Origin: a phage
Reading direction: 5' to 3' (one strand)
Sequence record: PX441839.1
DNA length: 64,000 nucleotides
Shown: positions 1 through 64,000 of the stretch, one piece after another
Layout of the letters: each line of letters opens with the position of its first letter
Numbering within the stretch: the stretch's first letter is position 1
Program-made: the position numbers and the translations under genes
Notes under the pieces: model-generated
What the model was told of the DNA's origin: nothing
Seen by the model: the letters and a program-made list of their open reading frames with translations, nothing else
Databases searched by the model: none

Positions 1-1
1 T

Positions 2-178
2 GTAAACCTGGCGGCAACTGCTACCCTTCCGGCTTATCGTACCCGTGAAGAAGCTCGCGCCGTTGCCAGTAAACTCCGCGCCGCTGGAGTTACCCCAACA
101 ACGCCAGCTAAAACAGTAGAAGGGTGGCGAGTAATGGCTAAACATTCCGGCGGTACGCTCTCAATCAATCGCCATTAA
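2..178 (+). CDS. 3' end of a hypothetical protein truncated by the window start
   Basis: Open frame runs from the window edge to TAA at 176-178. Confidence 0.3.
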   Translation, partial: VNLAATATLPAYRTREEARAVASKLRAAGVTPTTPAKTVEGWRVMAKHSGGTLSINRH

Positions 179-202
179 TACACCTTAGGCCCCAGGCGGG
201 GC

Positions 203-316
203 CTGTTATGTTATCCTGTCCGGCGATCCTTACTTGCTATCCGGTTCAAGTCCGGTTGATTTTCCAGGCGGGGCGGTATGTGAGCGGGTTCAATCCCCGC
301 CAGGATAACATAACAG
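203..316 (+). ncRNA. tRNA-like structured element closed by a perfect 16-bp inverted repeat
   Basis: Arms ctgttatgttatcctg (203-218) and caggataacataacag (301-316) are exact reverse complements. Core has a canonical T-arm (gcggg-ttcaatc-cccgc, 284-300) and an anticodon-like hairpin (ccgg-ttcaagt-ccgg, 241-255). At 97 nt with no clean D-arm it is not a standard tRNA. Confidence 0.35.
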
Positions 317-337
317 AAAACAATCGAGGGTTTACCC

Positions 338-682
338 ATGACCAAACAGATCCACAGTGTACAGATCACGCCGCTTTTCCGTTGCCATATCTTTTATGAC
401 TGCAATGATCTTGCGGGACAATGGATCGGAGATACCGATGATCAATACGATTTTCCCGAATGGGACGAATTAAACAGGCGAGTAAGCAACGCCGCACATA
501 ATGCCGATCCTGATAACCTGGCAGACGTTTCACACTTTCCAGGCGGGGCCGCTTGCTTTCCCTATATCGAAATAACCGCGCCAACGTGGGCGCTATGTAA
601 ATCGATGGGGGACGCCGTGATCCGTTGCATCCTGGATAATGGCGGGATTGTTGAGCCAAAAGATAACGGAATAAATATTTAA
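338..682 (+). CDS. hypothetical early protein (114 aa)
   Basis: Six-frame ORF with a GAGGG RBS before the ATG; no recognisable motif. Confidence 0.4.
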   Translation: MTKQIHSVQITPLFRCHIFYDCNDLAGQWIGDTDDQYDFPEWDELNRRVSNAAHNADPDNLADVSHFPGGAACFPYIEITAPTWALCKSMGDAVIRCILDNGGIVEPKDNGINI

Positions 683-701
683 ATTATTTTCGTTTTAGGT
701 G

Positions 702-730
702 TTGACACCGAGACCGAATAAAAGCATAAT
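702..730 (+). promoter_or_regulatory. sigma70-type early promoter (class I, followed by leader hairpin)
   Basis: TTGACA, 17-bp spacer, CATAAT; the conserved leader cacatagggcgacacaacgtcgccc begins about 5 nt downstream. Confidence 0.6.
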
Positions 731-740
731 GCATCACATA

Positions 741-759
741 GGGCGACACAACGTCGCCC
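741..759 (+). promoter_or_regulatory. conserved 5' leader hairpin (GGGCGAC-acaac-GTCGCCC)
   Basis: 7-bp stem with 5-nt loop right after the -10; near-identical copies at 1118-1136 and 5267-5285, variants at 3515-3537, 7684-7710 and 8830-8860. Confidence 0.55.
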
Positions 760-782
760 ACTAACAAAGAGTGAGACAGTAA

Positions 783-1067
783 ATGATTACATTAAACCGC
801 GATGTTAACGAACAAGTTAAAAACTTTATCCGTCGCCCCCAGGAGTCAGGATACCCGCTAATCCTTGTAATGAAAGATGGTGGTGTGTTGTGTCATGAAT
901 GTGCCAAAAAAGAATTTAAAATGATCATTGCCGATACGCGAGAAGGTTGGAATACAGAATGGACAGCACTTGGAACAGAATTATTTTTAGAGGGTCCTGT
1001 TATTGAGTGTTCTCATTGCTACAAGGATATAGAGAGCGCATACGGCGATCCGAATTCAGAAGAATAA
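783..1067 (+). CDS. small early protein, Cys4 zinc-ribbon-like (94 aa)
   Basis: ORF with promoter, leader hairpin and RBS upstream; Cys pairs C-H-E-C and C-S-H-C. Confidence 0.55.
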   Translation: MITLNRDVNEQVKNFIRRPQESGYPLILVMKDGGVLCHECAKKEFKMIIADTREGWNTEWTALGTELFLEGPVIECSHCYKDIESAYGDPNSEE

Positions 1068-1079
1068 TAAAATAAAGTA

Positions 1080-1108
1080 TTGACAACATAAACAACTTGA
1101 ACGATAAT
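1080..1108 (+). promoter_or_regulatory. sigma70-type early promoter (class I)
   Basis: TTGACA, 17 bp, GATAAT, followed by the conserved leader hairpin at 1118-1136. Confidence 0.55.
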
Positions 1109-1162
1109 GTAACACATAGGGCGACACAACGTCGCCCACTAACAAACTAGTAAGGGTATACA

Positions 1163-1396
1163 ATGAATCTTAATGTTATTGGCGCAAATCAAACGGTTGT
1201 TACTTTTTCAGACAATACTCAATTATTCTATTCTTATAATACCCCAGTGGCTGCTTTTATCCCTGGCGAAGGATACATAGTGACCGCAACAAAGTATAGT
1301 CGTACCACGACACGACACATTAACAACTTTACAGGGGGTTTAGTTGATCGTGTTGAGTCCCAAACATTTTTTGATAATTTAGTAAAAACCGCTTGA
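1163..1396 (+). CDS. hypothetical early protein (77 aa)
   Basis: ORF with own promoter and AGGG RBS. Confidence 0.5.
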   Translation: MNLNVIGANQTVVTFSDNTQLFYSYNTPVAAFIPGEGYIVTATKYSRTTTRHINNFTGGLVDRVESQTFFDNLVKTA

Positions 1397-1430
1397 CGTT
1401 GGTTTATGCCTGGTACATAATACTAGGCAT
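1393..1430 (+). promoter_or_regulatory. sigma70-type early promoter (class II, -10 inside a covarying palindrome)
   Basis: TTGACG, 17 bp, CATAAT; inverted repeat atgcctggta / tactaggcat flanks the -10. Confidence 0.6.
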
Positions 1431-1468
1431 AGGCAAACGAAAGCAGACAACCAAACGAGGGTTACAAA

Positions 1469-1828
1469 ATGACTAACATGATCGCACTGACTGAAAAACG
1501 TAATGCACTGGAAAACATCCTGGCAAAAATCAAAGAGAAGCAAGCAGAAATCGACTCTTTTGAGTACGAGTCCAGCACGTCAGAATATGATGATTATTTG
1601 GACAGTGAAGGGGAAATCACCGTTGCGGGAATGACATTCTGGCCGTCAGATATCCTTAAGAATTGTGATCCTACTGCATACCGTTGCGGGAAAGTGGACT
1701 ATGATTCAAGTAAGGACCTGGATGACGTGGAAGAATACCAGGCGTTACAGGAAGAACTGGAAGAACTGGAAAACGAACGTGACGATCTGGAAAGTGAGAT
1801 CGAAGAACTGGAAGAAGGCGAAGAATAA
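1469..1828 (+). CDS. highly acidic small early protein (119 aa)
   Basis: ORF with class II promoter; C-terminal third is almost entirely Glu/Asp/Leu (EELEELENERDDLESEIEELEEGEE). Confidence 0.55.
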   Translation: MTNMIALTEKRNALENILAKIKEKQAEIDSFEYESSTSEYDDYLDSEGEITVAGMTFWPSDILKNCDPTAYRCGKVDYDSSKDLDDVEEYQALQEELEELENERDDLESEIEELEEGEE

Positions 1829-1833
1829 AAGTA

Positions 1834-1862
1834 TTGACAGGGGCGGTAAAACGCCCCATAAT
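1834..1862 (+). promoter_or_regulatory. sigma70-type early promoter (class III, GGGGCGG/CCGCCCC hairpin in spacer)
   Basis: TTGACA, spacer ggggcggtaaaacgccc, CATAAT; identical copy at 4097-4125. Confidence 0.6.
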
Positions 1863-1892
1863 GACAGGACCAAAACAAAGAGAGTAAAGAAG

Positions 1893-2102
1893 ATGATTAA
1901 CGAAAAACAAATCAATGATATCCGTGACGAAGCCTATCAAGTTGCGATCCGTGACGGTTCCCGCGCCGCCTTTATCTTTGTTACGGATCTTTATCCAGAA
2001 CAGGCAGAAAATATATTGATGCAAGTTTCTGTTTTACTGGAAGCAACAAAGCGCACAAAGTTAAGCAACGGGATCGATAAGTTGGCAAAAACTTTAAAAT
2101 AA
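1893..2102 (+). CDS. hypothetical early protein (69 aa)
   Basis: First ATG downstream of the class III promoter, in frame with listed ORF 1665..2102. Confidence 0.45.
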   Translation: MINEKQINDIRDEAYQVAIRDGSRAAFIFVTDLYPEQAENILMQVSVLLEATKRTKLSNGIDKLAKTLK

Positions 2103-2104
2103 TT

Positions 2105-2143
2105 GTTGACTTTGATTTATGCCGCTGTATAATGGGCGGCATA
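2105..2143 (+). promoter_or_regulatory. sigma70-type early promoter (class II)
   Basis: TTGACT, 17 bp, TATAAT; palindrome atgccgc / gcggcat flanks the -10. Confidence 0.55.
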
Positions 2144-2185
2144 GGTAAGAGAAACAAACACAAACCAAGTAAACAAGGGTGTATC

Positions 2186-2674
2186 ATGAAAATTGAAAAA
2201 TTCAAATCACTGTCTAACTATTCTTCCGACTTGATTGACGGCGTGATCCAAGCTTTTGGGAGTGAAGAATATTTCCTGGAGAGTTTTAGAGATGTTGCTC
2301 GATACGGCGGCGACAAAGGGATCGGTTTCATTTACTACACGGAAACGGACCAATTCTGGAAAGATTTAGGCCCACAAATTAAAGAGATGGTAGAAATAGA
2401 CGCCGAATCTTTCACCGGATCAAATGACTATTACACCGTGTGCGAAATGCTGGCAGGGTTCAAAATCTCAAAACAAAATGATCTTTGTGTTGACAAGTGG
2501 TTAGAGTTCCTATATGGTATCAGCCAGGACGAAGAAAATAGTTTAGATGCCCTTTGTGATGAGTGGGATCAAAATATGGCCCGTTGGGTGCTGGGGGTGT
2601 ATGCCGTTGAACGTGTATCCCAAGATCTGGAAAGTTTAATTGATAACGGGGATATTGACGAGGAAGATGTTTAA
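2186..2674 (+). CDS. hypothetical early protein (162 aa)
   Basis: ATG at 2186 downstream of promoter; the listed start at 2132 lies inside the -10 element. Confidence 0.5.
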   Translation: MKIEKFKSLSNYSSDLIDGVIQAFGSEEYFLESFRDVARYGGDKGIGFIYYTETDQFWKDLGPQIKEMVEIDAESFTGSNDYYTVCEMLAGFKISKQNDLCVDKWLEFLYGISQDEENSLDALCDEWDQNMARWVLGVYAVERVSQDLESLIDNGDIDEEDV

Positions 2675-2985
2675 TGCTAACGTGGATCGTGTTGGCTTTA
2701 TGCGGGGTGGCGGCGATCTTTTGTGTCGCCACACATAAAAAGTACCTTTACAAAAAGGCTGAAAAAGTGTTCGGATACTTTGAGTATGAATATGATGGGG
2801 AGGTTTCCACATCGCGGGACTATGGACCTATGCTTGAAATTGATATGGTGGGCGCTATGCGACACCGCCAGGAGTGTGGCGCACACATAACGTTTAGTCA
2901 TTTTGGAACAGAAGATGAGATTTTCGACATCATAGACAAACGAGAATATTTGCGCCAACAACAAAAAACACGCCGTAAGTTTTAA
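2674..2985 (+). CDS. hypothetical membrane-anchored early protein (103 aa)
   Basis: Start overlaps the upstream stop (TAATG); hydrophobic N-terminal segment. Confidence 0.45.
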   Translation: MLTWIVLALCGVAAIFCVATHKKYLYKKAEKVFGYFEYEYDGEVSTSRDYGPMLEIDMVGAMRHRQECGAHITFSHFGTEDEIFDIIDKREYLRQQQKTRRKF

Positions 2986-3007
2986 TTGAGTAGAGAGAGG
3001 GTTTAAG

Positions 3008-3148
3008 ATGATTGCAACTAATACTAACCGTGACAAAATCAGCCATAAGAACAAATTAAGCTATGGTGAAGCAAAGGAGCGGATCACAGTATCAAAGGCC
3101 AATAAGCAACAACGCCGCAAAACGCGCTATAGCTGGGACAGCTTATAA
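3008..3148 (+). CDS. small basic protein (46 aa), not in the ORF track
   Basis: ATG at 3008 after GAGAGGG RBS; Arg/Lys-rich C-terminus; terminator hairpin follows at 3188-3214. Confidence 0.3.
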   Translation: MIATNTNRDKISHKNKLSYGEAKERITVSKANKQQRRKTRYSWDSL

Positions 3149-3187
3149 AGAGGGGAGGATTGTACCCACACTGATTTAAAACCTTAC

Positions 3188-3214
3188 AGGGGCCTTTATA
3201 GGCCCCTTATTTTT
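3188..3214 (+). terminator. rho-independent terminator
   Basis: aggggcc-tttata-ggcccct followed by a T-run. Confidence 0.5.
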
Positions 3215-3230
3215 GATAAGAGGTATCAAC

Positions 3231-3458
3231 ATGCAGAACATTTTAGGTTTAACTGATTTTATCCGCGCCCTTAAGGGCCGATCGTTGGGTTTTTCTGCCG
3301 TCTATATGGTGCCGGAGGGTAAGACATACAGCCAAGCCGTTAATGGCCTTATAGCAACGGCGGCAAGGGAAAACGTGAAGATCTCCACAGGCCAGATCCT
3401 AGCAGTTGATCCCGCCACATTTGCCACCATAGCGGCGATCAAAGTTACCGTAAAATAA
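3231..3458 (+). CDS. hypothetical early protein (75 aa)
   Basis: ATG at 3231 after AAGAGG RBS. Confidence 0.45.
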   Translation: MQNILGLTDFIRALKGRSLGFSAVYMVPEGKTYSQAVNGLIATAARENVKISTGQILAVDPATFATIAAIKVTVK

Positions 3459-3481
3459 TTTAAAATATTTTGTTTTTGGGT

Positions 3482-3510
3482 GTTGACAGGGGAAAGGGAT
3501 TGCCCCATAA
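3482..3510 (+). promoter_or_regulatory. sigma70-type early promoter (class III + leader hairpin)
   Basis: TTGACA, 17 bp with gggg..cccc, CATAAT; degenerate leader hairpin at 3515-3537. Confidence 0.55.
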
Positions 3511-3574
3511 TACACCACATAGAGCGACACAACGTCGCAAATTAAAACCAACTAACTAAGAGTGAGACAGTAAA

Positions 3575-4093
3575 ATGGGAAGCCCAAACTTTAAAACTTC
3601 AAACGTAAGATTAAACCTTGCATCTTTCCCGTTCAATGATTACAATGATGATGAGGAGATTCAAGAGCAAAACTATGAAGACCACAGTTATTGGGTAGAA
3701 CAGCAATATGAAGCAATGAAAGCGGTTATCGATGAGATTCCTACCCCTGATTTTTGGGATATCCACATCGAAAGCGGCTATCATGAAGGATTCCAGGTAT
3801 ACATTGAAAGTAATTGCGGCGATGATTATCAGGATCAAGTGTTCCAAGATCTTTACCGTTACAATGAGGCTTGCTTGCCGTCAGGTTATCCTTTAAATAT
3901 GCAAGACTTACCTTACGCAAGAAAGGGATCTGTAAACATTACCCCTTTTAATTTGAAATATGCTATTGAAAACGAGTACAAGGCGATCCATAATAAGATT
4001 TTAGCAGCAGCAAAGGAGGCTGGGATCGGTGAAGTGTTCGGATCTTCCTGGTGCTCAAATGTAGGACCTATTGAAAGTAAACTGATTAAATAA
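3575..4093 (+). CDS. hypothetical early protein (172 aa)
   Basis: ORF with promoter and leader upstream; acidic N-terminal region. Confidence 0.55.
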   Translation: MGSPNFKTSNVRLNLASFPFNDYNDDEEIQEQNYEDHSYWVEQQYEAMKAVIDEIPTPDFWDIHIESGYHEGFQVYIESNCGDDYQDQVFQDLYRYNEACLPSGYPLNMQDLPYARKGSVNITPFNLKYAIENEYKAIHNKILAAAKEAGIGEVFGSSWCSNVGPIESKLIK

Positions 4094-4096
4094 ATG

Positions 4097-4125
4097 TTGA
4101 CAGGGGCGGTAAAACGCCCCATAAT
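4097..4125 (+). promoter_or_regulatory. sigma70-type early promoter (class III)
   Basis: Identical to the promoter at 1834-1862. Confidence 0.6.
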
Positions 4126-4156
4126 GACAAGACCAAAACAAAAAGAGAAAGAAACA

Positions 4157-4309
4157 ATGAAACACTATCTAGTTAATATACCTGGTGTTGCGGGACCGCT
4201 CAAAGTTTACGGGTACGACGAAAAGGACGCAAGAAAGCGCCTACGTGATCGGGAAGGGTACAGAAAACGCCTACCCAATGGCACAAAACTTTATTTAAAA
4301 ACAGCTTGA
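4157..4309 (+). CDS. small basic protein (50 aa)
   Basis: First ATG after the promoter; listed ORF 4094..4309 begins inside the promoter. Confidence 0.4.
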   Translation: MKHYLVNIPGVAGPLKVYGYDEKDARKRLRDREGYRKRLPNGTKLYLKTA

Positions 4310-4345
4310 CGTTAGGTTATGCCGCCCCTATAATGGACGGCATAG
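4306..4345 (+). promoter_or_regulatory. sigma70-type early promoter (class II)
   Basis: TTGACG, 17 bp, TATAAT; palindrome atgccgcc / ggacggcat around the -10. Confidence 0.55.
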
Positions 4346-4375
4346 GCAAACGAAAGAAAACTAAGGTGATTCATT

Positions 4376-4648
4376 ATGAAAAGTAAACTGTCAAGAGAAG
4401 AAATTAGTCAAGTGTTATCTTTCAACATGCAAGACTGGAAAGAAAACGCCGACATTTGCGAAGCTCAAGATCTTAACGAAGAATTAACAATTGACGAAAT
4501 AAGCATTGTGTGCTCACCTGATTTTTATGATGAGTTGCACGAAAAAGATGATCTTTTTAACGTCCTGGAGAATAATTTCATGGATACCGATTTATGTGTG
4601 TACAGTATCGATACTTTTATTCTTATCCATAACATATACAACAACTAA
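4376..4648 (+). CDS. hypothetical acidic early protein (90 aa)
   Basis: ORF with promoter and RBS. Confidence 0.5.
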   Translation: MKSKLSREEISQVLSFNMQDWKENADICEAQDLNEELTIDEISIVCSPDFYDELHEKDDLFNVLENNFMDTDLCVYSIDTFILIHNIYNN

Positions 4649-4664
4649 AGGAAAGGGCCGCATT

Positions 4665-4955
4665 ATGTTTGAAGTATTCGCCGGAATGTGTTTTTATGGT
4701 GCTATGGCATTGCGTCAATGTGAAGATTACACCGTTGAAGTGTATCATGATCCCTTATCTTGCGAGATCGTGGCGCAAGATTACCGACAGGATAAACGCT
4801 GGCTTAATCCTCAGTGTATCCCATCGCCGGAGGTTGAACCAATGCCAGAAGGTGAAGCCCTGGAAGGTGAGGAGATCCGCGCCGTTGTTAGCTATATGCT
4901 AGATAACTTAAACGCCGATCAGCTTGTTTCTATGTATGCAGAAACAGAAAAATAA
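4665..4955 (+). CDS. hypothetical early protein (96 aa)
   Basis: ATG at 4665 after AAAGGAAAGGG RBS, in frame with listed ORF 4506..4955. Confidence 0.45.
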   Translation: MFEVFAGMCFYGAMALRQCEDYTVEVYHDPLSCEIVAQDYRQDKRWLNPQCIPSPEVEPMPEGEALEGEEIRAVVSYMLDNLNADQLVSMYAETEK

Positions 4956-4958
4956 TTG

Positions 4959-4999
4959 TTGACGTTGGTTTATGCCGTCGCATATAATAGACGGCATAG
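4959..4999 (+). promoter_or_regulatory. sigma70-type early promoter (class II)
   Basis: TTGACG, 18 bp, TATAAT; palindrome atgccgtcg / cgacggcat around the -10. Confidence 0.55.
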
Positions 5000-5031
5000 G
5001 CAAACGAAACAAACCATAAAAGGGTTACAAA

Positions 5032-5223
5032 ATGAAATCATCTTTACTTTTTTGCACTGTAAACATCATCATTGGTAACGGTTGCGGATCTCATGAATTT
5101 ATTAAGGGCAAGCCTTACAGCCTTTCATCGCTGCAAGCTGATTTTCGTTTATTGCCAGGACAGATCCGCAAATACTTTCGCGCCCCGTATCCAAAAGGAT
5201 ATAAAACAAATTTAGCAAAATAA
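5032..5223 (+). CDS. hypothetical early protein (63 aa)
   Basis: ORF with promoter and RBS. Confidence 0.4.
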   Translation: MKSSLLFCTVNIIIGNGCGSHEFIKGKPYSLSSLQADFRLLPGQIRKYFRAPYPKGYKTNLAK

Positions 5224-5227
5224 AGTA

Positions 5228-5256
5228 TTGACAAGGGGCACAGATTACCCCATAAT
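5228..5256 (+). promoter_or_regulatory. sigma70-type early promoter (class III + leader hairpin)
   Basis: TTGACA, 17 bp with gggg..cccc, CATAAT; leader hairpin at 5267-5285. Confidence 0.55.
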
Positions 5257-5307
5257 GTAACACATAGGGCGACACAACGTCGCCCACTAACAAAAGAGAT
5301 AAACAAA

Positions 5308-5592
5308 ATGATCAAGGCAAACAACTTTTTCTTCCTGGCTAACGTAGCGGATCACATCGTGGCAGAATTTAGAAACGTGGATGCAACAGCATTTATAAAA
5401 ATGCGTCATGAAAAAGACGTTTCAACGGATCGCGTAGAAATGGAAGTTACCCGCCACGGCAAAGAGTTTAAAATCAAATATCTGATTATCGTAAATAATG
5501 CAACATTTAGCGAGGGAACCAGCGAACCGATCCCGGACAATATGATCCAGCAAGTGATCGCCGCCGTTGCTAACGGATCAATTTTACCTTAA
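5308..5592 (+). CDS. hypothetical early protein (94 aa)
   Basis: ORF with promoter and leader. Confidence 0.5.
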   Translation: MIKANNFFFLANVADHIVAEFRNVDATAFIKMRHEKDVSTDRVEMEVTRHGKEFKIKYLIIVNNATFSEGTSEPIPDNMIQQVIAAVANGSILP

Positions 5593-5599
5593 AAAGTTG

Positions 5600-5640
5600 T
5601 TGACGTTGGTTTATGTGGGGCGTATAATTCCCCACATAGA
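5600..5640 (+). promoter_or_regulatory. sigma70-type early promoter (class II)
   Basis: TTGACG, 17 bp, TATAAT; palindrome atgtggggcg / ccccacat around the -10. Confidence 0.55.
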
Positions 5641-5661
5641 CAAACGAAACGAGAGATTAAA

Positions 5662-5868
5662 ATGTACACCATGATCGCACTTGCAGTATACTTCCTTTCA
5701 TCTTGCATTTACATTATGTTGGCGCTTGCCTTCCCTGGTGAGTTGGTTTATAGTTTTATGGGCGTAGATCTTGTTTTATGGGCGGTCGCCACGCCACTGA
5801 TGATCGTTCCCGCCGTGATCATTTATTGGATTGAAGAAAAGATTACTGATTTGCTAAAAGGCTATTGA
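5662..5868 (+). CDS. small integral membrane protein (68 aa)
   Basis: ORF with two predicted hydrophobic helices. Confidence 0.45.
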   Translation: MYTMIALAVYFLSSCIYIMLALAFPGELVYSFMGVDLVLWAVATPLMIVPAVIIYWIEEKITDLLKGY

Positions 5869-5926
5869 CAAGGCAACCACAAACAAAGATAATAGCCTCA
5901 TTGAAAACAACTAGTAAGGATTTACG

Positions 5927-6079
5927 ATGTATAAGCTGTTAACCTGGGAACATGAGACAAGCCAACCGATTAGCCGTGACTTTTTCGATTTGTGCGCCGC
6001 TTACCGACTGGCAAAAGGCGGTTACTATAAAGCCCAAATCATTGATGAAAATAATGTTGTACTTTATGAGTTTAAATGA
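5927..6079 (+). CDS. small protein (50 aa), not in the ORF track
   Basis: ATG at 5927 after AAGGA RBS; followed by hairpin gcgccccgaaaggggcg at 6087-6103. Confidence 0.3.
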   Translation: MYKLLTWEHETSQPISRDFFDLCAAYRLAKGGYYKAQIIDENNVVLYEFK

Positions 6080-6133
6080 TTAACAAGCGCCCCGAAAGGG
6101 GCGATAATTACCACACAAAACAGGAGACAGTAA

Positions 6134-6376
6134 ATGAAAGTTCAAAATGTATTGATTTGTGAAGATTGCGCCTTGTACCTTAATACAGGTGAGCTTCCCG
6201 CTGATACCACACCAGAAGATGATCAGGACATCATCCACGGGGCGGAATATCTAGATATAACTTACAAATTTGGGAGTGTAGGCACTAGTTTAGGCTTTTC
6301 AATAAAACCGTGTGAATGTTGCGGATCTCGCCTGGCCGGAGATCGCTATGAATATGATAATCTTGGCTTAAAATAG
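6134..6376 (+). CDS. small zinc-ribbon protein (80 aa)
   Basis: CEDC ... CECCG Cys pairs; GGAGA RBS. Confidence 0.5.
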   Translation: MKVQNVLICEDCALYLNTGELPADTTPEDDQDIIHGAEYLDITYKFGSVGTSLGFSIKPCECCGSRLAGDRYEYDNLGLK

Positions 6377-6536
6377 TAGTTGACTACAACGAAAGAAAAG
6401 AATACTATGTATCACATGAAAGGCAAACAGCCTAAACCAACAAAGAGAGAAACAAAATGAGCGTAGTATTCTTAATTTCAGTTTTCGTAGCTATCGCCGC
6501 TTCAACCGCAATTTGTGTAAAATTAGGATGGTAAGA

Positions 6537-6932
6537 ATGGAAAGTGTAAAAGATACCCTGTTAAATGCTTTTTTGTCCGGCGCTACTGAGGCGTTATTGT
6601 TCGCAGAATCCGCAGAAGATGCAAACGGGGAGACAATCGAACATTTGAACGGTTACGAATTAAGCAATGCAAGCAAAGCACTGTTAAAACTGGAATCTGT
6701 TAAATTCTTAGATTTAGGAAACAACTTAATAGAAAAAGCTATTGACAGTAGCGGCGATTTATACGATTATACTCAAGCGGGGCGGGATTTTTGGTTTACT
6801 CGTCAAGGTCACGGCGTAGGATTCTGGGATCGGGGTCTTGGGGAAGTTGGGGACCAGCTAACAGAACTTTCAAAATGTTTCGGTGAGCGCTGGATCTCTT
6901 TGAATGAAAATAATTTTGTAGAGGTTGAATGA
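6537..6932 (+). CDS. hypothetical protein (about 131 aa; start uncertain)
   Basis: In frame with listed ORF 6513..6932; ATG at 6537 has an AGGA RBS. Confidence 0.45.
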   Translation: MESVKDTLLNAFLSGATEALLFAESAEDANGETIEHLNGYELSNASKALLKLESVKFLDLGNNLIEKAIDSSGDLYDYTQAGRDFWFTRQGHGVGFWDRGLGEVGDQLTELSKCFGERWISLNENNFVEVE

Positions 6933-7276
6933 TGGCTGAAAAATTCTCAATAACTCAAAAGACAATTTACACCATTAAAAGCAAACACGGCGTTATTGAG
7001 TGTGAAGGGATAGCAGGACTAGAAAAGCACGTAGAGGAAACATTAGGCGCTTTTGTTGACAACATGCACGGCAACCATACAGGACTAAGATCAAAAGATC
7101 GGATCAATGATTATGATTACCTGTTAGAGAATCGCCAGGACTTAGAAACAATTTTCGCCCTTATGGATGCCGTTAAGGATCTGAAAAATCCACCATCGCC
7201 GGATCACGATTGTGATGATTATTATTGTAACCGTTGCGGATCTGGATCGGCCATTGAATACGTAGGAAATAATTAA
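6929..7276 (+). CDS. hypothetical protein with C-terminal Cys cluster (115 aa)
   Basis: Start overlaps the upstream stop; CDDYYCNRCG motif. Confidence 0.5.
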   Translation: MMAEKFSITQKTIYTIKSKHGVIECEGIAGLEKHVEETLGAFVDNMHGNHTGLRSKDRINDYDYLLENRQDLETIFALMDAVKDLKNPPSPDHDCDDYYCNRCGSGSAIEYVGNN

Positions 7277-7278
7277 CA

Positions 7279-7500
7279 ATGCAAACTAAAAACCTGTTAG
7301 GAAAATCTGATTTTTTAAGAGCGCTCGCGCCTGGCGAATCGGCGGTATGGAACGTGCAAGGGAAAGATGTAGAAAAGGAAATGCGCCTGTTTACTGCTAC
7401 CGCTTGCCGCCTGGCAGTGACTATCACACAAAGGGCCGCTTTAATTGTTTTGGCTGATAACTTGCCCTTACATTGTGTAATCGTGACTAAGGTTAAGTGA
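7279..7500 (+). CDS. hypothetical protein (73 aa)
   Basis: Abuts the upstream gene. Confidence 0.45.
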   Translation: MQTKNLLGKSDFLRALAPGESAVWNVQGKDVEKEMRLFTATACRLAVTITQRAALIVLADNLPLHCVIVTKVK

Positions 7501-7511
7501 ATGACAATAAC

Positions 7512-7555
7512 AGGCCCAAATAGTGAACGTATGGCGCTATAAGGGCCTTTTTGGT
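7512..7555 (+). terminator. rho-independent terminator
   Basis: aggccc ... gggcct stem followed by ttttt. Confidence 0.45.
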
Positions 7556-7646
7556 AAGAGGTAAGGCAATCAGGCACTAAAGCCTAAAAATTCAATACAG
7601 ACCCTTACAGGGCCTCACATCAAAAATAAAAATCATCTTAAAAGTG

Positions 7647-7675
7647 TTGACTCTTAAATTACTTTTCGGTATCTT
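7647..7675 (+). promoter_or_regulatory. putative sigma70-type promoter with variant leader hairpin
   Basis: TTGACT, 17 bp, TATCTT; leader variant gggcggcaatggtgccaaggccc at 7684-7710. Confidence 0.4.
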
Positions 7676-7728
7676 TTACCACGTAGGGCGGCAATGGTGC
7701 CAAGGCCCACAACTTAGGAGCCAGTAAG

Positions 7729-7983
7729 ATGACAACTTTCAAACACGTAATTTCTGTAAATACTGCTATCCTTGGCGGCGTGGAACGTGATAAAGCTTTT
7801 TATTCAAAGTATATCGGTGATTCATGTTTTAACTACTGGGGCATGAAGATGTCAGAAGTTCGCCGGATACTGGGATTCGGTAATACTGGCCGTAAAGTTA
7901 TTTCGGGCGATATCGCCAGAACTTTAAACGTAGGCTATGACATCGCCAAGAAAATTCTTTCCGATGTAGAAAAATCACTCTAA
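7729..7983 (+). CDS. hypothetical protein (84 aa)
   Basis: ORF with RBS; hairpin ggccccgaaaggggcc follows at 7991-8006. Confidence 0.5.
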   Translation: MTTFKHVISVNTAILGGVERDKAFYSKYIGDSCFNYWGMKMSEVRRILGFGNTGRKVISGDIARTLNVGYDIAKKILSDVEKSL

Positions 7984-8184
7984 TCATTAAGGCCCCGAAA
8001 GGGGCCAACATGCAAAGGGAATAGTAGTGATTTACTTTAAAAATGTTGAAACGGGCCGATTCTACCGCTTTAAAAATAGCCGTGTTTTGTTCCACATTGC
8101 TGGATTGTGGCGCATCAGCGACACATACAGACCCGCCGATCTTACGGGTTATCCTTTCATAGCTGTAAATATGGGACCATCATT

Positions 8185-8376
8185 ATGACCACAGAAAGCG
8201 ACATCAGACAAGCCCTGGCCGCTATGCGTTATCACCATAGATTAAAGAGCAGTGATCCAGGTTACGCCGGATCAACCTTTGAGAGGGATACCATAGAGGG
8301 GATCGCCACACTTAAGAACCTTATGGACCGTATGAGGGACAGCAACAGATCCGACTTTTTAGGGGAGGAGATTTAA
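8185..8376 (+). CDS. hypothetical protein (about 63 aa; start uncertain)
   Basis: Internal ATG of listed ORF 8107..8376. Confidence 0.35.
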   Translation: MTTESDIRQALAAMRYHHRLKSSDPGYAGSTFERDTIEGIATLKNLMDRMRDSNRSDFLGEEI

Positions 8377-8404
8377 TTTATCGGACCATAACCACTGGAT
8401 GTAA

Positions 8405-8440
8405 AAACAGGTTGATTTGGTCGGCCTGTTTTGTTATCTT
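8405..8440 (+). terminator. rho-independent terminator
   Basis: aacagg ... cctgtt stem followed by ttttgtt. Confidence 0.45.
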
Positions 8441-8795
8441 ATTTAGACGGCGGGCACCTGGGGACAGGGGGAGACAAACACCGGACCTGCCTGTTATTCA
8501 GGTTGACTTACCGGACCTGGGCCACGTTCTGCAAATGAAAATGGTTATCATTCCCAATAAAATCAAATACATACTTTCAAACCGTTGTCAAATTTATTTC
8601 ATACTACTGTATAAATATACATGGCCCTAAAACGCCCTGAATCGCGTTTTAAGCCGTTTTACCCTGAATCCTTACCCTACATCATTAAAAAATAGATCTC
8701 GCGAAATCGGACTTTCGCACTTTTTGCCCTTGCAAACATGAAAATTTTATGCTAGATGAGTTGGTTGGAATTGACAAAACTTTACAATCCCCCTA

Positions 8796-8824
8796 TTGAC
8801 GGCAAGCCCAGAAAAGCCTATTAT
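8796..8824 (+). promoter_or_regulatory. sigma70-type promoter with variant leader hairpin
   Basis: TTGACG, 17 bp, TATTAT, then cacatagggcggcaatggtgcgacggccc. Confidence 0.45.
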
Positions 8825-8876
8825 TTATCACATAGGGCGGCAATGGTGCGACGGCCCACAAAGAGGAGACCGTAAA

Positions 8877-9020
8877 ATGAACCTGACTAACTTTAACCGC
8901 TACTACATCCGCGACGAACAAGCTAACGCTTTCGGTTATGACCGCACCGCTGAAGCCGCTGAAAAGCAACATAAAATTTTCATCCGTTGGATTGCAGACT
9001 ATAAAAAGGCCCGCGCTTAA
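8877..9020 (+). CDS. small protein (47 aa)
   Basis: ATG at 8877 after AAGAGGAG RBS; the listed start at 8796 lies inside the promoter. Confidence 0.4.
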   Translation: MNLTNFNRYYIRDEQANAFGYDRTAEAAEKQHKIFIRWIADYKKARA

Positions 9021-9265
9021 TGTATCGCCTTTTTAAAATCAACCTTCCATTGTGGGCCGCTTTAGCGGTCCCCATTGCCTTTTCTGGTGATGCCTTAAAC
9101 AATTGGATTCTTTCCGCTGTACTTGGACCGGATCAAATAGTCGCAACATGCTTAAATGTTTTAAGTGCTACACTGGCAACTTCCCGCCTTGCCTACCGTG
9201 GCAAATCAATAAACCGTTATGATCTGGCGCTATCATTACCCGCTCTAATAACCTGCCTTAACTAA
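9020..9265 (+). CDS. hypothetical hydrophobic protein (81 aa)
   Basis: Start overlaps the upstream stop; last gene of the plus-strand early block. Confidence 0.4.
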   Translation: MYRLFKINLPLWAALAVPIAFSGDALNNWILSAVLGPDQIVATCLNVLSATLATSRLAYRGKSINRYDLALSLPALITCLN

Positions 9266-9272
9266 AAGACAC

Positions 9273-9299
9273 CCGCCCCACCCGGCGGGCTTTTCTTTT
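9273..9299 (+). terminator. rho-independent terminator ending the plus-strand early block
   Basis: cccgcc-ccaccc-ggcggg stem followed by cttttctttt. Confidence 0.55.
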
Positions 9300-9597
9300 G
9301 TCCCAAACGTGGCAAGCCAGAACATCCCGATCCGGTATCGGTCCTACTCCCCCAGCACATCCCCTTATCACCTCACCTGTTAAAATCAACTCATAATTTT
9401 ATTCACTTTAAGATGCATAATTGAATAAACGGCCCCAGGGTATAACGGCAAGGGTAAACAATTGCGACCAGTGTGGAGCGTTACAGCGAGTTTTAGACCC
9501 TATTGACTTCTATTTGCAAACGTGTATCAAGCCATAACTAACTAAAATCACCTTTTATTTACATAACTTGACACTACCTATTCACTTATCTGCATAT

Positions 9598-9616
9598 GAG
9601 AATGATTATCATTAAC
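9598..9616. repeat. near-palindromic AT-rich box gagAATGATTATCATTaac (copy 1 of 3-5)
   Basis: Further copies at 10005-10018 and 10201-10214, degenerate copies at 8540-8552 and 9927-9939; resembles the Fur-box consensus GATAATGATAATCATTATC. Confidence 0.45.
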
Positions 9617-9675
9617 TAAATCATACACTTACCACATACAAGTAAACAAATCAATAATAAATAAAAATTGCCTTT

Positions 9676-9860
9676 CACGTTCCCACGGATCAAGGGAGGG
9701 CGCGCCGGAGGCGCGACCTATAGAAAACAGGTAACGAATCAACCCCCGTTGCTAACTCGCAACGGTTTTTGCTTACGTTCCCACGGTCAAGGGATGACCG
9801 CTTATTAGCTACGCTAACCGCTAACATCCTTTAACCGCTTTAACCTGTTTTCTATAGGTC
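9676..9860 (+). repeat. composite structured element: direct repeats, 16-bp inverted repeat and internal terminator
   Basis: Direct repeats (c/t)acgttcccacgg(a)tcaaggga at 9676-9697 and 9774-9794; inverted repeat cctatagaaaacaggt (9717-9732) / acctgttttctatagg (9843-9858); internal hairpin ccgttgc-taactc-gcaacgg + ttttt at 9745-9770. Confidence 0.45.
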
Positions 9861-10512
9861 TTTTTTATGTGTAAATTCCATAAAGTCAAGGGCTTTTATC
9901 AAGTAATTTTCATAATTTTACTGAATGAGAATGCTTATCTTTTGCATATGTAGGCGTAAATTAGCGTAAACAGGCGGACCTGTAAGGACCTGTTAGGGCC
10001 TATAGGATGATTATCATTGCGTATAAAGTAATCAATTAGGGGGTAGTAATGCCTACTTTTGCCTTATTTTGCCTGACCAGAAACGGTCTTCTCTGTCAAC
10101 CAAAAGATAAATTTTTAGCACAAAATGTAAGTGGCCCAAATGAGAACTATTCTCAAAGTAGAGTAATTCCCAAATGTTAATGAGTCTCACCTCAATTGTG
10201 GAATGATTATCATTAAGTCCAGTGTTGGCGGGACCTGGAGCAGGACGGGTAAGCCAGTGCGTATAAGGTATTTTATGTTAAATGGTCAAAAAGTGGGCGT
10301 AGGCACAGTCTCACCGATGAGTCAAGTAATAAACTGTAAATGTGGGACAAAAGCCCGTAATTGTTGGGGAAAGAATCAAACATTTTCGAAGGTAGGGGCG
10401 GCTACCGCCAGCGACAACGGGCAAGCGGGGAAAGGGTAAGTTATTGTTTTTACTGGATATTTGGGAAAGATCGGCCCCATATGTGAGGGGTAACTCAGGG
10501 GTGCCTGGCACC

Positions 10513-11030
10513 TATATCCAAACTCTGGTGAAATATATCCAAACTCTGACCAAAAATACAAGGCTCTCTTAGCCGAAGACAAAGGAAAGATAAATGGGTA
10601 TCTCCAGCTAAACAGGGGAGACTCTTTAGGCACTAACCTTGTGGGATATTTTGGGGAGAAATGCTCTGGAGACCCTACCGTACTTGACGATCTAAAATTT
10701 TGGGGGGAGGGCACTACAGGATATTTTCTGGTCTGACTCCATAAGACCCCCTACCCACTTTTGGACATCTAAAAATTTGGCAGGGAGGTATTTCTGATAT
10801 TTATGACTGAGTGATATTTGAACAGAGGGGACTCTTTAGACACCCACTTGTTTTGGGGAGAAGGTATAATATTATTTGGGAGGGGGTATAACAGAATTGA
10901 TAACAGATTTGGAAACAGGAAGGGACAGGGTTGACTCTTTAGGTATAGAAGGCAAAACTGATGGGTTGACAGATTGACCAACTGACGGGACTCTTTAGGC
11001 AAGAAAGCAGGAGAGCCTCTTTAGGCCCTC
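10513..11030. repeat. iteron-like cluster of degenerate short repeats
   Basis: tatatccaaactctg twice (10513-10527, 10534-10548); gactctttagg five times (10620, 10830, 10933, 10989, 11015 variant); ttttggggaga-type G-runs at least five times. Confidence 0.45.
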
Positions 11031-11052
11031 CTTTTTTGGGATCACTGGAACA

Positions 11053-11334
11053 TTAGAGGTAATCCTCTAATAGCTCCAGCCAGAAGCCACTTTGGTCCTT
11101 TCTGGTGTGACTCTGTGGCCCATTATCGTGGATGAGATAGATGTTTCCATCAACCCCTTCGAAGATTCTCATTTTGGCATCCACGTACAAATACCTCAGT
11201 TCTTTCTGGCTGTACCCATATGTGGGATAATTCTGGGATGTCATGCGACCTCCCACAAAAGGGTGAGGGATATGGTTATGGCTATGACAGCAAGCAGCAC
11301 AAGCCATTTGGTTATGTACTCCTTGTGGGTCCAC
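11053..11334 (-). CDS. hypothetical protein (93 aa), last gene of the minus-strand block
   Basis: Six-frame ORF; Cys/His-rich N-terminus. Confidence 0.45.
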   Translation of the reverse strand: MDPQGVHNQMACAACCHSHNHIPHPFVGGRMTSQNYPTYGYSQKELRYLYVDAKMRIFEGVDGNIYLIHDNGPQSHTRKDQSGFWLELLEDYL

Positions 11335-11434
11335 AGCAGGTATTCAAAGTCATCTTCGTGATTGTGGAACATAACTACACCCCCTGTTTATAGAAGTAAT
11401 TGTTTTCATTATCCCTACCTTCCCAACTATGGCC

Positions 11435-11650
11435 TTACAGTCCACTACCTGCCTCATTAAAGGCATCCTCAATTGCCTGTTCCAGAGAAAGTCCGTAGCC
11501 AAACACCCCGTGGGTACGGGAGTGTACCTGAACAAGGTCTTTGTCACCACAATCTAAGCGATCAAAGATAAACTCTTGATTATTAACAGTTACTTTGTAG
11601 GTTGATAGTACCTTAAACATTCTTTTCCTCCGTCTCAGACAGTATTTCAA
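11435..11650 (-). CDS. hypothetical protein (71 aa)
   Basis: Six-frame ORF. Confidence 0.4.
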   Translation of the reverse strand: MKYCLRRRKRMFKVLSTYKVTVNNQEFIFDRLDCGDKDLVQVHSRTHGVFGYGLSLEQAIEDAFNEAGSGL

Positions 11651-11837
11651 ACTTAGCTACACCCAGGACAACAACATGACCCAGTGACAATACGCCTGTC
11701 CAGTCTGTCCCGTTGCGTTTCTTACGGGTTCCTTCCAGATCGCAGAACCCGTTCTTAAATTCCGTTGCTTCAAAAATCTCCCCCTTAGGGAATACAGACT
11801 TGAAGTCGGAGATTACATTGACACATTTCAGTTTCAT
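11613..11837 (-). CDS. hypothetical protein (74 aa)
   Basis: Six-frame ORF. Confidence 0.4.
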   Translation of the reverse strand: MKLKCVNVISDFKSVFPKGEIFEATEFKNGFCDLEGTRKKRNGTDWTGVLSLGHVVVLGVAKFEILSETEEKNV

Positions 11838-11845
11838 AGGGTGCC

Positions 11846-12166
11846 TTATCGGAATGCGTTGTCTGTAAGGGTATGGAATATCTCAGGATGCCGCATACGT
11901 GGGTGATATTTAACGTTCTTCCTGCTAAATCCACCAACAACCATACTTATCCAGGACTTCTTTACCCGCTCATCTAGGCCAAGGGCCTCCCTTATTTCTT
12001 CGTATGTCCATCCAGCTTTGACGTAGAGGGCCTTGACGAGGAATACCTCCAGATCTGTTACCTTTTTCCGAGTATCGGTCCCGATCTCGTTAGAGTACCA
12101 CTCAGAAAAAGCCATTCTTCGAAGAATTCCAGTTCGTAGTGCGGGGAATTTATGTTCCGTTATCAT
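11846..12166 (-). CDS. hypothetical protein (106 aa)
   Basis: Six-frame ORF in a compact gene array. Confidence 0.5.
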   Translation of the reverse strand: MITEHKFPALRTGILRRMAFSEWYSNEIGTDTRKKVTDLEVFLVKALYVKAGWTYEEIREALGLDERVKKSWISMVVGGFSRKNVKYHPRMRHPEIFHTLTDNAFR

Positions 12167-12180
12167 AATAACTCCTTGAA

Positions 12181-12432
12181 TTATAGGAATACATTTCCAA
12201 AACTGATCATCTTGTGACCGTGGAAATCAACCCTTACTTCCACAGATGCTTCAAGTGATGTTCCATATTCACGGTAAGCGTGGACAACAATCTCGGTAGG
12301 GTTGTCCGTGTCTGCGTTTAAGAAAACTCCCCAATGGGTGCTCTTAATTCTGTTGGTAATCAGTTCAGAAATTCCGCCAACATCTGCCAGAGGCTTACGC
12401 CAAGCGGTCTTTGGTGTATCAGAATCTATCAT
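12181..12432 (-). CDS. hypothetical protein (83 aa)
   Basis: Six-frame ORF. Confidence 0.5.
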   Translation of the reverse strand: MIDSDTPKTAWRKPLADVGGISELITNRIKSTHWGVFLNADTDNPTEIVVHAYREYGTSLEASVEVRVDFHGHKMISFGNVFL

Positions 12433-12745
12433 CTGGATAGTCCTTCTTTTCTTTTTCTAGGGCGTTAAGGGCAATAGATGCCTTTTCAAGGAGCATTGTC
12501 ACCTTCTTGCTAACATAGGGGTCAATGCACAGATCTCCAGTTGCGTTTCCCTCGCTGTCAAAAGATTGTACCTGAACACGAATTCTCTCAGACAGGCTCC
12601 GAATCAATTCAAGCAGTGCCTTGCTATCCTTAGCCTTCTTTGCCAAGTCAATGTACTTATTACGTACATCAAACCATTCCCTGTTCGACTCCCCGACACC
12701 ACTTTGCTTTACACCGCAGGACATGCAACGTTTCATTTCTGCCAT
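12419..12745 (-). CDS. hypothetical protein (108 aa)
   Basis: Six-frame ORF. Confidence 0.5.
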   Translation of the reverse strand: MAEMKRCMSCGVKQSGVGESNREWFDVRNKYIDLAKKAKDSKALLELIRSLSERIRVQVQSFDSEGNATGDLCIDPYVSKKVTMLLEKASIALNALEKEKKDYPDDRF

Positions 12746-12751
12746 AGGATA

Positions 12752-13084
12752 TCACCCCTGTACCTTAACAACACCCTGGATCTTACGAATCTCTTTCGCA
12801 ATTTCTTTGGCGTTTTCTTTCTTTACAGTCACGACAATACCAACTTCCGTTTGTGTTTTCAACCACTTACGGTAAAACTTAACCAGATCGACACTTTCTC
12901 TTTTTGAATAGGCATCTTCAAAAACAGACCCGCACTCAATGGTTATGATTGAGGATTCTTTGACAGTGTCGTACTCTTCAATCTCAACACCGTCCTGTAG
13001 AATCAGTGTGTCATCGTGGTAGTAACCTGCCCAGTAACCCTCGTCATTGTAAAACTTGTTCCACATCTCGCCCGTAACTTTCAT
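12752..13084 (-). CDS. hypothetical protein (110 aa)
   Basis: Six-frame ORF. Confidence 0.5.
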   Translation of the reverse strand: MKVTGEMWNKFYNDEGYWAGYYHDDTLILQDGVEIEEYDTVKESSIITIECGSVFEDAYSKRESVDLVKFYRKWLKTQTEVGIVVTVKKENAKEIAKEIRKIQGVVKVQG

Positions 13085-13317
13085 TTCTTTCTCCTCTTTT
13101 TAAGATCTTCCTCAGAAGCCATTAGCCAACACGGGTCAAAACTACCGTATGCCCAGTAGTCTAGCACCTCTCCGCACTTCTTACAATACGTTTCGGATTC
13201 GCAGACTGTCCATTCAATGGAGGATATTACCCTCGTTCCCAAGTCGGGAGATATGCACACATAGCACCTTTTCGCCGCCCCGTCTCGGTCGAAGAACTTG
13301 TCGTGAAATTTCGCCAT
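13081..13317 (-). CDS. small zinc-ribbon protein (78 aa)
   Basis: CYVC ... CKKCG; AAGAGGA RBS. Confidence 0.5.
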   Translation of the reverse strand: MAKFHDKFFDRDGAAKRCYVCISPDLGTRVISSIEWTVCESETYCKKCGEVLDYWAYGSFDPCWLMASEEDLKKRRKK

Positions 13318-13558
13318 TTGTTAAATCCTCTTTGTAAACAACCTTTTGGATACGTTTTACTATATGAACGTCACCACGTTTGGAGACAGACACTGATTTG
13401 TCCCACTTGGGGAACTTACTCAACAGATCTCCACGGGCTTCTCTTGTTAAACCGTAGTAGGAGGTTCTTCGATAGCTTAAGAACATTGTGGTCAAAACCT
13501 TACGTGTTCGTGAGGTATGTACCCTTGTCCAGTATGTTCTTCGTGTTTTCATTGACAA
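13214..13558 (-). CDS. possible basic Arg-rich protein (114 aa), overlaps neighbour by about 100 nt
   Basis: Only long ORF covering the 13.3-13.6 kb interval; the overlap lowers confidence. Confidence 0.25.
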   Translation of the reverse strand: MSMKTRRTYWTRVHTSRTRKVLTTMFLSYRRTSYYGLTREARGDLLSKFPKWDKSVSVSKRGDVHIVKRIQKVVYKEDLTNGEISRQVLRPRRGGEKVLCVHISRLGNEGNILH

Positions 13559-13780
13559 ACTCCCGACATTTACTCGACGAAAAGGACCACAAGGTCCTTT
13601 TTCTTGAACACTACATGATCTTGATGCTGCTTGCCAAGATGAACACGGACGCGAAGTTTATGATTCCCGTGATAACTTGAAACACCTTGTCAAACTTTCG
13701 AGGTAAGTTCTTCACATTGTTGAAGCTCCATGCTGTAAAGAACATAGCTCCAATTAAAAGGACAACTTTAATGATATCAA

Positions 13781-13969
13781 TCACTTCTCAAGCTCCTTAA
13801 CATAGTCCAGAAACATTTCCCAATTACCCTGGCAGAACTGGTACTTGTACCTGTTCACCGGAGTACCCATAATCTCCTCAACATACGCTACAGAGGAATC
13901 TGGGTTGTGGGCCATATATACCTTCTCAAATATTTCCCGAAGTTTAGCCTTATCTTTCATGGTCGTCAA
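13781..13969 (-). CDS. hypothetical protein (62 aa)
   Basis: Six-frame ORF. Confidence 0.4.
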   Translation of the reverse strand: MTTMKDKAKLREIFEKVYMAHNPDSSVAYVEEIMGTPVNRYKYQFCQGNWEMFLDYVKELEK

Positions 13970-13972
13970 CCC

Positions 13973-14137
13973 TTAATCATCAAAAACAATGTCAACAACT
14001 ATTCCACTACCATCCGCAGCTTCGTTAACTGTGTATCCTTCAACATCGTGCCAGTATAAGCCTTTGTGGGAGTTCTCGTAGATGTATGTCTGAATCAGTT
14101 CTTCAAGTGTAACGCGATGGACGTAATCTTTACTCAT
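13973..14137 (-). CDS. hypothetical protein (about 54 aa)
   Basis: Internal ATG at 14137 with GGAG RBS, chosen to remove a 149-nt overlap with the upstream gene. Confidence 0.35.
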   Translation of the reverse strand: MSKDYVHRVTLEELIQTYIYENSHKGLYWHDVEGYTVNEAADGSGIVVDIVFDD

Positions 14138-14432
14138 CCTCGTAAGCTCCTTCAATGTGTGAAACGTAGCCGTAAGCATCTCGCCCCGTTTGGAGGATAG
14201 TTCCAAATCCGCATAGATCGGCGTCAAACCCAGAACAGGCCATTTCCCAGTCGTAATACTCTTCCAGCGTAGATCCATTACTCAGAGACTTCATGAACTC
14301 CTTGTAACTGTACTCAAGCTCTGCCATTTGGGACCTTGCATACTCCATCCCTTTCTCTGTAACCTTAGGTCCAGGATCTTTTACCCATTTGGCATCTAAA
14401 TCTGCGTAGAAATCAATGTTTTCTTCCCTCAT
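14130..14432 (-). CDS. hypothetical acidic protein (100 aa)
   Basis: Six-frame ORF. Confidence 0.45.
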   Translation of the reverse strand: MREENIDFYADLDAKWVKDPGPKVTEKGMEYARSQMAELEYSYKEFMKSLSNGSTLEEYYDWEMACSGFDADLCGFGTILQTGRDAYGYVSHIEGAYEDE

Positions 14433-14556
14433 GACAAACCCCTTTAAGTTTAAGCCTGTAATTGGCCCTCAGGCTTCCTGAGCGGCCCCCTGCGGCCTTT
14501 TGTTGATTAAGATGATAAATCACCTTGCCTTTGTATAAAACTCCTCTACGGGCCTC

Positions 14557-14871
14557 TTAGGAGGTTTTACAGGCAAGATACTCTTTGTACTCTTTTTCCA
14601 AGCCTTCGTAAGTGGAGTTCGCAAGGAGCGGTTCCCCTTCCACGGGGTCAATGACGAACAGTGTTCCAGTTACATTATCAACATCTTTCATCATCTTGAC
14701 CACGAGCGGGTCCTCGAAAGTGGAAAACGGTAGACCTGGGTATGTCAGTCTCAAGAGACTTCTACAATTCTCTGCCCACCCTGTGTGCCAAGCATCACCG
14801 TTATGATCAACAATCAGTAACTGAACAGTAGCAAATTTTGCATTACACATCCCAACGCTCCATAATTTCAA
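14557..14871 (-). CDS. hypothetical protein (104 aa)
   Basis: Six-frame ORF. Confidence 0.5.
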   Translation of the reverse strand: MKLWSVGMCNAKFATVQLLIVDHNGDAWHTGWAENCRSLLRLTYPGLPFSTFEDPLVVKMMKDVDNVTGTLFVIDPVEGEPLLANSTYEGLEKEYKEYLACKTS

Positions 14872-15121
14872 GGACTTGAGGGCGAGTTAGGTGGAAGTCT
14901 GCCACAAGTCGTGTTTTCAATTTTCCGCAATCCACACACTGGAGAAGAACAGAGGTGTATTTCCTAGGCAATGCTATCGATCTTGAAGTGTCGTACTCAT
15001 GACTGGTCGTTACCAGCTTCCACTTGTGGCTGCATTTAGGTGTTACTTCTTTTTTCTTTCCAGTCAGGAAATTAATGAATTTTTTCAACACGTTCAAGTT
15101 CTCCACTTTCAACAACTTCAA
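14843..15121 (-). CDS. hypothetical protein with Cys pairs (92 aa)
   Basis: Six-frame ORF; CSH ... CVDCG. Confidence 0.45.
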   Translation of the reverse strand: MKLLKVENLNVLKKFINFLTGKKKEVTPKCSHKWKLVTTSHEYDTSRSIALPRKYTSVLLQCVDCGKLKTRLVADFHLTRPQVLEIMERWDV

Positions 15122-15344
15122 GGGTCATTGGGTCCAAAATGTGATACCAACCACCATATACATTAACTCCTTTCAGGATGTCGTGTGCCATCTCGATACT
15201 CAAGGCAACCCCCTTAAAGTCCCCAAACCCTCCGCAGGGGTAGTGGTGTGGACCTGCAAATACCCAAAACATCTTTGAATCTTTATTAGGTACTACCTGG
15301 AATGTTGCCTTAACATCTTGAATATTTTCGTGATTAATGTTCAT
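15072..15344 (-). CDS. hypothetical protein (90 aa)
   Basis: Six-frame ORF. Confidence 0.45.
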   Translation of the reverse strand: MNINHENIQDVKATFQVVPNKDSKMFWVFAGPHHYPCGGFGDFKGVALSIEMAHDILKGVNVYGGWYHILDPMTLEVVESGELERVEKIH

Positions 15345-15573
15345 ACTTGATATTCCCCTCCTCTATTTGAATGTTTGCAATGTAGCACTTTTCAAAGATG
15401 AAGTCAATAAGATCCCCGACAGTGAATGATTTTGAGCTTGTGCATGAGCAACTTGGATAAAGGTCGTCATAAACAACACCATCGATCTCCACCAAGTACC
15501 CCTCTGCACTGTTCCAACAGCCCAGGTCACAATCACCACTATCCACTTCGATAAATTCATATTTTACTTTCAT
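15334..15573 (-). CDS. hypothetical protein (79 aa)
   Basis: Six-frame ORF. Confidence 0.45.
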   Translation of the reverse strand: MKVKYEFIEVDSGDCDLGCWNSAEGYLVEIDGVVYDDLYPSCSCTSSKSFTVGDLIDFIFEKCYIANIQIEEGNIKYEH

Positions 15574-15582
15574 TTCAACCCC

Positions 15583-15861
15583 TTACCATTTAATTTTTGA
15601 ACCTCTTTTGAGGACACGTAGCTGATTCTTTCTCTGCTCAGGTGCCTCGTCAATCTTCCTGTCCCACTCCAAATCAACGTAGATATCTTCCTTGATCTTC
15701 TTGTCGATGTAATTGACGATTGGAATTACCACGTCTGGGTGGATCATAAATAGCGTAAATACACCGTCCCTTTCGTAACCATCAGGGAAGAACTCTTCCC
15801 TATACTCCCTTACAAGTCTGGTATATATCAACTCCCCATAGACTGAAATTTTTTCTTCCAT
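15583..15861 (-). CDS. hypothetical protein (92 aa)
   Basis: Six-frame ORF. Confidence 0.5.
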   Translation of the reverse strand: MEEKISVYGELIYTRLVREYREEFFPDGYERDGVFTLFMIHPDVVIPIVNYIDKKIKEDIYVDLEWDRKIDEAPEQRKNQLRVLKRGSKIKW

Positions 15862-16022
15862 TTGTTCACCAATTTCGGATATGTATATATTGAGATCATC
15901 GAGGGGACTACTGCCAACAACCCAACCAATACTGCACCGTAGTAATTATCATGGTCCAGTAAGTTATGGCTACATACCCCTGCAATTGTGGCAAAGAACA
16001 AGATTATCACTGCACGATACAT
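15828..16022 (-). CDS. small membrane protein (about 64 aa)
   Basis: Two hydrophobic helices; internal ATG chosen to abut the upstream stop. Confidence 0.4.
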   Translation of the reverse strand: MYRAVIILFFATIAGVCSHNLLDHDNYYGAVLVGLLAVVPSMISIYTYPKLVNKWKKKFQSMGS

Positions 16023-16023
16023 T

Positions 16024-16302
16024 TTATTCTCCTCTCCATGAAACTTCCACCCACGATTCGTCATCGTCTTCGATCACCTTGATCTTGTACCCCATATCCA
16101 TCAACGCTTCTTTTACCGAAGGGTAGTGAACATATCCAACCCACCATTGTTGACTTTCCCCAATCGCGTCCTCAATATTCCGCATCATCTCAAGGAGTTC
16201 CATCTTCTCGTGGTGATACATCGCACATTGCACATCATCTTCCATTTGCAACCTACGTGCTTCATCTGCCGTAATTAGGCGTAACTTACCGTGAACACTC
16301 AT
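16024..16302 (-). CDS. hypothetical protein (92 aa)
   Basis: ATG at 16302 preceded by AAGGAGG RBS and a promoter. Confidence 0.5.
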   Translation of the reverse strand: MSVHGKLRLITADEARRLQMEDDVQCAMYHHEKMELLEMMRNIEDAIGESQQWWVGYVHYPSVKEALMDMGYKIKVIEDDDESWVEVSWRGE

Positions 16303-16332
16303 AAATACCTCCTTTGTGTTTTTGATGTTGTG

Positions 16333-16361
16333 AGTATAGGCTCTTGCCACACCTCTGTCAA
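16333..16361 (-). promoter_or_regulatory. sigma70-type promoter on the minus strand
   Basis: Reverse complement reads TTGACA, 17 bp, TATACT, immediately downstream of a terminator. Confidence 0.5.
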
Positions 16362-16370
16362 CAACATTAA

Positions 16371-16406
16371 TAAAATAAAAAAGGCCAACTGATTTCCCAG
16401 TTGGCC
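16371..16406 (-). terminator. rho-independent terminator (minus strand)
   Basis: ggccaactgggaaatcagttggcc followed by a T-run on the minus strand. Confidence 0.55.
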
Positions 16407-16414
16407 TGTAAGAG

Positions 16415-16867
16415 TTAACCATAAAACAACACCAGTGCGGTAGCTGTCCCATAGGCAAGTGCTGCAATTATCAAATACCTGTTTAGGTGGTCATTCCACA
16501 ACCGAATCACCTTGCAGAGTAAGGATTTTCTTCTTCTGAATGCATCCGACATGTACCTTATCGTCCTGACAAAGTTATTCACCTCTGCTTGTATGTGGTC
16601 TTCCGTGAAGGGAATATGAAGAACCTCTCGGTTTGGTATAAAAATATCCACATAGTTCTGAGATTTCCCGTACTGTATGTGAAGCCCTCTTTTTGTAGCT
16701 CGGTACACAACGTCCCGACCGGAGTCAAAGATGACAAATGACCTGTTACCAAAGTCATCTGCCTTTCCCTTGTAGATCCTACCTCCCTTACACTCAAAGG
16801 ATTCTCGGTTTGACCTAAAGAGTTCGTCATTTACCATTGGAAGCTGATTAACGTATGCATAGAACAT
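16415..16867 (-). CDS. hypothetical protein with C-terminal hydrophobic segment (150 aa)
   Basis: Six-frame ORF. Confidence 0.5.
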   Translation of the reverse strand: MFYAYVNQLPMVNDELFRSNRESFECKGGRIYKGKADDFGNRSFVIFDSGRDVVYRATKRGLHIQYGKSQNYVDIFIPNREVLHIPFTEDHIQAEVNNFVRTIRYMSDAFRRRKSLLCKVIRLWNDHLNRYLIIAALAYGTATALVLFYG

Positions 16868-17068
16868 CGTCTTCTCCCTTTTTAGTGTCGTGACTATTTT
16901 ATCATATTATGGTCCGATATAACACAAAGGGATTGACAAAAAGGTAATGTTATGAAAACTCCTAACAGATTTTTACAAAAACTGTTTAAAAGGTTAAAAT
17001 GCAGTTTATTACATAGAAAATGCCTATTAACAGGATCTGGTCAATAGGCATAACCGTTGAGTGAAATT

Positions 17069-17659
17069 TTATGCAAGTTCGAAATAGCGATCACGAGCCA
17101 TTGAGTATCTCGGTTCTGCGATCCCAGTTCCGTAGACGTACCACCTTCCAGTGGTGGAGATTCTCCCACCATACGAACCGAGTTCAAGGTCTCCATACAT
17201 CAAGTCAAAACCGATGTCAGTGTCAATAACCTTTAATCGACCATCATTCAGTCCCAGTTGGTTGTAAAACAAATCTTTAGCCATGAAAGCCCACTCACAG
17301 GCTTCCATCTCTGCACTATCCTTGTCGTTTGTTCTTGCATAGGCAAATAGCTCCAACTTCAAGAAAATACTGTAATGAGTGTTGTCGCTCTCGCTTCGGA
17401 AGCAAGGCGTCAAAGCCATCAGCATCTCACCTGGGAATACCTCTCCGTCAATGTCCATCTGTAAGAAAGATTGTTCCGCAGATGCGACAAAGTAAGTTTC
17501 GTCGTGGTGTTTGTACCTAAAGTCAACACCTTCGACGGGTGCGGTATGTGACATCGCCTTATCACTCACACACATTGGGACTCGACAAGGGTCAAATCCC
17601 TTTTTCTTCCAATACTCTGTTGCCCATAAGATTGAATTCATACTTATTGAATGTTTCAT
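17069..17659 (-). CDS. hypothetical enzyme with class-II aaRS-like motifs (196 aa)
   Basis: CFRSE...F resembles class II motif 2 (fRxE) and YGTGIAEPR resembles motif 3 (GxGxGxxR); first gene of a translationally coupled three-gene unit. Confidence 0.5.
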   Translation of the reverse strand: MKHSISMNSILWATEYWKKKGFDPCRVPMCVSDKAMSHTAPVEGVDFRYKHHDETYFVASAEQSFLQMDIDGEVFPGEMLMALTPCFRSESDNTHYSIFLKLELFAYARTNDKDSAEMEACEWAFMAKDLFYNQLGLNDGRLKVIDTDIGFDLMYGDLELGSYGGRISTTGRWYVYGTGIAEPRYSMARDRYFELA

Positions 17660-18201
17660 TATTTCCTAGCTCCGCTCTCAAATGCCCTTTTTGTTACCTT
17701 TGCCATAGCTTCGAGGTCTTCCATTGTCACTGTTGGGTGATTTTTCTCAAGGTATCCCTTTATTGCCCCAATAATGTCACTAAGTTCTTGCAGGGCCATC
17801 AGTTTGACACCTTGTTTCTCAGCATCCATGAATTCCTGCACCTCTTCCATCACTTTCCCTGAGGTCCCGTATGCATGTTTTTCTATATCTACAAGGTGGT
17901 AGCCTGGTGACTTTTTACTTGGACTTACCTTATCTCTTACTTTTACCCAAAACACCCCATTTCGAGTGTCGGTGCTAACAACTGTTCGGATGTAGATCCA
18001 TTCCCCAAGCTCCTCCTTCACTTTGAATCTGTGCCCTGGTTCAATGGTATCCATATCGATAATCTCATCGTGACTAATTTCATCAATGACCGACACAAGT
18101 ACGTTGGGAAGCAGTTTGCATTCATTTTCCATCAGCGATGCTGAAAGCATCACCTCCAGGGCACTCATTTCCATACCTATCTCCTCTTTTAATTTTTCCA
18201 A
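17659..18201 (-). CDS. MazG-like all-alpha NTP pyrophosphohydrolase domain protein (180 aa)
   Basis: C-terminal EEVQEFMDAEKQG ... LQELSDIIGAI matches the MazG acidic helical pattern; start overlaps the downstream gene. Confidence 0.45.
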   Translation of the reverse strand: MEKLKEEIGMEMSALEVMLSASLMENECKLLPNVLVSVIDEISHDEIIDMDTIEPGHRFKVKEELGEWIYIRTVVSTDTRNGVFWVKVRDKVSPSKKSPGYHLVDIEKHAYGTSGKVMEEVQEFMDAEKQGVKLMALQELSDIIGAIKGYLEKNHPTVTMEDLEAMAKVTKRAFESGARK

Positions 18202-19304
18202 GCCATATCTTGAACCTTAAGAATAACTTCTTCTGCTAACTTCTTGTCTGAATTATACGGCAACGAAGTAGACTTGTAAAGGACATTTCGAACGTACTCG
18301 TCCTTTCCCTCTGCCCACTCAAGAATCTCATCGAGAGTCTTCGATCCATTTCGGATTGCCAATAATTCATCAGCATCTTCACGGAACACATTGACTTCCC
18401 CTGTTGTGAGGATCTCTTCCGCCATTCGCATCAGGCGAACAAGGTGCATAGCGTGTTTTGTGTCGTAACCGAATTTAACCTCCAATTCATGGCGTGTGGC
18501 ATTACGGTTTTTCTTCCAATTCCAATAGTTCTTGTGCTTTTCTTTTGCCTGTTTGTGTTCTTCCCGCATGTACTTAACAAAGAACAGCGGAGGCTGGCGC
18601 TTAATACTGTCTGGGATCTCTTCATACACAACCTTCCTGATAGAACCATCTGGATTGAACATAGGTGGAACATTGTCCCGATGGTCAGGAACAACAGCAA
18701 AATGATCTGCACCAAGTGGAATCATTGAACAAACCCCAACCATGTTATTCAGTTTCCTCATGAAGTCCTCGTGCTTGAGCACAGGAACAGACAAATAACT
18801 TTGCACAAGTCTGAAAAACTCCAACTGACTTGGTGCTTTTTCTGGTTGCGGGTTGTTAATCCACTTATCGTGACCTCGGATACGCTTAAGTTGGCTCATT
18901 GCATACCCGCTAAATCTGTGCGCCACGTTGGAATTCAAAAAGGTATGAGCATTGTCCCGAAGAATATCAAATTCCGGCGTTCTGTACAGGATCTCTTGGT
19001 CCCTAGTGAATAGGGTCTCAATGATGTTTGGGTTCATATCCAGAAACAAACTCATGAACGTATTCAATTCATAAACTTTACCATCCTCTGCTCCAGGGAT
19101 GTTTAGTTCAGTTACCTTCTTGAAGGGTGTCCGCACAACACCCGGTTTTGCAACAAAGATACCTCGGATATCTGTATCACTCGTCGGAAGAGATGTACCG
19201 TAAGCCTTCGATCCTGACAAGTTTAGCATGACCACTTTTGAAACGTCTGGATGCTTTTCCAGACTTGCTACCATACTTAATACCTCTCCATTCGGAACAC
19301 ACAT
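18189..19304 (-). CDS. Pol-beta-superfamily nucleotidyltransferase (about 371 aa)
   Basis: hG[GS] ... [DE]h[DE]h signature LSGSKAYGTSLPTSDTDIRGIF; ATG at 19304 preceded by GGAGGAGG RBS. Confidence 0.6.
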   Translation of the reverse strand: MCVPNGEVLSMVASLEKHPDVSKVVMLNLSGSKAYGTSLPTSDTDIRGIFVAKPGVVRTPFKKVTELNIPGAEDGKVYELNTFMSLFLDMNPNIIETLFTRDQEILYRTPEFDILRDNAHTFLNSNVAHRFSGYAMSQLKRIRGHDKWINNPQPEKAPSQLEFFRLVQSYLSVPVLKHEDFMRKLNNMVGVCSMIPLGADHFAVVPDHRDNVPPMFNPDGSIRKVVYEEIPDSIKRQPPLFFVKYMREEHKQAKEKHKNYWNWKKNRNATRHELEVKFGYDTKHAMHLVRLMRMAEEILTTGEVNVFREDADELLAIRNGSKTLDEILEWAEGKDEYVRNVLYKSTSLPYNSDKKLAEEVILKVQDMAWKN

Positions 19305-19400
19305 GTTTACCTCCTCCAATTCGACCATCGTATAAATCACAGAGGCCACACCCTCTGCTTTTTAATTTTTTATAGTTAGAACAGTTCTCGCAACTACGTG

Positions 19401-19766
19401 TCACCATAGGAAGTTGACACCATAAGAAATCAAGAGGATCAACATTGTAAAGCTGTATGCCAGGCTGTACAGAACTGTACCTACAGTTGAGTCTGGACTA
19501 CGTTGAGTAGCCATCACCTTAATCCAATGGTACACTGCACTTGACCAGTGGAGTACAACGATTGATGTCCCCAGTACAAAAGGTGCGGCACTATACAAAC
19601 TGTAGCTTAACCACATACCAAAAGCGCAGAACAGCGTCAGGATGAAAATTGCACCCGGTTTCATGTGTTTCCCAAACCCAGGTCCTGACTTACCTCCTAA
19701 CAGACAGGTTATGACACCAAGAAAAGACAGAGAGTTTAGAACCAAGAGTACATAAAATTGCCACAT
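19401..19766 (-). CDS. integral membrane protein (121 aa)
   Basis: Three to four hydrophobic helices. Confidence 0.5.
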   Translation of the reverse strand: MWQFYVLLVLNSLSFLGVITCLLGGKSGPGFGKHMKPGAIFILTLFCAFGMWLSYSLYSAAPFVLGTSIVVLHWSSAVYHWIKVMATQRSPDSTVGTVLYSLAYSFTMLILLISYGVNFLW

Positions 19767-20164
19767 TATAATTTCTCCTCATAAATATCAGTGATGAGGT
19801 CAGAGACCTCGAAAGACTCTAACTCTTCGACGTTGATCAGGCGCTTCAAGCGCTCAATAACGAAGTCCTTCTTCACAAACACATCGGACAAGTGAGCTAT
19901 GTCCTGCTTTCCACGAAGTCCACTCACCAACTGCTTGTACCGAATGTGTTCACTATACTCTTCCCTGTTCATGGTTGTCAACCGTTTATTGTCGGAAACT
20001 TTCAAAAATACCTTTCCACTGTCCCAGTCGAACCCATTGCTAATTCCGTCAACGCCTATGGTTGGTAATGCCCCGATTGTAATGTGTCCAACCTCAACAG
20101 GGATCACCACGTCGGCATCTGGATCACATTGCCACAGTAAATCTATAAGTTCACTTACCTTCAT
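19766..20164 (-). CDS. hypothetical protein (132 aa)
   Basis: Six-frame ORF abutting neighbours. Confidence 0.5.
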   Translation of the reverse strand: MKVSELIDLLWQCDPDADVVIPVEVGHITIGALPTIGVDGISNGFDWDSGKVFLKVSDNKRLTTMNREEYSEHIRYKQLVSGLRGKQDIAHLSDVFVKKDFVIERLKRLINVEELESFEVSDLITDIYEEKL

Positions 20165-20468
20165 TCAATTTCTCCAAAACAAAACCAACCAGTAGGTCAA
20201 TGATGGCGATAAATGCTGCTACAGTTCCCACTGCAATCAGGAACGGCAGTAGTGTAAGTATGGGTCCTGACATGAACCCTGCAAATGCCCCGATAAAAGA
20301 TCCAACTATCGCCATTTCGTATTTTCGAGACTTAGCTATCCCTTTTGTTACTCGGTGCAGAACAAATATCCAAATAACGATACCCATTGTTAACCACACA
20401 GGTGGGTACATTGCGTAGCTCTCTGCCCAAACACTGGCGACTTTTAAAAATTCCATCATATCACTCAC
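20151..20468 (-). CDS. integral membrane protein (105 aa)
   Basis: Multiple hydrophobic helices. Confidence 0.5.
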   Translation of the reverse strand: MSDMMEFLKVASVWAESYAMYPPVWLTMGIVIWIFVLHRVTKGIAKSRKYEMAIVGSFIGAFAGFMSGPILTLLPFLIAVGTVAAFIAIIDLLVGFVLEKLNEGK

Positions 20469-20937
20469 CCTTTAAGCGAAGCTTTTTAATATTCACCAAA
20501 AGCTCTCGCTCACCCTCTGTAAAGTAACGGGTATCCCCATCTTCCGTGAGGTATGTAAATGGGGCATTACCCTCCTCGTCAAGTTTAGAGGAATACATAT
20601 ACTCTGGCAGTACAATACAGGCCGCAGTTAATGCACCATTCAAAGCATCCTCTGTTTCCTGGAAAAAGGAAGATGGCAGGTGCTTGTTCTTGTCGAAGAT
20701 GTCGATAAGGTCGAATATCTTCTGCTGATAACCACCATTAAGTACGATGATTGTCTTATCTGTGGATGCCCACTGTTTTGCCATCCTCACAGCAGCATGG
20801 CCTTGGTTTACCGCAGAGTTGTACTTATGCATAAGTTCAACAATGGCGTGAGCAGACTGAATACCTGCATGGATACCTGCGATATACTGATTAACAACAC
20901 AATACATACGGGTTGACATATTTCTCTCCTTAATCAT
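20461..20937 (-). CDS. putative peptidyl-tRNA hydrolase, PTH2-like (158 aa)
   Basis: MYCVVNQYIAGIHAGIQSAHAIVEL and QW...KTIIVL follow the PTH2 pattern (M.LVVR...G.AAQ.SHA / W...K.VV); sits directly before the CCA enzyme. Confidence 0.45.
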   Translation of the reverse strand: MIKERNMSTRMYCVVNQYIAGIHAGIQSAHAIVELMHKYNSAVNQGHAAVRMAKQWASTDKTIIVLNGGYQQKIFDLIDIFDKNKHLPSSFFQETEDALNGALTAACIVLPEYMYSSKLDEEGNAPFTYLTEDGDTRYFTEGERELLVNIKKLRLKGE

Positions 20938-22243
20938 TTAACCATTTTGGTGTATATGCGTATTGCAAATTACGAATATTCTTTTCTGTAATATCTGACT
21001 TAGCTTTTAGGATACCTCTTGCAACATAGCCTACTTTCAGACTCTTTACCTTTTGCTGGATAACCTCTGGTCGTCCTTTGAACTCCTCTGCGATCTCTCT
21101 GCTCTTTTTAGATATCTCTGACCTGTTTCTTACCAACTCCGCAACAGCACCGAGCAAGATATAAGGTTGATCATAGGCATCGTGAATTTTTGTAGGCCCT
21201 CGTCCACGAGCATCGCAAATACACGCCTCTACAAATTTCATTATAAACTCTTGGTCTTTCTCACCTCTCAACCGAGAAATTAAATCATATACCTTTTTCG
21301 GCCTCATGTCCAACACCCTGTGAAGTCGGGTATGATCGTCACATACCCTCCAAGCAAGGTCCATCCATTTGTTTGGAACTCCGAACCTGTCTCCCAACGA
21401 TTTTACGTAACCAAGTCCCTCAAACTCATGACCTCGTAGATGACCATGATCCCAGTACATAACCTTTCCAAGATCGTGGCACAATACTGCCCATTTCACC
21501 TCCGGTGCTGACTTAAGCCCTTGTGCGTAGTCCAAGCAAAGAAGGGTGTGTACATAGGCATCTCCTTCTGGGTGGTGAGCCTCAGGTTGCTTAACCCCTT
21601 TAAGATTATTTACCTCTGGCATTTCTCCAAGTTCGCACAAGGTGTCTATCATTATTGACGGTTTGTTCAAAGAAGATTGGTCTTCAAAACACTTACGGAT
21701 CTCCGCCATTTTTCTTTCTTTTGGGAGAGCCGCAAGGTTTTCCTTTGCTCGGTGTGCCAAAAGAACAGTGCTTGCTGCAACTTGGAAAGTTCCACCGTAC
21801 CTGGCGAACAATCTTGCCAGTCGGTAAATTCGCAAAGGGTCATCTCGTAATGTGTCACGGGAGACATGTCTAAGGACTTTCCTTTCTATGTCCTTTGCCC
21901 CATTAAAAGGATCAACATATTCTCCGGTTTCCAAATCTTTTGCAATCGCATTTATAGTAAGATCTCGTCTCTTTAAGTCTTCTTCGATTGTTACATCTGG
22001 GCTGAAAACTACCTCAAAATCATGGTATCCTGCTCCAGTTGATCGTTCGGTACGTGCCAAGGCGTACTCTTCCTTGGTTTCTGGGTGAAGATAAACAGGG
22101 AATGCAGCACCAACTTGCTCAAACCCCATTTCAATCATGTCCTCGTGGGTATATCCAACACAAACATAATCCTTATCTTTTGGCTCCAGACCCATCAGTT
22201 CGTCACGGACGGCACCTCCAACCAAGTAGATCTTCTTATTCAC
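20930..22243 (-). CDS. cca: tRNA nucleotidyltransferase (CCA-adding enzyme) with HD domain
   Basis: N-terminal LVGGAVRDELMG ... DKDYV head-domain motifs and a C-terminal HD-type region; 437 aa. Confidence 0.8.
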   Translation of the reverse strand: MNKKIYLVGGAVRDELMGLEPKDKDYVCVGYTHEDMIEMGFEQVGAAFPVYLHPETKEEYALARTERSTGAGYHDFEVVFSPDVTIEEDLKRRDLTINAIAKDLETGEYVDPFNGAKDIERKVLRHVSRDTLRDDPLRIYRLARLFARYGGTFQVAASTVLLAHRAKENLAALPKERKMAEIRKCFEDQSSLNKPSIMIDTLCELGEMPEVNNLKGVKQPEAHHPEGDAYVHTLLCLDYAQGLKSAPEVKWAVLCHDLGKVMYWDHGHLRGHEFEGLGYVKSLGDRFGVPNKWMDLAWRVCDDHTRLHRVLDMRPKKVYDLISRLRGEKDQEFIMKFVEACICDARGRGPTKIHDAYDQPYILLGAVAELVRNRSEISKKSREIAEEFKGRPEVIQQKVKSLKVGYVARGILKAKSDITEKNIRNLQYAYTPKWLND

Positions 22244-22451
22244 TTTTGCCCCCTAACTCTATCTTGATAATTTCATTTCCGAAACGATTCTGAATCTCCC
22301 TGTCAGACCTAAACTCAAGGTGGTCTGGTTTGAACCTGACCTTTTTTGGACTGAACCCAACAATAGTGGCTTTCTTAAACTCTTTGTATCCTGCTTGCAT
22401 GTAGACTATCCGATCACCAACCTCTAATTCCTTCCCAAGGAAATCTTTCAT
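22236..22451 (-). CDS. hypothetical protein (71 aa)
   Basis: Six-frame ORF. Confidence 0.45.
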   Translation of the reverse strand: MKDFLGKELEVGDRIVYMQAGYKEFKKATIVGFSPKKVRFKPDHLEFRSDREIQNRFGNEIIKIELGGKSE

Positions 22452-22452
22452 A

Positions 22453-22674
22453 CTACTTCACCTCTCTCCAATTGGTCCATTCACCAAGGGACCAGTCCAA
22501 TGTCTCGCTGCTGTCAGCAGATACCCGAACAGCGATAGATTCTCCGTAATCTGCTTGGTCTGTCCCTTGGAATCGCATATTTCTCGCATCCCATGATGGA
22601 CTGTAAACTGCATTCATGAATTTCTGTGGGATCTGGCATCCTTCAAATAAGTAATCTCTAACCACATGACTCAT
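22453..22674 (-). CDS. hypothetical protein (73 aa)
   Basis: Six-frame ORF. Confidence 0.45.
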   Translation of the reverse strand: MSHVVRDYLFEGCQIPQKFMNAVYSPSWDARNMRFQGTDQADYGESIAVRVSADSSETLDWSLGEWTNWREVK

Positions 22675-23009
22675 ACTCTTTCTCCTCGTAAATTTACTGA
22701 CCAGCGGTCAATATCCTTTTCCCACTCCATTGTCAGCAGCGGCATCACCTTTTTCTTGTTACGGATGTAGTTTAGTATGTCTACCGGATGCTTGTCAACA
22801 AAAGAAACTTCATCTTCTTTGTCATAAGTGTAGGAAAGCATATTGGAGATCCTTGCATGTTCTTCACTACCTTTGTCACTGTCTATGGTAAGTATTTCAA
22901 AGCCGTCCCACTTACCTGGTAACACATGTGTCCTGACAGCCATCTCGTAACCCTGTAACTCTTTTGATCTTTTGCTAAAGACAGCCTTATAAATGATATA
23001 GTATTTCAT
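22671..23009 (-). CDS. hypothetical protein (112 aa)
   Basis: ATG at 23009 preceded by AGGAGG RBS and an extended -10 promoter. Confidence 0.5.
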   Translation of the reverse strand: MKYYIIYKAVFSKRSKELQGYEMAVRTHVLPGKWDGFEILTIDSDKGSEEHARISNMLSYTYDKEDEVSFVDKHPVDILNYIRNKKKVMPLLTMEWEKDIDRWSVNLRGERV

Positions 23010-23031
23010 GGAACCTCCTAGATGTGTTTCC

Positions 23032-23059
23032 ATTATACACAGTATCATTTTGTTTGCAA
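23032..23059 (-). promoter_or_regulatory. sigma70-type promoter with extended -10 (minus strand)
   Basis: Reverse complement reads TTGCAA, 16 bp, TG-TATAAT. Confidence 0.5.
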
Positions 23060-23065
23060 CAACAA

Positions 23066-23088
23066 AAAGGCCACCCGAAGGTGGCCTA
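23066..23088 (-). terminator. rho-independent terminator after the methyltransferase gene
   Basis: ggccaccttcgggtggcc followed by a T-run on the minus strand. Confidence 0.55.
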
Positions 23089-23091
23089 ATG

Positions 23092-23607
23092 TTAACTTTT
23101 TGGTTTTGCCCAGTAAAACGGCGATTCAAGCTCCAGTCTTCCTTTTGGGTCCCAGATAAAGTAGCAATACTCAGCACCATCTGTTTTTCCATCATCTGTA
23201 AAAGATGGACGCTTAGAGAGGGTGATTAAGTGGTCAACTGGGTATTCTCCCCAGAAGTCGAACCGCTTCATGCTTCCAAGAAACCCTGCTCGAAGGAGCA
23301 TTATAACAACATCTGCATCTTTGTGGGCCTTCTCTACAAACTCCTGAGCCAAAGAATACGGAGGGTTTGTTATGATACAATCCACACGATTATACTCTGT
23401 GGTGAGATAATCCACACCTTCCCTGATCTCTCCCCACGCAGATCCTATCGGCATGTGGTTATAAAAACGCCCAGAGGCACGACACGGTTCCATGTATGTC
23501 CAATCTTTTCTGATAGGTACGATACTCAAGAGTGCATCAACTGCCCACTCAGGGGTCTCATACAAATCAAAAGCTTTTCGTTCCCCTTTTGGCTTCAATG
23601 CGGCCAT
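23092..23607 (-). CDS. DNA methyltransferase, probably N6-adenine (NPPY motif)
   Basis: DCIITNPPYS motif IV; 171 aa. Confidence 0.7.
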   Translation of the reverse strand: MAALKPKGERKAFDLYETPEWAVDALLSIVPIRKDWTYMEPCRASGRFYNHMPIGSAWGEIREGVDYLTTEYNRVDCIITNPPYSLAQEFVEKAHKDADVVIMLLRAGFLGSMKRFDFWGEYPVDHLITLSKRPSFTDDGKTDGAEYCYFIWDPKGRLELESPFYWAKPKS

Positions 23608-24467
23608 TACACCTTCTCCTTCAAACGCCGCACAATTTCTTGACGGATATACTCAGGACTATCATGGATAGACAGATAATTTATATCAAAAGCTTTTGCA
23701 ATCTCAATAAGCTCACTGGGCGTATACTCATCAAAATCTTTTGTGCTTAGTTTACCAAGAGAAAAGGTCTTCTTCTTTCCGTTATCCAAAGTTATGTCGA
23801 ACTCATCTCCTTTGTCAATCTCTTGAGTTGGGAATGGGAAAATTATGCTATCCGAAGCTTTAACTTCCTTTTTGCCATCCCCTAGTCGCGATCTGGCATC
23901 CTCTGCATTGAGATATACCTCACCCGCATGATCAAACAGTCGGCTCAACTCCTCGTCTGTCAGAATTTCAGAGTACAAATCATGAAATTGATTCTTGAAC
24001 TCCCGTGCATAAAAATCAACACGGGTTTTGATATTCGCAGAATCACCGCCCAGAGATAGTTGTGCATTGTGGAACATCAGATAGCAACCATCCTCAATCA
24101 CCCGCTCATGACCACTAAGGAAAATATTCACCGCTGCACTGGCAACCTCACCCACAGCAACAGTTTTCACCTTGGCCTTGCTTGCCTTGATCGCAGAGGT
24201 GTACATACTTGCGATAGAAAGGTATCCACCAGGGGAGGTGATATAAATTGTAATTGTGTCATGCTCACCTGCGTTACGGATCAGGTCCACAGGTTCAATA
24301 TGATTGGCTGGGTGGTCCCCAAGCTCTGTTAAGTGAATGCGCCAATCGTGGCGCTCCTTGGAACGAGACCAAATCATCTTTACATTTTCCGGCAGTAACT
24401 GATCACCCATTATCAAACCCCCTTCTCTAAGTCTTCCCGAATCCGCTGTGCGTTTTGAAGAATCCAC
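23607..24467 (-). CDS. ClpP-like serine protease (S14 family) with N- and C-terminal extensions
   Basis: ITSPGG ... GEVASAA ... MFHNAQ resembles the ClpP INSPGG / GxAAS / MIHQP core; 286 aa. Confidence 0.5.
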   Translation of the reverse strand: MDSSKRTADSGRLREGGLIMGDQLLPENVKMIWSRSKERHDWRIHLTELGDHPANHIEPVDLIRNAGEHDTITIYITSPGGYLSIASMYTSAIKASKAKVKTVAVGEVASAAVNIFLSGHERVIEDGCYLMFHNAQLSLGGDSANIKTRVDFYAREFKNQFHDLYSEILTDEELSRLFDHAGEVYLNAEDARSRLGDGKKEVKASDSIIFPFPTQEIDKGDEFDITLDNGKKKTFSLGKLSTKDFDEYTPSELIEIAKAFDINYLSIHDSPEYIRQEIVRRLKEKV

Positions 24468-24997
24468 TCAATAACCATTGAACGATCAGAATCCACAATC
24501 ACTTCATGATGTCTTTTAAACATATCTAATACTCGACGGGCCTCAGCAGCGTAACGTGCGGCGCGGTCGAAGAACAAGAATTCCTCTTTGTCCGTATCTG
24601 TAATAGGGCAAAGGTCACTGGGTACATCAATAGCCACCAAGTGATCAACAAGTTCTTGCCGAGTAGTAAACATAAGATCAACCTCTTGGTCAATCGGCAG
24701 AGAAAGATCCATCAATTTGAAAAACCAACCCTTGTCTTCCTTTTGTTGTCTGCGGATACTTTTAATTTCAGACTTAATATGGCAGAACTTTATGTTTGCA
24801 AGGAGTTCAAGCTGGTCAGAATCAACTACCCCAGAGTTCTTCAATTCCATTAGCTTACGATGCTCAACTGTTGCATAAATACCTTGATCCACAAACTCCC
24901 CCTTAGAATCCGACAACGTAGTGAAACTTTCCATCAATCTCTTTGCTTTCATAGATAACGTAGTACCACCCATCTTTTCCCCCTGATACCCGATCAC
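24413..24997 (-). CDS. hypothetical protein (194 aa; start uncertain)
   Basis: Six-frame ORF. Confidence 0.45.
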   Translation of the reverse strand: MIGYQGEKMGGTTLSMKAKRLMESFTTLSDSKGEFVDQGIYATVEHRKLMELKNSGVVDSDQLELLANIKFCHIKSEIKSIRRQQKEDKGWFFKLMDLSLPIDQEVDLMFTTRQELVDHLVAIDVPSDLCPITDTDKEEFLFFDRAARYAAEARRVLDMFKRHHEVIVDSDRSMVIEWILQNAQRIREDLEKGV

Positions 24998-25202
24998 CCT
25001 GTTTCAATTCAACATCCGAAACATACTCAGTGGCTTCTCTGAAATATCGCCACTTAGTCATATCTTTGAACGATGCCAGTCTTTTGTTTGACCCATCCAC
25101 CGCAAATAGGCTCTGATTGGCCCACATGCCTACTTGAAACTTCCCATCCTTCCCTTTTGCCAAGGCATACACCGAGTTTAGTTGTTTACTGTCTACTGAC
25201 AT
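24903..25202 (-). CDS. hypothetical protein (99 aa)
   Basis: Six-frame ORF. Confidence 0.45.
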   Translation of the reverse strand: MSVDSKQLNSVYALAKGKDGKFQVGMWANQSLFAVDGSNKRLASFKDMTKWRYFREATEYVSDVELKQGDRVSGGKDGWYYVIYESKEIDGKFHYVVGF

Positions 25203-25809
25203 TTCTTCTTTCCTCCATACTTACCAAAAACTTTTCCAAGATAACCCTATTCTCTTTATGAAGGAGATTCAAAGTCCTAATTCCCTGCTTCTTTGCCAGA
25301 TTAACAGCAGTTGCAGTTCCACCTTTCGGATTTCCACCTTTTGTTTCTGGGGTGCAATATAACACAAATTTGCTCTGATTCAAGTAGGCGTTTCCCAAAT
25401 CCTTTCCGAACAGTTGGTGTACATTCCTCTCATGTAGTTTCCTAGCGCCTTGAGATAATCGCTCCCAACCACCATGCACCTCTTTCACCCAGTCCCATCT
25501 CATATCTGCATGACCTGGGTAAGCTCTGTCTAAGGTTTCTAAGGTTATGTCATAGATGTCTCGAAGTCCTTCCCCACCTTTGAACCCTTTCCAAGGGATG
25601 TATATTTCCGCCATAGTGCAACTCTGTTGCTTAAGGTGGCACTCTACATGATATTTCTGCATACCCCTTTGGAATGCCGCATCTGCACCTGCTGCTTTTC
25701 CTGATCGTAGAATAAAACCCATTCTTGCCAATCGATAACCAGCGTCCTCCATGACGCTGATAACCTCTGGCGGCGTTTCTCGACTTCCTATCCCGGTATA
25801 CGCAACCAT
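25186..25809 (-). CDS. DprA/Smf-like Rossmann-fold (SLOG-type) protein
   Basis: YTGIGSRETP ... RLARMGFILRSGKAAGADAAFQRG ... GGTATAV resembles the DprA/LOG-family pattern; 207 aa. Confidence 0.4.
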   Translation of the reverse strand: MVAYTGIGSRETPPEVISVMEDAGYRLARMGFILRSGKAAGADAAFQRGMQKYHVECHLKQQSCTMAEIYIPWKGFKGGEGLRDIYDITLETLDRAYPGHADMRWDWVKEVHGGWERLSQGARKLHERNVHQLFGKDLGNAYLNQSKFVLYCTPETKGGNPKGGTATAVNLAKKQGIRTLNLLHKENRVILEKFLVSMEERRNVSRQ

Positions 25810-25819
25810 TTAAACCCCC

Positions 25820-26230
25820 TTAAGGATATTCTTTTCTTCGAAGCTCGAAGTGGGGACCGTCATAGAACCGTTCATCTTTCCAGTCCCCGTTTTCATTCCA
25901 GTCTCCACCCCACCGAATCGCCACACCAAGCTCATCTGCACACTTGAACATTGTCTCAGATAATTCGTTGAACTTTCCCTTATCATCCCAAGGAATTTTT
26001 CCACCAATCAGAGGTGCAATGTCCACAGCATGACCTGTCAGGTGGCGACTGTTCATGGTCTTGCTTACACCCTTCCGAACGTTCTCTGCCTGTTTCTCTC
26101 GTGAACGGACACCTTCAATGACCGTGAAGTCAAACTTGGTTTTGGTAATAGCAAGTTTTACCACCTTCACAAGATCAGGGTGTACGCCATTCAAACGGTC
26201 AAGACTTCGTTTTCCTAATACAAATGCCAT
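25820..26230 (-). CDS. endolysin, L-alanyl-D-glutamate peptidase (peptidase M15 family)
   Basis: 136 aa; SRHLTGHAVDIAP ... WGGDWNENGDW matches the T5-type endolysin fold. Confidence 0.7.
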   Translation of the reverse strand: MAFVLGKRSLDRLNGVHPDLVKVVKLAITKTKFDFTVIEGVRSREKQAENVRKGVSKTMNSRHLTGHAVDIAPLIGGKIPWDDKGKFNELSETMFKCADELGVAIRWGGDWNENGDWKDERFYDGPHFELRRKEYP

Positions 26231-26232
26231 TT

Positions 26233-26691
26233 TTACTCCTTTGGTCCAAAGAAAGACTCATTTAATTGAGTCAGTGCCGGAGACAAGGTCAAAGATGCTT
26301 CTGCAATCCGAGCCTCGTACTCCAAATCTTTTAAATAACGATCAAGATCGTCAGCACTTAACTTACCGTAGTGTTCCTTAAAGGTGTTCTTGATCGCATC
26401 CTTGAACTCTTCCCCCGCCAGGACTTGAAGACCATCTTCCAGTTTTTCCAAGTCCTTCTTGTTCTGTTTTGTAGGTCGATGAATTCCCTTCAAGAAGTCA
26501 ATTGTTTCAATTGCCGCCCGAATCTGTGCATCGATATTAATTTTAGCCAGCAGATCCCCAATACGGTCAAGAGTTTCTTCTTTCAGGTTGGTAGTATTAC
26601 AGTTCGAAGTCATCAATCTCAATCTCCTCTGGTTTATTAAAAGTATCACAAAGCTCAGTATACCCGCCAATATATTCCCTGTCACCATCAA
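26233..26691 (-). CDS. possible holin-like membrane protein (152 aa)
   Basis: N-terminal transmembrane segment then charged coiled region; adjacent to endolysin. Start overlaps the upstream gene, so uncertain. Confidence 0.35.
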   Translation of the reverse strand: MMVTGNILAGILSFVILLINQRRLRLMTSNCNTTNLKEETLDRIGDLLAKINIDAQIRAAIETIDFLKGIHRPTKQNKKDLEKLEDGLQVLAGEEFKDAIKNTFKEHYGKLSADDLDRYLKDLEYEARIAEASLTLSPALTQLNESFFGPKE

Positions 26692-26875
26692 ATTTGAAGA
26701 TTTGAGGAACTGTACGAGGGAATTTGCCAGTGTCGTTCTCTACCCAGTTGTTCATTTCATTGAAATCATCACCGCTTGATACATCACGATACTGATACCC
26801 TAAGCCCTTTGATTCGAGAAGGTCTTTAGCACGTACACAATACGGACAATTCTCTTTTCCAAAAATAACGTACAT
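26597..26875 (-). CDS. glutaredoxin (Grx1/NrdC-like)
   Basis: CPYC active site and TVPQIF ... GGY motif. Confidence 0.8.
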   Translation of the reverse strand: MYVIFGKENCPYCVRAKDLLESKGLGYQYRDVSSGDDFNEMNNWVENDTGKFPRTVPQIFKFDGDREYIGGYTELCDTFNKPEEIEIDDFEL

Positions 26876-26887
26876 AGTAACCTCCCG

Positions 26888-27274
26888 TCAATACACATCT
26901 GTACAAAGGATAATCTTTGTCTTGATTCCGAAATTTTCCATCATCTTGTCGTAGGCTTCCTCTGATCGCCCTTTTAACTCTTCGATGTCGATATCTGTCC
27001 CATAATCACCCTTGAAGAGGATCTTACCGAAGATCTTATACTCAACATCACAATCGTAATCTGGGGATGAACTGTCCAAACCCATACCATAAAGAAGATC
27101 CTGTAACTCCCCGTCATCATCAAGGTCCACATCAGAATATTCCTCACCGACCTCCTTGAGGGCTTTCCGCCAGGTGTCGATATCTTCACCCTGCATGAGG
27201 TGGCTGTAAATACTAATCCCCATTTTTATACTCCACAAAGGTTGCATACACCAGCGAATCTTCATCACTGGCAC
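26888..27274 (-). CDS. hypothetical acidic protein (128 aa)
   Basis: Six-frame ORF. Confidence 0.5.
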   Translation of the reverse strand: MPVMKIRWCMQPLWSIKMGISIYSHLMQGEDIDTWRKALKEVGEEYSDVDLDDDGELQDLLYGMGLDSSSPDYDCDVEYKIFGKILFKGDYGTDIDIEELKGRSEEAYDKMMENFGIKTKIILCTDVY

Positions 27275-27419
27275 TCTCTTTTACGACGCCTTCTTTTGAA
27301 ATTAACCAATAGGCACCATTCCAATCTACAACATGCGAATCAAAGTCTCCGTTGTAGACCCGTCCTTCGGAGAACGGATTAAAAGGCGTCTTCGAAGAAT
27401 AAACACACAGAAGACGCAT
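27213..27419 (-). CDS. hypothetical protein (68 aa)
   Basis: Six-frame ORF immediately after nrdB. Confidence 0.4.
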   Translation of the reverse strand: MRLLCVYSSKTPFNPFSEGRVYNGDFDSHVVDWNGAYWLISKEGVVKESASDEDSLVYATFVEYKNGD

Positions 27420-27429
27420 ATTACCTCAC

Positions 27430-28527
27430 TTACAGATCAAAATCCAGAGAATCATTATCAATGCTGGAATCAATCTGCCCAGACAGGTATTGGGTGTTCT
27501 CAACTTCTTGAGGTGTGGCTTGAACACCCGCCGTATTTAGGTGAGAACTGATCCAAGGGATCGGGTTTTTTGTCGGTGAGGGCAGGATGCTCCCCAGGCC
27601 AACTGCTCGCATACGCTGGTCAGTAATGTGATCGATATACTCACAAACAATGTTTTTGTTCAGTCCAATCATTGCACCGTCTTTAAACAAGTAATCAGCC
27701 CACTCTTTTTCCTGTGCTGCTGCATCAGCAAACAGTTGGAAAGCCTCTTCTTGGCAATCCTCAGCAACTCGTGCCATCAGATCACCTTCCCCTCCATTCT
27801 GCATCTCTTTCAGGATGTACTGTGTTCCAGAAAGGTGCAGTGCCTCATCTCGTGCAATAAGCTCAATAATGGAAGTATTGCCAATCATTAACCCACGCTC
27901 ACCAAAAGCAAAGGAACATGCGAAACTTACATAGAACCGAATAGCTTCCAGAGCATTGATGCTGTGCATACACAGGTACAGTAAACGACTGTGTTCATAA
28001 GGGTCCACTTTTAGGCCCATGTCTCGACGAATGTTCATCTGATACAGTTCATCATAGAGCTTAGTGACAGACTCCGCTCGCTTCATGATCTCTGGTGTCG
28101 TCATAATCTGGTCCAGGATCTCAGAGGGATTTGCAAACACGTTCCGCATAATATGGGTATACGAGCGTGAGTGAATGGTCTCACTAAACGCCCAAGTTTC
28201 AATCCAAGTCTCCAGTGCAGGATCAGAGCAAATTGGAAGTAAAACTGCGTTTGGACTACGTCCTTGAACAGAGTCCAGCAATGTTTGGTATTTCAGGTTA
28301 CTGATGAAAATATGTTTTTCGTGCTCAGGTAACTCTCGGAAATCTCGTGCATCACGAGTAACATCAATTTCCTCTGGACGCCAGAAGAATGCCAACTGTT
28401 TTTCAATCAGCTTTTCAAACTTTGGGTGTTTTTGTTGGTCGTATCGTGAAACGTTAACAGATTCTCCGAAAAACATCGGCTGTTCCATGAAATTGAACTG
28501 GTTCTTGTTGAAAGTTGTAAATGCCAT
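27430..28527 (-). CDS. nrdB: ribonucleotide reductase class Ia small subunit
   Basis: PMFFG ... RYDQQK ... [16 protein letters not shown] ... [24 protein letters not shown], closely resembling enterobacterial NrdB. Confidence 0.9.
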
Positions 28528-28617
28528 TACTTTACTTCTCCTCTTCTCTCGTCAACTGGAATTAATTGTACTCAAAGGTCTGATTACTGTCAACACAATA
28601 TTCATACATTTGAGAAT

Positions 28618-28641
28618 TAAAAACCGCCCCGAAGGGCGGCT
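28618..28641 (-). terminator. hairpin / terminator between nrdA and nrdB
   Basis: accgcccttcggggcggt followed by a T-run on the minus strand. Confidence 0.5.
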
Positions 28642-28648
28642 TGTTACA

Positions 28649-30913
28649 TTAGAGCTTACAAGCCCCACTTTCACAAGATGCGTCACCAGACTCATCTTGG
28701 TTGTTACCATCATAAGTCTCTTGGTAGTACAGAGTCTTAACCCCACGCTTGTATGCGTACATGATGTCTTTCAGAACCTGGGCCAGCGGTAACTTTCCGC
28801 CAGGAAAATCCCAAGGTTTGTAGAACGTGTTTGCCGAGATAGATTGGTCAATGAACTTCTGGATAATTGCAACCAGATCCATATAACCCTTCATTCCCTC
28901 AATGTCCCACTTATACTCATACTTAACATCTGGGTTTCCAACCTCAGGGACCAGCACGGGCAGAAGCCCAACAGGTGCCTTTTTGTAAGACAGTGCCTTA
29001 CGTGGAGGTTCAATACCGTTTGTAGAGTTGGTAATCTGACTGGAGGTCTCACAAGGCATCATTGTGGAAAGCGTAGAGTTACGCAGACCATGCTTGCGAA
29101 TTTCCTCCCGCAGACCTTCCCAATCTTGCAGTAAGGTGGCGGTGTGAAGCTCATCAACTTCTTTCTTGTATCGGTCAATCGGCAGAATACCTTTAGAATA
29201 GGTCGTCTGATCGAAATACTCACAAGAACCACGCTCTTTTGCCAACTCAACAGATGCTTTCAGCAAATAATACTGGAATGCCTCTGCTAAACGGTGGACT
29301 TCGTTGTTTGCAGACCCATCGGAATACTTTAACCCACGCTTCGCAAGGTAGTACGCCAAGTTGGTCCAACCAACACCCAATGTACGTCGCTTAAGTGTTT
29401 TCAATGCCGCCAGAACAGGGTAATTCTGGTAATCAAGCAAGTTGTCCAGTGTACGGACAGCGCTTCGGCAAGGAATCTCCAAATCTTCCAGCTTTTCAAT
29501 CTTGCCCAAGTTAACAGCGGAAAGTGTACACAATGCAACCTCTCCGTCATCATTCGGATCAAGATCGTCATTGATCGGCGCTGTAGGTAATGCAATCTCC
29601 ATGCACAGGTTTGACTGCTTAACTGGAGCAACCTCCGAAATAAACGGACTGTTGGTGTTGCAATGATCAACGTTCTGGATGTAAATTCGTCCAGTTTGAC
29701 TACGCTCGCTACCAAGCAGTGTAAACACAGCATTTGCGGTCATCGTCTTCTTCTCTACAGAAGGATCATTCTCCAGTTGCTCATACAGCTTCTCAAATGC
29801 ATTGATGTCCTTGAAGAACAGTTCATACAGTTTACCACCTGCAACGTTGGGATGGAAGAATGTAATATTACCTTTCTTCTGTAAACGTGCATAAAACATC
29901 TTAGACAATTGAACACCGTAGTCAACATGACGGGCACGAGTGCTCTCAGTACCACGATTGTTCTTCATGACGATCAGTTGTTCAAAGTCCCAGTGCCAGA
30001 TCGGGTAGAAGTAGTTGGCAGATGCCTTACGTACACCACCTTGTGATGTCCACCCCAGAGATTCTTGATACATACGGACAATAGGTACAGTGCCAGCATG
30101 TTTAACCTCCCCACCTCGAATCTCTGACCCTTGTCCACGAATCATTCCAAAGTTCAGTCCGATACCTGCACGTTGAGCCGCATACTTACCTTGTGCAGTG
30201 TTGGCATTAAAGATTTGGTTAATCTCATCGCCAGCTTCAATCAGAACACAAGAACTGAACTGACGTGTCGGGGTTCGAACACCTGCCATAATCGGGGTAG
30301 GCAGAGAAAGAACCATTGTTGACACACTCTCATACAGTTCAACAATCTTTTCCAGTCGGACTTCACGATCCTCTTTGGCATTCAGGCACATTGCAATAAG
30401 CATCAGTGCCATTTGAGGGGATTCGTAAATCTCTCCTGTTTTTCTGTTCTGGACCAAATATTTGTCTTCGTATTGAACCATCGCTGCATAGGTGTAATCA
30501 AAGTCACGATCATGTTTAATTCGTGCATTGAGGTAGTCCATTTCATCTGCATTGAAATCTTCAATGAGGTGCTTGTCATACTTACCCATCTCAACCAACT
30601 TCTGAACATGCACCGCCAAGTGAGGTGGTGTAAATGTTCCGTAAGCCATCTTCCGCAGTTTAAAAAGTAGCAGTCGAGACGCAGCATACTGATAATCAGG
30701 GTTTTCAACAGAGATCAGGTCTGCGGCAGACTTGACCAGAGTATCGTGGATATCTGATGTTGAAATACCATCAAACACCTGCAACTGTGCCTTCATAAGG
30801 ATCTCCGAAGGACTCACATCAAGACCTTCGCTCGCCCAAACTGCAACACGGTTTGCCTTCTCTGCGTCAAATGCTTCACGAGTACCATTTGCTTTAACTA
30901 CTGAAATGCTCAA
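28649..30913 (-). CDS. nrdA: ribonucleotide reductase class Ia large subunit
   Basis: 754 aa; N-terminal ATP-cone, PTPIMAGVRTPTRQFSSCVLIE, NLCMEIALPT, C-terminal CESGACKL. Confidence 0.9.
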   Translation of the reverse strand: MSISVVKANGTREAFDAEKANRVAVWASEGLDVSPSEILMKAQLQVFDGISTSDIHDTLVKSAADLISVENPDYQYAASRLLLFKLRKMAYGTFTPPHLAVHVQKLVEMGKYDKHLIEDFNADEMDYLNARIKHDRDFDYTYAAMVQYEDKYLVQNRKTGEIYESPQMALMLIAMCLNAKEDREVRLEKIVELYESVSTMVLSLPTPIMAGVRTPTRQFSSCVLIEAGDEINQIFNANTAQGKYAAQRAGIGLNFGMIRGQGSEIRGGEVKHAGTVPIVRMYQESLGWTSQGGVRKASANYFYPIWHWDFEQLIVMKNNRGTESTRARHVDYGVQLSKMFYARLQKKGNITFFHPNVAGGKLYELFFKDINAFEKLYEQLENDPSVEKKTMTANAVFTLLGSERSQTGRIYIQNVDHCNTNSPFISEVAPVKQSNLCMEIALPTAPINDDLDPNDDGEVALCTLSAVNLGKIEKLEDLEIPCRSAVRTLDNLLDYQNYPVLAALKTLKRRTLGVGWTNLAYYLAKRGLKYSDGSANNEVHRLAEAFQYYLLKASVELAKERGSCEYFDQTTYSKGILPIDRYKKEVDELHTATLLQDWEGLREEIRKHGLRNSTLSTMMPCETSSQITNSTNGIEPPRKALSYKKAPVGLLPVLVPEVGNPDVKYEYKWDIEGMKGYMDLVAIIQKFIDQSISANTFYKPWDFPGGKLPLAQVLKDIMYAYKRGVKTLYYQETYDGNNQDESGDASCESGACKL

Positions 30914-30939
30914 ATTGATCTCCTTAACTGAACTATTAA

Positions 30940-31161
30940 TTACTTATCTTTAACTTCTGTGTACTTTTCGACATTTTCCTGCTCGGAAGCTCCAATGCGA
31001 ATTGTACGGCCTGAATACGGATCGTGATATGTATCATCATAACCCACAGACTCATCAACTAGATCGTTAAACTGTAACCATCCAATATACTCGTTCTTGC
31101 TTGCAAAGCCTCGTTGGAACCATTTGGTGTGCTCAACAGGTACAGTTGCTGATTTTGCCAT
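30940..31161 (-). CDS. hypothetical protein (73 aa)
   Basis: Six-frame ORF. Confidence 0.5.
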   Translation of the reverse strand: MAKSATVPVEHTKWFQRGFASKNEYIGWLQFNDLVDESVGYDDTYHDPYSGRTIRIGASEQENVEKYTEVKDK

Positions 31162-31175
31162 TTATAAAACTCCTC

Positions 31176-31667
31176 TTATTTCAGGTTAGGGTTAAGGAAA
31201 TGTTCCAGGCTCTCTACCTGAGGTAGATCCATTACCAGCACTTCGTTTCGGTCTTCTTTTTTGGTGTATTTGCGAGTATTAACCTTGTCGTTTGTTGGCT
31301 GTTCGAATGCCAGGGAGTTAACAAAGTCTGTTGCCGCTGCTCCAGATACATCCAAAATATCCACCTTGTCATAAATACCCACGTAGGGGAATTCACGTTT
31401 GTTTCGTAGACGACCAGAAAACACAGTTGTTTGTCGGAACATATATGGTTTGTCAATACAACGCACATTGACATTATTCATCTGGTCAATACGGCAAGGG
31501 ATATATTTCTGTTCTTCCTCATTCCACGTAGAAACCTCAAAGCCAATAAGGTGCAAAACTTGGCGCAGTGTTTCTTTTTTCTTGGGGTCCTTGTTGAGGA
31601 TTTTGGCACATTCAAGGATGAAATCCAAGGTTACAGAGCCGTACTTAACTTCTTCTTTAAACGCCAT
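31176..31667 (-). CDS. hypothetical protein (163 aa)
   Basis: Six-frame ORF. Confidence 0.5.
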   Translation of the reverse strand: MAFKEEVKYGSVTLDFILECAKILNKDPKKKETLRQVLHLIGFEVSTWNEEEQKYIPCRIDQMNNVNVRCIDKPYMFRQTTVFSGRLRNKREFPYVGIYDKVDILDVSGAAATDFVNSLAFEQPTNDKVNTRKYTKKEDRNEVLVMDLPQVESLEHFLNPNLK

Positions 31668-31751
31668 TAAAATTCTCCTTCGTACCTTAATTAACTGGGG
31701 CTTTTGCCCCAGATGTGTATAGTATCAAACCTTGAGTTTGTTTGTCAAACT

Positions 31752-32768
31752 TTATTTTGCAACATGACCAGGAATAAGTTGTCGGTGCTGAATCCAACCT
31801 TTAAAGTTACCACTCCAGAAGTTTCCTTCACGGTCAACGTGCGTGATTCCCTCCTCCCAAGTATCTGCCGCCCAGAATACGTTCTGGAACAGCAAACCGT
31901 CCTCAACATCTTCGATTGTTTCTTCAATCTCTTTTGCCTGATGCTCGAAAGGAGATGCATGTACCTTTTTACCAGCAACCAATCGAGTATAGATGTCCAG
32001 CGCTTTGTCCTTTGTGCTGTTCAAACGTCGATAGCTCACCTGACCGCAACAAGAGGCAGAGATCCGCAGAGCTTCTTCCTCCGTCAGCATCACAGGGGTG
32101 TCATTCTCATCAAGTACACAGTACCCTTCAAAGATGTGTTCATCCTCTCCCTCTCCGTCACCAAATCCGTAAACGTGGTCAACGTAAGGTGTGTGCCAAG
32201 TACCCGTTTGTAGTAATTCAGGTTCGGAATTTTCCAGAGCCTCTTTCATGAGGCTAGCTAGGACCTCAATAGTTGGATCTGCATCTGCATCCACACGCAG
32301 CCACAGGAAGTTATCCATTTCTGTTGTGGTCATCACAGTCTTCATCATCTGGAATGGCTCAATCAGTCGATTAGCGATCTGCTTGTGATACCCAGCATCA
32401 TCAAAAGCTTGAGCAAAGTCACATGCTCGATATGCCGCCGCCGCCCATGCCTCTCGACCAGTTACCTTATTGCATCGATCGATTGTTACAAGAGAGTCGT
32501 GCTCAACACCCTTGTCCTGCATACCTGGCTGGTTAGAACCAAAACGGACAGGCATTGCCATATTTTCTTTGATTAGCTTAATCATCGTTTTGATCGGCAC
32601 AGCGCGGGATGACATAGCGTTACGACTGAATAAACGGTGCGTCATAAACTCACTGTGGATAATTCGAGGGTACGTTAACTCAAAAGTTGTAATTCGACCA
32701 CCACGCTCTCCAATTGAATCAGCAATGATCTGAACTTTAATGTTTTCACGACTAAATACCTGACCCAT
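31752..32768 (-). CDS. thyX: flavin-dependent thymidylate synthase (ThyX-like)
   Basis: HRLFSRNAMSSR fits the ThyX signature RHR-x2-S-x4-S-x-R; 338 aa, longer than typical ThyX. Confidence 0.55.
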   Translation of the reverse strand: MGQVFSRENIKVQIIADSIGERGGRITTFELTYPRIIHSEFMTHRLFSRNAMSSRAVPIKTMIKLIKENMAMPVRFGSNQPGMQDKGVEHDSLVTIDRCNKVTGREAWAAAAYRACDFAQAFDDAGYHKQIANRLIEPFQMMKTVMTTTEMDNFLWLRVDADADPTIEVLASLMKEALENSEPELLQTGTWHTPYVDHVYGFGDGEGEDEHIFEGYCVLDENDTPVMLTEEEALRISASCCGQVSYRRLNSTKDKALDIYTRLVAGKKVHASPFEHQAKEIEETIEDVEDGLLFQNVFWAADTWEEGITHVDREGNFWSGNFKGWIQHRQLIPGHVAK

Positions 32769-33004
32769 TATAACCCCTCTTCATTATATTTTAACATTTC
32801 TGCCACAGTCGTTGGCAAACCACCGAGTTCAACTAACCAGTTTCCTCGTTCACCTACGCTTTTAACACTTTCAATACCTGTGTTACCTTGATCCTTAATT
32901 TCCATAAGGACAGATAACACATCGAGTGAGTCACCTTCCATCCGTAACCAGCCATCGATGTATAAACCTTCCCACTCATCACCTTGGAAATATACGATCT
33001 TCAT
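32768..33004 (-). CDS. hypothetical protein (78 aa)
   Basis: Six-frame ORF. Confidence 0.45.
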   Translation of the reverse strand: MKIVYFQGDEWEGLYIDGWLRMEGDSLDVLSVLMEIKDQGNTGIESVKSVGERGNWLVELGGLPTTVAEMLKYNEEGL

Positions 33005-33186
33005 CTCATCTTCCTCATTCTGTAAGGAACCGCAACATTATGCCTTACTGCTAGGTATGTGTCAAACATTTCCTTACACATATCCCTTGTTACCTTAAAA
33101 GAGGCGAGGAGATCGCCACTCTCCTCACTATAAACCTCTACGTGTTCACCATACCTTACAACCCACCTTCCCTTTCCACACCTCAC
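33001..33186 (-). CDS. hypothetical protein (61 aa)
   Basis: Six-frame ORF. Confidence 0.4.
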   Translation of the reverse strand: MRCGKGRWVVRYGEHVEVYSEESGDLLASFKVTRDMCKEMFDTYLAVRHNVAVPYRMRKMR

Positions 33187-33791
33187 AGTGTTTCCTCAAG
33201 GAATTTTCCAATGTCTTCCCACTTGTAGCTTTCAAAATCGTACTTTACACGAGGGGCCACTTCCTGACTATACGGGGTCAAGAATTTAACTTTAATAACA
33301 TCATCACTAAACTGATTGAGGAAGTTATTACGGTCATCAATAATTACCCCTCCAGCAACACCAGCCTTAACCTTTGTGGCATAAAAACCAGACCCATCTG
33401 ATCCTTTGTCCAAGTCAAGGAACGGGAAGTGATATTTCAAGAATCTCACTTTACTGCTGAAATGGCCCTTTTTGCAGTAAGATACAAAACGGATCGGGTG
33501 CCCAGCGTCATGAAGGCGTTTTATTACCTCAACACAATTAGTGTACGGCTTTAACTTATCGTACAGGTACGGGTCTTCCCAAAACTCGTATGGCCCAATC
33601 TGCTTTTTACATGCCGATGGGAAGTATCGGGAAAGATTATAATCAAAGAACCCTTTTGTATCTCGGTCCTCTATCATCAATCCATAATCCGCCGGAGTCT
33701 TATACACATCTTCCATCCAATCCAGCCATGCATTACCAGAGTCAACTACCGTCAGATCCACGTCAACAAGAATGGCTACTTTATTTTGCAT
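33183..33791 (-). CDS. HAD-superfamily hydrolase, probable 5'(3')-deoxyribonucleotidase
   Basis: N-terminal ILVDVDLTVVDS (DxDxT motif I). Confidence 0.5.
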   Translation of the reverse strand: MQNKVAILVDVDLTVVDSGNAWLDWMEDVYKTPADYGLMIEDRDTKGFFDYNLSRYFPSACKKQIGPYEFWEDPYLYDKLKPYTNCVEVIKRLHDAGHPIRFVSYCKKGHFSSKVRFLKYHFPFLDLDKGSDGSGFYATKVKAGVAGGVIIDDRNNFLNQFSDDVIKVKFLTPYSQEVAPRVKYDFESYKWEDIGKFLEETL

Positions 33792-34428
33792 TTAGGGTGT
33801 CCTCCATGAAATTGATAATTTCTTGTGCCGTCTCTGACACTTGGCCTTCACAGTTAGTAATGTCTGTTTCGTAAGGCTGACATTTCCGAGGAAACTCGCT
33901 GGAATAGATATATCTCCGAGAGTCTCCAGAAAAATCATACTCAGTCCCATCCTCTTTGAAACGGTGGATTCGTACCAGGAGATAGTTATCGGCACCTACC
34001 TGATTTACAACTGGAACAGATTCTTCCACGAACCCACCATCAGATACTACAACTACAATCTTCCTCGTTTCTCCGTATAACTCTTTTGCTAAGTTTTCAA
34101 GTTTTTTGGCAAAAGCTTTACCAAAAACATCGTTTCCGAACATAGGCTTCATTACGTTCTCTGAACAGTGGATCATCCATTGCCGTGGGGAAACATTCTT
34201 TCCATTTATCTGCAAGAATGGAACAGGCGTCTCTTTGTATTCTCTCTCATATAAAGCATCCCACAGTTTTCGGGTGATACCAGAAATTCTAACAGCCGCC
34301 TCAAACAGAAGCTCTTTAAACTCCATGTGTACAACATGGTACTCATTTGGATCAAGAAGTTTTTCAATTTCCTGACAAATGGTGTCTTTACCTGCCTTAG
34401 GTGGTGCATTCAGGTTTACGATAATCAT
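33781..34428 (-). CDS. deoxynucleoside monophosphate kinase
   Basis: P-loop NAPPKAGKDT resembles T4 gp1 (SGVKRSGKDT). Confidence 0.6.
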   Translation of the reverse strand: MIIVNLNAPPKAGKDTICQEIEKLLDPNEYHVVHMEFKELLFEAAVRISGITRKLWDALYEREYKETPVPFLQINGKNVSPRQWMIHCSENVMKPMFGNDVFGKAFAKKLENLAKELYGETRKIVVVVSDGGFVEESVPVVNQVGADNYLLVRIHRFKEDGTEYDFSGDSRRYIYSSEFPRKCQPYETDITNCEGQVSETAQEIINFMEDTLNAK

Positions 34429-34487
34429 CTCTTTCTCCTCTCCAGAATGTGTTGACTATTATACGCAACTGTTGACATATGTCAATA

Positions 34488-34511
34488 AAAAACCGCCCCG
34501 AAGGGCGGTTA
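34488..34511 (-). terminator. rho-independent terminator
   Basis: accgcccttcggggcggt followed by a T-run on the minus strand. Confidence 0.55.
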
Positions 34512-34514
34512 AAA

Positions 34515-35561
34515 TTAGAGAATGTTCGCCAGCGTCTTTTTCATCGCTGCCTTCTCGCGAACGTTCTTACGATCACGGGCACAAGAACCGCAACCTTGAC
34601 AACGGTAAACCTTAAACTTAGACAGATAGGTCGTTGCAAATTTACCCTTCTCCTCAACCATCTGATCCGACCCACAACGAACACACCGCATTACTGACTG
34701 GTCAGGATGGAACAGAGAGATGTTCGGGTGCTTTTTCATCCAAGGACGAACAGTTAAATACAGTTCTTCCAGCGTTGGGATGTCACCAATGTTATATGTT
34801 TCCATCTCTTCAAATGCAGAAGGATCTCCCTCTACGCAACGTCGCCACAGGTTGAAACCCTCATGGGACAGTTTACGGCTATCCAGTTCAAAATAGTTAC
34901 AGGCGGCTTCCAGCGCATTAGAGGGTAATGAAAATGCCTCTTTAAGTGCTTTCAAAGTGTCAATAACAACATAAGGACTCGGTGGCTTCATGCCGTAAAA
35001 TGCGAAACGTTGGTTTGCCCAGCCTTGGTCAAATCGTGCATTATGGGCAATAAAGATATCACATTCGTCGAGAATCTTCCACAGGTCTTCAACAAGCTTA
35101 CGATCTGATCGATGATCTCGGCTAAACTCTTCTGGGTAATCTGTCAGCTTCCGGCTGAAAATTGAAGGGTTGTGCAACCATTTCCCCGCAAAGGTGAGCA
35201 TGTACGGTTCCATAATTACCTGCTTCGGCGCAATAAATTGCTTAAATCGTCCAAACGAGTAAGCGATAGATGGTGATGTTTCAACATCTCCCAAGAACAC
35301 TTTTGCACCTGCTGCCTTCTGCTTTACACTCTCGATAAACTCAAGATCCTCCGGCGCAAAAGAACTCTCCGCCGATCCCTCACTTACCTTTAAGAGATCT
35401 ACTACGTTGTCAACTTCATAACGGGCCATTTCCCGACGAAGCATGTTACGAACAGTTGATTCTTGGGATTCTTTACCCAAGGTACGGGCAACCTCACGCT
35501 GGGACAGGCCAGCCTTCATAAGTTCCAGGACCTGCTCAATAGTGAATGTTACATTTGCCAT
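34515..35561 (-). CDS. DEDDh 3'-5' exonuclease with N-terminal HTH and C-terminal zinc ribbon
   Basis: FLGDVETSP (Exo I) and IAHNARFDQGW (Exo II-like); CVRCG ... CQGCG at the C-terminus. Confidence 0.55.
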   Translation of the reverse strand: MANVTFTIEQVLELMKAGLSQREVARTLGKESQESTVRNMLRREMARYEVDNVVDLLKVSEGSAESSFAPEDLEFIESVKQKAAGAKVFLGDVETSPSIAYSFGRFKQFIAPKQVIMEPYMLTFAGKWLHNPSIFSRKLTDYPEEFSRDHRSDRKLVEDLWKILDECDIFIAHNARFDQGWANQRFAFYGMKPPSPYVVIDTLKALKEAFSLPSNALEAACNYFELDSRKLSHEGFNLWRRCVEGDPSAFEEMETYNIGDIPTLEELYLTVRPWMKKHPNISLFHPDQSVMRCVRCGSDQMVEEKGKFATTYLSKFKVYRCQGCGSCARDRKNVREKAAMKKTLANIL

Positions 35562-35580
35562 GCTTTAAATCTCCTCGGTG

Positions 35581-35850
35581 TTATACAAACTCAATAATGT
35601 CCTTTACAGCATAATCACGCAGGTCTTGCTTATCTACGTCAAAAGCTTTTATGAACCACTGACTGCCTTTATGATACGGACTCTCTCCGTACCAAAACAT
35701 AGGAACTCCCTCAATTGTGCGGTATCCGCACTCCCCTTTCCAATTCCGATAAAAGAACCGAATGTTTGGGCTGTCCATACCTGAGTACAAACTTCGATCA
35801 ATGTTGCTCATATAGATAGTTGTCCTCCAATTGTCTGATGAACTCAGCAA
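35581..35850 (-). CDS. hypothetical protein (89 aa)
   Basis: Six-frame ORF. Confidence 0.45.
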   Translation of the reverse strand: MLSSSDNWRTTIYMSNIDRSLYSGMDSPNIRFFYRNWKGECGYRTIEGVPMFWYGESPYHKGSQWFIKAFDVDKQDLRDYAVKDIIEFV

Positions 35851-36370
35851 GGTATTGCTGGATCATTTCCACCTTTTCAAGATCTTCACTTATGCTAATC
35901 CCGAGATTATTCATGGCGTTTCTGGATATTGTTTCCTTGGTTCTTGACCGAAGGGCCTTTTTCAAATCCTTGAGTATATCGTCATGGAAAGGTTTGTCGG
36001 AATTGTCCTGCTCAAGATAGTCTGCCAGTCTACGAAGGGCTTCACTCATCGTGATTTCCGTTTTCCCCTCTAGATGTTTAGACCACAGCTTTTGAACACT
36101 TCCTTCAAACATGTTTAATTCGGAACCAATAACTCCTCTACACTTGCCATCGAAGTGGTCATGGTCCAAACAAGGCTTATCCATTGGCTCTTTTAGTATA
36201 GCACAAACACCGCCTTGTTCGTCAAGAAGTTTTTTACGGTATGCCGTAAGTTTTGCACCAGCAACCCAATTACTTCTGTCGTAATCAACCTTGATCGGCT
36301 TAGTTACCTTTTCCTTCGATGTAAACCTTCGCGTCGTTGATCGCCCTGATTTCCTCATTCGTCTTGCCAC
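35798..36370 (-). CDS. recombination endonuclease VII-like (HNH-type junction resolvase)
   Basis: CAIL ... PCLDHDHFDGKCRGVIGSELNMFEG matches the T4 EndoVII zinc/His motif. Confidence 0.6.
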   Translation of the reverse strand: MARRMRKSGRSTTRRFTSKEKVTKPIKVDYDRSNWVAGAKLTAYRKKLLDEQGGVCAILKEPMDKPCLDHDHFDGKCRGVIGSELNMFEGSVQKLWSKHLEGKTEITMSEALRRLADYLEQDNSDKPFHDDILKDLKKALRSRTKETISRNAMNNLGISISEDLEKVEMIQQYLAEFIRQLEDNYLYEQH

Positions 36371-36953
36371 CGATACCCTCCATCATGACAGCAAAAAGAA
36401 ATTCTTCCCTTGTTGGATTAAAGGGATCTTCAAAATACTCAACCATCCCCCTTCTGAAAAGGCTTATGGGGAAATTGAAAGAGTCTGTCAATGATCTGCT
36501 GTCGGGACTCACTTCCTCCAGAAAACGTGACCTGCCTCGTAGTGTAAAACTCAGGAGGTTCTTCTCAAAAACATCACAACCTTCTGCCCTGATCCTTCCA
36601 CGAAGTATATCTATCTCCTCGGTATCATTAAGATCCTTTAAAGATCTTGTTGTTGCCAACACCTCCGAGATTTCCAATCCTCTTAAACGAGAATACCAAC
36701 AATGAGATATTGTGCTTATTGTTTGTATTTCATACGCCTTGTTGAACAGTGTATCATGTACCCTAACAGAGTAGCTCGGTCCATTCATCCTGAACTTTAT
36801 TCCAATCTCCTTGTCAAATACACTGCTCAACTCCCAGAGAATACTTTTCCTCTCTGTTGAGTCACGACAGACGATGTACTTTAGGGATGCTTGATCTTTA
36901 ATGCTTTCCCAATTCAGTTCTGAATCCCATTCGCTCAATGAAACACCTCCCAA
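36300..36953 (-). CDS. hypothetical protein (217 aa)
   Basis: Six-frame ORF. Confidence 0.45.
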   Translation of the reverse strand: MGGVSLSEWDSELNWESIKDQASLKYIVCRDSTERKSILWELSSVFDKEIGIKFRMNGPSYSVRVHDTLFNKAYEIQTISTISHCWYSRLRGLEISEVLATTRSLKDLNDTEEIDILRGRIRAEGCDVFEKNLLSFTLRGRSRFLEEVSPDSRSLTDSFNFPISLFRRGMVEYFEDPFNPTREEFLFAVMMEGIGGKTNEEIRAINDAKVYIEGKGN

Positions 36954-37494
36954 TCAAATAGGCATCTGCCAGATCTGTTGAACCACCGTTTTTACCGCTC
37001 TTGGTGTATCCGTCCAAAAAGCCAGGATTCAACATCTCGCAAACCTTCATCATCTCATCCTTACCCATTTTAATCTTTACCATCTTACCTTTTTCATTGA
37101 GGTATTCTTGGTCTTGACCGGGCAATTGGTTACGTGCCCAAGACTTAACAGATGTCGGGGCAACCGTGTGGATCTTGTCCATAGTAAAGCCACTGTTCAG
37201 CAATGTCAACTGAATAATGAAAAACAAACCTGCCAGATCGCGGGTAGCATTACCTGCTGAACCAAAGCTGAGAGATTCAAGGACGACATACTCAGCATTG
37301 AATGATTTAGCCACTCCTGCAATTTTATCTGCGATATACTGCATTTGTTGAACTGGGTGGTCAAACTTAATCTGCCACGGCTTCGGTGTTCCTGAACCTG
37401 TTGTGTGGAGAACCTCCTTGAAGATTGGGACACCGTCTTCAAGAATTGTATATGCACAGGATGCCATACTCTGATCTATTGATAATACTCTCAT
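36898..37494 (-). CDS. RuvC-like Holliday junction resolvase
   Basis: MRVLSIDQS ... SCAYTIL and TDLADAYLIGRC follow the RuvC pattern; ATG at 37494 with AGGAGA RBS. Confidence 0.5.
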   Translation of the reverse strand: MRVLSIDQSMASCAYTILEDGVPIFKEVLHTTGSGTPKPWQIKFDHPVQQMQYIADKIAGVAKSFNAEYVVLESLSFGSAGNATRDLAGLFFIIQLTLLNSGFTMDKIHTVAPTSVKSWARNQLPGQDQEYLNEKGKMVKIKMGKDEMMKVCEMLNPGFLDGYTKSGKNGGSTDLADAYLIGRCFIERMGFRTELGKH

Positions 37495-37495
37495 T

Positions 37496-37795
37496 TTATT
37501 CTCCTGTGGAGTGATATTTTTCCAAAATAAACACGTACTGTACGTACCGTTTATCGATCTCGTCATAAATACCAAACATAGCATACTTATCCCCCTTTAC
37601 AGGGGGTTCCATCAAGTATATGGCGCACTCATTACCTTGTTCATTATTCCACACAACAACCCAAGGATCTTCTTTCATTGTCCAAGGCTTATCAATAATG
37701 TAGATCATCTTACGTTCCCCTGGAACAAGACTTGCTCGTACATCATCTGCACGAAGCATACTCTCAACTTGCTCGTCAAAACTCGGTAAGGCCAT
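37496..37795 (-). CDS. hypothetical protein (99 aa)
   Basis: Six-frame ORF. Confidence 0.45.
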   Translation of the reverse strand: MALPSFDEQVESMLRADDVRASLVPGERKMIYIIDKPWTMKEDPWVVVWNNEQGNECAIYLMEPPVKGDKYAMFGIYDEIDKRYVQYVFILEKYHSTGE

Positions 37796-38904
37796 TATAT
37801 TGCTCCCACTCTCTTAAGTACACTTGAAAGGGTTGTTGGGTCATTATATTCCCTCTTCATGTATACCGATTGAAAAATAACAGATGCCCACTGACCTGCT
37901 GTAAACTTCCGATCAATACCCATGTGGTCTGTGAAATGAACACCATCAGGGAACCACATCTTATACTGATTGATTATTGTTGTCCACATTTCTTTTTCCG
38001 TTTTACACCCAGCAAGGAGCTTAAATGCGGACACTTCCCCAAATTTAATATCGAAGTTCTGATACGGCTTGACGTTATCTGCACTATCCCCAAACAACAT
38101 CTGATAGCCAAAGAACAGTTGGCCCCATCCTTTAACCTTGTTGTTGTCCATCCAAATCTCACCCATAGATTCATCGATCAACCAACACTCAGGGTGTTTC
38201 CAGGTTCTCTCGTTTGAGTCTCGCATGGAGTTGAACAGAAGAGACGGAACTTGAACTTGGTCTTTATCGAAGGATGCTACAATGTGACTGAACTTTCCAG
38301 TCTTTTTGTAATTCATATACCCCTTGTACCCAAGTATGGACAGGTAATCGTCTGCCTCGATACCGTCAATAACTACCGCCCCGTACTTACGAACAACATA
38401 ATCCCGAGTCTCTTGCAGTAGGAGTGGTCGAATAGAATCTTCTCGGTTCCCCTTATAGATCTCAGGTGTAGGCAATGCCAATCTGAAATTACCACTTCCG
38501 CCCAAAACCCCGTGACCATTTGGACATTCAAGATGTTCAAGAATTGCGTTAATCTTTATCTTCAAAAGGTGTAGGCAGTTTTCAACTGGTTCTGGTGTTT
38601 GCTTATCAAGGATTTCGAAATCATCCCTTGTCCAAGGTACAAATTTACGACCGGAAGCTAAACACTGAGCCTCTCGGTTAATATTCTGATCCTTTAACCA
38701 CCCACCAACAACATTCTTCTGACGACCCCAGAACTCGGTTTTATTTTTAAATTCCTTCTCAGCACCAGACTTCTTGTGTCGGGCAATGATAGTTCTTTTT
38801 TCTGCACCTGCCGCCGCAACATAACATGTTTGGTCAAGATCAAGTGCAACAACCACATCGTCTGTTACAATACTTTTAAGATCCTTCACTACGGGATAAC
38901 CCAT
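37795..38904 (-). CDS. 5'-3' exonuclease / flap endonuclease (T4 RNase H / T5 D15 family)
   Basis: VIDGIEADDYLS and FGDSADNVKPY match the FEN EADD and GDxSDN motifs. Confidence 0.6.
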   Translation of the reverse strand: MGYPVVKDLKSIVTDDVVVALDLDQTCYVAAAGAEKRTIIARHKKSGAEKEFKNKTEFWGRQKNVVGGWLKDQNINREAQCLASGRKFVPWTRDDFEILDKQTPEPVENCLHLLKIKINAILEHLECPNGHGVLGGSGNFRLALPTPEIYKGNREDSIRPLLLQETRDYVVRKYGAVVIDGIEADDYLSILGYKGYMNYKKTGKFSHIVASFDKDQVQVPSLLFNSMRDSNERTWKHPECWLIDESMGEIWMDNNKVKGWGQLFFGYQMLFGDSADNVKPYQNFDIKFGEVSAFKLLAGCKTEKEMWTTIINQYKMWFPDGVHFTDHMGIDRKFTAGQWASVIFQSVYMKREYNDPTTLSSVLKRVGAI

Positions 38905-39074
38905 TACTGACTCCCCCTCTGTTTCTTGATAAAATGTTCCAGCACAGAAATAACCTTGTTGGCGTCCTCTATGCTTTTTATGTATACAACGTCAACCTGA
39001 TCCTCATCTCTCTCCACAATCGAAACGTAATCCTTTCCTACCCCATTCTTCCGTATTTCTGCCTTAATGATCAC
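38904..39074 (-). CDS. small protein (about 56 aa, GTG start), not in the ORF track
   Basis: GTG at 39074 preceded by AGGGGG RBS; stop overlaps the FEN start (TAATG). Confidence 0.3.
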   Translation of the reverse strand: MIIKAEIRKNGVGKDYVSIVERDEDQVDVVYIKSIEDANKVISVLEHFIKKQRGSQ

Positions 39075-39255
39075 TTCTCAACCCCCTTGCAACCTCTATA
39101 AACTCACTCGCTTTTCGGATGATCTCCTCAGCTTCCACAATGCAACTTATAAACACCGTGTCAGGGTTATCACCATAGTCTTGGGATATGCAAAGATAAA
39201 CATCATCCTTTCCGCAAACCTTTGTCTTAACCAACTCTACCTCTGTATAACTCAA
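39064..39255 (-). CDS. hypothetical protein (63 aa)
   Basis: Six-frame ORF. Confidence 0.4.
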   Translation of the reverse strand: MSYTEVELVKTKVCGKDDVYLCISQDYGDNPDTVFISCIVEAEEIIRKASEFIEVARGLRSDH

Positions 39256-39755
39256 AATGCATCCCCCATCTCATCTTCTGGTGCGGTAGGACGCTTGAAC
39301 TTAAAGTCAGGCCCCATGTACTCTGATAGATAGTCGATGTTCAGTGACCACTCCTGCTGGCTACGCCTACGCCACAATTCAAACTCACCTTTCATGTAGG
39401 AGATGGCCTGATCTCTAGTGATCCCGTTAACCTTCATGAACTGGCGCAGCATACGTTCAACTTTCCCGTTTCTTTCTGCCAAACCTGGGTGGTGAAATTC
39501 ATGACATGGTGGACAAAGACTCATTATCCCAACAAGTCTTACTTCACCATTTGCAAACTCCCAATCCTCGTGTGCTTCCACTGGGTGTTTTCTGCCGTTA
39601 CCGCCTTGTCCACCACAAATCTGACATTTGTAATTATTTTCTTGATAGCACTTTCTTCTGACCTTGTCCCACTGGGATGACGTAAGATAAGACCTAAGGT
39701 TGTTTCCCCACGCAGTCCGTGGGATAAGGCAAATTTTATGCTTTATGTTCACCAC
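39252..39755 (-). CDS. putative HNH endonuclease / zinc-binding protein
   Basis: CQICGG ... HPVEAHEDWEF ... LCPPCHEFHH is HNH-like. Confidence 0.45.
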   Translation of the reverse strand: MVNIKHKICLIPRTAWGNNLRSYLTSSQWDKVRRKCYQENNYKCQICGGQGGNGRKHPVEAHEDWEFANGEVRLVGIMSLCPPCHEFHHPGLAERNGKVERMLRQFMKVNGITRDQAISYMKGEFELWRRRSQQEWSLNIDYLSEYMGPDFKFKRPTAPEDEMGDAF

Positions 39756-40023
39756 TTCCCCCTTTTACTTTATCAACTTCATCCAACAATTCAAGCATTC
39801 TCTTTTTCAAGGCTGCTTGTCCGTGCTTGTAGCAATTGGCGTCTATCTGGATCAGCTTGTTTTCTTTCTCCAAATGATCTATGTAATCTGCGGCAATAGC
39901 CAAACACTGCCTGTACACCAGATTTGCCCCTATCCCAGATGACAAGTCCCTAAGTACATCCTGTAATTTGTGAAACCCTTCTTTCATGGGGTGTCTGCAT
40001 ACGCAATTTGAACGAATATCCAT
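39736..40023 (-). CDS. hypothetical protein (95 aa)
   Basis: Six-frame ORF. Confidence 0.45.
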   Translation of the reverse strand: MDIRSNCVCRHPMKEGFHKLQDVLRDLSSGIGANLVYRQCLAIAADYIDHLEKENKLIQIDANCYKHGQAALKKRMLELLDEVDKVKGGSGEHKA

Positions 40024-40424
40024 CAGATCTTCCTAATAAGGTGGAAAGGAATATTAACTCGGCAATCTTTTGCCACCTTAAAGTCCAGAAAATGATCCAC
40101 CAAATAAATCAAGGACAGCCCGCTAAATTTATCGTCAAACACGGTAACATAATCGAACTCCGGCCCGAGAATATCTACCTTTTCGAAAATCTTATCCAGT
40201 GTGTCAATATTGTTGACTAATTCGCAAGACTCTGTTGGTAGATTTAGAGTCCATCGATTATTGATCGGCCCCTTCTCAAACTGAAAGAAGCCAGTTGCTT
40301 TTGCCATATCCACTGCACGAACCTCAAGAACATTTTTCATTAGTTTCTCCAATAGATGTTTTGTCGTTTTATTTTTCTCTTCACCTCTTCGAGAGGCATT
40401 GCATAGAGTGTCCAAGATAACCAT
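40023..40424 (-). CDS. hypothetical protein (133 aa)
   Basis: Six-frame ORF. Confidence 0.45.
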   Translation of the reverse strand: MVILDTLCNASRRGEEKNKTTKHLLEKLMKNVLEVRAVDMAKATGFFQFEKGPINNRWTLNLPTESCELVNNIDTLDKIFEKVDILGPEFDYVTVFDDKFSGLSLIYLVDHFLDFKVAKDCRVNIPFHLIRKI

Positions 40425-40552
40425 CTGTACTCTCCGCAGTTTACGTATGCGATAGTACCATCCTTACGCGGTTGAGAGTAGTATATGTTACCCTTTCTTA
40501 TCTCTTGTTGCAACCACTTATCATCTGCATTTCTAAGTTTGTAATATGCCAC
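40340..40552 (-). CDS. hypothetical protein (70 aa)
   Basis: Six-frame ORF; overlaps neighbour. Confidence 0.35.
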   Translation of the reverse strand: MAYYKLRNADDKWLQQEIRKGNIYYSQPRKDGTIAYVNCGEYRWLSWTLYAMPLEEVKRKIKRQNIYWRN

Positions 40553-40926
40553 TAGTAGAGATCCTCACTATAAAGCTCATCCTTTGGACCACCCTTCTTA
40601 CGCCAGTGGTTCAACTGCCCAGAGTGCTCGGCGATGATAACAGCCTCTTCCCGAGTAAAGTAATTCCCCCATTGGTCGATGAAACCTTGGTCTTCTCCGT
40701 GAACATGATCCTTCACCAACTTGTCTCTGACTTGGTCAATAACCGCAGCCATATCCCTAGAGTAGTGACGAGCACCTGGGATGACTAGAGTACCACCCTC
40801 TTTAAGTTCAAACCTGTTTGCTGCACAAACGATCCGGCGCTGGAGTTTACGTCCGTCCCACCAGTGGGCTACCTGATAACAAATCTCTGGTAAGTCATCT
40901 CTAAGTTTTTCTTCGATAAAACTCAT
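40552..40926 (-). CDS. hypothetical protein (124 aa)
   Basis: Six-frame ORF. Confidence 0.5.
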
Positions 40927-40935
40927 ATCCTCACC

Positions 40936-41154
40936 TCACTCAAAGTATTTTTTAGATGGGCAAGAACCACCATATGATTTTTCAACAAATTCGGTATGGC
41001 GTCCGTTACTGTACACACAGACTTTGTGGTTTCCATCACGGTATTCGTCTTCCAGTGGAAGAGTGTTACCAGCATGAGCATCAGAAGATACAAACAGGAT
41101 GCACATAACGACGATTCCCGTAGCAACACCAAACAAGTAATTACGAATTTTCAT
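40936..41154 (-). CDS. small secreted protein with signal peptide (72 aa)
   Basis: N-terminal hydrophobic signal ending in AHA. Confidence 0.45.
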   Translation of the reverse strand: MKIRNYLFGVATGIVVMCILFVSSDAHAGNTLPLEDEYRDGNHKVCVYSNGRHTEFVEKSYGGSCPSKKYFE

Positions 41155-41227
41155 TTTTTATTTCCCCTTTGTTATCTTGTTGTAGATATTATACATATTT
41201 GTTGGAAGGAGTCAACTATTTTCACAA

Positions 41228-41255
41228 AAAGAAAACCGCCCCGAAGGGCGGTATA
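41228..41255 (-). terminator. rho-independent terminator
   Basis: accgcccttcggggcggt followed by ttttcttttt on the minus strand. Confidence 0.55.
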
Positions 41256-41259
41256 AGAT

Positions 41260-41556
41260 TTAATATTTCTCAGAGTATGCTTTACTTAGAGTTTCAATCA
41301 TCACTTCTTGGCGAGTCCGAGGGATAATCTCAACACCTTCTGGAACAGTGTTCATAGTAAATGACACGTTTACCATCTGGCCTGTGTATTCATCCATCAG
41401 TTGTGCAACATATGCCGCAACAGATTTGCCTTCACTGGTAGCGAGGAATTTCAGTTTTTCGTAAGTAACTTCATTGAAATTAATGTTCATATTATCTCCA
41501 TTTATTAGGCAAATTATTTTTCCAGATAGCCGCCCTTCTGGGCGGCAAAACAACAT
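41260..41556 (-). CDS. hypothetical protein (98 aa)
   Basis: Six-frame ORF. Confidence 0.5.
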   Translation of the reverse strand: MLFCRPEGRLSGKIICLINGDNMNINFNEVTYEKLKFLATSEGKSVAAYVAQLMDEYTGQMVNVSFTMNTVPEGVEIIPRTRQEVMIETLSKAYSEKY

Positions 41557-41574
41557 TACTCAGCAGATAAGGGA

Positions 41575-41928
41575 TTACCAATCCACGTTACGGCCCATCA
41601 GGATATCCAGTTCGTTCAGTTGCTCAATCTGGTCTTCCAGAGCGGCGCGTTTCTTTTCTGCGGCATCTTGCTTATCGTATTCACCATTGATCAGTGTACG
41701 CAGGAATTTAGGGTCAATGTTAAGGTCTTCTTTGGTGATTGCCAAGATATCTTTCAGATCCCGTGCTGCATCTTTCTGGCGACGAATCGCATCAACACCC
41801 TCCTGAACAATGTTAGCCAGGCGCTTGCGAGTTTCGATGTCGGAAGGCAGGGTGTTGAGTAATTCCACTTTTAATTTAGCCATTGTAGTATCTCCTTTCT
41901 CAGTTAATGTGCGAGTATTATTACTCAA
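41575..41928 (-). CDS. hypothetical coiled-coil protein (117 aa)
   Basis: Six-frame ORF. Confidence 0.5.
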   Translation of the reverse strand: MSNNTRTLTEKGDTTMAKLKVELLNTLPSDIETRKRLANIVQEGVDAIRRQKDAARDLKDILAITKEDLNIDPKFLRTLINGEYDKQDAAEKKRAALEDQIEQLNELDILMGRNVDW

Positions 41929-41959
41929 TATGGAACTTCTGTCAACTACTTTTTAAAAC

Positions 41960-42136
41960 TTATCGGACAAACATTCTACCTTGCTCATAGTATCCGTTAC
42001 GAATACCCCTCGGAGCAGAAATAGACTTTACAGCAGTAGCACCGCAATTGCAAGGTGCATTTTCTCTCTCAGAGATCTTTCGGTTCTTATCAAACTCTGC
42101 CCCACATTTTGGACATTTGTAAGAGTATGTTGGCAC
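41960..42136 (-). CDS. FmdB-family zinc-ribbon protein (58 aa, GTG start), not in the ORF track
   Basis: Translation (V/M)PTYSYKCPKCGAEFDKNRKISERENAPCNCGAT matches the FmdB pattern MPxYEYxCxxCG...E...CxxCG. Confidence 0.45.
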   Translation of the reverse strand: MPTYSYKCPKCGAEFDKNRKISERENAPCNCGATAVKSISAPRGIRNGYYEQGRMFVR

Positions 42137-42952
42137 TTAATATTTCTCCAGATTCGGTTCAAAGAAGGTGCAAGGCTTCATGATCTTACCTTTATCATCC
42201 TTAAACACAACACGGTTTCCGAACACCTCTCCACGGATACCTTTGTATCTACCTGCATGGTGCTTATTAAGAGATTCTGCCTCGATACTGATCATGTCAT
42301 CAACAGAAAGACCTCCCTTAACAACCCCATATCGAGAAGAAATGAATCCCTCTTTGAATTGTTCAATAGTTGGAATCTTTGACTCATTGGATGACAGAAC
42401 TTCCTCCAATACCGCCTCAATATCCAAATCCATATTGTGGAGAATTGTGCATATCGCACGGAAAGCGAAATGACTCTCCCCGAAACTAATGATCGATGAG
42501 GACAAAATACGAACAAGATCAACCAGAGAGTCGTGTGCCCACGTACCTGGGTCAAGGGCGATCTCTGAGTAATCAACGGCAGCATCAATTGCATCTTCAA
42601 TATTATCAAGAATCTCTGCGTCAACCTTAAGCTTCTTAAGGAAATCCCAGTAAGATACCACAACAAAAAGATCTGCGAGCGCGTCGATGGTTTCTTTCCG
42701 ATCTTTATTCAAAAGAGCATCTTTAAGCTCGTTAAGTTCCTCAACACAGAACGATTTTTGACGATCGATCATCTCTTCACTGTAGTCGTGGTTTTTTCGA
42801 GCGGTTAAGTTAAACTCGCGGACTCGTGAAAAAGCACTTTTTAAAATGTCTCGTTTTTCTTTTTTGGCAAAAGATTCAATAAAAGAATATTCTTGTGTCA
42901 CTTGATTCTCCTCTTCTTTGAAAGTAGGGCCATTATACATGACCAATTCCAT
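42137..42952 (-). CDS. hypothetical protein, possible MazG-like helical domain (271 aa)
   Basis: ELNELKDAL ... ETIDALADLFVVV resembles the MazG EExxE / ELGD pattern, weakly. Confidence 0.4.
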   Translation of the reverse strand: MELVMYNGPTFKEEENQVTQEYSFIESFAKKEKRDILKSAFSRVREFNLTARKNHDYSEEMIDRQKSFCVEELNELKDALLNKDRKETIDALADLFVVVSYWDFLKKLKVDAEILDNIEDAIDAAVDYSEIALDPGTWAHDSLVDLVRILSSSIISFGESHFAFRAICTILHNMDLDIEAVLEEVLSSNESKIPTIEQFKEGFISSRYGVVKGGLSVDDMISIEAESLNKHHAGRYKGIRGEVFGNRVVFKDDKGKIMKPCTFFEPNLEKY

Positions 42953-42955
42953 ATG

Positions 42956-43429
42956 TCAACGATCTTCGTAAACTTTCTTAGCTTCATCTCTCCGCAAGCT
43001 GTTACGGGAATCCCTCAATGCCTCCTTTTTCTTCTGCTCATCCTTCATACGGGCACTCACTATACTTCGAACGGTGTAACCGACAAGCTTTTCCTCTGTC
43101 CCATTCATCCAGTCGAGATCACCAACAAATATGAAGCTATCATCCCACCAATGTTGAATCCAAGTGTATTTCCCAGTTACAGGGTCGTACAAGGTGAAGT
43201 CGGTATAGCAACGACTATCTTCTTCAATCTTAACCTGGTCTTCATCACCCTGTTTGCAGTAAAAACCATCATGGATCTCGATACTACCACTCTTCACCAA
43301 TTTCACAATCTTTTTTGTAGGCTCCTTTATCTGTAACCAATCGTGGAACCATGCCATCCCACAAAACAAGCTGAACAATACAAAAACGAAAACCAGAAAC
43401 GGATCAGACATTATCATTCTCCTCTGCAA
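42956..43429 (-). CDS. membrane-anchored protein (157 aa)
   Basis: N-terminal transmembrane helix. Confidence 0.5.
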   Translation of the reverse strand: MQRRMIMSDPFLVFVFVLFSLFCGMAWFHDWLQIKEPTKKIVKLVKSGSIEIHDGFYCKQGDEDQVKIEEDSRCYTDFTLYDPVTGKYTWIQHWWDDSFIFVGDLDWMNGTEEKLVGYTVRSIVSARMKDEQKKKEALRDSRNSLRRDEAKKVYEDR

Positions 43430-44822
43430 TAGTCATTAACAGGTCGAGTAAAGAGTCAGAGGCTGCGATAATCTCAGGAAGAGAGTTTGCCTGGCTCTTG
43501 TCTCTACGGATCTCTACAAACTTATAGTTCAGTCGAGGAAGGAACAGTGATGCAAGCTCCTTGGTCTCAGACTTCGTAATGTCGTTAGCCTTTCCTGTTA
43601 CAATCTGCCCAATAAAATATTCCCGAGGTTTCTTACGCAGCGCGTCTGTCAAACCGGAGCCAATACCAACCTCTAAAAGTCCATCACGGGATCGGCAAAT
43701 AAGAGCACCGACCAAGTTGGGGTTCTTCTTGTGTGGAATAACATCAACAACTTCGACCTCAAAATCAAACTCATTCTTAAGTTTGATCCCTTTCTTTGTC
43801 TTATTGTCTCCCCAAGGCATAGCTGCCTCTTTGATAACAGTACCTTCTTTCTTCTGCTTACGCATCTCCACAAAGTGTTCGATGGCTTCCCGCATATTGC
43901 TAATGCGACGTCCAGTGATCATCCTGAAATTATCAGGATTGCCAACACTGTTCACAACAATATGGGCAACCAGTCGGCGGTCTTCATAACGAGCTTTGCT
44001 CTTTCTGGCGACATACTCGTCCATGTCTACGCAATCCCAAACCACCAGGCGAACAAGTGCAGGATCGATACTCTCAGGATCTTGGTTAAGGTATCCATTT
44101 CCGATCTCCCGTGGTTGTACTCCGTTAGGATATGAATTGTCGATAACCAAGGCTTCTCCATGAAGAACATAAGGTCCATTCTCACGGGCCTTAAACTTAA
44201 GGCCATTCTCCACGTCAGGTACGCACCGGAAATTTAATTCCTTGCCAGATCGTGATCGATAAATCACCTGTTCAGGCCACACCATAATGTCCGCATACAA
44301 CCCATCCATTTTCTCATCTGAAAATGCACCATCGTAGTTAAACTTACGAAGCAGATCTGGTTTGAATAGCGTGTAGCTTTGATAAGGTGGCTCAGTAATA
44401 AGGTCCTTCCAAACCTTGTTTGTAAGCGTTGTCTGGATACCACACTCAAGATCACGGTTAATAACCTTTACCAGGGTCTCAGGTTCTTCGCATAAACCAA
44501 CCAACTGATCCATGTATGCCTTAGCATCATCTCCGGTATACCGACGACACGCAATGTTGTCAATTAAGTCCTTAATCGAGTCGATCAATGGTCGATTACC
44601 ACAAACCCCGTTTGATGAACAGACACTCTTGAAATTCCGAACAAAAAAGTTCAACTCTTTCGAGTAGGCTACACGAAAAACTTCACGAAGTACATCGTTG
44701 TCTTCATTCTCACGAAGAATGGCCTCTTTCTCTTTTGTAGATCGGGTGTTGGACAGCTTGTTTAAAATTTCAGTTACAGTCATTCGTATCTCCTTTTGGT
44801 GGAATATTGCCGCTGTTGTCAA
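43404..44822 (-). CDS. ATP-dependent DNA ligase (an RNA ligase is not excluded)
   Basis: 472 aa; KMDGLY (motif I KxDG), EGTVIK (motif IV) and a lysine-rich motif V region. Confidence 0.55.
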   Translation of the reverse strand: MTTAAIFHQKEIRMTVTEILNKLSNTRSTKEKEAILRENEDNDVLREVFRVAYSKELNFFVRNFKSVCSSNGVCGNRPLIDSIKDLIDNIACRRYTGDDAKAYMDQLVGLCEEPETLVKVINRDLECGIQTTLTNKVWKDLITEPPYQSYTLFKPDLLRKFNYDGAFSDEKMDGLYADIMVWPEQVIYRSRSGKELNFRCVPDVENGLKFKARENGPYVLHGEALVIDNSYPNGVQPREIGNGYLNQDPESIDPALVRLVVWDCVDMDEYVARKSKARYEDRRLVAHIVVNSVGNPDNFRMITGRRISNMREAIEHFVEMRKQKKEGTVIKEAAMPWGDNKTKKGIKLKNEFDFEVEVVDVIPHKKNPNLVGALICRSRDGLLEVGIGSGLTDALRKKPREYFIGQIVTGKANDITKSETKELASLFLPRLNYKFVEIRRDKSQANSLPEIIAASDSLLDLLMTIAEENDNV

Positions 44823-44961
44823 TTGTTACAAAATCTCCCCTTGTTGTCCAGCAAATTTCACAAACCTCCGCACACAAGGTTATACTCCCATACATGCCCA
44901 CACTCTGCTTCGTATAAGTAAAACTCTCTGTATCTTCCTCACAGATATAACAATATGTCAT
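44770..44961 (-). CDS. small Cys-rich protein (63 aa)
   Basis: CYICEE ... CAEVCEIC. Confidence 0.35.
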   Translation of the reverse strand: MTYCYICEEDTESFTYTKQSVGMYGSITLCAEVCEICWTTRGDFVTIDNSGNIPPKGDTNDCN

Positions 44962-45062
44962 TAACCTCTCCTCAGTGCAGTAACTGTAAGTATAGCAACT
45001 ATCGCACCACCTAATGTAAGAAACATTGCCAAAAACTTGACAGCATCAACAACTATTTCCAT
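44961..45062 (-). CDS. small hydrophobic peptide (33 aa), not in the ORF track
   Basis: MEIVVDAVKFLAMFLTLGGAIVAILTVTALRRG; stop overlaps the next start (TAATG). Confidence 0.3.
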   Translation of the reverse strand: MEIVVDAVKFLAMFLTLGGAIVAILTVTALRRG

Positions 45063-45529
45063 TTCTCTTTCAGAACCTCTCTGATCCTTTCAAATTCCTC
45101 AACGATCCAGTCAAACTGAGGAAGTTCTATAACTTTTGCATTGTCAGGTGAGCCATAGTAGTAATAATGGGTAAATGGAAGTTCAGATTTCCACAACTCC
45201 TCCACTATGTCTCTGTTCTGCCGAAGCTTACATCGTATAGCCTCAAGTATGACTTCCTTGTCTGAATCTGTCAACCCCTCTTTGTCGATTCTTTCGTGTT
45301 TAAGGCGATTGCCATACTTCTTGGCCTCAAAACCTTTCATTGTCCTAAGCTCATAGTGCTTACAACCTGTCAGGTAAAAATACCAAAATCCCTCCATACA
45401 CTTAAATGATCCGTACCCAGGGACGGTAAAATCCCTGTCGTACAAGTTTGTCAGCATCCTTCCAAGTTTTGTTGCTCCCTTGGTGTAGATGTTGATGTGG
45501 TTGTTTCCGTCATCTTCTGGCGAGAACAC
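45053..45529 (-). CDS. possible NADAR (DUF1768, YbiA-like) domain protein
   Basis: INIYTKG ... LTNL ... GYGSF.CMEGFWYF and LEAIRCKLRQNRDIVEEL resemble the NADAR pattern (INFY ... FSNF ... EHYFQ ... RKALRAKF); judged from memory. Confidence 0.35.
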   Translation of the reverse strand: MFSPEDDGNNHINIYTKGATKLGRMLTNLYDRDFTVPGYGSFKCMEGFWYFYLTGCKHYELRTMKGFEAKKYGNRLKHERIDKEGLTDSDKEVILEAIRCKLRQNRDIVEELWKSELPFTHYYYYGSPDNAKVIELPQFDWIVEEFERIREVLKEKWK

Positions 45530-45544
45530 TCATTAACCTCCTCT

Positions 45545-45964
45545 TTAAGATTTTTTCTTTTTGGTGGTTGAAGCAGATTTTTGAACTTTGGGTGATTTAA
45601 CCATTGGTCGATGAACTTGTTTCCCACGTCTTACCCCTTTCTTCGGTTTATAAGGCTCCTCCGGCTTTTCATACAACCCGAGGATTGCATTTTCAACGGC
45701 ACTTGTCGGAACAGTCGCCATTCCCCTTCGCTTGGCATCGGGAAGCTGTACCTCCCACACAGACAGCCAATATTTCAAGTCTTCTATACGGTCCTGTGCC
45801 CAAGGATCAGGTTCCTTGATCCCAATGAGTCGTTCAAGCTCATCATATCTCTCATTGAGGCACTTTTCAAGTTTTTCAATTGGCGTTGAAAATACAAACG
45901 CCTCCTTGTCGAAAGGTTGCGTCTTCTTTTGCATACCTACTCCTCCTCTTTGATCCTTACCCAT
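45545..45964 (-). CDS. hypothetical protein with basic C-terminal tail (139 aa)
   Basis: Six-frame ORF. Confidence 0.5.
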   Translation of the reverse strand: MGKDQRGGVGMQKKTQPFDKEAFVFSTPIEKLEKCLNERYDELERLIGIKEPDPWAQDRIEDLKYWLSVWEVQLPDAKRRGMATVPTSAVENAILGLYEKPEEPYKPKKGVRRGKQVHRPMVKSPKVQKSASTTKKKKS

Positions 45965-46173
45965 CCCATCTTAAGCATGTGCTGTTCAGAGGTGGGCCAT
46001 TTATTATCAACCACAGCTTGTAGCCACTCATGGTCTATACCATCGTGAACATATTCACTGTACAAGGTGTCTAATGTTTCCACATGAGCAACAGATGCCG
46101 CCCCTGTCCTTACCAAATACTCCCTCAGTTCAGTGACACGTCTGCTTAGTTTACAGCTATCACAATTGCACAT
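45937..46173 (-). CDS. hypothetical protein (about 78 aa; start uncertain)
   Basis: Internal ATG at 46173 chosen to limit overlap with the upstream gene. Confidence 0.35.
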   Translation of the reverse strand: MCNCDSCKLSRRVTELREYLVRTGAASVAHVETLDTLYSEYVHDGIDHEWLQAVVDNKWPTSEQHMLKMGWVRIKEEE

Positions 46174-46492
46174 TATCCCACTCCAACACAATGAAATGAC
46201 TAAAACGAGAAGTGTGTGACCAACGCATGATGGTAGCATCTGCCCAAGCGATCTTGTCAGGATCTCCGCTGACTTTGATGTGTATGTTGTCACAGTTTTG
46301 TCTTACATCTACAACTTTGAATGTGTAATCCATCCAATTCAGGCGTTTACAGAGATATATTAATTGCTCATTCATCTCGTAAGAGAATTTGTAGAACCTA
46401 GGCTTCTCTTGGGCCTTGTAGATCTCCTCTAGCTTCTCTATCTGCTCATCTGTCATCTCCAGACGGTGCAGATGGTACAAAGTGTCTTCCAT
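46160..46492 (-). CDS. hypothetical protein (110 aa)
   Basis: Six-frame ORF. Confidence 0.45.
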   Translation of the reverse strand: MEDTLYHLHRLEMTDEQIEKLEEIYKAQEKPRFYKFSYEMNEQLIYLCKRLNWMDYTFKVVDVRQNCDNIHIKVSGDPDKIAWADATIMRWSHTSRFSHFIVLEWDNVQL

Positions 46493-46579
46493 ATTACCTC
46501 CAAATCGTTAGCAGAAAGCCCCACAATCGATTTTATGGGGTTCAGGTATGCGATGGTATTCCAAACACCACAGAAGTCC

Positions 46580-46789
46580 TTACAGAGCTTCCTGTGCAGT
46601 CGTCCCTTCCTTACATTCAGGACAATACCATACCCCAAGACCGGGGTGTTCTGGATCTTCCACAAAATTGTCAGGTTTCTCATGTAAGACGATTGATTGT
46701 CCAATCGCCGCACCTGGTATTTTGTAGAAGCAGATATGAGGACCAACACCGTAATGTGGGTACTCCCCATCTTTGCATGTCTCACACAT
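46580..46789 (-). CDS. small zinc-ribbon protein (69 aa)
   Basis: CETC ... CPEC; ATG at 46789 with GGAGATGA RBS. Confidence 0.45.
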   Translation of the reverse strand: MCETCKDGEYPHYGVGPHICFYKIPGAAIGQSIVLHEKPDNFVEDPEHPGLGVWYCPECKEGTTAQEAL

Positions 46790-47070
46790 CAAATCATCTC
46801 CATCGTTATAAGTACGTTATCCAGATCGTCGGTATTTAACTGTAGATCAGGATTAATACTATCCTCCACACGATGATAAATCAACCCCTTTTCCACATAC
46901 TGATAAACCACATCATGATATTTTCCCAACATGGTTAACCAGTCACATTCGTAAACAGTGACCACACATACCTTTAGTCCCATCTTTGCTGATCTCCAAG
47001 CTTCCCTCACAGCCATGAGGTGAGCTAATTCCAGATCATCCATCTTATTTTTATTCTTATTCAATAACAT
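46789..47070 (-). CDS. hypothetical protein (93 aa), first gene of the minus-strand block
   Basis: Six-frame ORF next to the AT-rich divergent region. Confidence 0.45.
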   Translation of the reverse strand: MLLNKNKNKMDDLELAHLMAVREAWRSAKMGLKVCVVTVYECDWLTMLGKYHDVVYQYVEKGLIYHRVEDSINPDLQLNTDDLDNVLITMEMI

Positions 47071-47099
47071 TATATAAACCTCTTATGATATCTTCGTCT

Positions 47100-47380
47100 A
47101 GTGCTGTGCAGTATACACCCTGTAGATCAGATGTCAAGACTACCAATTCAAAAAATTTTCAGATAATCTATGTATAAGATCTAAAGATCTATTATAAAAA
47201 GTTATAAGATCTTATTGTTTTTATAATTATTATGAATATAATGAATAATAATTATGGTTTTTATAATTTATGAGTGAAACGAATAAATTATAAGATCAAA
47301 TGGGGTTCTTATGAGCGTAGCGAATGGGTATAATCTTAATATAAGTATTGTGTGCCTTTTGAGGCAACGACGTAGGTTGT
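47100..47380. other. AT-rich divergent control region with TATAAGATC repeats (candidate origin / promoter hub)
   Basis: tataagatc at 47174, 47203 and 47288; agatct three times; long A/T runs; lies between divergently transcribed blocks. Confidence 0.4.
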
Positions 47381-47392
47381 GTGGAGGTGAGG

Positions 47393-47809
47393 ATGATTTT
47401 TCAGTTTGGTAACAGTTCAGTGGAGATTTCAGAAGATAGCTTCATGCAGATTCCTACCCACTGGGTAATGAACTTAAGCGGAGATGACTTAAAGAGGGCT
47501 TGCCTTCTTCGGTGGAGGTTCACATTCTTTGCTGATACGGGACTTTTCCCAGATGCATCCCTATGCTTCTATGAGTCTCAGCAGTCATTGTGTGACCTGT
47601 TTGGGATGTCAAAGTCTAGCCGGACAAAGGTGAGTGCTTGTCTAAAGAGGTTGGAGGCTGCTGGGGTAATATTTATACGCAGGGGCAAGTCAAGGGAGAG
47701 TGGGGAGTTGAAGCCACGGCATTACATTGTCCCCAATGACTCACTGCTTATTGAGAAGTACGGTATACGACCAGACTTGTGGGATGATAAGGAAATAATT
47801 GAAAAGTAA
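47393..47809 (+). CDS. putative HTH DNA-binding protein (138 aa)
   Basis: ATG at 47393 after GGAGGTGAGG RBS; helix-turn-helix-like segment GMSKSSRTKVSACLKRLEAAGVI. Confidence 0.45.
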   Translation: MIFQFGNSSVEISEDSFMQIPTHWVMNLSGDDLKRACLLRWRFTFFADTGLFPDASLCFYESQQSLCDLFGMSKSSRTKVSACLKRLEAAGVIFIRRGKSRESGELKPRHYIVPNDSLLIEKYGIRPDLWDDKEIIEK

Positions 47810-47867
47810 GTTGACATCCGGTGTGGTGTTTAGTACAGTTTCGACATTGAAAATGAGAGGAGAGAAG

Positions 47868-48158
47868 ATGAATATTCAAGAACAGGTTAAAATAACTTTC
47901 GAAGACCTTGTGGAACTACATAAGAAACGAAAATATCAAAAGGGCCGAGAAAAGAAGGCAATGGAGGATGTGGTATTCTTTTCTAAAGATGGTCATGGAC
48001 TTTCCAAGAAAGAGGCAAACAGGAAGGTTGATGCAGCGTGGGCTACACAACGGGACGCTGTGAACATTGTGTCAGGTATTGATAAGCAGATTGAATATGA
48101 ACTGAATGCCATAGGGCAGATTATCAACTTTGTTGCGGAAAAGGAGAGTGATAAATGA
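47868..48158 (+). CDS. hypothetical protein (96 aa)
   Basis: ATG at 47868 after GAGAGGAGAGAAG RBS. Confidence 0.5.
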   Translation: MNIQEQVKITFEDLVELHKKRKYQKGREKKAMEDVVFFSKDGHGLSKKEANRKVDAAWATQRDAVNIVSGIDKQIEYELNAIGQIINFVAEKESDK

Positions 48159-49069
48159 TTTCTTTACATCTCGATAACTTTAAAAGGGTTAAGCTTGAGT
48201 TTATGACGTTCAGCGGTGGAGAGCGTAACGTCCGTATAGGTGGACTGGATGTCGAAAAAGATGGTGTTCTTGAGTTTGCTGGATATGGGGAGGTTGACCA
48301 TCTCTCTCAACGTAAGTGGGAAAATTATCGTGTAACAGCACATATTCAAAGCTCAGATGATATCATGGATCTGTTACTTCTAAAGGATGCCATTGATCGT
48401 GTGGGCAATGGATGTTTGCGACGTGTATACTCAATCCTGCATCTTCCGTATCTCCCATATGCTCGACAAGACCGTGCAATGGTAAACGGGGAGGCGATCT
48501 CTGTTGTCGTTATGGCAAACCTGATTAACTCTCTTGAGTTTGATGCCGTGTGGATTGATGACCCGCATTCTGATGTTGGTCCGTCGCATATAAAAAACGC
48601 CGTAATTACCCCTCAGCATGAGCTTTTGCTGGACATGTGTAACAAAGATGATGTTCTTTCCGATGGAACAATCATTGTTGCACCTGATGCAGGTGCCATG
48701 AAAAAGGCAAGCAAGTTGGCTGAACTCGCTGATTTACCTCTCGGGACTGGTGGTAAACACAGGGATGTCAAGACAGGTAAGATTACAGGAACAACTTACA
48801 CAGGGCCAGATGTAAACGGTAAACGATGCCTGTTGGTAGACGATATTGCGGATGGCGCTGCCACATTTGTGTGTCTTGCAGAGAAACTAAAATCCCTGGG
48901 TGCAAAACAGGTTGATCTGTATGTAACGCACGGCATTTTCTCAAAAGGGATTGATGACCTTGAGCATATCGATAAGATTTATTCGGCATACCCCTGGAGA
49001 AAGAACGTTAAGTGGAAAAATGGAAAAGGTAAGCTAAATACGGTTGACATCGTAAGCTGGTTCGAGTAA
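48155..49069 (+). CDS. ribose-phosphate pyrophosphokinase (Prs)-like; candidate ADP-ribose pyrophosphate synthetase (NARP1 Adps)
   Basis: LPYLPYARQDR and LLVDDIADGAATF match the Prs motifs; immediately upstream of the NAMPT-like gene. Confidence 0.8.
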   Translation: MISLHLDNFKRVKLEFMTFSGGERNVRIGGLDVEKDGVLEFAGYGEVDHLSQRKWENYRVTAHIQSSDDIMDLLLLKDAIDRVGNGCLRRVYSILHLPYLPYARQDRAMVNGEAISVVVMANLINSLEFDAVWIDDPHSDVGPSHIKNAVITPQHELLLDMCNKDDVLSDGTIIVAPDAGAMKKASKLAELADLPLGTGGKHRDVKTGKITGTTYTGPDVNGKRCLLVDDIADGAATFVCLAEKLKSLGAKQVDLYVTHGIFSKGIDDLEHIDKIYSAYPWRKNVKWKNGKGKLNTVDIVSWFE

Positions 49070-49125
49070 AGTACATTTTATCGGGAGGCGTGTTGCCTCC
49101 CACATACAACGAAGGAGAGTTACAT

Positions 49126-50916
49126 ATGCTGAGTCAAAATAGCCCTATTCTTTTTGCTGATTGGTACAAGCCATCCCACATCTCCATGTATCATGGTAAA
49201 TCAGAGATCGTCCAAGATAACATGACACCACGTAATCACAAACATTACACTCACTTTTCTGACAATGATAAGCGTGTAATGATGGCTGGCCTTCAAGGAT
49301 TCATCAAATGGTTCCTTATCGAAAAGTTCAACAAGGATTTCTTCTCCCTGTCCAAAGAGGAGGCTCTGGCAGAGTTTAAAGAGATCTGTGACTTATCTAT
49401 TGGACCTGGTAAAGTTGAAACATGGGGATTCGAAAAGCTTCACGACCTTGGCTACCTGCCAATTGAAATTCGTGCTTTACCAGAAGGTACTTTGTGCCCG
49501 GTACAGGTTCCACTGTTCACTATTCAGAACACGCACCCTGACTTCTACTGGTTGCCTAACTATTTGGAATCTGTGGTATCTTCTGAAACATGGAAGACTA
49601 TCACCACGGCAACTACGTTCTGGCAGTATCGTAAACTGTCCGAGAAGTTCGCTGCACTGACCTGTGACGACAACAGTCACGTACCGTTCCAAAACCACTG
49701 CTTCGCCTATCGCGGACAGGCTGGTACGCACGATGCAGCGCAATCTGAGTTTGGTCAACTGATCAACTCTATGGGTACAGACACCATTCCGGCAATCCTG
49801 TATGCAAATAATTATTACTGGATGAAGGGTAAGTTTGTTGCAGGGTCAATTCCAGCATCTGAACATTCTGTTGCCACCACCAACATTGGGTTCATCGTTG
49901 GTCGTTTACGCTCAGAAAATCCAGAAATGTCTCTGGACGATCTCCGTTTCCATGCAGAGGTTGAGTTCCTTAAGCGTTACATTACGGAAATTTTCCCAAC
50001 TGGGCTTGTTTCTTATGTTGGTGACAGCTACGATTGGTATCGTCTAATTCGACATGGGGCCGAGGCTCTGAAAGAGGAAATCTTAGCTCGTGATGGAAAA
50101 CTTGTTTGGCGACCTGACTCTGGTGTTCCAGAGGACATTATTTGTGGGACTGTTGACTGGAGCAAGATTCAGGATTTAACTGATGCAGGTTCCCTTGAAT
50201 ATGCGGGTGAGTGGGCACTAGAAACTGCTGTTGAATCCGTTCAAGAAGATACACCTCACGGTGAGCAGGGTGACTGGGACGTATCGAGCCTGTTCTTGTA
50301 CGAAGGTGCTCTGTACCGTATGCGTGGAGAAATTGAATGGAATCGTTATGACAAGCAGTATTACTATGTCGATGGTTCACGAGTAATCTCTGTGGAGCCA
50401 GTGGAACTGGATGATGTGCAGAAAGGTGCCATTGAAGTGCAATGGGAAATTTTCGGTGGAACTGTGAACAGTAAAGGGTACAAGGTTCTTGACCCACACG
50501 TAGGTCTGATTTACGGTGACTCAATTTCTGTTGAACGTGCTAACACTATCTACAAGCGACTTGAGGCCAAAGGATTTGCATCAAGTAACATTGTTCTCGG
50601 TGTTGGTTCCTACACTGCACAGTTCGTTACACGAGACAGTCTCGGAATGGCAGTCAAGGCAACTGGAGCAATTATTGATGGTGAGCAGATCATGGTTGTT
50701 AAGGAGCCAAAGACAGATATTGGTAAGAAGTCAGCCAAAGGGTTCCTGAAAGTTGTTCGTAATAGTGAAGGTGAGTTAGAGCTTGTCGATAACCTTCAAC
50801 TTGACCAGGTGGATGATGCAGACAATGAATTACGAACTGTATTCAAGGATGGTGTCTTGGTTGTTGACGAGACTCTTGAAGAAATTCGTAACCGCGCCGC
50901 TTCAAACCTTAAGTAA
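49126..50916 (+). CDS. nicotinamide phosphoribosyltransferase (NAMPT/NadV)-like; candidate nicotinamide-ADPR transferase (NARP1 Namat)
   Basis: N-terminal SPILFADWYKPSH matches the NAMPT start (N.IL.TDSYK.TH); about 596 aa; ATG at 49126 after GAAGGAGAG RBS. Confidence 0.8.
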   Translation: MLSQNSPILFADWYKPSHISMYHGKSEIVQDNMTPRNHKHYTHFSDNDKRVMMAGLQGFIKWFLIEKFNKDFFSLSKEEALAEFKEICDLSIGPGKVETWGFEKLHDLGYLPIEIRALPEGTLCPVQVPLFTIQNTHPDFYWLPNYLESVVSSETWKTITTATTFWQYRKLSEKFAALTCDDNSHVPFQNHCFAYRGQAGTHDAAQSEFGQLINSMGTDTIPAILYANNYYWMKGKFVAGSIPASEHSVATTNIGFIVGRLRSENPEMSLDDLRFHAEVEFLKRYITEIFPTGLVSYVGDSYDWYRLIRHGAEALKEEILARDGKLVWRPDSGVPEDIICGTVDWSKIQDLTDAGSLEYAGEWALETAVESVQEDTPHGEQGDWDVSSLFLYEGALYRMRGEIEWNRYDKQYYYVDGSRVISVEPVELDDVQKGAIEVQWEIFGGTVNSKGYKVLDPHVGLIYGDSISVERANTIYKRLEAKGFASSNIVLGVGSYTAQFVTRDSLGMAVKATGAIIDGEQIMVVKEPKTDIGKKSAKGFLKVVRNSEGELELVDNLQLDQVDDADNELRTVFKDGVLVVDETLEEIRNRAASNLK

Positions 50917-50924
50917 ATAAACAT

Positions 50925-50947
50925 ACCGCCCTTTTGGGCGGTTTTTC
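50925..50947 (+). terminator. rho-independent terminator after the NAMPT-like gene
   Basis: accgccc-tttt-gggcggt followed by ttttt. Confidence 0.6.
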
Positions 50948-50963
50948 CACAAATGGAGTAAAT

Positions 50964-51155
50964 ATGAGAAACCTTGTCGCAAAACATAATCATAACCGTT
51001 CAGCAATCCACCTAGATCGCTCCAAGGAGCCTCAAAACACAATAGAGGAGGGTTTGCTAGACTACTTTGCAGAAAACGCTCAGGATGTCGCACAGGAGGA
51101 ATACAAGATGGCATCTGGATTACCAACGTTCTCCTTTGAACCTCACTGGCGTTGA
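50964..51155 (+). CDS. hypothetical protein (63 aa)
   Basis: Internal ATG of listed ORF 50934..51155. Confidence 0.4.
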   Translation: MRNLVAKHNHNRSAIHLDRSKEPQNTIEEGLLDYFAENAQDVAQEEYKMASGLPTFSFEPHWR

Positions 51156-51219
51156 CTATCGAAGAGTCCTACAGTAAAATTAAGTCATGGATTAACTAAC
51201 TGACATCAATGTAGGACTT

Positions 51220-51477
51220 ATGAACAATGAAAATTTCAAGCTATCCCTTAGCTTCGTAACCCCAGATATCAATTCACTCGAACACATCGAATATTTCCAC
51301 TCCTTTGAAGATGCCATTGAAGAAGCAAACGACATTGCATTTACTACGGTAGGATACCCTCTCGAAGATTGGAAAGTCCTTGACTTCGGATTTGAAAGTG
51401 TACTATACTCATTTTGTCCCAACGAAGCGGATTGCAGTTCCCGCTATAAACTTACGATAGTTAAGGAGGAGTTATGA
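51220..51477 (+). CDS. hypothetical protein (85 aa)
   Basis: Six-frame ORF. Confidence 0.5.
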   Translation: MNNENFKLSLSFVTPDINSLEHIEYFHSFEDAIEEANDIAFTTVGYPLEDWKVLDFGFESVLYSFCPNEADCSSRYKLTIVKEEL

Positions 51478-51692
51478 GGAAGTTTCAGTATATTTTGACC
51501 ATTGATCTGGATGATGAGGCTTTGAATGCGCTCGAGGAGTGGAAGCTGTTCCGAACGGCACATGGATTATCAGGCGATGGTATTGAAGAGTTTGCCAAGA
51601 AATTTATTCCCAGTGGAATTGAAGAACGTATTAAGGAAGACCTTCTTGGAAATACAACCCACCGAGTAACTTACGCAGGAGAACTGAAATGA
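51474..51692 (+). CDS. hypothetical protein (72 aa)
   Basis: Start overlaps the upstream stop. Confidence 0.5.
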   Translation: MRKFQYILTIDLDDEALNALEEWKLFRTAHGLSGDGIEEFAKKFIPSGIEERIKEDLLGNTTHRVTYAGELK

Positions 51693-51910
51693 TCCGTAAG
51701 CATAAAGTTTTAGTCACATTGAGTGTTGACTATGGGGACCCTACTATTAAGGCACTTGTGGATGAACGCATCTCTCAAGAGGGGATAACTGTTGAAGACA
51801 TTCACAATGATGCCAAGGAAGTCCTTATTGAAGCTGTTGAAGAAATGATTAAGGACGGTGTTGACGAAAACTGCGACGGACTTAAGTTTGAGTACGAGGT
51901 TGTGGAATGA
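51689..51910 (+). CDS. hypothetical protein (73 aa)
   Basis: Start overlaps the upstream stop. Confidence 0.5.
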   Translation: MIRKHKVLVTLSVDYGDPTIKALVDERISQEGITVEDIHNDAKEVLIEAVEEMIKDGVDENCDGLKFEYEVVE

Positions 51911-51937
51911 AAGACGAATTTGATGGTTTTGTAGGTT

Positions 51938-52138
51938 TTGGTGAAGGAATCAGTTATGCGGAGGATGTGGATATTTTTGATGAGCACCCTGATTTCTGAA
52001 AGAGATCATCCAAATGCGGATGAGGATAGAACTTGCTATTTCTGCGGTCATAGTTTCAAAGGTCCTTTCAGAAGCGTTATGTGCTGGAAGTGCCTAAATA
52101 AAAAGAAACCTATTGACAATGGAAACATAAGCGAGTAA
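51938..52138 (+). CDS. small Cys-containing protein (66 aa)
   Basis: CYFCGH ... CWKC. Confidence 0.4.
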   Translation: MVKESVMRRMWIFLMSTLISERDHPNADEDRTCYFCGHSFKGPFRSVMCWKCLNKKKPIDNGNISE

Positions 52139-52173
52139 TCTTAATACATAGCCCGTAAGGAATTGCGGGATTG

Positions 52174-52249
52174 CCGATTTAGCTCAGTTGGTAGAGCGCT
52201 TCACTTGTAATGATGATGTCGCAGGTTCGAGTCCTGCAATCGGCACCAG
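52174..52249 (+). tRNA. tRNA-Thr (anticodon UGU)
   Basis: Manual cloverleaf: acceptor gccgatt/aatcggc, D-arm gctc-agttggta-gagc, T-arm gcagg-ttcgagt-cctgc, CCA encoded; one U-U mismatch in the anticodon stem. Confidence 0.7.
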
Positions 52250-52254
52250 ATAAG

Positions 52255-52328
52255 GCCCAATAGCTCACTGGTGAGAGCCAACCCCTCATAAGGGTTAGGG
52301 CGGGGATCGTAACCCCGGTGGGCCACCA
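52255..52328 (+). tRNA. tRNA-Met (anticodon CAU; initiator, elongator or Ile-lysidine not distinguished)
   Basis: Acceptor ggcccaa/gtgggcc, anticodon arm aaccc-ctcataa-gggtt, CCA encoded. Confidence 0.75.
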
Positions 52329-52347
52329 ACCAAAGAGAGAATTTAGC

Positions 52348-52426
52348 GCGGGTGTATCTCATCCGTCTTCTAAACGGACGTTAACCGAGTAATTGGAGTA
52401 TGGGGGTTCGAATCCCTCCACCCGCG
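52348..52426 (+). tRNA. atypical tRNA-like gene with anticodon-type hairpin UCU (Arg?)
   Basis: Canonical T-arm ggggg-ttcgaat-ccctc and acceptor gcgggtg/cacccgc, but no D-arm, a 23-nt extra segment, no CCA, and the acceptor extends to a perfect 16-bp stem (52339-52354 / 52419-52434). Confidence 0.4.
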
Positions 52427-52450
52427 CTAAATTCTTTTGAGGTGTAAAAA

Positions 52451-52966
52451 TTGCTAAACTTGAAAAATCAAAATATAGATAAAGGCACGGGATATTTATA
52501 CGTGTACGATCCAAGTCACCCAATGGCAAATAAGTCTGGAAAGGTTTATGTTCACAGGTATGTTGCAGAGACGGGGTTTGGTATAAAACTAACACCTGAC
52601 CTGATAGTTCACCACAAGGATGAGAATAAGCTAAACAACGAGCTAACAAATCTCGAAGTTATGACTTATTCTGAACATGCCCGTCACCACCACGGGGCGG
52701 ATTTTGTAGAATGTGTATGCAAGACCTGTGGCAATGTAACTTTGAGGAGGCCCTCGGAAGTTGTATCATTTTGTTCACACAAGTGCTCAACAACATTCAG
52801 AAGGAAATTTGAAATCTCTCCTCAAGAGTTGCAGGATTTGGTTTGTAACTACCCAGTTAGTGTTATTGCAAAGATGTTTGGGGTTAGTGATACAGCAATA
52901 CACAAGAAATGTAAAACCCTAGGGATTAAAAAGATGCCGAAAGGATTCTTTTTAAGACTCCCTTGA
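52451..52966 (+). CDS. HNH homing endonuclease
   Basis: YVHRYVAE ... IVHHKDENKLNNELTNLEVMTYSEHARHH is a classic HNH motif; C-terminal Cys cluster and HTH-like region. Confidence 0.7.
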   Translation: MLNLKNQNIDKGTGYLYVYDPSHPMANKSGKVYVHRYVAETGFGIKLTPDLIVHHKDENKLNNELTNLEVMTYSEHARHHHGADFVECVCKTCGNVTLRRPSEVVSFCSHKCSTTFRRKFEISPQELQDLVCNYPVSVIAKMFGVSDTAIHKKCKTLGIKKMPKGFFLRLP

Positions 52967-52998
52967 CATAGGTAATTGATCCTGATAAGATAATTACA

Positions 52999-53397
52999 TT
53001 GTTTCATTTCGGGATCGACAATATGGCAAAAGCTGAGATCGTAACCCGTAAGCGTGGACGGCCTTCGAAAGAAGAAAGCACAGCCATTGCTACTGAAAAG
53101 GCAATTCTTGAATATCGCCTTAAAGTGGCGATGTTATTACCTACCGCTGTTGATACCCTTAAAGGTCTGTTAACGTCAGGCTCTGAAAAAGTTAAAGAGG
53201 GTACTGCAAAATTCCTGATCAATGAGGCTAAAGAGGTGTTTAACATCTACGTCGCAGAAGATAATCAGGACAGTGAAGCAGGTGGTACAGTATCTGCAAA
53301 CTCACAGACCCACGCTGGATCGTCTGATGAGATTAAAAACATTATGCCTCTTACTACGGAAATCCGTGAGTACAAGATGGCAGAAGGTGAAGATTAA
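52999..53397 (+). CDS. hypothetical protein with AT-hook-like RKRGRPSK (about 125-132 aa)
   Basis: Six-frame ORF; terminator follows. Confidence 0.45.
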   Translation: MFHFGIDNMAKAEIVTRKRGRPSKEESTAIATEKAILEYRLKVAMLLPTAVDTLKGLLTSGSEKVKEGTAKFLINEAKEVFNIYVAEDNQDSEAGGTVSANSQTHAGSSDEIKNIMPLTTEIREYKMAEGED

Positions 53398-53428
53398 GAC
53401 CCTTCGGGGTCTTTGAGTTTTCTTTTGA
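53398..53428 (+). terminator. rho-independent terminator
   Basis: gaccc-ttcg-gggtc followed by tttgagttttctttt. Confidence 0.5.
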
Positions 53429-53457
53429 CGATTATTTTCGTACAAAAGAGAATTTAA

Positions 53458-53544
53458 GCCAGGTTATACCGTAGGGGTAGCGGAGGAGACTGTAAATCTC
53501 TGGTCATTGCGACTCGGGTGGTTCGACGCCATCACCTGGCACCA
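53458..53544 (+). tRNA. tRNA-Tyr (anticodon GUA), type II
   Basis: Acceptor gccaggt/acctggc, anticodon arm ggaga-ctgtaaa-tctct, long variable arm, CCA encoded. Confidence 0.7.
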
Positions 53545-53549
53545 AATAT

Positions 53550-53639
53550 GGAGAGTTGGCAGAGCGGCTGAATGCACCTGACTTGAAATCAGGCGACCGT
53601 TAACTCGGTCCGTGGGTTCAAATCCTACGCTCTCCGCCA
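53550..53639 (+). tRNA. tRNA-Ser (anticodon UGA), type II
   Basis: Tracks E. coli tRNA-Ser: ggagagt-tg-gcagagcggctgaatgc ... cctga-cttgaaa-tcagg ... gtggg-ttcaaat-cctac ... gctctcc-g-cca. Confidence 0.85.
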
Positions 53640-53720
53640 AATATCGCCCCTTATATAAAAGAACACCTGCGCGGCTGGAAAAACCCACTCAACAGTTCTT
53701 GAAAAGGGGCAACAATTTAC

Positions 53721-53798
53721 GGATCATTAGCTACAATTGGTTAGAGCGGCTCACTGTTAATGAGACGGTTCGTGGTTCAAGTCCACGATGATCCGCCA
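53721..53798 (+). tRNA. tRNA-Asn (anticodon GUU)
   Basis: Acceptor ggatcat/atgatcc, anticodon loop ctgttaa, T-arm cgtgg-ttcaagt-ccacg, CCA encoded. Confidence 0.8.
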
Positions 53799-53805
53799 AA
53801 CAATA

Positions 53806-53950
53806 GAAGGGTAACTTAAAGGCGGGTGTCCTGCCACTGGCCTCCAAAACCAGTCGTAAGGGGTTAGATTCCTCACTCTTCTGCCAAGTCGGGGTGTGCG
53901 CCAAATAAGAGCGGGTTAGCAACTGTGTTGTAGATTAGTCTACCACCCCA
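53806..53950 (+). ncRNA. degenerate tRNA-like sequences / possible small stable RNAs within the tRNA cluster
   Basis: Hairpins actgg-cctccaaaa-ccagt and gtaga-ttag-tctac plus tRNA-like termini (agaaggg ... ctcttct-g-cca), but no canonical cloverleaf. Confidence 0.3.
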
Positions 53951-53960
53951 CACAATAAGA

Positions 53961-54036
53961 AGTCCTATAGTTTCAGCGGTTAAAATACTCGCCTGTCACG
54001 CGAGAGTCACGGGTTCGAATCCCGTTAGGACTGCCA
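53961..54036 (+). tRNA. tRNA-Asp (anticodon GUC)
   Basis: Acceptor agtccta/taggact, anticodon arm ctcgc-ctgtcac-gcgag, T-arm acggg-ttcgaat-cccgt, CCA encoded. Confidence 0.8.
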
Positions 54037-54043
54037 TTTCTGA

Positions 54044-54119
54044 TGGAGATTAGCTCAGTAGGTAGAGCAAGCGACCGATAATCGCTGGGTCACTGGTTCA
54101 AGTCCAGTATCTCCAACCA
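54044..54119 (+). tRNA. tRNA-Ile (anticodon GAU), with unusual C at position 33
   Basis: Acceptor tggagat/atctcca, D-arm gctc-agtaggta-gagc, anticodon arm agcga-ccgataa-tcgct, T-arm actgg-ttcaagt-ccagt, CCA encoded. Confidence 0.65.
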
Positions 54120-54124
54120 AATAC

Positions 54125-54201
54125 CTCCGTGTAGCTCAGTCTGGTAGAGCGATTGCTTTGGGAGCAATAGGTCCAACGTTCGAGTCGTTGTACGGAGACC
54201 A
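54125..54201 (+). tRNA. tRNA-Pro (anticodon UGG)
   Basis: Acceptor ctccgtg/tacggag, anticodon arm attgc-tttggga-gcaat, T-arm caacg-ttcgagt-cgttg, CCA encoded. Confidence 0.85.
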
Positions 54202-54204
54202 AAT

Positions 54205-54279
54205 TGGGGATTAGCCAAGCGGTAAGGCACGAGGCTTTGATCCTTGTATGCGGAGGTTCGAATCCTCCATCCCCAGCCA
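54205..54279 (+). tRNA. tRNA-Gln (anticodon UUG)
   Basis: Acceptor tggggat/atcccca, anticodon loop ctttgat, T-arm ggagg-ttcgaat-cctcc, CCA encoded. Confidence 0.8.
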
Positions 54280-54284
54280 AATAA

Positions 54285-54361
54285 GCGTCCTTAGTGTCAG
54301 TGGTCTAACACTCCATCCTTCCAAGTTGGAACCACGGGTTCGAATCCCGTAGGACGCTCCA
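54285..54361 (+). tRNA. tRNA-Gly (anticodon UCC)
   Basis: Acceptor gcgtcct/aggacgc, anticodon loop cttccaa, T-arm acggg-ttcgaat-cccgt, CCA encoded. Confidence 0.8.
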
Positions 54362-54489
54362 AAATTACACCTCCGGTGGTCAGGGAACTGGCAATCAGGA
54401 GGTTTTTCTTTATGTGTCCGTGGTGGTTCGGACTTTATCCCACCAGAATTCTTATAATAATAAAAAATATCTCCTCTCCTTCGCCTTAG

Positions 54490-54516
54490 GCCCTCCATTA
54501 CGGAGGGCTTTTTTAT
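54490..54516 (+). terminator. rho-independent terminator after the tRNA cluster
   Basis: gccctcc-attac-ggagggc followed by ttttttatt. Confidence 0.55.
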
Positions 54517-54560
54517 TGGCAGCTATAGTGGTAAAATATAGAATATTAACAGGAGGTAAT

Positions 54561-55208
54561 ATGCTTGAAATTTTAACATCCTCTGGAACAAGGCCACCAG
54601 AGGACGAGGTTCTTTTCCTTTTTGATGCAGAGATGCAAAATGAAGGAGATACCGTGATGATTGACCAAGTATCCAAGAACACCCTAGCCCAGCGCCTGGC
54701 GACTTACGCTGGACATCCGTCATATCCCAACAGGATAGTAAACCATGCGGATTACGGAATGGTATTCTCACTTGGTGGGAACTTTTACCATTGGACTTCA
54801 AACTGGTTCAAGCCCCCTGAGAATATACCACCAGGAAAGAAACTGGTGTATCAGATTGAGTTTGCCTCCCCTGTCACAGGGTATTGTTTTGGAACAGGTG
54901 GTCACTTAACAGGGAGCACATGGTGGTTAGGCTTAGAAATTAGCAAGTCAACAACATACGGTATGACCCTAATATCCAGCAGAACATCATCTTCTGGAGC
55001 TTCTACAACCATCCCAGGAGATAACCTGATGCAGGATATCCGTGTTGAGTACATAACAAACACAACTATTCTTGCAAGAAGGGAAGGTTTTTCTGGAACG
55101 GGTGGTCCTTACACTCATGATCATAACTTTTTCACGAATATCTATATTTTTGGTGGACCACGGGATGCATCCGGTATGGGACAGCCAGAACTTTATACGG
55201 AAACCTGA
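54561..55208 (+). CDS. hypothetical protein (215 aa)
   Basis: ATG at 54561 after AGGAGG RBS; Gly/Ser/Thr-rich, no recognisable motif. Confidence 0.5.
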   Translation: MLEILTSSGTRPPEDEVLFLFDAEMQNEGDTVMIDQVSKNTLAQRLATYAGHPSYPNRIVNHADYGMVFSLGGNFYHWTSNWFKPPENIPPGKKLVYQIEFASPVTGYCFGTGGHLTGSTWWLGLEISKSTTYGMTLISSRTSSSGASTTIPGDNLMQDIRVEYITNTTILARREGFSGTGGPYTHDHNFFTNIYIFGGPRDASGMGQPELYTET

Positions 55209-55239
55209 AAAGAGTTAAAGTTTCTTTGGAGAAAAGATA

Positions 55240-55608
55240 ATGAATTACCTTTTAAAGTACAAGAAGTATATTTTCGGGGCAACATTGGCTATTTTGATAA
55301 TTCTGTCTGCGAATATGTACATCAGTTCGGTAGATAAGAAGGCCCACGCTAGAGGTTTTGAAGAGGCAAACTCTGCATGGATGGTCAAAGGAAGGCAATA
55401 CGTTGATCTCTTGGACCAGTCGTACAAAGAAAATAGAGAACTGAATTACGAATTGAACAAGGCAACCAGGCAGGATGCTAAGAAGGACCAAGATAGAAGG
55501 TCTAAGACTGCCGCCGCTCAAGTTGACCTTGCAAGAGATCCTTCTGCTAATTCCAAAACCGTCAGTGACAAGTTTGTAGATCTCTATAACGTATCTTTGG
55601 GGGAATAA
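55240..55608 (+). CDS. putative i-spanin (Rz-like inner-membrane spanin)
   Basis: N-terminal transmembrane helix then charged periplasmic domain; immediately upstream of a lipoprotein gene with overlapping start. Confidence 0.5.
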   Translation: MNYLLKYKKYIFGATLAILIILSANMYISSVDKKAHARGFEEANSAWMVKGRQYVDLLDQSYKENRELNYELNKATRQDAKKDQDRRSKTAAAQVDLARDPSANSKTVSDKFVDLYNVSLGE

Positions 55609-55928
55609 TGAAGAAGAGATTCTTAGGGGTTATCCTTGCCTCGGTAATCATAATGGGTTGCTCAAATAATAAAGAGATTCCAGATGTTCAGTTGGCAGAA
55701 ATTACAACCGAGAAATTGATAGACAAGCCCAATCCAGAGTTAATGGAGGATTTACCTCAGAAGACAAAACTGGAAAGAGGTATGAGTGAAGGAGAGGTTG
55801 GGGAAATTATCAGCAACAATAACCTTCGTGCAGGGACCATAGAATGGAAATATGAAGCACTCCAGCAGTATGTCTGCAACATATTTAAAGAACCTGTCGG
55901 AGAGGTTTGTACAAAAGGAGATAATTAA
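55608..55928 (+). CDS. putative o-spanin (Rz1-like outer-membrane lipoprotein)
   Basis: Signal peptide with lipobox IMGC. Confidence 0.5.
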   Translation: MKKRFLGVILASVIIMGCSNNKEIPDVQLAEITTEKLIDKPNPELMEDLPQKTKLERGMSEGEVGEIISNNNLRAGTIEWKYEALQQYVCNIFKEPVGEVCTKGDN

Positions 55929-56452
55929 TGCTTGAGATGATGATTGCAAAAGGGGGTGAAAAATCATCAGGTTCTCCTATGGACTATGCTCAGTTTTTAA
56001 ATTGGTTGCAGAATAACAATATAAGGGCTGTTACAGCAAGAAGATCCTCAGAGGAGAGAGTTCTCCCTATACAGGAAGCCCTTGAATTCACATACTCAGC
56101 AGGTACATTCATAGAGAGCGGAACCATGTGGGGAAGCCCCTACTCCACTAGGGTGACGTATGACTCAATGTGGCAGTATGTGGCGCGACACTGTTTTCCA
56201 AACTTATCTTTATATGAAAGAGAGCGGCAGGTAAACAGGCTGGTTCTTCTTAAGAAAACAGCCACGGTCAATTATCCAGACTATATATCGGTAAACCGGA
56301 ACGGTTTTCAGAGTGCCAGTTATGGCAATTACCTTGGATTTTTCGTTACACATTTTGTTTATTATGATGAATCGTCTAAACTGATGAGGGTAGTAAAACC
56401 ATCTCAAGGTTATATTGGGAGTGGTGCCCTTTTTACAGGCGAGTTCGACTAA
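55928..56452 (+). CDS. hypothetical protein (174 aa)
   Basis: Six-frame ORF; a terminase small subunit by position is possible but unsupported by motifs. Confidence 0.45.
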   Translation: MLEMMIAKGGEKSSGSPMDYAQFLNWLQNNNIRAVTARRSSEERVLPIQEALEFTYSAGTFIESGTMWGSPYSTRVTYDSMWQYVARHCFPNLSLYERERQVNRLVLLKKTATVNYPDYISVNRNGFQSASYGNYLGFFVTHFVYYDESSKLMRVVKPSQGYIGSGALFTGEFD

Positions 56453-56559
56453 CCATGTTCAAAGCCCCTTGCAGAGATGCTTGGGGCTTTATTTTTGTAC
56501 CCGATTGTGGTAATATACCTATTATTAACATCAAGTCAAGTAATTTTTAGGGGAACCCT

Positions 56560-58044
56560 ATGTCAGCTACTTTCGCACCTGCGAGCCGTAAGCAGCAAAT
56601 GGTTCTCGAATCTCAGGCACAGATCATGGTCATTGGTGGCGCAGCAGGTTCAGGTAAATCATACCTGCTCCAGCTTATGCCTCTCTTGATCGTAGACGAC
56701 CCCAGAACAGCATGTATCATGTTCCGTCGAACTGTCCCGCAGATTCGAGGACAAGGTGGTCTATTTGATAAGGCGAAGGATATTTACAATCAACTTCCTC
56801 CGCAAATCAAGCCAAAATTTAAAGAGAATGAGATGACTGCCACATTCCCTAACGGAGCTACCGTTAAGTGGCAATCCATGCAGCACGTTTCCGACAAATT
56901 CAACATTCAGGGTCTTGAATTTACATTTATAGGTGTAGATGAAGGAACCCAATTCGAATGGGAACAGTTGGAATACATGATGTCTCGTTTACGTTCCAAC
57001 TCGAAATACCCTTCTCGTATGGTTATTTCTTGTAACCCCGATCCTGACCACCATCTTCGTCAGATGGTTGATTGGTATCTTGATGAAGATGGCTATCCTA
57101 TTCCAGAACGAGATGGTGTTCTACGGTATTTTGTCCGTGTAGAAGATAACTACATGTGGGGTGATTCGGTCGAAGAACTGAAAGCCAGATTTGGAAGAAG
57201 ATGTAGACCTGTATCATTTACATTTATATCTTCCACGATCAAAGACAACCCACCGATGATGATCAACAACCCTGAGTATTTGGCACAGTTGGAAGGTCTT
57301 AATGACGTTGACCGTGCTAGACTTCTTCACGGCAACTGGGATGCTCGTCCAGAAGGTGCAAACTACTTTAAGAGATCTTATCTGACAGAGGTTGATGTTC
57401 TACCTATAGGATGTACAAAGGTTAGGTCTTACGATAAGGCGGGTACTGAAAGATCTACGGGTAATAAAACACCTGACTTTACAGCAGGTATTGGTGTAGC
57501 TCGTGATCAGGATGGTTTTTACTACCTTTACGGTAACTACCATGATGAGTTTATAGATGATGGTGAGTGGTCAACGATGACTATGGGCCGATTCTGTAAA
57601 AAGGTTGGAAAAAGAGACACTATCATTAAGAAACAGGCTCATATGGATGGAGATGACACGATCATTATCTTCTCCGTTGACCCTGGACAAGCAGGTTTGT
57701 CAGAATTCATGACTTCTTCAAGAGATCTTATCTCTGAGGGATTCATTGTAGAGAAAGACCCTACACCGGGCAACAAGTCAAAATTGACTCGTTTCTCACC
57801 ATTCGCCCAGCTTGCAGAGAACGGATTTGTAAGGATCGTCAAGAAGTCTTTTCCTATTGACACTTACAATGCCCTAATGAAAGAGTTGGAGCAATTTGAC
57901 GGACAGCGTTCATCCGGTACAAAAAAGGATGACTGGGCAGATGCCGTAGCCTCTGGGATAAACTACCTAGAAAAGCACGACATTGTCAGAGCCGTTGCAA
58001 TCCCCCGTCCTAATGCACCAACCATGTATTCGAGACGAAGATAA
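56560..58044 (+). CDS. terminase large subunit
   Basis: 494 aa; Walker A VIGGAAGSGKS near the N-terminus; position ahead of portal and capsid genes. Confidence 0.75.
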   Translation: MSATFAPASRKQQMVLESQAQIMVIGGAAGSGKSYLLQLMPLLIVDDPRTACIMFRRTVPQIRGQGGLFDKAKDIYNQLPPQIKPKFKENEMTATFPNGATVKWQSMQHVSDKFNIQGLEFTFIGVDEGTQFEWEQLEYMMSRLRSNSKYPSRMVISCNPDPDHHLRQMVDWYLDEDGYPIPERDGVLRYFVRVEDNYMWGDSVEELKARFGRRCRPVSFTFISSTIKDNPPMMINNPEYLAQLEGLNDVDRARLLHGNWDARPEGANYFKRSYLTEVDVLPIGCTKVRSYDKAGTERSTGNKTPDFTAGIGVARDQDGFYYLYGNYHDEFIDDGEWSTMTMGRFCKKVGKRDTIIKKQAHMDGDDTIIIFSVDPGQAGLSEFMTSSRDLISEGFIVEKDPTPGNKSKLTRFSPFAQLAENGFVRIVKKSFPIDTYNALMKELEQFDGQRSSGTKKDDWADAVASGINYLEKHDIVRAVAIPRPNAPTMYSRRR

Positions 58045-58059
58045 CACTTAGGAGAGGCT

Positions 58060-59571
58060 GTGTCAAGACGCAACAAAGCAAATGTAGTTAAGGCTACAAG
58101 TGAGCAAATGGCAGTTTCACGCATGAGAATGAGTGAAATGGGTACAATTGCCATGTCAAAAATTCAGATTGACTCTGAACGAATGAAAGCCGAAGAGGTG
58201 CGTTGGCCCCAGCTTATCGGTACTGTAGAATCTATGAAACAAGATGCTACTGTGGCGACGGGTCTTGACGCCCTCTACATGTTCGTAGAAAAAGCTTTTA
58301 AGGAACACAAGGTAATTCCTGGCGAGTCCGAAGAAGCAAAAGAGGCCGCGAAGTTTATTGATTACCTCCTTAAAAACATGGACGGTCAAACACTTCGTCA
58401 GTTTGCAAGGGATGCAGCCACATTCAGCGAATATGGGTTCTCTGTTTTTGAAAAGGTGTATACCCCAGTAAAAACTGGAAAGTATGCAGGAAGATTTAAA
58501 ATCAAGAAACTCGCTTTCCGACCACAAGCTTCTCTTAACAAGAGCAACCCGTTTGTTTATGGGGAGGATGGTCAGGAAGTTATTGGGGTTAAACAATCCC
58601 TAAGTGCATTCCAAAACTATACCAAAGCAGATTTCGGTATTGCCACTGAAATTAGTCGTGCAGGTGACGTAACCATTCCAGCAAACAAGCTAATGATTAT
58701 GACCACCGGAGGTACGGCCTCAGCAGCTATGGGTGTTTCACCACTGGTAGGCTGTTATCGAGCATGGCGAGAGAAGATTCTTATTGAGAACCTTGAAGTT
58801 GTAGGGGCCACTAAGGACATGGGTGGGGTAATAGAGTTAAAGATTCCTTCCCAAATCCTCAACAAGGCAGCTATAGACCCAACATCAGCAGAAGCTGAAA
58901 TGGTTAAGGGTTTGATGGAAGACGCAGCCAATGCCCACTCTGGGGAGCAATCTTTCTTCATGTTACCATCAGACATGAAGGACAACGCCCCTCAGTATAG
59001 CATGACCCTAAAGGGGATTGATGGTGTTGGTAAGCAGTATAGCACCCAAGACCTGATCAATGCACGTAAGAAATCCATACTGGATAGATTGGGTGCAGGG
59101 TTCCTTAACGTAGGTAATGATGAACAAGGTTCTTATAACCTGTCTGAATCAAAGCAGACTATTCATACTCAATATGTTCAACGAGTAAATGACATCATCC
59201 TTGAATGTATCAATGAAAACCTTATCCCTCAGGTACTGGCACTTAACGGAATAAGACTTTCCGAAGAAGATATGCCTAAAGTCAAGGCTGGCCTAATTGT
59301 AGATATCGATATGGAAGGCTTTTCAAAAGCTATCCAACGTATTGGCGCTGTAGGTTATTTGCCTAAGACACCTGAGGTAATTAACAAGGTTCTTGAGGTT
59401 CTGGGGATCGATATGGAAATTGACCAAAACATCTCGCAGGAAGAATTGATGAGTATGTTGGGTCAAGATATTAGCAGATCTGGTGACGGAATGACTCCAG
59501 GTTCTTCTGGTAACGGGACATCAAAAGTTTCGGGAGTGAGAGACAATTCTACAGCTAACTTGGATAATTAA
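58060..59571 (+). CDS. putative portal protein
   Basis: 503 aa ORF directly after the terminase; called by size and position only. Confidence 0.5.
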   Translation: MSRRNKANVVKATSEQMAVSRMRMSEMGTIAMSKIQIDSERMKAEEVRWPQLIGTVESMKQDATVATGLDALYMFVEKAFKEHKVIPGESEEAKEAAKFIDYLLKNMDGQTLRQFARDAATFSEYGFSVFEKVYTPVKTGKYAGRFKIKKLAFRPQASLNKSNPFVYGEDGQEVIGVKQSLSAFQNYTKADFGIATEISRAGDVTIPANKLMIMTTGGTASAAMGVSPLVGCYRAWREKILIENLEVVGATKDMGGVIELKIPSQILNKAAIDPTSAEAEMVKGLMEDAANAHSGEQSFFMLPSDMKDNAPQYSMTLKGIDGVGKQYSTQDLINARKKSILDRLGAGFLNVGNDEQGSYNLSESKQTIHTQYVQRVNDIILECINENLIPQVLALNGIRLSEEDMPKVKAGLIVDIDMEGFSKAIQRIGAVGYLPKTPEVINKVLEVLGIDMEIDQNISQEELMSMLGQDISRSGDGMTPGSSGNGTSKVSGVRDNSTANLDN

Positions 59572-59593
59572 TCCATAAGCTGAAATTGACTAC

Positions 59594-60217
59594 TTGCAAA
59601 ACGAAATGAAGGGTGTTAAAATAAATATCACGGAGCAATTGATGGAAACCATTTATTTTTCTGACCTGCCTAAACAGTCATCTCTGACTCTTATTCAAAA
59701 GAGTCGGGCTGTTAAGAAGGCCAACGAGCTTTTAGCAAAAGGATCTTCTAAAGAGGATGCAATTGCTGGAGCCGTTGGCTCCATCCAAATTCATAAATCT
59801 GCTGAACCAGTAGAGCAAATGATTTCTTACGATATCATTTATGAACCGGATGTAAGGGATGCCCACAATCAGTGGATGTCCAAAGAAACGCTTGTTAAAG
59901 CACAAGCTGATTTTAAAAAGGCACAGGAGATAGGGGCAGTTACCGAAAACCTGTATCACCTTTTTGACACAGATTCTTTCAAGATCGTTGATCACTGGAT
60001 TCAACCAGAGTTCGATGTCACAGTTTCCGAGACAGGCGAAGTAATTAAGGCTGGCTCTTGGGTAGCGAAGGTCCAGTATTCTCCAGAAGTATGGGAATTG
60101 AAGAAAGCCGGAATCGTAGGCGGTCTGTCGTTACAGTGCGGCGGTATGTTGAACGAAGAAACTGGTGAACTTTACGACCTTGATTTCAGCATTTCACTGG
60201 AGGATGAAGAGGAATGA
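59594..60217 (+). CDS. putative head morphogenesis protein (207 aa)
   Basis: Position between portal and scaffold-like genes; acidic C-terminus. Confidence 0.4.
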   Translation: MQNEMKGVKINITEQLMETIYFSDLPKQSSLTLIQKSRAVKKANELLAKGSSKEDAIAGAVGSIQIHKSAEPVEQMISYDIIYEPDVRDAHNQWMSKETLVKAQADFKKAQEIGAVTENLYHLFDTDSFKIVDHWIQPEFDVTVSETGEVIKAGSWVAKVQYSPEVWELKKAGIVGGLSLQCGGMLNEETGELYDLDFSISLEDEEE

Positions 60218-61281
60218 TCGAAGTCCAAAAAGGCCGCACAGTAAAGAGTCGCGGTATTGCACTTACTCATAAAGATCAGGGCTACAGCGCCAACCAGCGA
60301 CCAGTTAGCCTCCTGATGAAGTCAGATATTGATCCTGAAAATCTGACAGTGGATATTATTAAGAACCTAGAGCAGGTTCAGTTGAAGATCAGTATGCAGG
60401 AATTTCTGCGTAAATTCTTCGATATGTGGTCAAGTGACGCAGAGATGCTCACTAAGCTGCTAGGATTCCAGACAGAACTGGAATATGAGGCGGAAACCAA
60501 CCCCACCGACGAGTGGTTGCAGCAATGGAACGAGGAACGTCAGGAGTACCTCGAAAGCAAGCTTACCTCCATGACCATTATCAAGAAAGCTCGGGATGGT
60601 GAAGAATTAACTCTCCAAGAGCAATTTGAACTGATCAAAACTCGCAAAGCATTTGAAGATGGTTGTATTGAGCACGGTATTCAACTGAGTGAAGAAAAAC
60701 CATCCGTACAGAAAGCCGTAGAGAAATCTTCTGAGAAGCCAGCAACTACAGTAGCTACTCCTCCAGTAGAAGTTTCTACACCTGCCGAAAGCTCCGTTGG
60801 AGCACAACCCACACCAAGCGAGGAACCTCCCGTGGAGAAAGAAGTAGACGTAACCAAGTCTGCTGCGTTTATTGAAATGCAGAAGCAACTTGAAGCAATG
60901 AAAGCCGATGTAGCTGCCGCACAAGAGATCATTAAAGCTAAGAAAGCTGCTGATCGTCAGGTTGCTGTAACAAAAGCTGCTGGAATGACCTTCGTTGCTG
61001 ATGAACAACGTGAAGCTGTTGCTGACGTTATCTTGAATCCTGAAATGGCTACCCTGGTTGCTGTTCTGGAAAAAGCTGCCGAAGTAATTAAAGCTAAAGA
61101 TGAAGCTCTGGCTGCTAAAGATGCCGAAGTTGAAGAAATTAAAAAGTCTTTCGCTGATGGCAAAGAAGTTGGTGCTCAGGGCGACCTGACCCCAGAAGCA
61201 AAAGGTGAAGAAGATGCTCAGGCCGCTCTGGACCGCATCATCAAAGCTCGCGCTGCTGCACTCGCAAACCCTACTGCCTAA
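60214..61281 (+). CDS. putative scaffolding protein
   Basis: 355 aa, Ala/Glu/Lys-rich helical C-terminal half; sits before the capsid genes. Confidence 0.45.
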   Translation: MIEVQKGRTVKSRGIALTHKDQGYSANQRPVSLLMKSDIDPENLTVDIIKNLEQVQLKISMQEFLRKFFDMWSSDAEMLTKLLGFQTELEYEAETNPTDEWLQQWNEERQEYLESKLTSMTIIKKARDGEELTLQEQFELIKTRKAFEDGCIEHGIQLSEEKPSVQKAVEKSSEKPATTVATPPVEVSTPAESSVGAQPTPSEEPPVEKEVDVTKSAAFIEMQKQLEAMKADVAAAQEIIKAKKAADRQVAVTKAAGMTFVADEQREAVADVILNPEMATLVAVLEKAAEVIKAKDEALAAKDAEVEEIKKSFADGKEVGAQGDLTPEAKGEEDAQAALDRIIKARAAALANPTA

Positions 61282-61297
61282 TTGAGGACTAAACAAA

Positions 61298-61732
61298 ATG
61301 GCTAAAGCATACGTTGCCACCCTTGAGGGTGATTACTCTGATATCGTTCTGGGCCGTGTTGTTGCCTTTGGTGACACTGGTTGGAACTTCAAAGAAGTTG
61401 AGATGGCTTGGAGCGACACCCTGGTAGCAGGTCTGGTTGTTAAAGCTGATGGTACACCTCTGGCTACTGCCGCTGACGCTGCTGACGCTTACGGCGTTCT
61501 GGTTGACCGTAAAGTTCTGCCTGGTGTTGAGCAGTTCAGCAACGGCGCACTGGCTGATGGTGAGAAAGTTCCTATGGTACTGGCTGTACGTGGCCTGACC
61601 CTGAACTTCCACAAGCTGGTAACAGCAGATGGTGTTGCTATTAATGATGCAGTTGCAGCGCAACTGGAAAAGAATGGCAACCAAGTAACCAAATATGTAG
61701 TCGGCACTGACTTCCTGCCGTCAATTCTGTAA
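61298..61732 (+). CDS. putative head decoration / capsid accessory protein (144 aa)
   Basis: Strong AGGA RBS, host-optimal codon usage, directly upstream of the major capsid gene. Confidence 0.4.
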   Translation: MAKAYVATLEGDYSDIVLGRVVAFGDTGWNFKEVEMAWSDTLVAGLVVKADGTPLATAADAADAYGVLVDRKVLPGVEQFSNGALADGEKVPMVLAVRGLTLNFHKLVTADGVAINDAVAAQLEKNGNQVTKYVVGTDFLPSIL

Positions 61733-61755
61733 TTTTTAGTAGGAGATATTTTAAC

Positions 61756-62748
61756 ATGCGTAACGGCGATTTTCAGATCCTTGACTACTCTGGCCTGATC
61801 ACCACGATTCCTCGTCAGGACCGTCTGATCACTAACATGAACCTGTTTACCGAGAAATTCGGTCGTACCACCATTGCTCAGATTGAGCGTGTTGATGATG
61901 GTGCAGGTCGCATCGAAGCCCGTCAGCGTGGCGGTCAGCGTAACCACCTGGCAAGCGAACGTGCTAAACTGATCAACCTGAACATTCCATTCTTCCCTCT
62001 GGACCGTTCAATTGATCGTGCAGATATCCAGAACTTCCGTGAGTACGGTAGCGAAAATGCACCGAAATCTGTACAGGAAGAAGTTAACCGTCACATGCTG
62101 CGTATCCGCAGATCTCACGCCAACCTGAAAGAGAAGGCGATGTTTGAAGCGGTCAAGGGTCAGTCCTGGGCACCGGGTGATGCAACATCTCAGTATGACT
62201 ACTACGATGTTTGGGGTGTTACCCAGCAGCGAGCAGATATTGACTTTACCGCACTGGCAATCGACCCGATTGAAGTTCTGGAAGCAGAAGCTCGTGCCCA
62301 CATCATCGATTGGGCTGGAGATGACGGTGATAACTACGAGATCGTTGTTCTGGCTTCTCGTCAGTGGTTCTCTGCTCTGACCTCTCACCCGCAGGTAACT
62401 GGTGCATACTCTCAGTATCCATCAACTCAGGAAATGCTGCGTCGTCGTCTGGGTGGTAACTCAAACAACCGTATCTTTGAACACAAAAACATCCTGTTCA
62501 TCGAAGACATTTCTGGTAACATTCCAGCAGGTGAAGCATATATCTTCCCTCGTGGTATTACCCGTATGTTCGAACTGTACTACGCTCCGTCAGATACTCT
62601 GGCAGGTGCTAACCAGGTAGCTCAGGAAATCTACGTGTGGTTCAAAGAATCTGCTTACCTGCGTGAAGCTAAGATTGAATCTGAAACTTCCTTCCTGGCA
62701 GTTAACAACCGTCCAGAACTGGTAGTTAAGTCAGTCGGAACTTTCTAA
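61756..62748 (+). CDS. putative major capsid protein
   Basis: 330 aa, strong AGGAG RBS, highly biased codon usage, followed by a strong terminator. Confidence 0.55.
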   Translation: MRNGDFQILDYSGLITTIPRQDRLITNMNLFTEKFGRTTIAQIERVDDGAGRIEARQRGGQRNHLASERAKLINLNIPFFPLDRSIDRADIQNFREYGSENAPKSVQEEVNRHMLRIRRSHANLKEKAMFEAVKGQSWAPGDATSQYDYYDVWGVTQQRADIDFTALAIDPIEVLEAEARAHIIDWAGDDGDNYEIVVLASRQWFSALTSHPQVTGAYSQYPSTQEMLRRRLGGNSNNRIFEHKNILFIEDISGNIPAGEAYIFPRGITRMFELYYAPSDTLAGANQVAQEIYVWFKESAYLREAKIESETSFLAVNNRPELVVKSVGTF

Positions 62749-62754
62749 TAAACA

Positions 62755-62778
62755 GGCCACCTTCGGGTGGCCTTTTTT
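62755..62778 (+). terminator. strong rho-independent terminator after the capsid gene
   Basis: ggccaccttcgggtggcc followed by tttttt. Confidence 0.65.
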
Positions 62779-62868
62779 ATGCCTTAAATACAATACTGTA
62801 CAATCAAAGCGAAATAGTGTACCATTATAAGATAACCTTTCTAAAAACCCCCGAAGGAGTATTCTATA

Positions 62869-63441
62869 ATGGCTAAACCACACTTGGAAGTATTTGCAAG
62901 TGAATTCCACATGCTACAGTTCTTCGGCAAGTACCTGCCAAAGCTAGATGTTCATACCTCTGGCAGACTGGCACCGTTCTTGTACGTATATGACAACAAA
63001 CAGGTCCTTGCTCGAAACTTCTTTGAATTTTTAACTCATATGGAAGAATTAACTGCTCTGAATATTGACACACGAGCATCAGTACAGAAAAATAGAGCAT
63101 TTATGGTTTTCTTCAATGAACAGTTAAAAGACCCTGCTAAATTTGTAGCTAACGTTTCTGCAAAAGTTCGTGCAGCAGAGGTAACTGGTGAAGAAGTTCA
63201 GAAACATGAACCTATCGTTTCCTCTGAGGTTGTTGAAACTGTAACTGAAACCAAGGAAGAAGTCAAGGAGTCGTCTAAAGATAAAGAGGAAATCTTAGCC
63301 AAGGCTGAATCTTTACGTGATGACTCCAAGAAGGCCGCTGCCAAGGCTGCACTGGAAGCGTTTGCAATGGAGCACGGCGTGTCTCTGAGCAAGGCTAAGA
63401 CTTTCGACGCAATGTTGGAAGATCTGAAAGCTGCACTGTAA
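62869..63441 (+). CDS. hypothetical structural-module protein (190 aa)
   Basis: Six-frame ORF with GGAG RBS; terminator hairpin at 63448-63471. Confidence 0.5.
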   Translation: MAKPHLEVFASEFHMLQFFGKYLPKLDVHTSGRLAPFLYVYDNKQVLARNFFEFLTHMEELTALNIDTRASVQKNRAFMVFFNEQLKDPAKFVANVSAKVRAAEVTGEEVQKHEPIVSSEVVETVTETKEEVKESSKDKEEILAKAESLRDDSKKAAAKAALEAFAMEHGVSLSKAKTFDAMLEDLKAAL

Positions 63442-63481
63442 TCCATTAGCCCCGAAAGGGGCTTATTATTTGGAGATCTAA

Positions 63482-64000
63482 ATGGAATATCAAGATAAGG
63501 TCGTTGAGGTTCTGGTAACGGCTCCTGTAGCTGACGCAGGTCAGACTGCTGGTTCCGGTGGCGGAAACTTCACTGGCATTGAAACCCTCAACACGCCTTC
63601 CACATCCCTTGTTGGTAAAGGCACCCCTTCTTCACCCCTTCAATCAAACGTCAATATCTCTCGTCGTACAGGTAACAGATTAACTGTAGTTAACGATCAG
63701 AATGAGACGGGTCTTTTCGTAGGCTCTGCTGAAACAAAGATTTCAAGCAAAGCTGGAAATACGATCAAGGAAATCACCCGTACAGAAGCAGAAAACGCAG
63801 GGGACCCTTCCTTAGAGGGAATTTACTCTGCCCCGGTTAGTGAGTCTGTATCTTCCCCTAACAAGACTGTCAAGATTGCACAAGTTGCATCTGACAATTC
63901 AAAGTCTACCATTGAAGTTGCTGTTTCTGCAGCAGATAACAATGCCCTCGTTGTTGGTGAAGACGGTCTGAGTGTACCAGTGTCTAAGTCTCTTGACAAC
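63482..64000 (+). CDS. 5' part of a putative structural protein (tail/fibre-like), truncated by the window end
   Basis: ORF begins at ATG 63482 after GGAGA RBS and runs off the window; Ser/Thr/Gly/Val-rich. Confidence 0.4.
   Translation, partial: MEYQDKVVEVLVTAPVADAGQTAGSGGGNFTGIETLNTPSTSLVGKGTPSSPLQSNVNISRRTGNRLTVVNDQNETGLFVGSAETKISSKAGNTIKEITRTEAENAGDPSLEGIYSAPVSESVSSPNKTVKIAQVASDNSKSTIEVAVSAADNNALVVGEDGLSVPVSKSLDN

Follow-up and report, generated by a model that had tools for sequence, protein, structure and literature searches.

A large family of acidic early phage proteins with a predicted helical-hairpin fold: candidate nucleic-acid decoys

The open reading frame at positions 1469–1828 (+ strand) of the window, by which we mean the whole 64-kb stretch of phage DNA analyzed here, encodes a strongly acidic protein of 119 amino acids. 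Its sequence and its modeled structure indicate that it is a real early gene of an rV5-like Salmonella phage, and that its product belongs to a large, conserved and apparently phage-only family combining a confident and distinctive predicted architecture with a polyanionic surface under strong selection. From these features, and by analogy with known mimics, we infer a possible function: the protein may imitate nucleic acid as a polyanionic decoy and so block a DNA- or RNA-binding protein of the host, a reading to which we give somewhat less than an even chance. Phages of the rV5-like group (Vequintavirinae) are often considered for therapy, and of their small early genes, roughly 100 in number, most lack a known function. 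If the protein turns out to mimic DNA, the known mimics would be joined by one of a new design, in which an antiparallel hairpin formed within one chain carries a capping domain, and there would be a new tool to block DNA-binding defense proteins. If it does not, its conserved core would still mark an unstudied host-interaction module.

Results

An early gene with its own promoter

Over window bases 1000–4000, the DNA is 97.8% identical to that of Salmonella phage SSBI34 (MZ520832.1, Vequintavirinae, 141 kb); the identity is about 98% in the early region and about 95% past it, and the more distant Vequintavirinae relatives include Cronobacter phage CR3 and Pectobacterium phages. The window crosses the ends of the SSBI34 record: its position ~10,964 falls on base 18 of that GenBank record, so that the two are numbered from different start points. 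The + strand of the first ~9 kb is densely filled with small ORFs, almost each of which is preceded by a near-consensus sigma-70 promoter. Judging from the sequence, this one-promoter-per-gene layout is that of an early accessory region transcribed by the host polymerase. Elsewhere in the window, 10 tRNA genes are clustered at 52173–54361 on the + strand (Thr, Met, Tyr, Ser, Asn, Asp, Ile, Pro, Gln and Gly).

The reading frame at 1469–1828 proved to be as originally predicted, with 119 codons followed by a TAA stop, and the SSBI34 ortholog (QYC52638.1) is 97% identical to its product. A Shine–Dalgarno sequence, GAGGG (1457–1461, + strand), lies 7 nt upstream of the ATG, and a sigma-70-type promoter (1393–1421, + strand) consists of the −35 element TTGACG (1393–1398), a 17-nt spacer and the −10 element CATAAT (1416–1421). 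This promoter had been counted among the strongest early promoters, a description that the comparison with its neighbors contradicts: it agrees with the consensus at 10 of 12 positions and has no TG extension, whereas 11 neighboring promoters reach 11 of 12. It thus appears to be a good promoter, but under the local norm. The rV5 ortholog, ORF192, likewise has its own annotated promoter, P192. On the 3′ side, the next gene (1893–2102; 69 aa, phrog_13802) is again served by its own promoter (1834–1862). Three ORFs that overlap the 3′ half of 1469–1828, namely 1665–2102 (+), 1671–2024 (−) and 1699–1878 (−), were rejected as genes; they are artefacts of a GAA/CTG-rich repeat, and their translations contain KNWKNWK or SSSSSS runs.

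The promoter is part of a 66-nt repeated element (1383–1448, + strand; repeat family D4), other copies of which start at 4296 and 5590, and its −10 box is surrounded by an inverted repeat (TATGCCT at 1405–1411 and AGGCATA at 1425–1431). More generally, the early promoters form families of repeated 40–80-nt cassettes, each composed of a promoter, a G+C-rich hairpin and a leader, and they lie at 691–768, 1069–1146, 1383–1448, 1829–1887, 3472–3549, 4092–4150, 4296–4361, 5217–5294, 5590–5655 and 6075–6133. One family has the −10 box between the two arms of the inverted repeat, whose stem has undergone compensatory changes between copies (TATGCCTGG/CTAGGCATA, ATGCCGCC/GGACGGCAT and ATGTGGGG/CCCCACAT); in another, a hairpin, GGGGCG-GTAAAA-CGCCCC, is situated within the 17-nt spacer. 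By this sequence evidence, the early promoters of the window are not independent of one another. We take the cassettes to resemble the promoter-early-stem-loop mobile regulatory cassettes of T4-type phages.

Two other ORFs of the early block deserve mention in their own right. ORF 783–1067 (+) encodes an acidic protein of 94 aa with two Cys pairs (CHEC ... CSHC), which suggest a zinc ribbon; it matches phrog_18452, whose label "DNA ligase" is implausible for a protein of this size. ORF 2186–2674 (+), which encodes the next acidic early protein (charge about −18), has a weak match to DUF7222 that stays below the threshold (E=3.8e-5; 24.3 bits, where 27 would be required). Either 2132 or 2186 could be its start, the shorter form being the one annotated in SSBI34.

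Acidity of the protein and of its homologs

Computation bore out the strong acidity on which the original prediction of a DNA mimic was based, giving a pI of 4.05 and a net charge of −28, with 38 Asp/Glu and 10 Lys/Arg residues. The C-terminal third had been described as made almost entirely of Glu, Asp and Leu; the bias is there, as the last 39 residues include 21 Asp/Glu and 6 Leu, but at 69% the wording was somewhat overstated. Among the 187 ATG-initiated ORFs of at least 60 aa in the 64-kb window, the protein is the most acidic, with 31.9% Asp/Glu compared with 26% for the runner-up, and its acidity is far beyond chance. The neighboring early ORFs are acidic as well, as had been noted: 338–682 (charge −10), 2132–2674 (−18), 3575–4093 (−16), 4376–4648 (−16) and 6528–6932 (−13). 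Acidity alone therefore discriminates poorly, because acidic small proteins, several of these neighbors included, are common among phage early genes.

The homologs allow the charge to be followed across the family. All 269 of the 269 homologs examined have a pI of 4.58 or lower, and their median net charge is −30, which argues that acidity is under selection across the family. The family median charges are about −14 for the core (59 residues), about −13 for the C-terminal arm and about −2 for the N-terminal arm. Thus, the negative charge is spread across the core and the C-terminal arm and is not a property of the C-terminal third alone.

A large family restricted to phages

The protein matches the phrog_9294 HMM with E=6.2e-21 (residues 10–118 against profile positions 16–126 of 127) and, more weakly, phrog_9396 and phrog_37123. 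It has its core motif and its architecture in common with PHROG 9294, rV5 ORF192 and BASEL bas55_0106, and on the strength of the sequence comparisons we regard PHROG 9294, 9396 and 37123 and these two proteins as true homologs. None of the three PHROGs has an assigned function, and membership is uninformative in this respect. A database search returned 146 homologs (E≤1e-3), mostly on phage contigs of 140–156 kb. An exhaustive profile search gave 621 cluster representatives (50% identity, E≤1e-10), and a second profile search gave 561 clusters (90% identity, E≤1e-5), where the sole names were automatic coiled-coil labels. Pfam yielded only sub-threshold coiled-coil matches for the 119-aa protein (best 25 of 29 at E≤10). 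The label "SH3 domain protein" of QYC52638.1, which rests on a match to a bee protein, was rejected, as there is no SH3 domain among the Pfam matches and the model is helical with a single β-hairpin; the automatic homolog names "CwlO-like", "prefoldin" and "Zn-ribbon" are likewise without support from Pfam or the model. In the literature on Vequintavirinae with anti-defense, PARIS and BREX and in the EVADES database paper, we found no characterized homolog.

Members of the family occur in rV5 and many other E. coli Vequintavirus genomes, BASEL phages included, in Klebsiella phages of 142–150 kb and in phages of Serratia, Aeromonas, Vibrio and Pseudomonas. They also occur in Clavibacter phage CMP1, where the gene lies ~3.5 kb from the terminal repeat, and in the T7-like Novosibovirus phages of Proteus and Providencia, where the gene is 2–3.5 kb from the left end of most records. 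The candidate mimic family thus spans hundreds of clusters from phages of Enterobacteria, Vibrio, Pseudomonas, Aeromonas and Actinobacteria. In the PLSDB plasmid collection, a homolog was found in a single record, CP057073.1 ("E. coli plasmid", 137,565 bp), and in no real plasmid; this record has the size of an rV5-like genome, and its 38.7% match is identical to rV5's own. Since this 137.6-kb record was the only PLSDB match, we rejected plasmid leading regions as a home of the family, which, as far as the sequence searches indicate, is restricted to phages. Homolog P0273 is annotated on an E. coli contig of 285,623 bp; for this contig and CP057073.1, a carrier state, contamination or mis-assembly are possible.

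The Novosibovirus phages place the family next to a known DNA mimic. Proteus phage 309 (OL416096.1) carries, in one early block, a core-only family member at 2464–2679 and, five genes downstream, a true Ocr at 3796–4140, which matched the Pfam ocr model (PF08684) with E=1e-43 and served as the positive control for that model. In Proteus phage RS1pmA, the family member (3156–3371) is also core-only, and a search of the first 7.3 kb revealed no Ocr. The Ocr slot is thus variable among Novosibovirus, whereas a family member is present in every Novosibovirus record examined. Because phage 309 carries both, the family member and Ocr are not simply interchangeable. Their co-location fits an early anti-defense or host-takeover neighborhood.

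A predicted acidic hairpin capped by a conserved core

AlphaFold modeled the protein with a pLDDT of 94.5 and a pTM of 0.74 as two helices of ~30 residues forming an antiparallel hairpin ~45 Å long, capped by a conserved core of ~55 residues. The structure prediction supports the idea of a mimic in part: the exposed face of the hairpin is almost all Glu/Asp, but Ocr and ArdA, like gp5.9 and Gam, are absent among the 50–60 PDB matches listed. The N-terminal helix (residues 2–29; 1472–1555, + strand) is modeled as an amphipathic heptad arm whose surface mixes Lys and Glu; its a/d positions are conserved as hydrophobic, with an enrichment of Lys/Arg at what we assign as heptad e. The C-terminal helix (residues 88–118; 1730–1822, + strand) has Leu/Ile at heptad a/d and Glu/Asp nearly everywhere else. 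Across 270 sequences, its a and d positions are at least 90% Leu/Ile, whereas most of the other positions are 55–90% Asp/Glu and all are at most 23% Lys/Arg. In the DNA, Tandem Repeats Finder detected a 21-nt periodicity (2.9 copies at 1754–1813, + strand), and the 3′ part of the gene has a 9-nt periodicity besides. As the 21-nt period of the acidic helix equals one heptad, the sequence suggests that this helix has grown by heptad duplication.

The lengths of the two arms are matched, with medians of 30 residues for the N-terminal and 31 for the C-terminal arm, and they are correlated (Spearman 0.42 for 265 homologs and 0.48 for the 250 in which both arms are shorter than 60 residues, kinship being ignored in both). 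Even apart from the model, then, the sequence data favor the two-arm anatomy. The core motif flanked by heptad helices with at least 90% hydrophobic residues at a/d, which characterizes PHROG 9294, is found in the 119-aa protein as well.

The apical core (residues 30–87; 1556–1729, + strand) is predicted to run helix, β-hairpin, helix, helix, and its motif reads FEY..(Y/F)D..LD..G.V.V.G..F.(P/A)S..LK..DP.AYRCG..DY..(D). Conservation in the alignments is highest at D67 (98%), A70 (95%), P68 (91%), Y71 (89%) and R72 (83%). Ser60, Asp67-Pro68 and Asp83 are of the kinds that would cap helices, and Tyr40, Leu44, Phe57, Leu63, Tyr71 and Tyr78 would pack a small hydrophobic core. The invariant core residues thus look structural and form no catalytic-looking constellation.

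The core is also an independent module. It stands without arms, followed by an acidic tail with no heptad pattern, in ORF4 of Proteus phage RS1pmA (71 aa) and in Clavibacter phage CMP1-68 (94 aa), and in the metagenomic proteins P0226 and P0259, it is repeated in tandem (×2), again without coiled-coil arms, such that cores may work in pairs. In a few homologs, it is fused to unrelated domains. One of these, the metagenomic P0257 (222 aa), has the family domain followed by Kyano_Gp96 (PF23790, E=1.7e-10). The likeness of that domain to the product of the upstream ORF 1163–1396, first judged by eye, would have been a Rosetta-stone lead; it was rejected, as BLASTP gave E=0.88 and the two belong to different PHROGs (554 and 5643). 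The extra regions of P0253, P0226, P0184, P0258, P0245 and P0238 held no informative Pfam domain.

Discussion

A polyanionic decoy as the preferred reading

The features described above would come together in a decoy as follows. Soon after infection, host RNA polymerase would transcribe 1469–1828 from its own sigma-70 promoter, and the protein would fold into the antiparallel two-helix hairpin, ~45 Å long and closed at one end by the small conserved α/β core. Leucines would zip the two arms together, leaving about 30 net negative charges on the solvent face. The acidic rod could then fill the basic surface with which a host protein binds nucleic acid and compete with DNA, as Ocr, ArdA, Gam and gp5.9 do, with the conserved core making the rod stable and, to some extent, specific for its target. 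Among targets, a type I restriction-modification or BREX-like complex would be the most attractive, and RecBCD, SMC complexes, nucleoid proteins and RNA polymerase would be equally allowed.

The main rival is a host-takeover role that is mediated by the core and involves no mimicry, which we consider possible but doubtful. According to this explanation, the core would, again doubtfully, bind one defined host protein, such as a transcription, replication, division or nucleoid factor, and the acidic hairpin might, with as little assurance, be a soluble, non-sticky stalk or a dimerization handle. It would account well for the fact that conservation in the family is strongest in the core motif and not in the arms, for the occurrence of the core without arms, in tandem and in fusions, and for the presence of a family member alongside Ocr in phage 309. 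However, the core is itself strongly acidic (median −14 over 59 residues), and the members that have lost the arms keep acidic tails. Moreover, across 270 sequences Lys/Arg are almost shut out of the exposed face of the C-terminal helix, to a degree that exceeds the needs of solubility, and the conserved core residues seem to resemble helix caps and packing residues and not an exposed binding patch. A polyanionic decoy accommodates these latter features, and we prefer it for now.

Restriction of phages that carry the family

[quoted passage not shown] To this version the plating data of the BASEL collection are relevant (S1 Data; PMC8594841, supplementary file 7; phages MZ501082, MZ501048 and MZ501093), as the E. 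coli Vequintavirus phages MaxBurger, JeffSchatz and AlexBoehm each carry a family homolog. The site counts given here are the values tabulated for Bas48 and Bas55–57, the count for MaxBurger not being included. With the type I enzymes, the efficiency of plating (EOP) was 0.1–0.75 for EcoKI (type IA; 11–14 recognition sites) and 0.2–4.7 for EcoCFT_I (type IB; 4–6 sites). With the type II enzymes, it was ~5e-4 for EcoRI (26–38 sites) and ≤1e-6 for EcoRV (84–110 sites), and with the type III enzymes, it was <1e-12, that is, no plaques, for EcoCFT_II (288–306 sites) and ranged from no plaques to 0.5 for EcoP1_I (191–218 sites). Thus, EcoRI, EcoRV and EcoCFT_II restricted these phages 10^3-fold or more.

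A passage of the BASEL paper ascribes the weak type I restriction to rare sites, and another calls the Vequintavirinae "exceptionally susceptible" to restriction-modification (PMC8594841). We rejected the latter statement as an argument against anti-restriction, since the raw plating data bear it out for types II and III but not for type I. As to the former, only 3 EcoKI sites suffice in a siphovirus for about 10^4-fold restriction by this enzyme. Because 11–14 EcoKI sites are tolerated, whereas the 3-site phage is restricted 10^4-fold, the data point to a type-I-specific counter-defense in the E. coli Vequintavirus phages. By analogy, such selective escape would be the phenotype expected of an Ocr/ArdA-type inhibitor. 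The plating data fit a type I inhibitor somewhere in the genome and do not single out the 1469–1828 family gene.

That this gene is the inhibitor is, in our view, unlikely, even though several observations favor it. The phages that show selective type I insensitivity carry the homolog; in JeffSchatz, bas55_0106, which belongs to the family, ranks first in acidity among the 105 small CDS of the 60–110-kb region; and the size and charge of the 119-aa protein are nearly those of Ocr. In addition, no Ocr homolog was detected in the window or the JeffSchatz region examined, and among the records sampled, Ocr homologs are seemingly confined to podophages of ~37–46 kb. Against it, the protein has no homology to Ocr or ArdA, the correlation between insensitivity and the homolog is drawn from one phage group, and true Ocr co-occurs with the family in Proteus phage 309. 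Each of some 100 other early genes could also account for the insensitivity, as could phage methyltransferases, N6-adenine and Dcm-like enzymes being encoded by Vequintavirus phages. The family nevertheless offers the most obvious single gene to test for rV5-like type I escape, and a sensible first candidate, because no other small early protein of such a phage is as acidic as its member there and because it extends over hundreds of clusters in distant phage groups.

Chaperone-like and accidental origins

A prefoldin-like or scaffold coiled coil, that is, a chaperone or assembly factor whose arms hold clients in the manner of prefoldin tentacles, is very improbable. The topology of N-terminal helix, β-hairpin and C-terminal helix does recall prefoldin beta, and the 119-aa protein and its homologs have weak Prefoldin_2 and Prefoldin Pfam matches. 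However, all of these prefoldin matches fall short of the curated cut-offs, prefoldin beta (PF01920) scoring 15.7 bits against a gathering threshold of 27.6, and are typical of any coiled coil, and Foldseek gave E≥1.8 against prefoldin chains and E≥0.8 for all PDB matches. The tips of prefoldin arms are hydrophobic, whereas the arm here is uniformly anionic, and the gene lies among early accessory genes and not among morphogenesis genes. Finally, the notion of a compositional accident of a GAA-rich repeat, or of a dispensable gene with no selected function, draws on the 21-nt and 9-nt periodicities and on the spurious overlapping ORFs that the same repeat creates, but is effectively refuted by conservation, since hundreds of homologs share invariant core residues in phages that infect Enterobacteria, Vibrio, Pseudomonas, Aeromonas and Clavibacter, and is further countered by the highly confident fold prediction and by the gene's own promoter and ribosome-binding site.

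Comparison with known DNA mimics

Neither Pfam ocr nor ArdA (PF07275) is among the Pfam matches of the 119-aa protein (best 25 of 29 at E≤10), and the Ocr and ArdA families are, on this sequence evidence, excluded as homologs. Foldseek against the PDB gave no E lower than 0.8, and thus nothing at E≤0.001, with Rad50 and prefoldin coiled coils as the best matches; sequence searches of the PDB with the single sequence and with an 88-sequence profile returned coiled-coil noise only (best E=0.04); and the BFVD matches were uncharacterized phage proteins only, all of them members of the family. The 119-aa protein therefore seems to fall outside every known DNA-mimic family, although it could act in a similar mode. 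It might even be the founding member of a widespread coiled-coil DNA-mimic family unrelated to Ocr, ArdA, Gam and gp5.9, and at the same time the source of the type I (possibly BREX) insensitivity of rV5-like phages, a combination that we think improbable.

Ocr offers the closest likeness in composition, with 116 aa and 34 acidic and 6 basic residues compared with 119 aa and 38 and 10 here, and it too is a small, mostly helical early phage protein with an acidic C-terminus. The folds differ, however: Ocr is a curved helical-bundle dimer that mimics bent B-DNA, a shape that the model does not reproduce, whereas the protein described here is predicted to be an intramolecular two-helix hairpin with an apical core. 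ArdA is a very acidic anti-restriction DNA mimic of plasmids and transposons that is expressed early and is specific for type I systems. The 119-aa protein is likewise very acidic, encoded by a mobile element and early, but ArdA has another fold, and the present family is absent from real plasmids. T5 Ptr1 and Ptr2, acidic proteins with no assigned function that trigger PARIS defense, make small, highly acidic phage proteins with an unassigned primary function a recognized class, to which the 119-aa protein bears a likeness; they differ in that no T5-like phage is among the genera and records listed by tblastn for the family.

The nearest parallel in the manner of display is T7 gp5.9, a natural coiled-coil DNA mimic with a pI of 4.0 that inhibits RecBCD. 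The PDB sequence search revealed no sequence relationship between the two proteins. Both are highly acidic phage proteins that present their acidic residues on a coiled coil, but gp5.9 does so as a parallel homodimer, whereas the 119-aa protein is modeled as a single-chain antiparallel hairpin with a conserved globular cap. Taken together, the evidence fits the general class in which the original prediction had placed this protein, that of small, very acidic, early-expressed candidate DNA mimics.

Follow-up and report, generated by a model that had tools for sequence, protein, structure and literature searches.

The gene-free 1.75-kb stretch at positions 9300-11050 of the phage DNA that we analysed (64,000 nucleotides, hereafter the window) is, as judged from comparison with homologous loci, one conserved non-coding module rather than a spacer, and it probably corresponds to an undescribed control or replication hub. 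The original prediction had described this zone as repeat-rich, and the repeats were found where it had placed them and are specific to the zone. The module sits at an equal genomic position in Certrevirus, in the SSBI34 lineage, in Serratia phage ChuuTotoro and in rV5-type Vequintavirus, and the phi92-like phages PD06 and FKP3 carry it too. Its rV5 counterpart is a gene-free zone of 2.6 kb between ORF163 and ORF164, and the zone was kept although one flanking protein is only ~40% identical between the window and rV5. The original prediction was to be abandoned if related phages carried unrelated sequence here; what we found instead is conservation across genera. On the published rV5 map, this homologous locus is drawn as a "non-coding" box without ORFs, and the GC-skew change found there is ascribed to transcription orientation (Kropinski et al. 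2013, PMC3606486). That paper marks the absence of ORFs only, leaving the structured element, the repeats and their function undescribed, and this unexplained box is the only form in which the zone appears in the literature that we searched. The rV5 locus shows an order equal to that of the window (structured element, iterons, boxes and G-rich repeats), and the blank box can now be replaced by a defined list of parts (Table 1).

Table 1. Features of the non-coding zone and its edges (positions in the window)
Feature	Position	Strand	Basis or detail
Intrinsic terminator ending the plus-strand (early-like) gene block	9272..9298	+	GC hairpin 9272-9289, then T-run
Conserved non-coding blocks, including GCATAATTGAATAA and TTACAGCGNGTTTTAGACCCTATTGACTTCTAT.TGCAAACGTGTATCA	9300..9565		Certrevirus alignment
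TTGACA, -35-like hexamer	9568..9573	+	conserved in alignment; not picked up by promoter scans
Box A1, best Fur-box-like palindrome (GAGAATGATTATCATTAAC)	9598..9616		17/19 on minus strand; PWM 26.8 bits
Most AT-rich 40-mer of the zone	9636..9675		82.5% AT; 99th percentile of the window, 75%
Structured element	9677..9860		covariation, fold, covariance-model matches in other genera
Hairpin A	9678-9684/9694-9700		9-nt loop
Hairpin B	9702-9706/9710-9714
Helix P1	9715-9732/9843-9860
Helix P2	9733-9742/9769-9779
Helix P3	9747-9752/9759-9764
Second copy of the hairpin-A sequence	9775-9795
Helix P4	9784-9789/9795-9800
Lineage-specific insertion in the structured element	9803-9842
Invariant motif AAAGTCAAG	9881..9889	+	alignment
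Box A2 (GAGAATGCTTATC), then TTATCT..GCATA and CGTAAACAGGCGGACC	9927..9939
10-bp tandem repeat GGACCTGTAA x2.6 (9976-10001) and adjoining box A3 (10003-10018)	9976..10018
Fur-box-like cluster A4-A6	10139..10214		cores 10142, 10176, 10199
Conserved block GTGCGTATAAGGTATTTTATGTTAAATGG	10257..10285		adjoins box cluster in Certrevirus, ChuuTotoro and rV5
G-rich field	10453..10830	+	motifs common to Certrevirus and rV5
GATATTT x5 in the G-rich field	10456, 10645, 10720, 10796, 10813
Tandem 21-mer TATATCCAAACTCTG.. in the G-rich field	10513-10554
~42-nt unit, two copies in the G-rich field	10671-10711, 10745-10788
Box C repeats GACTCTTTAGG	10620, 10830, 10933, 10989, 11015 (10620..11025)	+	one strand only
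Hairpin from two box C copies, then T6 on plus strand	11009..11038	+

The zone had been placed at the convergence of two early gene blocks. Convergence was indeed observed in Vequintavirinae, but not in phi92-like phages or in Serratia phage ChuuTotoro, and an early-like status was found for the plus-strand block only, where 15 sigma-70 promoters close to the consensus were located from 700 to 8800. The terminator closing this block also scores on the minus strand, and its hairpin and T-run are kept in 7 Certrevirus relatives. As predicted, no ORF with a coding signature was found in the zone, and translated matches to relatives occurred in all six frames. The best candidate, ORF 9421-9537 (TTG start, no Shine-Dalgarno sequence), was rejected for its equal substitution at the three codon positions and a stop codon in one relative. 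For ORF 10049-10180 a ribosome-binding site is plausible, but SSBI34 has a deletion that removes the start; ORF 10203-10439 and an ATG at 10275 do not keep their frame between lineages. Neither ORF is conserved in the closest relative. Some annotations of relatives label ORF 9421-9537 as a hypothetical protein. The blocks at the left edge align with Certrevirus at ~78% identity with no indels and no codon periodicity, and their core TTACAGCGNGTTTTAGACC is present in phi92-like PD06 too. A tRNA scan matched only a distant cluster at 52-54 kb, and GATC sites were not enriched in the zone (5 observed for 9.9 expected).

The segment at 9676-9860 had been singled out for its 21-bp direct repeats, a 16-bp inverted repeat and an internal terminator. 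The direct repeats were recovered as ACGTTCCCACGG(A)TCAAGGGA at 9677 and 9775, and the inverted repeat is real but measures 18 bp, its arms being those of helix P1 and 100% complementary. As for the terminator, the window does have a T-run after hairpin 9746-9765, but most relatives carry GATTGTG at that place while the hairpin is kept by covariation; since relatives lack the T-run, this hairpin is better seen as a helix of the element than as a conserved terminator. What the original prediction did not foresee is that, according to the alignments, the whole segment is a structured element supported by covariation and conserved across genera. Among Certrevirus copies, 98.5% of the alignment cells were paired and 10 pairs showed double changes, a value attained by none of 500 shuffles, with slid controls at ~40% paired; the fold itself had a z-score of -7 against shuffles. 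Folding the copies of other genera gave the same architecture: hairpin B changes from GCGCC/GGCGC to GCGAC/GTCGC between genera, and the P1 arms differ wholly in sequence, their pairing always remaining perfect over 15-18 bp. A covariance model built from the Certrevirus copies (R1) matched ChuuTotoro (E = 5e-10), Vequintavirus (~1e-9) and PD06 (7e-4).

This clear covariation-supported fold is absent from Rfam. No match to Rfam 15 was found at E<=1 on either strand of positions 8500-11800, nor in the zones of rV5, PD06 and ChuuTotoro; these loci gave a sole match at E<=1, to Clostridiales-3, which falls outside the zone and, at E = 0.19, is well short of the gathering score of that family. Known RNA families were thus rejected as its identity. 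Like GOLLD and ROOL, two Rfam families, the element is phage-borne, non-coding, multi-helix and conserved by covariation; unlike them, the zone has no Rfam match on either strand, its covariation-supported part is only ~185 nt and its remainder has no consensus fold. Neither folding nor base pairing pointed to an active strand: all 14 sequences fold better on the minus strand, but so do their shuffled controls, so that this asymmetry comes from base composition, and the exceptions of the A-C and G-U type are balanced. Two forms of mimicry were also considered. The direct repeat GTTCCC...GGGAT.ACCG resembles the CRISPR type I-E repeat, and a mimic of it was set aside on comparative grounds: phages whose hosts differ in CRISPR type all have this repeat unchanged, and rV5, whose host has type I-E, has a hairpin of unrelated sequence at the corresponding place. 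A pseudo-ToxI mimic, defined by tandem 36-nt ToxI-like repeats, was rejected as well, for the homologous locus of the relative phiTE has no ToxI-like match and the phiTE escape locus lies elsewhere.

The zone also contains an ordered array of palindromes that resemble Fur boxes. The near-palindrome AATGATTATCATT, reported before in three near-identical copies, is exact at 9601 and 10202 and has 1 mismatch at 10006, with the expected degenerate copies at 9930, 10142 and 10176; matches with at most 2 mismatches number 16 in the 64-kb window, versus 3.6 expected. Using the 19-bp Fur consensus GATAATGATAATCATTATC, a 7-1-7 palindrome quoted in PMC7157518 and PMC3145626, we recovered the anticipated 16/19 match of box A1 on the plus strand and an even closer one on the minus strand. 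Box A1 is the sole site within 3 mismatches of this consensus in 64 kb (0.04 expected), and an orthologous box exists in all relatives. The A4-A6 cluster corresponds to a five-box cluster in Certrevirus, with equivalents in rV5, ChuuTotoro, PD06 and FKP3, and the order of the array is unchanged across genera. PD06 has a near-canonical site, AAATGATAATCATTATCA (17/19), and CGTAAACAGGCGGACC, which follows box A2, is homologous to the rV5 iteron GTRAACAGT.

A position weight matrix (PWM) was then derived from 45 phage boxes alone, its seeds having been chosen by a palindromic pattern already resembling the Fur box, and 5 of its 9 matches in the window fall in the zone, which makes up 2.8% of it. 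On a 50-kb E. coli stretch, ranks 1, 2, 4 and 5 of this PWM fell in the fepB-entC, fepD-entS and fepA-fes intergenic regions, and on a second 50-kb stretch rank 1 was the fhuA promoter; all of these are established Fur-regulated promoters. Phage boxes and these enterobacterial Fur boxes thus share length, consensus and an AT-rich palindrome, the phage-derived PWM and the host sites recognise each other, and several sites are clustered in the phage as at host Fur-regulated promoters. They differ in that the putative phage sites mostly have a GAGAAT half-site instead of GATAAT and lie in the gene-free zone of a virulent phage without a recognisable strong promoter. A search with the E. coli Fur sequence found no Fur homologue encoded in the 64-kb window, and a phage-encoded Fur was rejected on this ground. 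The hosts of module-carrying phages belong to Escherichia, Salmonella, Cronobacter, Klebsiella, Enterobacter, Pectobacterium and Serratia, which all have Fur. Among the functions first proposed for the zone, a cluster of regulator binding sites is the best supported, given the Fur likeness in two independent E. coli regions and the box order kept across genera.

Such boxes could simply be decoys that soak up Fur during phage DNA amplification and so release host iron uptake from repression, to the benefit of phage enzymes that depend on iron, with the other elements as unrelated neighbours. The finding that each genome has five to nine Fur-like boxes where promoters are scarce would suit this reading, as would the analogy with site clusters that titrate a regulator, such as E. 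coli datA, which titrates DnaA and is also a gene-free cluster of host-regulator sites with an effect that scales with copy number; the regulator is however another one, and titration by a phage array is purely hypothetical. We find a decoy alone quite improbable: from genus to genus the boxes keep their places with respect to the other conserved blocks, which a pure sponge does not need, and the structured element and other repeats are left unexplained.

Alternatively, the zone might be a non-coding RNA locus without a role in replication. It would yield one or more structured RNAs, either the 9677-9860 element or a longer transcript that runs to the 11009-11038 terminator, with trans-acting effects on targets in the host or the phage, and the Fur boxes would only make expression iron-responsive as for a Fur-controlled small RNA. 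The multi-helix junction, the compensatory changes and the lineage-specific hairpin insertions are typical of RNA evolution, and past the element there are more small hairpins whose changes are complementary. The stem of a small hairpin found upstream of AAAGTCAAG in relatives varies in sequence and keeps its complementarity. The zone is also bracketed by terminators with plus-strand T-runs. The right-hand one directly adjoins the stop codon of the last minus-strand ORF (11053-11334); it has its terminator score on the minus strand and its strong T-run on the plus strand. Finally, box A1 in Certrevirus comes after TTGACA-N19-CATAAT, which places it where a Fur operator would be. The spacer of this candidate promoter is long, and the CATAAT found 19 nt after TTGACA in Certrevirus has degenerated to CATATG in the window, making promoter activity doubtful here. 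Nothing consistent emerged when both strands of 8 phages were searched with a CB7-type early-promoter consensus and with relaxed sigma-70 settings, and the lack of a convincing promoter on either strand in any genus argues against an RNA locus. So do the absence of the P1 T-run outside the window's lineage, the near absence of G-U pairs, the many short same-strand repeats and iterons that resemble protein-binding DNA sites, and positions 10263-10592, where a consensus fold was sought and rejected as weak (-7.6 kcal/mol). We regard this reading as rather unlikely. Around the boxes, the 9976..10018 segment is absent from SSBI34, and the 10257..10285 block does not look coding, since indels between lineages break its reading frame.

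The right-hand part of the zone is a field of short repeats. TATATCCAAACTCTG was found in two tandem copies (10513 and 10534), as described originally, while GACTCTTTAGG, said to occur five times, is exact at 10620, 10933 and 10989 and has one mismatch at 10830 and 11015. Its matches number 8 in the window (1.06 expected), 5 of them in this field, and TTTTGGGG has 3 copies in the zone and none elsewhere in the window. The family-wide consensus of box C is CTCTTYAGG, and both this motif and GATATTT are kept across genera; the repeat families are probably binding sites for further factors. Between box A1 and the structured element lies the most AT-rich stretch of the zone, a candidate site of DNA unwinding. 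In Certrevirus an A/T run precedes the box cluster, and in rV5 nine GTRAACAGT iterons, all in the same orientation, lie between the structured element and the boxes.

Iteron-like arrays, AT-rich DNA and structured hairpins make a replication origin plausible from the sequence. Repeated sites, of which an origin would be expected to have at least 3-4, occur as box C (five), GATATTT (five) and box A (five to seven) in the window and as the nine rV5 iterons; a switch in strand composition independent of gene orientation was not seen in PD06, where the flanking genes point in the same direction. Like iteron-type and transcription-primed phage or plasmid origins (lambda ori, T4 oriF/oriG and ColE1), the zone has repeated, putatively protein-binding motifs beside an AT-rich stretch, structured hairpins and, downstream, a non-template strand rich in G, a composition that helps RNA-DNA hybrids to persist. 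It differs from these origins in having no recognised adjacent initiator gene, demonstrated promoter or replication-type skew switch, and in lying at a convergent gene junction in Vequintavirinae. The element also recalls the M13/fd minus-strand origin, sso and G4 oric, which are stable, orientation-specific stem-loops of ~150-200 nt; these single-strand initiation signals likewise conserve pairing beyond sequence with almost purely Watson-Crick stems, but they belong to single-stranded or rolling-circle replicons, whereas the phage here is a 140-kb double-stranded DNA myovirus.

In one version of an origin, a phage-encoded initiator would bind the boxes, the same-strand repeats or both as iterons, the element would be a single-stranded DNA priming or loading structure, and the Fur likeness would be coincidental. 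The clustered, irregularly spaced repeats adjoining AT-rich DNA, the rV5 iterons, a local negative-to-positive GC-skew switch at the element and long stems that are perfectly Watson-Crick in every genus, as DNA hairpins should be, are all consistent with this. We nevertheless consider it improbable: the phage-box PWM ranks genuine Fur promoters first in two E. coli regions, which chance is unlikely to produce, no initiator gene was identified, no genome-scale skew switch was seen in PD06, and the skew changes of rV5 were attributed to transcription orientation (PMC3606486).

The explanation that we prefer, although tentatively, is a cis-acting hub gated by host Fur and serving as an origin or as a site of non-coding transcription through the structured element. 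It would comprise 5-7 host-Fur operators (one at 9598 and a cluster at 10140-10215), the ~185-nt element just past the most AT-rich stretch and the G-rich field of short same-strand repeats (10450-11030). In an iron-replete cell, Fur-Fe2+ would occupy the boxes, and this occupancy would gate the AT-rich stretch and the element, at the level of either non-coding transcription or DNA opening. The element, as a transcript or as an unwound single strand, would then serve on the spot as a primer, an origin structure or a regulatory RNA. In this way the host iron state would be coupled to an early phage step, which is most likely to be replication initiation. Upon genome amplification, the array may draw Fur off host promoters, and the right-hand repeats would be sites for a further factor. 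Several observations weigh against such a hub. Classical Fur repression of a promoter is a hypothesis at most, since none of the genera has boxes overlapped by a strong sigma-70 promoter and the -10 hexamer of the window is degenerate. The flanking ORFs encode small hypothetical proteins and no initiator gene was identified among them. As an origin, it faces a GC skew that in PD06 stays positive to the left and right of the zone and shows a local dip only, and convergent gene blocks in Vequintavirinae, which would be unusual if genes are co-oriented with replication forks. The almost entirely Watson-Crick pairing and a strand asymmetry that reflects base composition point neither to one active strand nor to RNA over DNA. 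The Fur likeness itself has to be read with the choice of the PWM seeds in mind.

A bolder version seems doubtful to us. It would give the virulent rV5-like and phi92-like phages a module of their own for sensing iron, with a host-Fur operator array controlling a new structured RNA or origin structure. Host iron status would set the timing or extent of phage DNA replication, the 9677-9860 element would found an RNA family not described before, and the box array, once amplified, would also reprogramme the host Fur regulon. If bound by Fur, these sites would be the first case, in the literature that we searched, of a virulent phage wired into the host iron regulon via a gene-free DNA array. The rV5-like and phi92-like phages are among the coliphages with the broadest host range and are used in phage therapy and biocontrol. 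Since iron is normally scarce in gut and plant hosts, a Fur-keyed phage switch would bear directly on therapeutic efficacy.

A packaging site had been proposed as well; we find it very unlikely that the zone is one or holds the physical ends of the genome. Repeat-rich non-coding DNA would suit it, 12 of 49 public record rows are linearised within ~4 kb of the zone (~3 expected), and the SSBI34 and PBES 02 records end within it. The relatives phiTE, CB7 and PVP-SE1 are however reported to be circularly permuted and terminally redundant (PMC3475682, PMC9769974), and the SSBI34 terminase lies ~45 kb from the record start (PMC8879037), far from the zone, which is at 139.5-141 kb and spans the record ends. 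Breakpoints also vary from record to record, and several track phi92 gene numbering. The PBES 02 record breaks exactly at both P1 arms with the interior missing, and the SSBI34 record stops and restarts on one shared 13-mer; ends located at repeats in this way are typical assembly breaks, and we attribute the record ends to artefacts of assembly or numbering convention rather than to genome termini. The zone thus explains errors in public assemblies, one record lacking the interior of the element and another having apparently collapsed at a repeat.

The phage behind the window is a virulent myovirus in the Vequintavirinae subfamily. The closest public relative of the window is the Salmonella phage SSBI34 (88-93% identity), while the Certrevirus phages phiTE, CB7, CR3, CR8, CR9, P7_Pc, KaOmega, F1M1E and others are ~78% identical to the window. 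As the original prediction had claimed, the repeat-rich zone between its two gene blocks contains no credible gene: candidate ORFs were absent in SSBI34 or had their frame broken between lineages, translated comparison to relatives gave similarity in all six frames, and no codon periodicity was found in the best candidate ORF. All the repeats that it had listed were found in the window and are specific to the zone, including the three palindrome copies with degenerate ones, the direct repeats of the structured module and the iteron-like right-hand field, where 21-mers stand in tandem (starts 10513 and 10534) and GACTCTTTAGG occurs as three exact and two near copies; TTTTGGGG is present three times in the zone and nowhere else in the window. 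The inverted repeat exists but is 18 bp long and perfect rather than 16 bp, and the supposed internal terminator is indeed a hairpin, corresponding to helix P3, but not a conserved terminator, since its T-run is not kept in relatives.

Coordinates of features in and around the zone, and P1 arm sequences by lineage
Feature	Position	Strand	Basis or sequence
Last ORF of + strand block	9020-9265	+	ORF
Terminator closing + block	9272-9289	+	terminator scan
Last ORF of - strand block	11053-11334	-	ORF
Palindrome	9601, 10006, 10202		AATGATTATCATT
Palindrome, weaker copies	9930, 10142, 10176		
Direct repeats of module	9677, 9775		
Hairpin (helix P3)	9746-9765		
P1 arm, window	9715-9732 / 9843-9860		GACCTATAGAAAACAGGT
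P1 arm, rV5			GACATAATATAAAAGCAG
P1 arm, ChuuTotoro			GACAAAGGAAAATAGAG
P1 arm, PD06			GGCTAATAATAACGCA
P1 arm, FKP3			GCTAATAATACCGCA

The zone is a deeply conserved non-coding module. Comparison with relatives uncovered conserved motifs rather than unrelated sequence: a mostly unannotated zone of ~1.5 kb lies at the same genomic place in all Certrevirus relatives, the left 500 nt of the window's zone aligning over their full length at ~78% identity and the rest as a fixed-order chain of conserved blocks (megablast aligned only ~10% of a query that includes adjacent coding DNA). In rV5, the homologous locus is the grey "non-coding" box of the published map, where a change in GC skew was ascribed to transcription orientation (PMC3606486); it is 2.6 kb of gene-free DNA between ORF163 and ORF164, inverted in the public record relative to the window. 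Read in window orientation, its parts are ordered as in the window: the structured element comes first, followed by iterons, Fur-like boxes and a G-rich field that holds CTCTTCAGG and GATATTTG repeats. The block GTGCGCATAA..GGTATTATGTTAAAT, at 10257-10285 in the window, is present there too. Such conservation of non-coding motifs is striking considering that a protein flanking the zone shares only ~40% identity between window and rV5. The zone was also found in Serratia phage ChuuTotoro and in the phi92-like phages PD06 and FKP3 (subfamily Stephanstirmvirinae); the literature searched held no description of it beyond the rV5 label. Two phages alone, phiTE and CB7, carry a free-standing HNH endonuclease gene within the zone (phiTE_097, L001 5459-5959; CB7_143, L007 4463-4948, in the retrieved sequences); the gene interrupts the field of G-rich repeats, with the GATATTTTCTGG block on one side and the CTAAAAATTTTGGCGGGAGGG block on the other.

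The zone had been placed at the convergence of two early gene blocks. An early character fits the + block, since 15 near-consensus sigma-70 promoters (TTGACA-N17-CATAAT/TATAAT) lie on the + strand within 700-8800, over ~8 kb. Convergence does not hold generally: genes on both sides are co-oriented in ChuuTotoro and PD06, so convergence is no intrinsic property of the zone. In most of the 15, A-rich sequence comes before the promoter and a conserved CACATAGG/GCATAGG motif stands after it, close to where transcription presumably starts; several have GC-rich palindromes in their spacer. Far from the zone, ten tRNA genes (Thr, Met, Tyr, Ser, Asn, Asp, Ile, Pro, Gln, Gly) are clustered on the + strand at 52173-54361.

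At the left of the zone lies a covariation-supported structured element (9677-9860). Its consensus fold, obtained from 15 distinct Certrevirus-type copies, comprises 50 pairs, ten of which show changes on both sides; 98.5% of alignment cells are paired, compared to ~40% in controls with partners shifted by 1-3 columns, and none of 500 shuffles reached the observed covariation values. Among these copies, covariation backs P1 (18 bp), P2 and P3, and hairpins A and B and P4 are invariant. Sequence comparison between genera supports these invariant hairpins: hairpin B changes from GCGCC/GGCGC to GCGAC/GTCGC in rV5, and hairpin A retains its shape (5-6-bp stem, 9-nt loop) although the stem sequence is unrelated. 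P1 differs in each lineage, yet its complementarity is always perfect. Using a covariance model built from Certrevirus-type copies only, matches were detected in ChuuTotoro (E = 5e-10), five Vequintavirus loci (E about 1e-9) and PD06 (E = 7e-4). Folding is also far stronger than in shuffled controls (z about -7 to -8). No Rfam family matched the element, and in the public collections scanned it is confined to contigs of its own phage group. A 40-nt insertion in its interior (9803-9842), bearing three RACCGCT repeats, is common to the window, phiTE and CB7, partial in SSBI34 and one metagenomic relative and absent from other Certrevirus phages, a patchy spread that does not track overall similarity.

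The element may act as RNA or as single-stranded DNA, and from either strand. Its pairing is almost purely Watson-Crick, and its - strand folds better in every genome, yet so do - strand shuffles. Every lineage repeats its own version of the hairpin-A sequence once more (at 9775 in the window, downstream of P1 in rV5), suggesting that both copies meet the same partner. That the zone is purely a locus for a trans-acting non-coding RNA appears possible but doubtful. A consensus fold was sought in segment 10263-10592 as well, and none was found.

Around this element, the palindromes form what is, by sequence likeness, a Fur-box-like array, with a cross-phage consensus of AATGAGAAT-N-ATTCTCAT. Compared with the Fur consensus (given in PMC7157518 and PMC3145626), the box at 9598-9616 agrees at 17 of 19 positions on the - strand and at 16, the number originally counted, on the + strand. 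A weight matrix derived solely from 45 distinct phage boxes was run against E. coli K-12. Within 600000-649999, its hits fell in the intergenic regions fepB-entC (hits 1 and 2), fepD-entS (hit 4) and fepA-fes (hit 5), and the first hit within 150000-199999 lay 54 nt upstream of fhuA; these are the classical Fur-regulated promoters. The second-best hit of that latter segment, ATTGAGAATCATTCTGAAT (19.3 bits), is in the map-tff/rpsB intergenic region, upstream of tff/rpsB (39582-39600 of the retrieved sequence L035). In the window, five of nine matrix hits are inside the zone (2.8% of the sequence), and two more lie at most 2.2 kb upstream. Box order is conserved: one immediately precedes the AT-rich stretch and the element, one follows the element, and a cluster of three to five adjoins the conserved block that starts at 10257 in the window. 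Near-canonical Fur boxes are found in PD06. Fur-box-like sites also occur within the early block, in its distal part, at 7106-7124 (12.5 bits) and 8534-8552 (19.7 bits); the last few kb of this block hold additional boxes in FKP3 and ChuuTotoro as well. The best box of any phage examined is a perfect palindrome in FKP3, AATGAGAATGATTCTCATT (29 bits), two copies of which are in a 500-bp direct duplication (L027 9975-10702, the first ~730 nt of the record) that may be a genuine tandem repeat or an assembly overlap left untrimmed.

Since these boxes are Fur-like and the window encodes no Fur homologue, host Fur is the economical candidate for the binding protein. No strong sigma-70 promoter overlaps the boxes in any genus scanned, in contrast to the promoter-dense early block adjoining, and the -10 hexamer downstream of a conserved TTGACA (9568) is degenerate in the window. 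We propose that Fur occupancy would gate processes at the AT-rich stretch (9636-9675, 82.5% AT) and the element, which could be DNA opening or transcription of a non-coding kind. In turn, the element would act as a regulatory RNA or as a structure for an origin or primer, and another factor would recognise the G-rich repeats. That the array simply acts as a sponge for Fur seems quite improbable. An origin run by a phage initiator is unlikely, if less so; GC skew in PD06 is positive on both flanks and dips only inside the zone, indicating no replication-type switch.

The least probable reading is a pac site: relatives are circularly permuted (PMC3475682), and the two records that end inside the zone probably reflect assembly breaks. 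The record of Cronobacter phage PBES 02 (KT353109) ends with ...GACCAATAGAAAACAGG and restarts with CCTGTTTTCTATTGGTC; these ends being the two P1 arms, ~70-110 nt of element interior are missing, probably through an assembly error at the inverted repeat. The SSBI34 record (MZ520832) has the same 13-mer, GACTCTTTAGGCA, at its end and start and is without ~90 nt present in the window (10843-10932) between two copies of the right-hand repeat CTCTTYAGG, either an assembly collapse at the repeat or a real deletion. No common motif was found at record breakpoints. Across 49 Vequintavirinae and Stephanstirmvirinae records, the zone-flanking gene lies less than 4 kb from a record end in 12, compared to ~3 expected; part of this excess comes from phi92 gene numbering, and the remainder may stem from assembly breaks in the zone, rich as it is in repeats and hairpins.

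Follow-up and report, generated by a model that had tools for sequence, protein, structure and literature searches.

Organisation of the locus

The locus lies in a 64,000-nucleotide stretch of phage DNA (sequence record PX441839.1), the whole of which is referred to here as the window. Three minus-strand open reading frames (ORFs), running from 19304 to 17069, form a single unit in which a gene of the RlaP family is followed by a MazG-like gene and then by a gene for a protein that resembles class II aminoacyl-tRNA synthetases (aaRSs). The features of the unit and its surroundings are as follows.

17020..17051, minus strand: terminator-like hairpin, 3' border of the three-gene unit (consensus scan only)
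17069..17659, minus strand: minimal SerRS-derived class II aaRS catalytic core (gene 3), 196 aa
17659..18174, minus strand: middle gene (gene 2), 171 aa, with its own N-terminal extension and a MazG/HisE-like domain
17662..17904, minus strand: predicted MazG/HisE-like all-alpha NTP pyrophosphohydrolase domain, residues ∼91–171 of the middle protein
17905..18174, minus strand: N-terminal ∼90 aa of the middle protein, a lineage-specific extension
18189..19304, minus strand: RlaP-family Pol-beta nucleotidyltransferase (gene 1), 371 aa from the ATG at 19304
19349, minus strand: alternative GTG start of RlaP, giving a product of 386 aa
19305..19400, minus strand: 96-nt intergenic region upstream of RlaP, 5' border of the unit (the upstream ORF ends at 19401)
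20461..20937: PTH2-like ORF, with a sub-threshold Pfam match
20930..22243: CCA-adding enzyme (PolyA_pol+HD), 1.6 kb upstream of the unit

The ORFs are not chance occurrences, given homology E-values between 1e-18 and 1e-82, and the three-gene operon described in the first-pass annotation is found at the coordinates given there. At the junction of genes 2 and 3 the stop and start codons overlap by 1 nt (TAATG at 17659), and 14 nt separate the RlaP stop codon (TAA) from the ATG of the MazG-like gene. The hairpin at 17051..17020, located by a consensus scan only, has a 12-bp stem and a T-rich tail and begins 18 nt past the stop codon of the aaRS-like gene. At the other end of the unit, the 96-nt intergenic region holds the Shine-Dalgarno sequence of RlaP and a short hairpin; a promoter-like site at 19471..19444 scores 9/12 only, no better than expected by chance. 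We read the three genes as one transcription unit built from two separate functional entities, RlaP having been placed beside the other two genes in a lineage-specific arrangement. Our confidence is high both in this joining of two entities within the operon and in the MazG-like protein and the small SerRS-derived core, or mini-SerRS, being an obligate unit.

The unit belongs to an accessory part of the phage genome. Among the neighbours listed in the first-pass annotation, the CCA-adding enzyme is confirmed, as is the tRNA set (10–11 genes, at 52.1–54.4 kb of the window). The PTH2-like ORF is also present, but its scores fall below the cut-offs of the PTH2 profiles (20.9 bits compared with 23 in Pfam, 15.3 compared with 126 in NCBIfam) and it has no sequence match in the PDB. 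A second MazG-like gene is located at 42137..42952.

A minimal SerRS-derived catalytic core

The product of gene 3 had been considered class II aaRS-like from the motifs CFRSE and YGTGIAEPR, which correspond to residues 86–90 and 176–184 of the 196-aa protein, and structure prediction agrees. The AF2 model (pLDDT 93.6) has the antiparallel-sheet fold of the class II aaRSs, and the top Foldseek matches in the PDB are the cores of PylRS and SerRS (E ∼1e-9, probability 1.00, TM 0.6–0.7). Profile comparison with the PDB likewise gives SerRS (E 4e-7), and the protein matches phrog_4806 with an E-value of 3e-51. In an hhalign alignment with Escherichia coli SerRS (91% probability), which covers SerRS residues 186–321 only, the segment TPCFRSE is identical and the motif-2 loop of the phage protein is ∼8 residues the shorter.

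The SerRS-type signatures TxE, CFRxE, FxKxE, ExxS and G[ST]G[LI]A..R are all present. Residues invariant in the family include S60, E62 (TxE-type), R88, F99, E103, D152, E159, S162, T178 and R184, and so are the sequences SAEQ, PCFRxE, FxKLEL, ExGS and GTG[ILV]AxPR invariant, which align with the motifs of E. coli SerRS; for class II motifs 1, 2 and 3, 50 sequences show little or no variation at P28, R88, F99 and R184. The signature residues are the putative counterparts of those that bind serine in SerRS.

The likeness to SerRS thus extends to motifs 1–3, the TPCFRSE segment, the active-site signatures and the fold. In contrast to SerRS, with its ∼430 residues, the phage core begins at motif 1, lacks both the N-terminal coiled-coil tRNA arm and an anticodon-binding domain, and has a MazG-like protein as its constant companion. 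With the NCBIfam serS model (TIGR00414) for full-length SerRS it scores 18.5 bits, against a cut-off of 301. The family is labelled 'seryl-' or 'histidyl-tRNA synthetase' in databases, yet it cannot be a canonical synthetase. Only one Cys is invariant, and a zinc site is therefore not evident.

Among truncated aaRS paralogues, some are known to use proteins or other molecules as acceptors, and the phage protein resembles the amino acid:carrier-protein ligases, YadB/GluQRS, PoxA/EpmA and AsnA in being a stand-alone core without tRNA-recognition domains in which the adenylation residues are kept (PMC9437257). These paralogues offer the best analogy for how the mini-SerRS works. It differs from the carrier-protein ligases, which have a zinc-dependent, methanogen-type SerRS-like core, in having neither a carrier-protein gene nor a conserved third gene nearby in the 50 lineages compared, in its derivation from bacterial-type SerRS and in its much smaller size. 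A MazG/HisE-like partner is not known for any of the truncated paralogues.

There is a superficial resemblance to the HisZ/HisG/HisE system, in which an aaRS paralogue and a HisE-type pyrophosphatase also belong to one pathway, and this is probably the reason for the PHROGs label 'histidyl tRNA synthetase' on the aaRS-like family. A link to histidine biosynthesis was nevertheless rejected. HisG is absent from the window and the flanks, and the phage core resembles SerRS rather than HisRS; unlike the non-catalytic HisZ, it retains its catalytic residues.

The MazG/HisE-like protein

The MazG-type domain reported in the first-pass annotation is recovered in the middle protein, but the length given there, 180 aa, probably is not correct. 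The 171-aa product of the ATG at 18174 is more likely, because AAGAGGAG lies 6 nt upstream of this codon, whereas the TTG at 18201 that would give 180 aa has no such support; the record of phage SSBI34 annotates this 171-aa CDS as well. Only the C-terminal ∼80 residues are MazG/HisE-like. The ∼90 residues that precede them have no PHROG match and no tblastn relatives beyond SSBI34 among 81 loci, and are modelled by AF2 with a few beta strands and a pLDDT below 60. Different extensions occupy the same position of the MazG-like protein in other lineages. When the whole middle protein was the query of a word-indexed search, 3 relatives only were found; a search with an alignment as query reached further.

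The C-terminal domain is assigned as MazG-like from a combination of weak profile scores (E 0.01–0.06) with motif and model evidence, and the assignment is best regarded as a prediction. The Pfam PRA-PH model matches the window protein below its cut-off (E 0.011, 16.6 bits compared with 21.3); one relative passes it, with 22.0 bits, and many members have weak PRA-PH or MazG matches. In the profile comparison with the PDB, PRA-PH 2a7w and MazG-like 1vmg are on top (E 0.024 for PRA-PH), and the domain matches phrog_6408 with an E-value of 1.8e-34. Its invariant residues follow the pattern Y,H…K…EExxE…ExxD…F…R, and the metal-site residues within it (E21, E22, E25, E41 and D44, in domain numbering) do not vary among 39–44 sequences. 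AF2 models the domain as three helices with a pLDDT of 96–98. The low-rmsd Foldseek matches are exclusively PRA-PH (1yvw, 2a7w) and MazG (7yh5, 3cra) structures, with 1yvw superimposing to 2.7 Å over 60 residues at a probability of 0.99; all have E-values above 0.1, a consequence of the disordered N-terminal part being present in the model.

HisE and MazG are thus the best matches in both sequence and structure, sharing the EExxE…ExxD metal site, and the domain is similar in size to a stand-alone HisE (∼80–90 aa). It is set apart from them by its sub-threshold Pfam scores and three-helix model, by an additional invariant G-Y-H at the N-terminus and F…R at the C-terminus, and by its obligate pairing or fusion with the aaRS-like core. 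In some lineages the domain is also fused to a cupin-like 3-His domain, which has no match in the PDB. The substrates known for characterised MazG/HisE enzymes are all free nucleotides, and none of these enzymes is known to act on RNA.

RlaP

The nucleotidyltransferase had been recognised from a GS…DxD signature. The product of gene 1 has this signature and the third Asp that completes the catalytic set of the Pol-beta nucleotidyltransferases; G31-S32, D43xD45 and D74 are invariant when it is aligned with its NrdC.11 homologues (T4-type) from Acinetobacter phages. As in T4-type RlaP/NrdC.11, the GS/DxD/D set is intact, and the alignment with NrdC.11-type homologues runs along the length of the protein. 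The Pfam RlaP model (PF10127; E 5.4e-18, 66 bits compared with a gathering threshold of 23) covers only the N-terminal 130 residues. The phage family phrog_388, 'nucleotidyltransferase', matches the full length (E 1e-81) and is alone in matching the C-terminal half. No sequence match was found in the PDB. The sequence GGAGGAG, a Shine-Dalgarno element, lies 6 nt upstream of the ATG at 19304.

The name RlaP is said to originate with Burroughs and Aravind in 2016, and has its basis in the presence of an RNA ligase in the gene neighbourhood. In 2025 the family was shown, with Pseudomonas homologues only, to add 1–2 nucleotides to the 3' ends of damaged RNA, and only some RlaP genes adjoin RNA ligases (PMC12776372). 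A scan of 20 window ORFs of ≥180 aa, a set to which 2132..2674 and 59594..63441 did not belong, found no RNA ligase. Phage SSBI34, whose genome is 97% identical, encodes an RNA ligase 2-like protein together with a phosphatase, ∼40 kb from RlaP. As in T4, an RNA ligase seems to be encoded in the phage genome, but not next to RlaP.

Its Pfam match and catalytic residues, with the biochemistry of the family, make it likely that the gene 1 product acts as an RlaP on RNA 3' ends. Most probably it would extend damaged RNA or tRNA at the 3'-OH by one or two nucleotides, ahead of ligation or CCA repair, with the CCA-adding enzyme encoded upstream and an RNA ligase 2 and phosphatase, as in SSBI34, as its partners. 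Taken alone, RlaP adds little, being one more phage member of a biochemically known family.

Coupling of the MazG-like and SerRS-like genes

The conserved unit consists of two genes, MazG-like and aaRS-like, and not of three. The MazG-like domain adjoins the aaRS-like gene in 77 of 81 viral loci from IMG/VR, always on the same strand, and was found in further loci by an HMM search. Where the two are separate genes, they overlap in 48 of 66 cases, mostly by 1–4 nt, and are ≤20 nt apart in 55. The MazG-like gene comes first in 41 of 50 lineages and the aaRS-like gene in 8, with fusions in 2; one lineage shows two arrangements. Both genes occur in the same phage taxa (276 and 267 records). RlaP, by comparison, is distributed differently across taxa, and in only 4 of the 50 lineages is it found ≤10 kb from the pair.

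A MazG-like domain is present within 13 of 236 members of the aaRS-like family; nine are clear aaRS-MazG fusions and one (P0345) has the reverse order. The two are also fused in 9 of 20 MAG loci. Fused genes in these loci, in genomes of DPANN archaea, are flanked by archaeal housekeeping genes, and the possibility that the family is restricted to phages was therefore rejected. The natural fusion of the Microcystis-phage type has 266 aa and that of the DPANN type 274 aa. Evidence that the two constitute a unit, physically and functionally, comes from their independent fusions in both orders, strict same-strand adjacency in ∼50 lineages and matching distributions.

These observations divide the proposals of the first-pass annotation, which as a whole is partly supported. 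Co-occurrence across phage genomes, which it had put forward as a check on the unit, holds for the MazG-like and aaRS-like genes; RlaP belongs to a known family and has no conserved association with them. Its suggestion that the genes repair damaged tRNA is supported for RlaP, whose family acts on damaged RNA and tRNA 3' ends, and not for the pair, since only the MazG-like and aaRS-like genes travel together. It had also considered the system to be uncharacterised, and this remains true of the pair, for which we found only annotation-level mentions and no functional study in the literature searched (Burroughs and Aravind 2016 being outside its scope).

Genomic neighbourhood of the pair

Comparison of the ±10-kb flanks identifies no conserved third partner; in an all-against-all clustering of 2,519 flanking ORFs, no family occurs in more than 8 of the 50 lineages. 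Recurrent neighbours include genes for ribonucleotide reductase, thymidylate synthase and NAD salvage, tRNA arrays and radical SAM genes, and no defence or anti-defence genes recur. Ribonucleotide reductase genes directly abut the pair in some sources, but were rejected as its main associate, being within 10 kb in 16 of 103 sources only and within 3 kb in 9. In 20 of 81 loci there are tRNA genes ≤10 kb from the pair, which they abut in L015, L058 and L064, and an RNA ligase gene (PF09414) adjoins it in a few. In DPANN archaea the fused gene is followed, with a 4-nt overlap, by a MoaA/viperin/NrdG-like radical SAM gene, and a radical SAM gene is also found near the pair in the clade of Microcystis phages. 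Assignments of this neighbour as QueE, NrdG, MoaA, viperin or an archaeosine-type enzyme find no support, the scores all being far under the family cut-offs.

As neighbours of the pair, the RlaP, CCA-adding enzyme and PTH2-like genes are confined to the CR3/phiTE/SSBI34-like clade, apart from RlaP (NrdC.11) in Acinetobacter T4-like phages, which lies 4 kb upstream of the pair on the same strand. Beyond the pair itself, no neighbour occurs in more than ∼15–25% of lineages, and the nucleotide-metabolism context may therefore only mirror the layout of large-phage genomes.

Proposed function of the pair

Intact class II/SerRS-type signatures in one protein and an intact MazG metal site in the other predict that both are active. 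The best explanation of the locus, although we put its chances slightly below even, is that it combines RNA repair by RlaP with a separate two-subunit enzyme, composed of the mini-SerRS and the MazG-like protein, that acts on a nucleotide-type molecule. The folds, catalytic motifs, pairing, fusions and distribution come from the comparisons above; the two enzymatic activities, the formation of a complex and the nature of the acceptor we infer as follows. Genes 2 and 3 would encode an obligate two-subunit enzyme, carried as an autonomous cassette by large phages and as a fused protein by DPANN archaea. The SerRS-derived subunit would bind ATP and a serine-like α-amino acid to form an aminoacyl-adenylate, from which the amino acid would be handed to an acceptor other than a tRNA bound in the way that SerRS recognises it. 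The HisE/MazG-like subunit would cut the α–β bond of an NTP-type molecule. The two reactions could be consecutive steps on one nucleotide-type small molecule, comparable to the modified nucleotide PR-ATP that HisE converts to PR-AMP, and would yield a nucleotide that carries an amino acid or some other modification.

That the substrate is a nucleotide-type small molecule seems to us possible rather than probable. The lack of an RNA-binding domain, the short motif-2 loop, the acidic pI of the proteins and the precedent of the MazG/HisE enzymes all point in this direction, as may the cupin-like fusions, the radical SAM neighbour and the nearby ribonucleotide reductase. The median pI values of the two proteins, 5.1 and 5.3, do not exclude tRNA binding, because bona fide aaRSs are also acidic. 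The tRNA genes, RlaP, CCA-adding enzyme and RNA ligase near the pair fit an RNA or tRNA target equally well. More doubtful still is the proposal in its broadest form, in which the pair would be an unrecognised two-component enzyme for tRNA-independent or non-canonical aminoacylation of a nucleotide or RNA end, giving an aminoacyl- or otherwise modified nucleotide, and represented by at least 1,200 50%-identity clusters in large phages, DPANN archaea and CPR bacteria. If true, it would add a new branch of aaRS-derived chemistry used by phages in nucleotide or tRNA metabolism.

The main rival, which we consider unlikely, is that the pair serves in the care of tRNA or RNA 3' ends. The mini-SerRS would then aminoacylate such ends, on phage tRNAs or on host tRNAs that are repaired or under threat, recharging them or shielding the 3'-OH from host toxins, with the MazG-like protein as a helper that, for instance, removes a 3' or 5' pyrophosphate or controls NTP supply. 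The pair, RlaP, the CCA-adding enzyme and the PTH2-like protein would make up an island for tRNA-end maintenance. The ancestral SerRS does work on the tRNA 3'-OH, and the context in this phage is suggestive, with RlaP in the same operon and the CCA-adding enzyme and PTH2-like ORF 1–3 kb away. RlaP near the pair in Acinetobacter T4-like phages, the tRNA genes and occasional RNA ligase genes in other loci, and the mostly tRNA-rich genomes of the carriers are further points in its favour. However, RlaP, the CCA-adding enzyme and the PTH2-like genes are missing near the pair in more than 90% of lineages, and in DPANN archaea the fused gene adjoins a radical SAM gene and not RNA-repair genes. The mini-SerRS has no coiled-coil arm or other RNA-binding module, and it is the acceptor-contacting motif-2 loop that is shortened; nor is any MazG/HisE enzyme known to act on RNA.

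An improbable alternative is that three independent functions are adjacent by chance, the pairing reflecting co-regulation only. The MazG-like protein would be an ordinary (d)NTP pyrophosphatase with a house-cleaning or pool-shaping role, and phage MazG proteins are commonly stand-alone dNTPases; the window contains a second MazG-like gene. The SerRS-like protein would work separately, for instance by binding or mimicking host SerRS or by aminoacylating a protein, as PoxA does EF-P. Class II cores dimerise through motif 1, which makes heterodimers with host SerRS conceivable, and truncated aaRS paralogues provide a precedent for protein or other acceptors (PMC9437257). Against independence stand the fusions in both orders, the same-strand adjacency with 1–4-nt overlaps in ∼50 lineages, the matching distributions and the invariant catalytic residues of both partners.

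Destruction of a nucleotide second messenger, suggested in the first-pass annotation, finds no support, and a counter-defence role, in which an immune signal or toxic nucleotide (cyclic oligonucleotides, (p)ppApp or ITP/dITP, for example) is cleaved by the MazG-like protein and inactivated through aminoacylation by the aaRS-like protein, is very improbable: the MazG fold hydrolyses non-canonical NTPs and alarmones and the genes do lie in an accessory region, but PADLOC finds no similarity for any of seven ORFs, the recurrent neighbours are not related to defence, and the fused gene among the housekeeping genes of DPANN archaea means that the pair is not phage-only.

Distribution and annotation of the family

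The pair constitutes a large and sharply defined family and is of greater importance here than RlaP. The aaRS-like family has 1,704 representatives at 50% identity with an E-value threshold of 1e-3, and 1,207 at 1e-30. The one relevant paper found, on Citromicrobium phage RXM, does no more than annotate MazG genes g118/g119 and a 'SerRS' gene g121. If the coupling holds, jumbo and other large phages and DPANN archaea would have in common a new aaRS-derived enzyme system, and a common mislabelling, by which 'phage-encoded aaRS' are overcounted, would be put right. Its phage carriers, mostly large and tRNA-rich, include rV5/phi92-like phages, T4-like Acinetobacter phages, phiCbK-like phages, Microcystis phages and megaphages.

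Operon organisation

The window derives from a Vequintavirinae-type myovirus, and the locus is 97% identical to that of Salmonella phage SSBI34 (MZ520832.1). Three ORFs run along the minus strand from 19304 to 17069:

18189..19304, minus strand, RlaP nucleotidyltransferase (gene 1); start ATG 19304, stop TAA 18189, GGAGGAG upstream of the start
17659..18174, minus strand, MazG/HisE-like middle gene (gene 2); ATG 18174, 14 nt after the RlaP TAA, the spacer containing AAGAGGAG
17069..17659, minus strand, aaRS-like gene (gene 3)
17659, minus strand, gene 2/gene 3 junction; TAATG, a one-base TAA/ATG overlap
96 nt, minus strand, intergenic region 5' of the three genes
17051..17020, minus strand, terminator-like hairpin 3' of the three genes

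ORF positions and junctions confirm a real operon, as the first-pass annotation held. The middle product, described there as a 180-aa protein with a MazG-type domain, is MazG-like only in its C-terminal ~80 residues and has 171 aa from ATG 18174, matching the SSBI34 annotation (TTG 18201 would give 180 aa). On the same strand, ~10 kb upstream, lies a nucleotide-metabolism block (27430..33791):

27430..30913, minus strand, class I RNR small and large subunits
31752..32768, minus strand, ThyX-like gene
33183..33791, minus strand, NT5C-type 5'-nucleotidase

The aaRS-like and MazG-like proteins

The gene 3 product gave a confident AF2 model (pLDDT 93.6), for which Foldseek returns the PylRS and SerRS catalytic domains from the PDB; its family profile likewise matches SerRS in the PDB, at 4e-7. 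Alignment with E. coli SerRS by hhalign (91% probability) spans motif 1, the TxE-type loop (SAEQ in gene 3, PTAE in SerRS) and motif 2. The sequence TPCFRSE is identical in the two proteins, and the motif-2 loop is ~8 residues shorter in gene 3; by inspection, YGTGIAEPR (motif 3) and ExGS of gene 3 are the counterparts of NGSGLAVGR and EISS of SerRS. The residues of motifs 1–3, the TxE-type loop and ExGS are invariant among 50 diverse homologues. Unlike SerRS, the gene 3 product lacks the coiled-coil arm; no anticodon-binding or RNA-binding domain was found in it, and its score on the serS equivalog model is far under the cutoff. Intact motifs, missing tRNA-binding parts and this score point to a minimal class II core derived from SerRS and predicted to be intact as an adenylating catalyst, not to a SerRS.

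In the gene 2 product, residues ~91–171 match phrog_6408 and, weakly, Pfam PRA-PH; the N-terminal ~90 residues are specific to the SSBI34-like lineage. Weak PRA-PH or MazG matches recur among its relatives, one of which exceeds the threshold. In a PDB search with the family profile, the best-ranked entries are PRA-PH (2a7w, 1yvw) and MazG-like 1vmg, and the modelled domain (pLDDT 96–98) has low-rmsd matches only to PRA-PH and MazG. The family alignment keeps G-Y-H near the N-terminus, a K, EExxE, ExxD and, towards the C-terminus, F…R without variation. Elsewhere in the window (42137..42952, minus strand) is a second MazG-type protein, larger at 271 aa, which matches PRA-PH above the Pfam threshold (26.6 against 21.3 bits) and phrog_671 ('nucleotide pyrophosphohydrolase'); beside the paired protein, the phage therefore also encodes a conventional MazG.

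A conserved pair in phages and archaea

The proposed three-gene unit is real as an operon and its three fold assignments stand, that of the MazG-like domain as probable, but it has to be partly reinterpreted: the conserved unit has two genes, and the juxtaposition of RlaP with them is lineage-specific. By tblastn, 276 phage records have the aaRS-like gene and 267 the MazG-like domain; the taxon profiles are identical (Vequintavirinae; T4-like Acinetobacter, Morganella and Providencia phages; phiCbK-like Caulobacter and Brevundimonas phages; Microcystis phages). RlaP, in 325 records, has a different profile. At 77 of 81 IMG/VR loci from ~50 lineages, the MazG-like domain adjoins the aaRS-like gene, without exception on its strand; 48 of the 66 separate pairs overlap and 55 lie within 20 nt. 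MazG-like precedes aaRS-like in 41 lineages, follows it in 8 and is fused to it in 2, a single fused ORF occurring at 9 of the 81 loci. The families are large (aaRS-like, 1,704 representatives at 50% identity, 1,207 with E≤1e-30; MazG-like, 1,047 clusters at 90% identity). Among 236 aaRS-like representatives examined, 13 contain a MazG-like domain, nine being clear aaRS-MazG fusions and one having the opposite order. The pairing is obligate. Gene organisation gives strong evidence that the two would form a physical and functional unit: fusion arose independently in either order, and translational coupling is pervasive.

A scan of cellular genomes (one per species, 100,044 species) gave only 21 loci, 20 in MAGs and the last in an isolate assembly, where it is a 775-bp fragment; nine of the 20 MAG loci carry fused aaRS-MazG genes (267–293 aa). 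On the Nanoarchaeota and Woesearchaeota contigs whose flanks were examined (L090 and L097, the L-numbers denoting homologous loci with internal coordinates), the neighbours are archaeal housekeeping genes, namely aRF1, D-aminoacyl-tRNA deacylase (DTD2), pyruvate dehydrogenase E1 and a diphthine-synthase-like methylase. The family is therefore not limited to phages. In a DPANN clade, a 221–228-aa radical SAM gene overlaps the 3' end of the fused gene (267–274 aa) by 4 nt, or 14 nt in L105. Fused plus radical SAM genes on DPANN MAG contigs:

L090:7980-9484
L092:8001-9487
L097:8001-9487
L105:8001-9474

The radical SAM protein, generically resembling MoaA, viperin and NrdG with scores under every family cutoff, is a possible third partner in these archaea; in the Microcystis-phage clade with fused genes, a radical SAM gene lies ~1.2 kb downstream.

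RlaP

RlaP is an already known family. The gene 1 product scores 66 bits against Pfam PF10127 (cutoff 23), matches phrog_388 over its full length, and has the GS, DxD and third-Asp residues also seen in NrdC.11-type proteins from T4-like phages. The family is so named because some of its genes adjoin RNA ligase genes. In a December 2025 preprint (PMC12776372), which also counts T4 NrdC.11 as a member, two RlaPs from Pseudomonas extend RNA 3'-OH ends by one or two NMPs. They act preferentially on damaged RNA, and tRNA that was over-damaged and then religated can regain aminoacylation through them. A jumbo-phage survey made the same functional prediction (PMC7824862). From family membership, gene 1 would repair RNA 3' ends.

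RlaP lies within 10 kb of the pair at only 8 of the 81 loci (4 of 50 lineages), which belong to the CR3/phiTE/SSBI34-like clade and to T4-like phages of Acinetobacter; Erwinia phage pEp_SNUABM_01 carries both, separated by 90 kb. In the T4-like Acinetobacter phages, of which Lazarus is one (L085:9812-12440; pair gp119/gp118), the pair belongs to the nrdC region, with nrdC.11 (RlaP) and nrdC.10 lying 4 kb upstream of it; the MazG-like protein there has a different C-terminal extension (125 aa) that matches no family.

Twenty window ORFs, each 180 aa or longer, were scanned, and none encodes an RNA ligase. In SSBI34, outside the window region, an RNA ligase 2-like gene overlaps a phosphatase gene (107925-109833), and a small HD hydrolase labelled 'RelA/SpoT family' is encoded at 116792-117349. 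These genes, scattered around the genome, would make a toolkit for RNA repair or alarmone hydrolysis complete.

Possible function of the pair

The two proteins may form a complex in which a serine-like amino acid would be adenylated and transferred, coupled to alpha-beta hydrolysis of an NTP. We tentatively favour a nucleotide-type small molecule as substrate, since all known MazG/HisE enzymes act on free nucleotides, since an RNA-binding module is absent and the motif-2 loop shortened, and since genes for cupin-like, radical SAM and RNR proteins are associated with the pair. Of 103 sources, 16 have RNR genes within 10 kb, and NrdD and NrdG are nearby in rV5-like phages. Other recurrent neighbours are thymidylate synthase, NMNAT-Nudix, Nampt, metallophosphoesterase and RNA ligase; clustering of 2,519 flanking ORFs gave no conserved third family beyond 8 lineages. 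In several lineages a ~190-aa cupin-like domain (phrog_4784, 'function unknown'; invariant HxH…G…Y…H) is fused N- or C-terminally to the MazG-like domain:

L019:9154-9981
L033:8797-9615
L071:8953-9858
L075:10579-11448
L037:9331-10005
L081:9102-9974

This domain gave no Pfam or PDB match and was not found as a gene of its own within the window. Both pair partners are acidic (median pI 5.1 and 5.3).

Action at tRNA or RNA 3' ends, the main rival reading, seems less likely; in its favour are the operon shared with RlaP, the nearby CCA-adding enzyme, and tRNA arrays near the pair in other phages (tRNA genes within 10 kb at 20 of 81 loci, some directly abutting). For destruction of a second messenger, also proposed initially, we found no supporting evidence. 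The suggestion that the system is uncharacterised holds for the pair: a literature search gave no work on its function, and a review of aaRS paralogues names no such family (PMC9437257). To judge by sequence, the pair is widespread and new among aaRS-derived enzymes.

tRNA-related and NAD-related genes

ARAGORN finds 10 tRNAs at 52173..54361 (plus strand). Rfam adds one at 52348..52426 and lacks the tRNA-Tyr at 53458..53544, so that the cluster, in which there is a tRNA-Ser(UGA), probably holds 11. The 'PTH2-like' ORF (20461..20937, minus strand) falls below Pfam and NCBIfam thresholds, has no PDB sequence match and belongs to phrog_3668 ('hydrolase'). An 8-nt overlap between the stop of the CCA-adding enzyme gene and the start of this ORF makes co-translation probable. 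On the plus strand, a PRPP-synthetase-like gene (48155..49069) lies immediately ahead of a gene of the Nampt/NAPRTase family (49090..50916; 608 aa); the duo (48155..50916) looks like a NAD-salvage or NAD-reconstitution pair, and NMNAT-Nudix and Nampt also recur near the aaRS-like/MazG-like pair of other phages.
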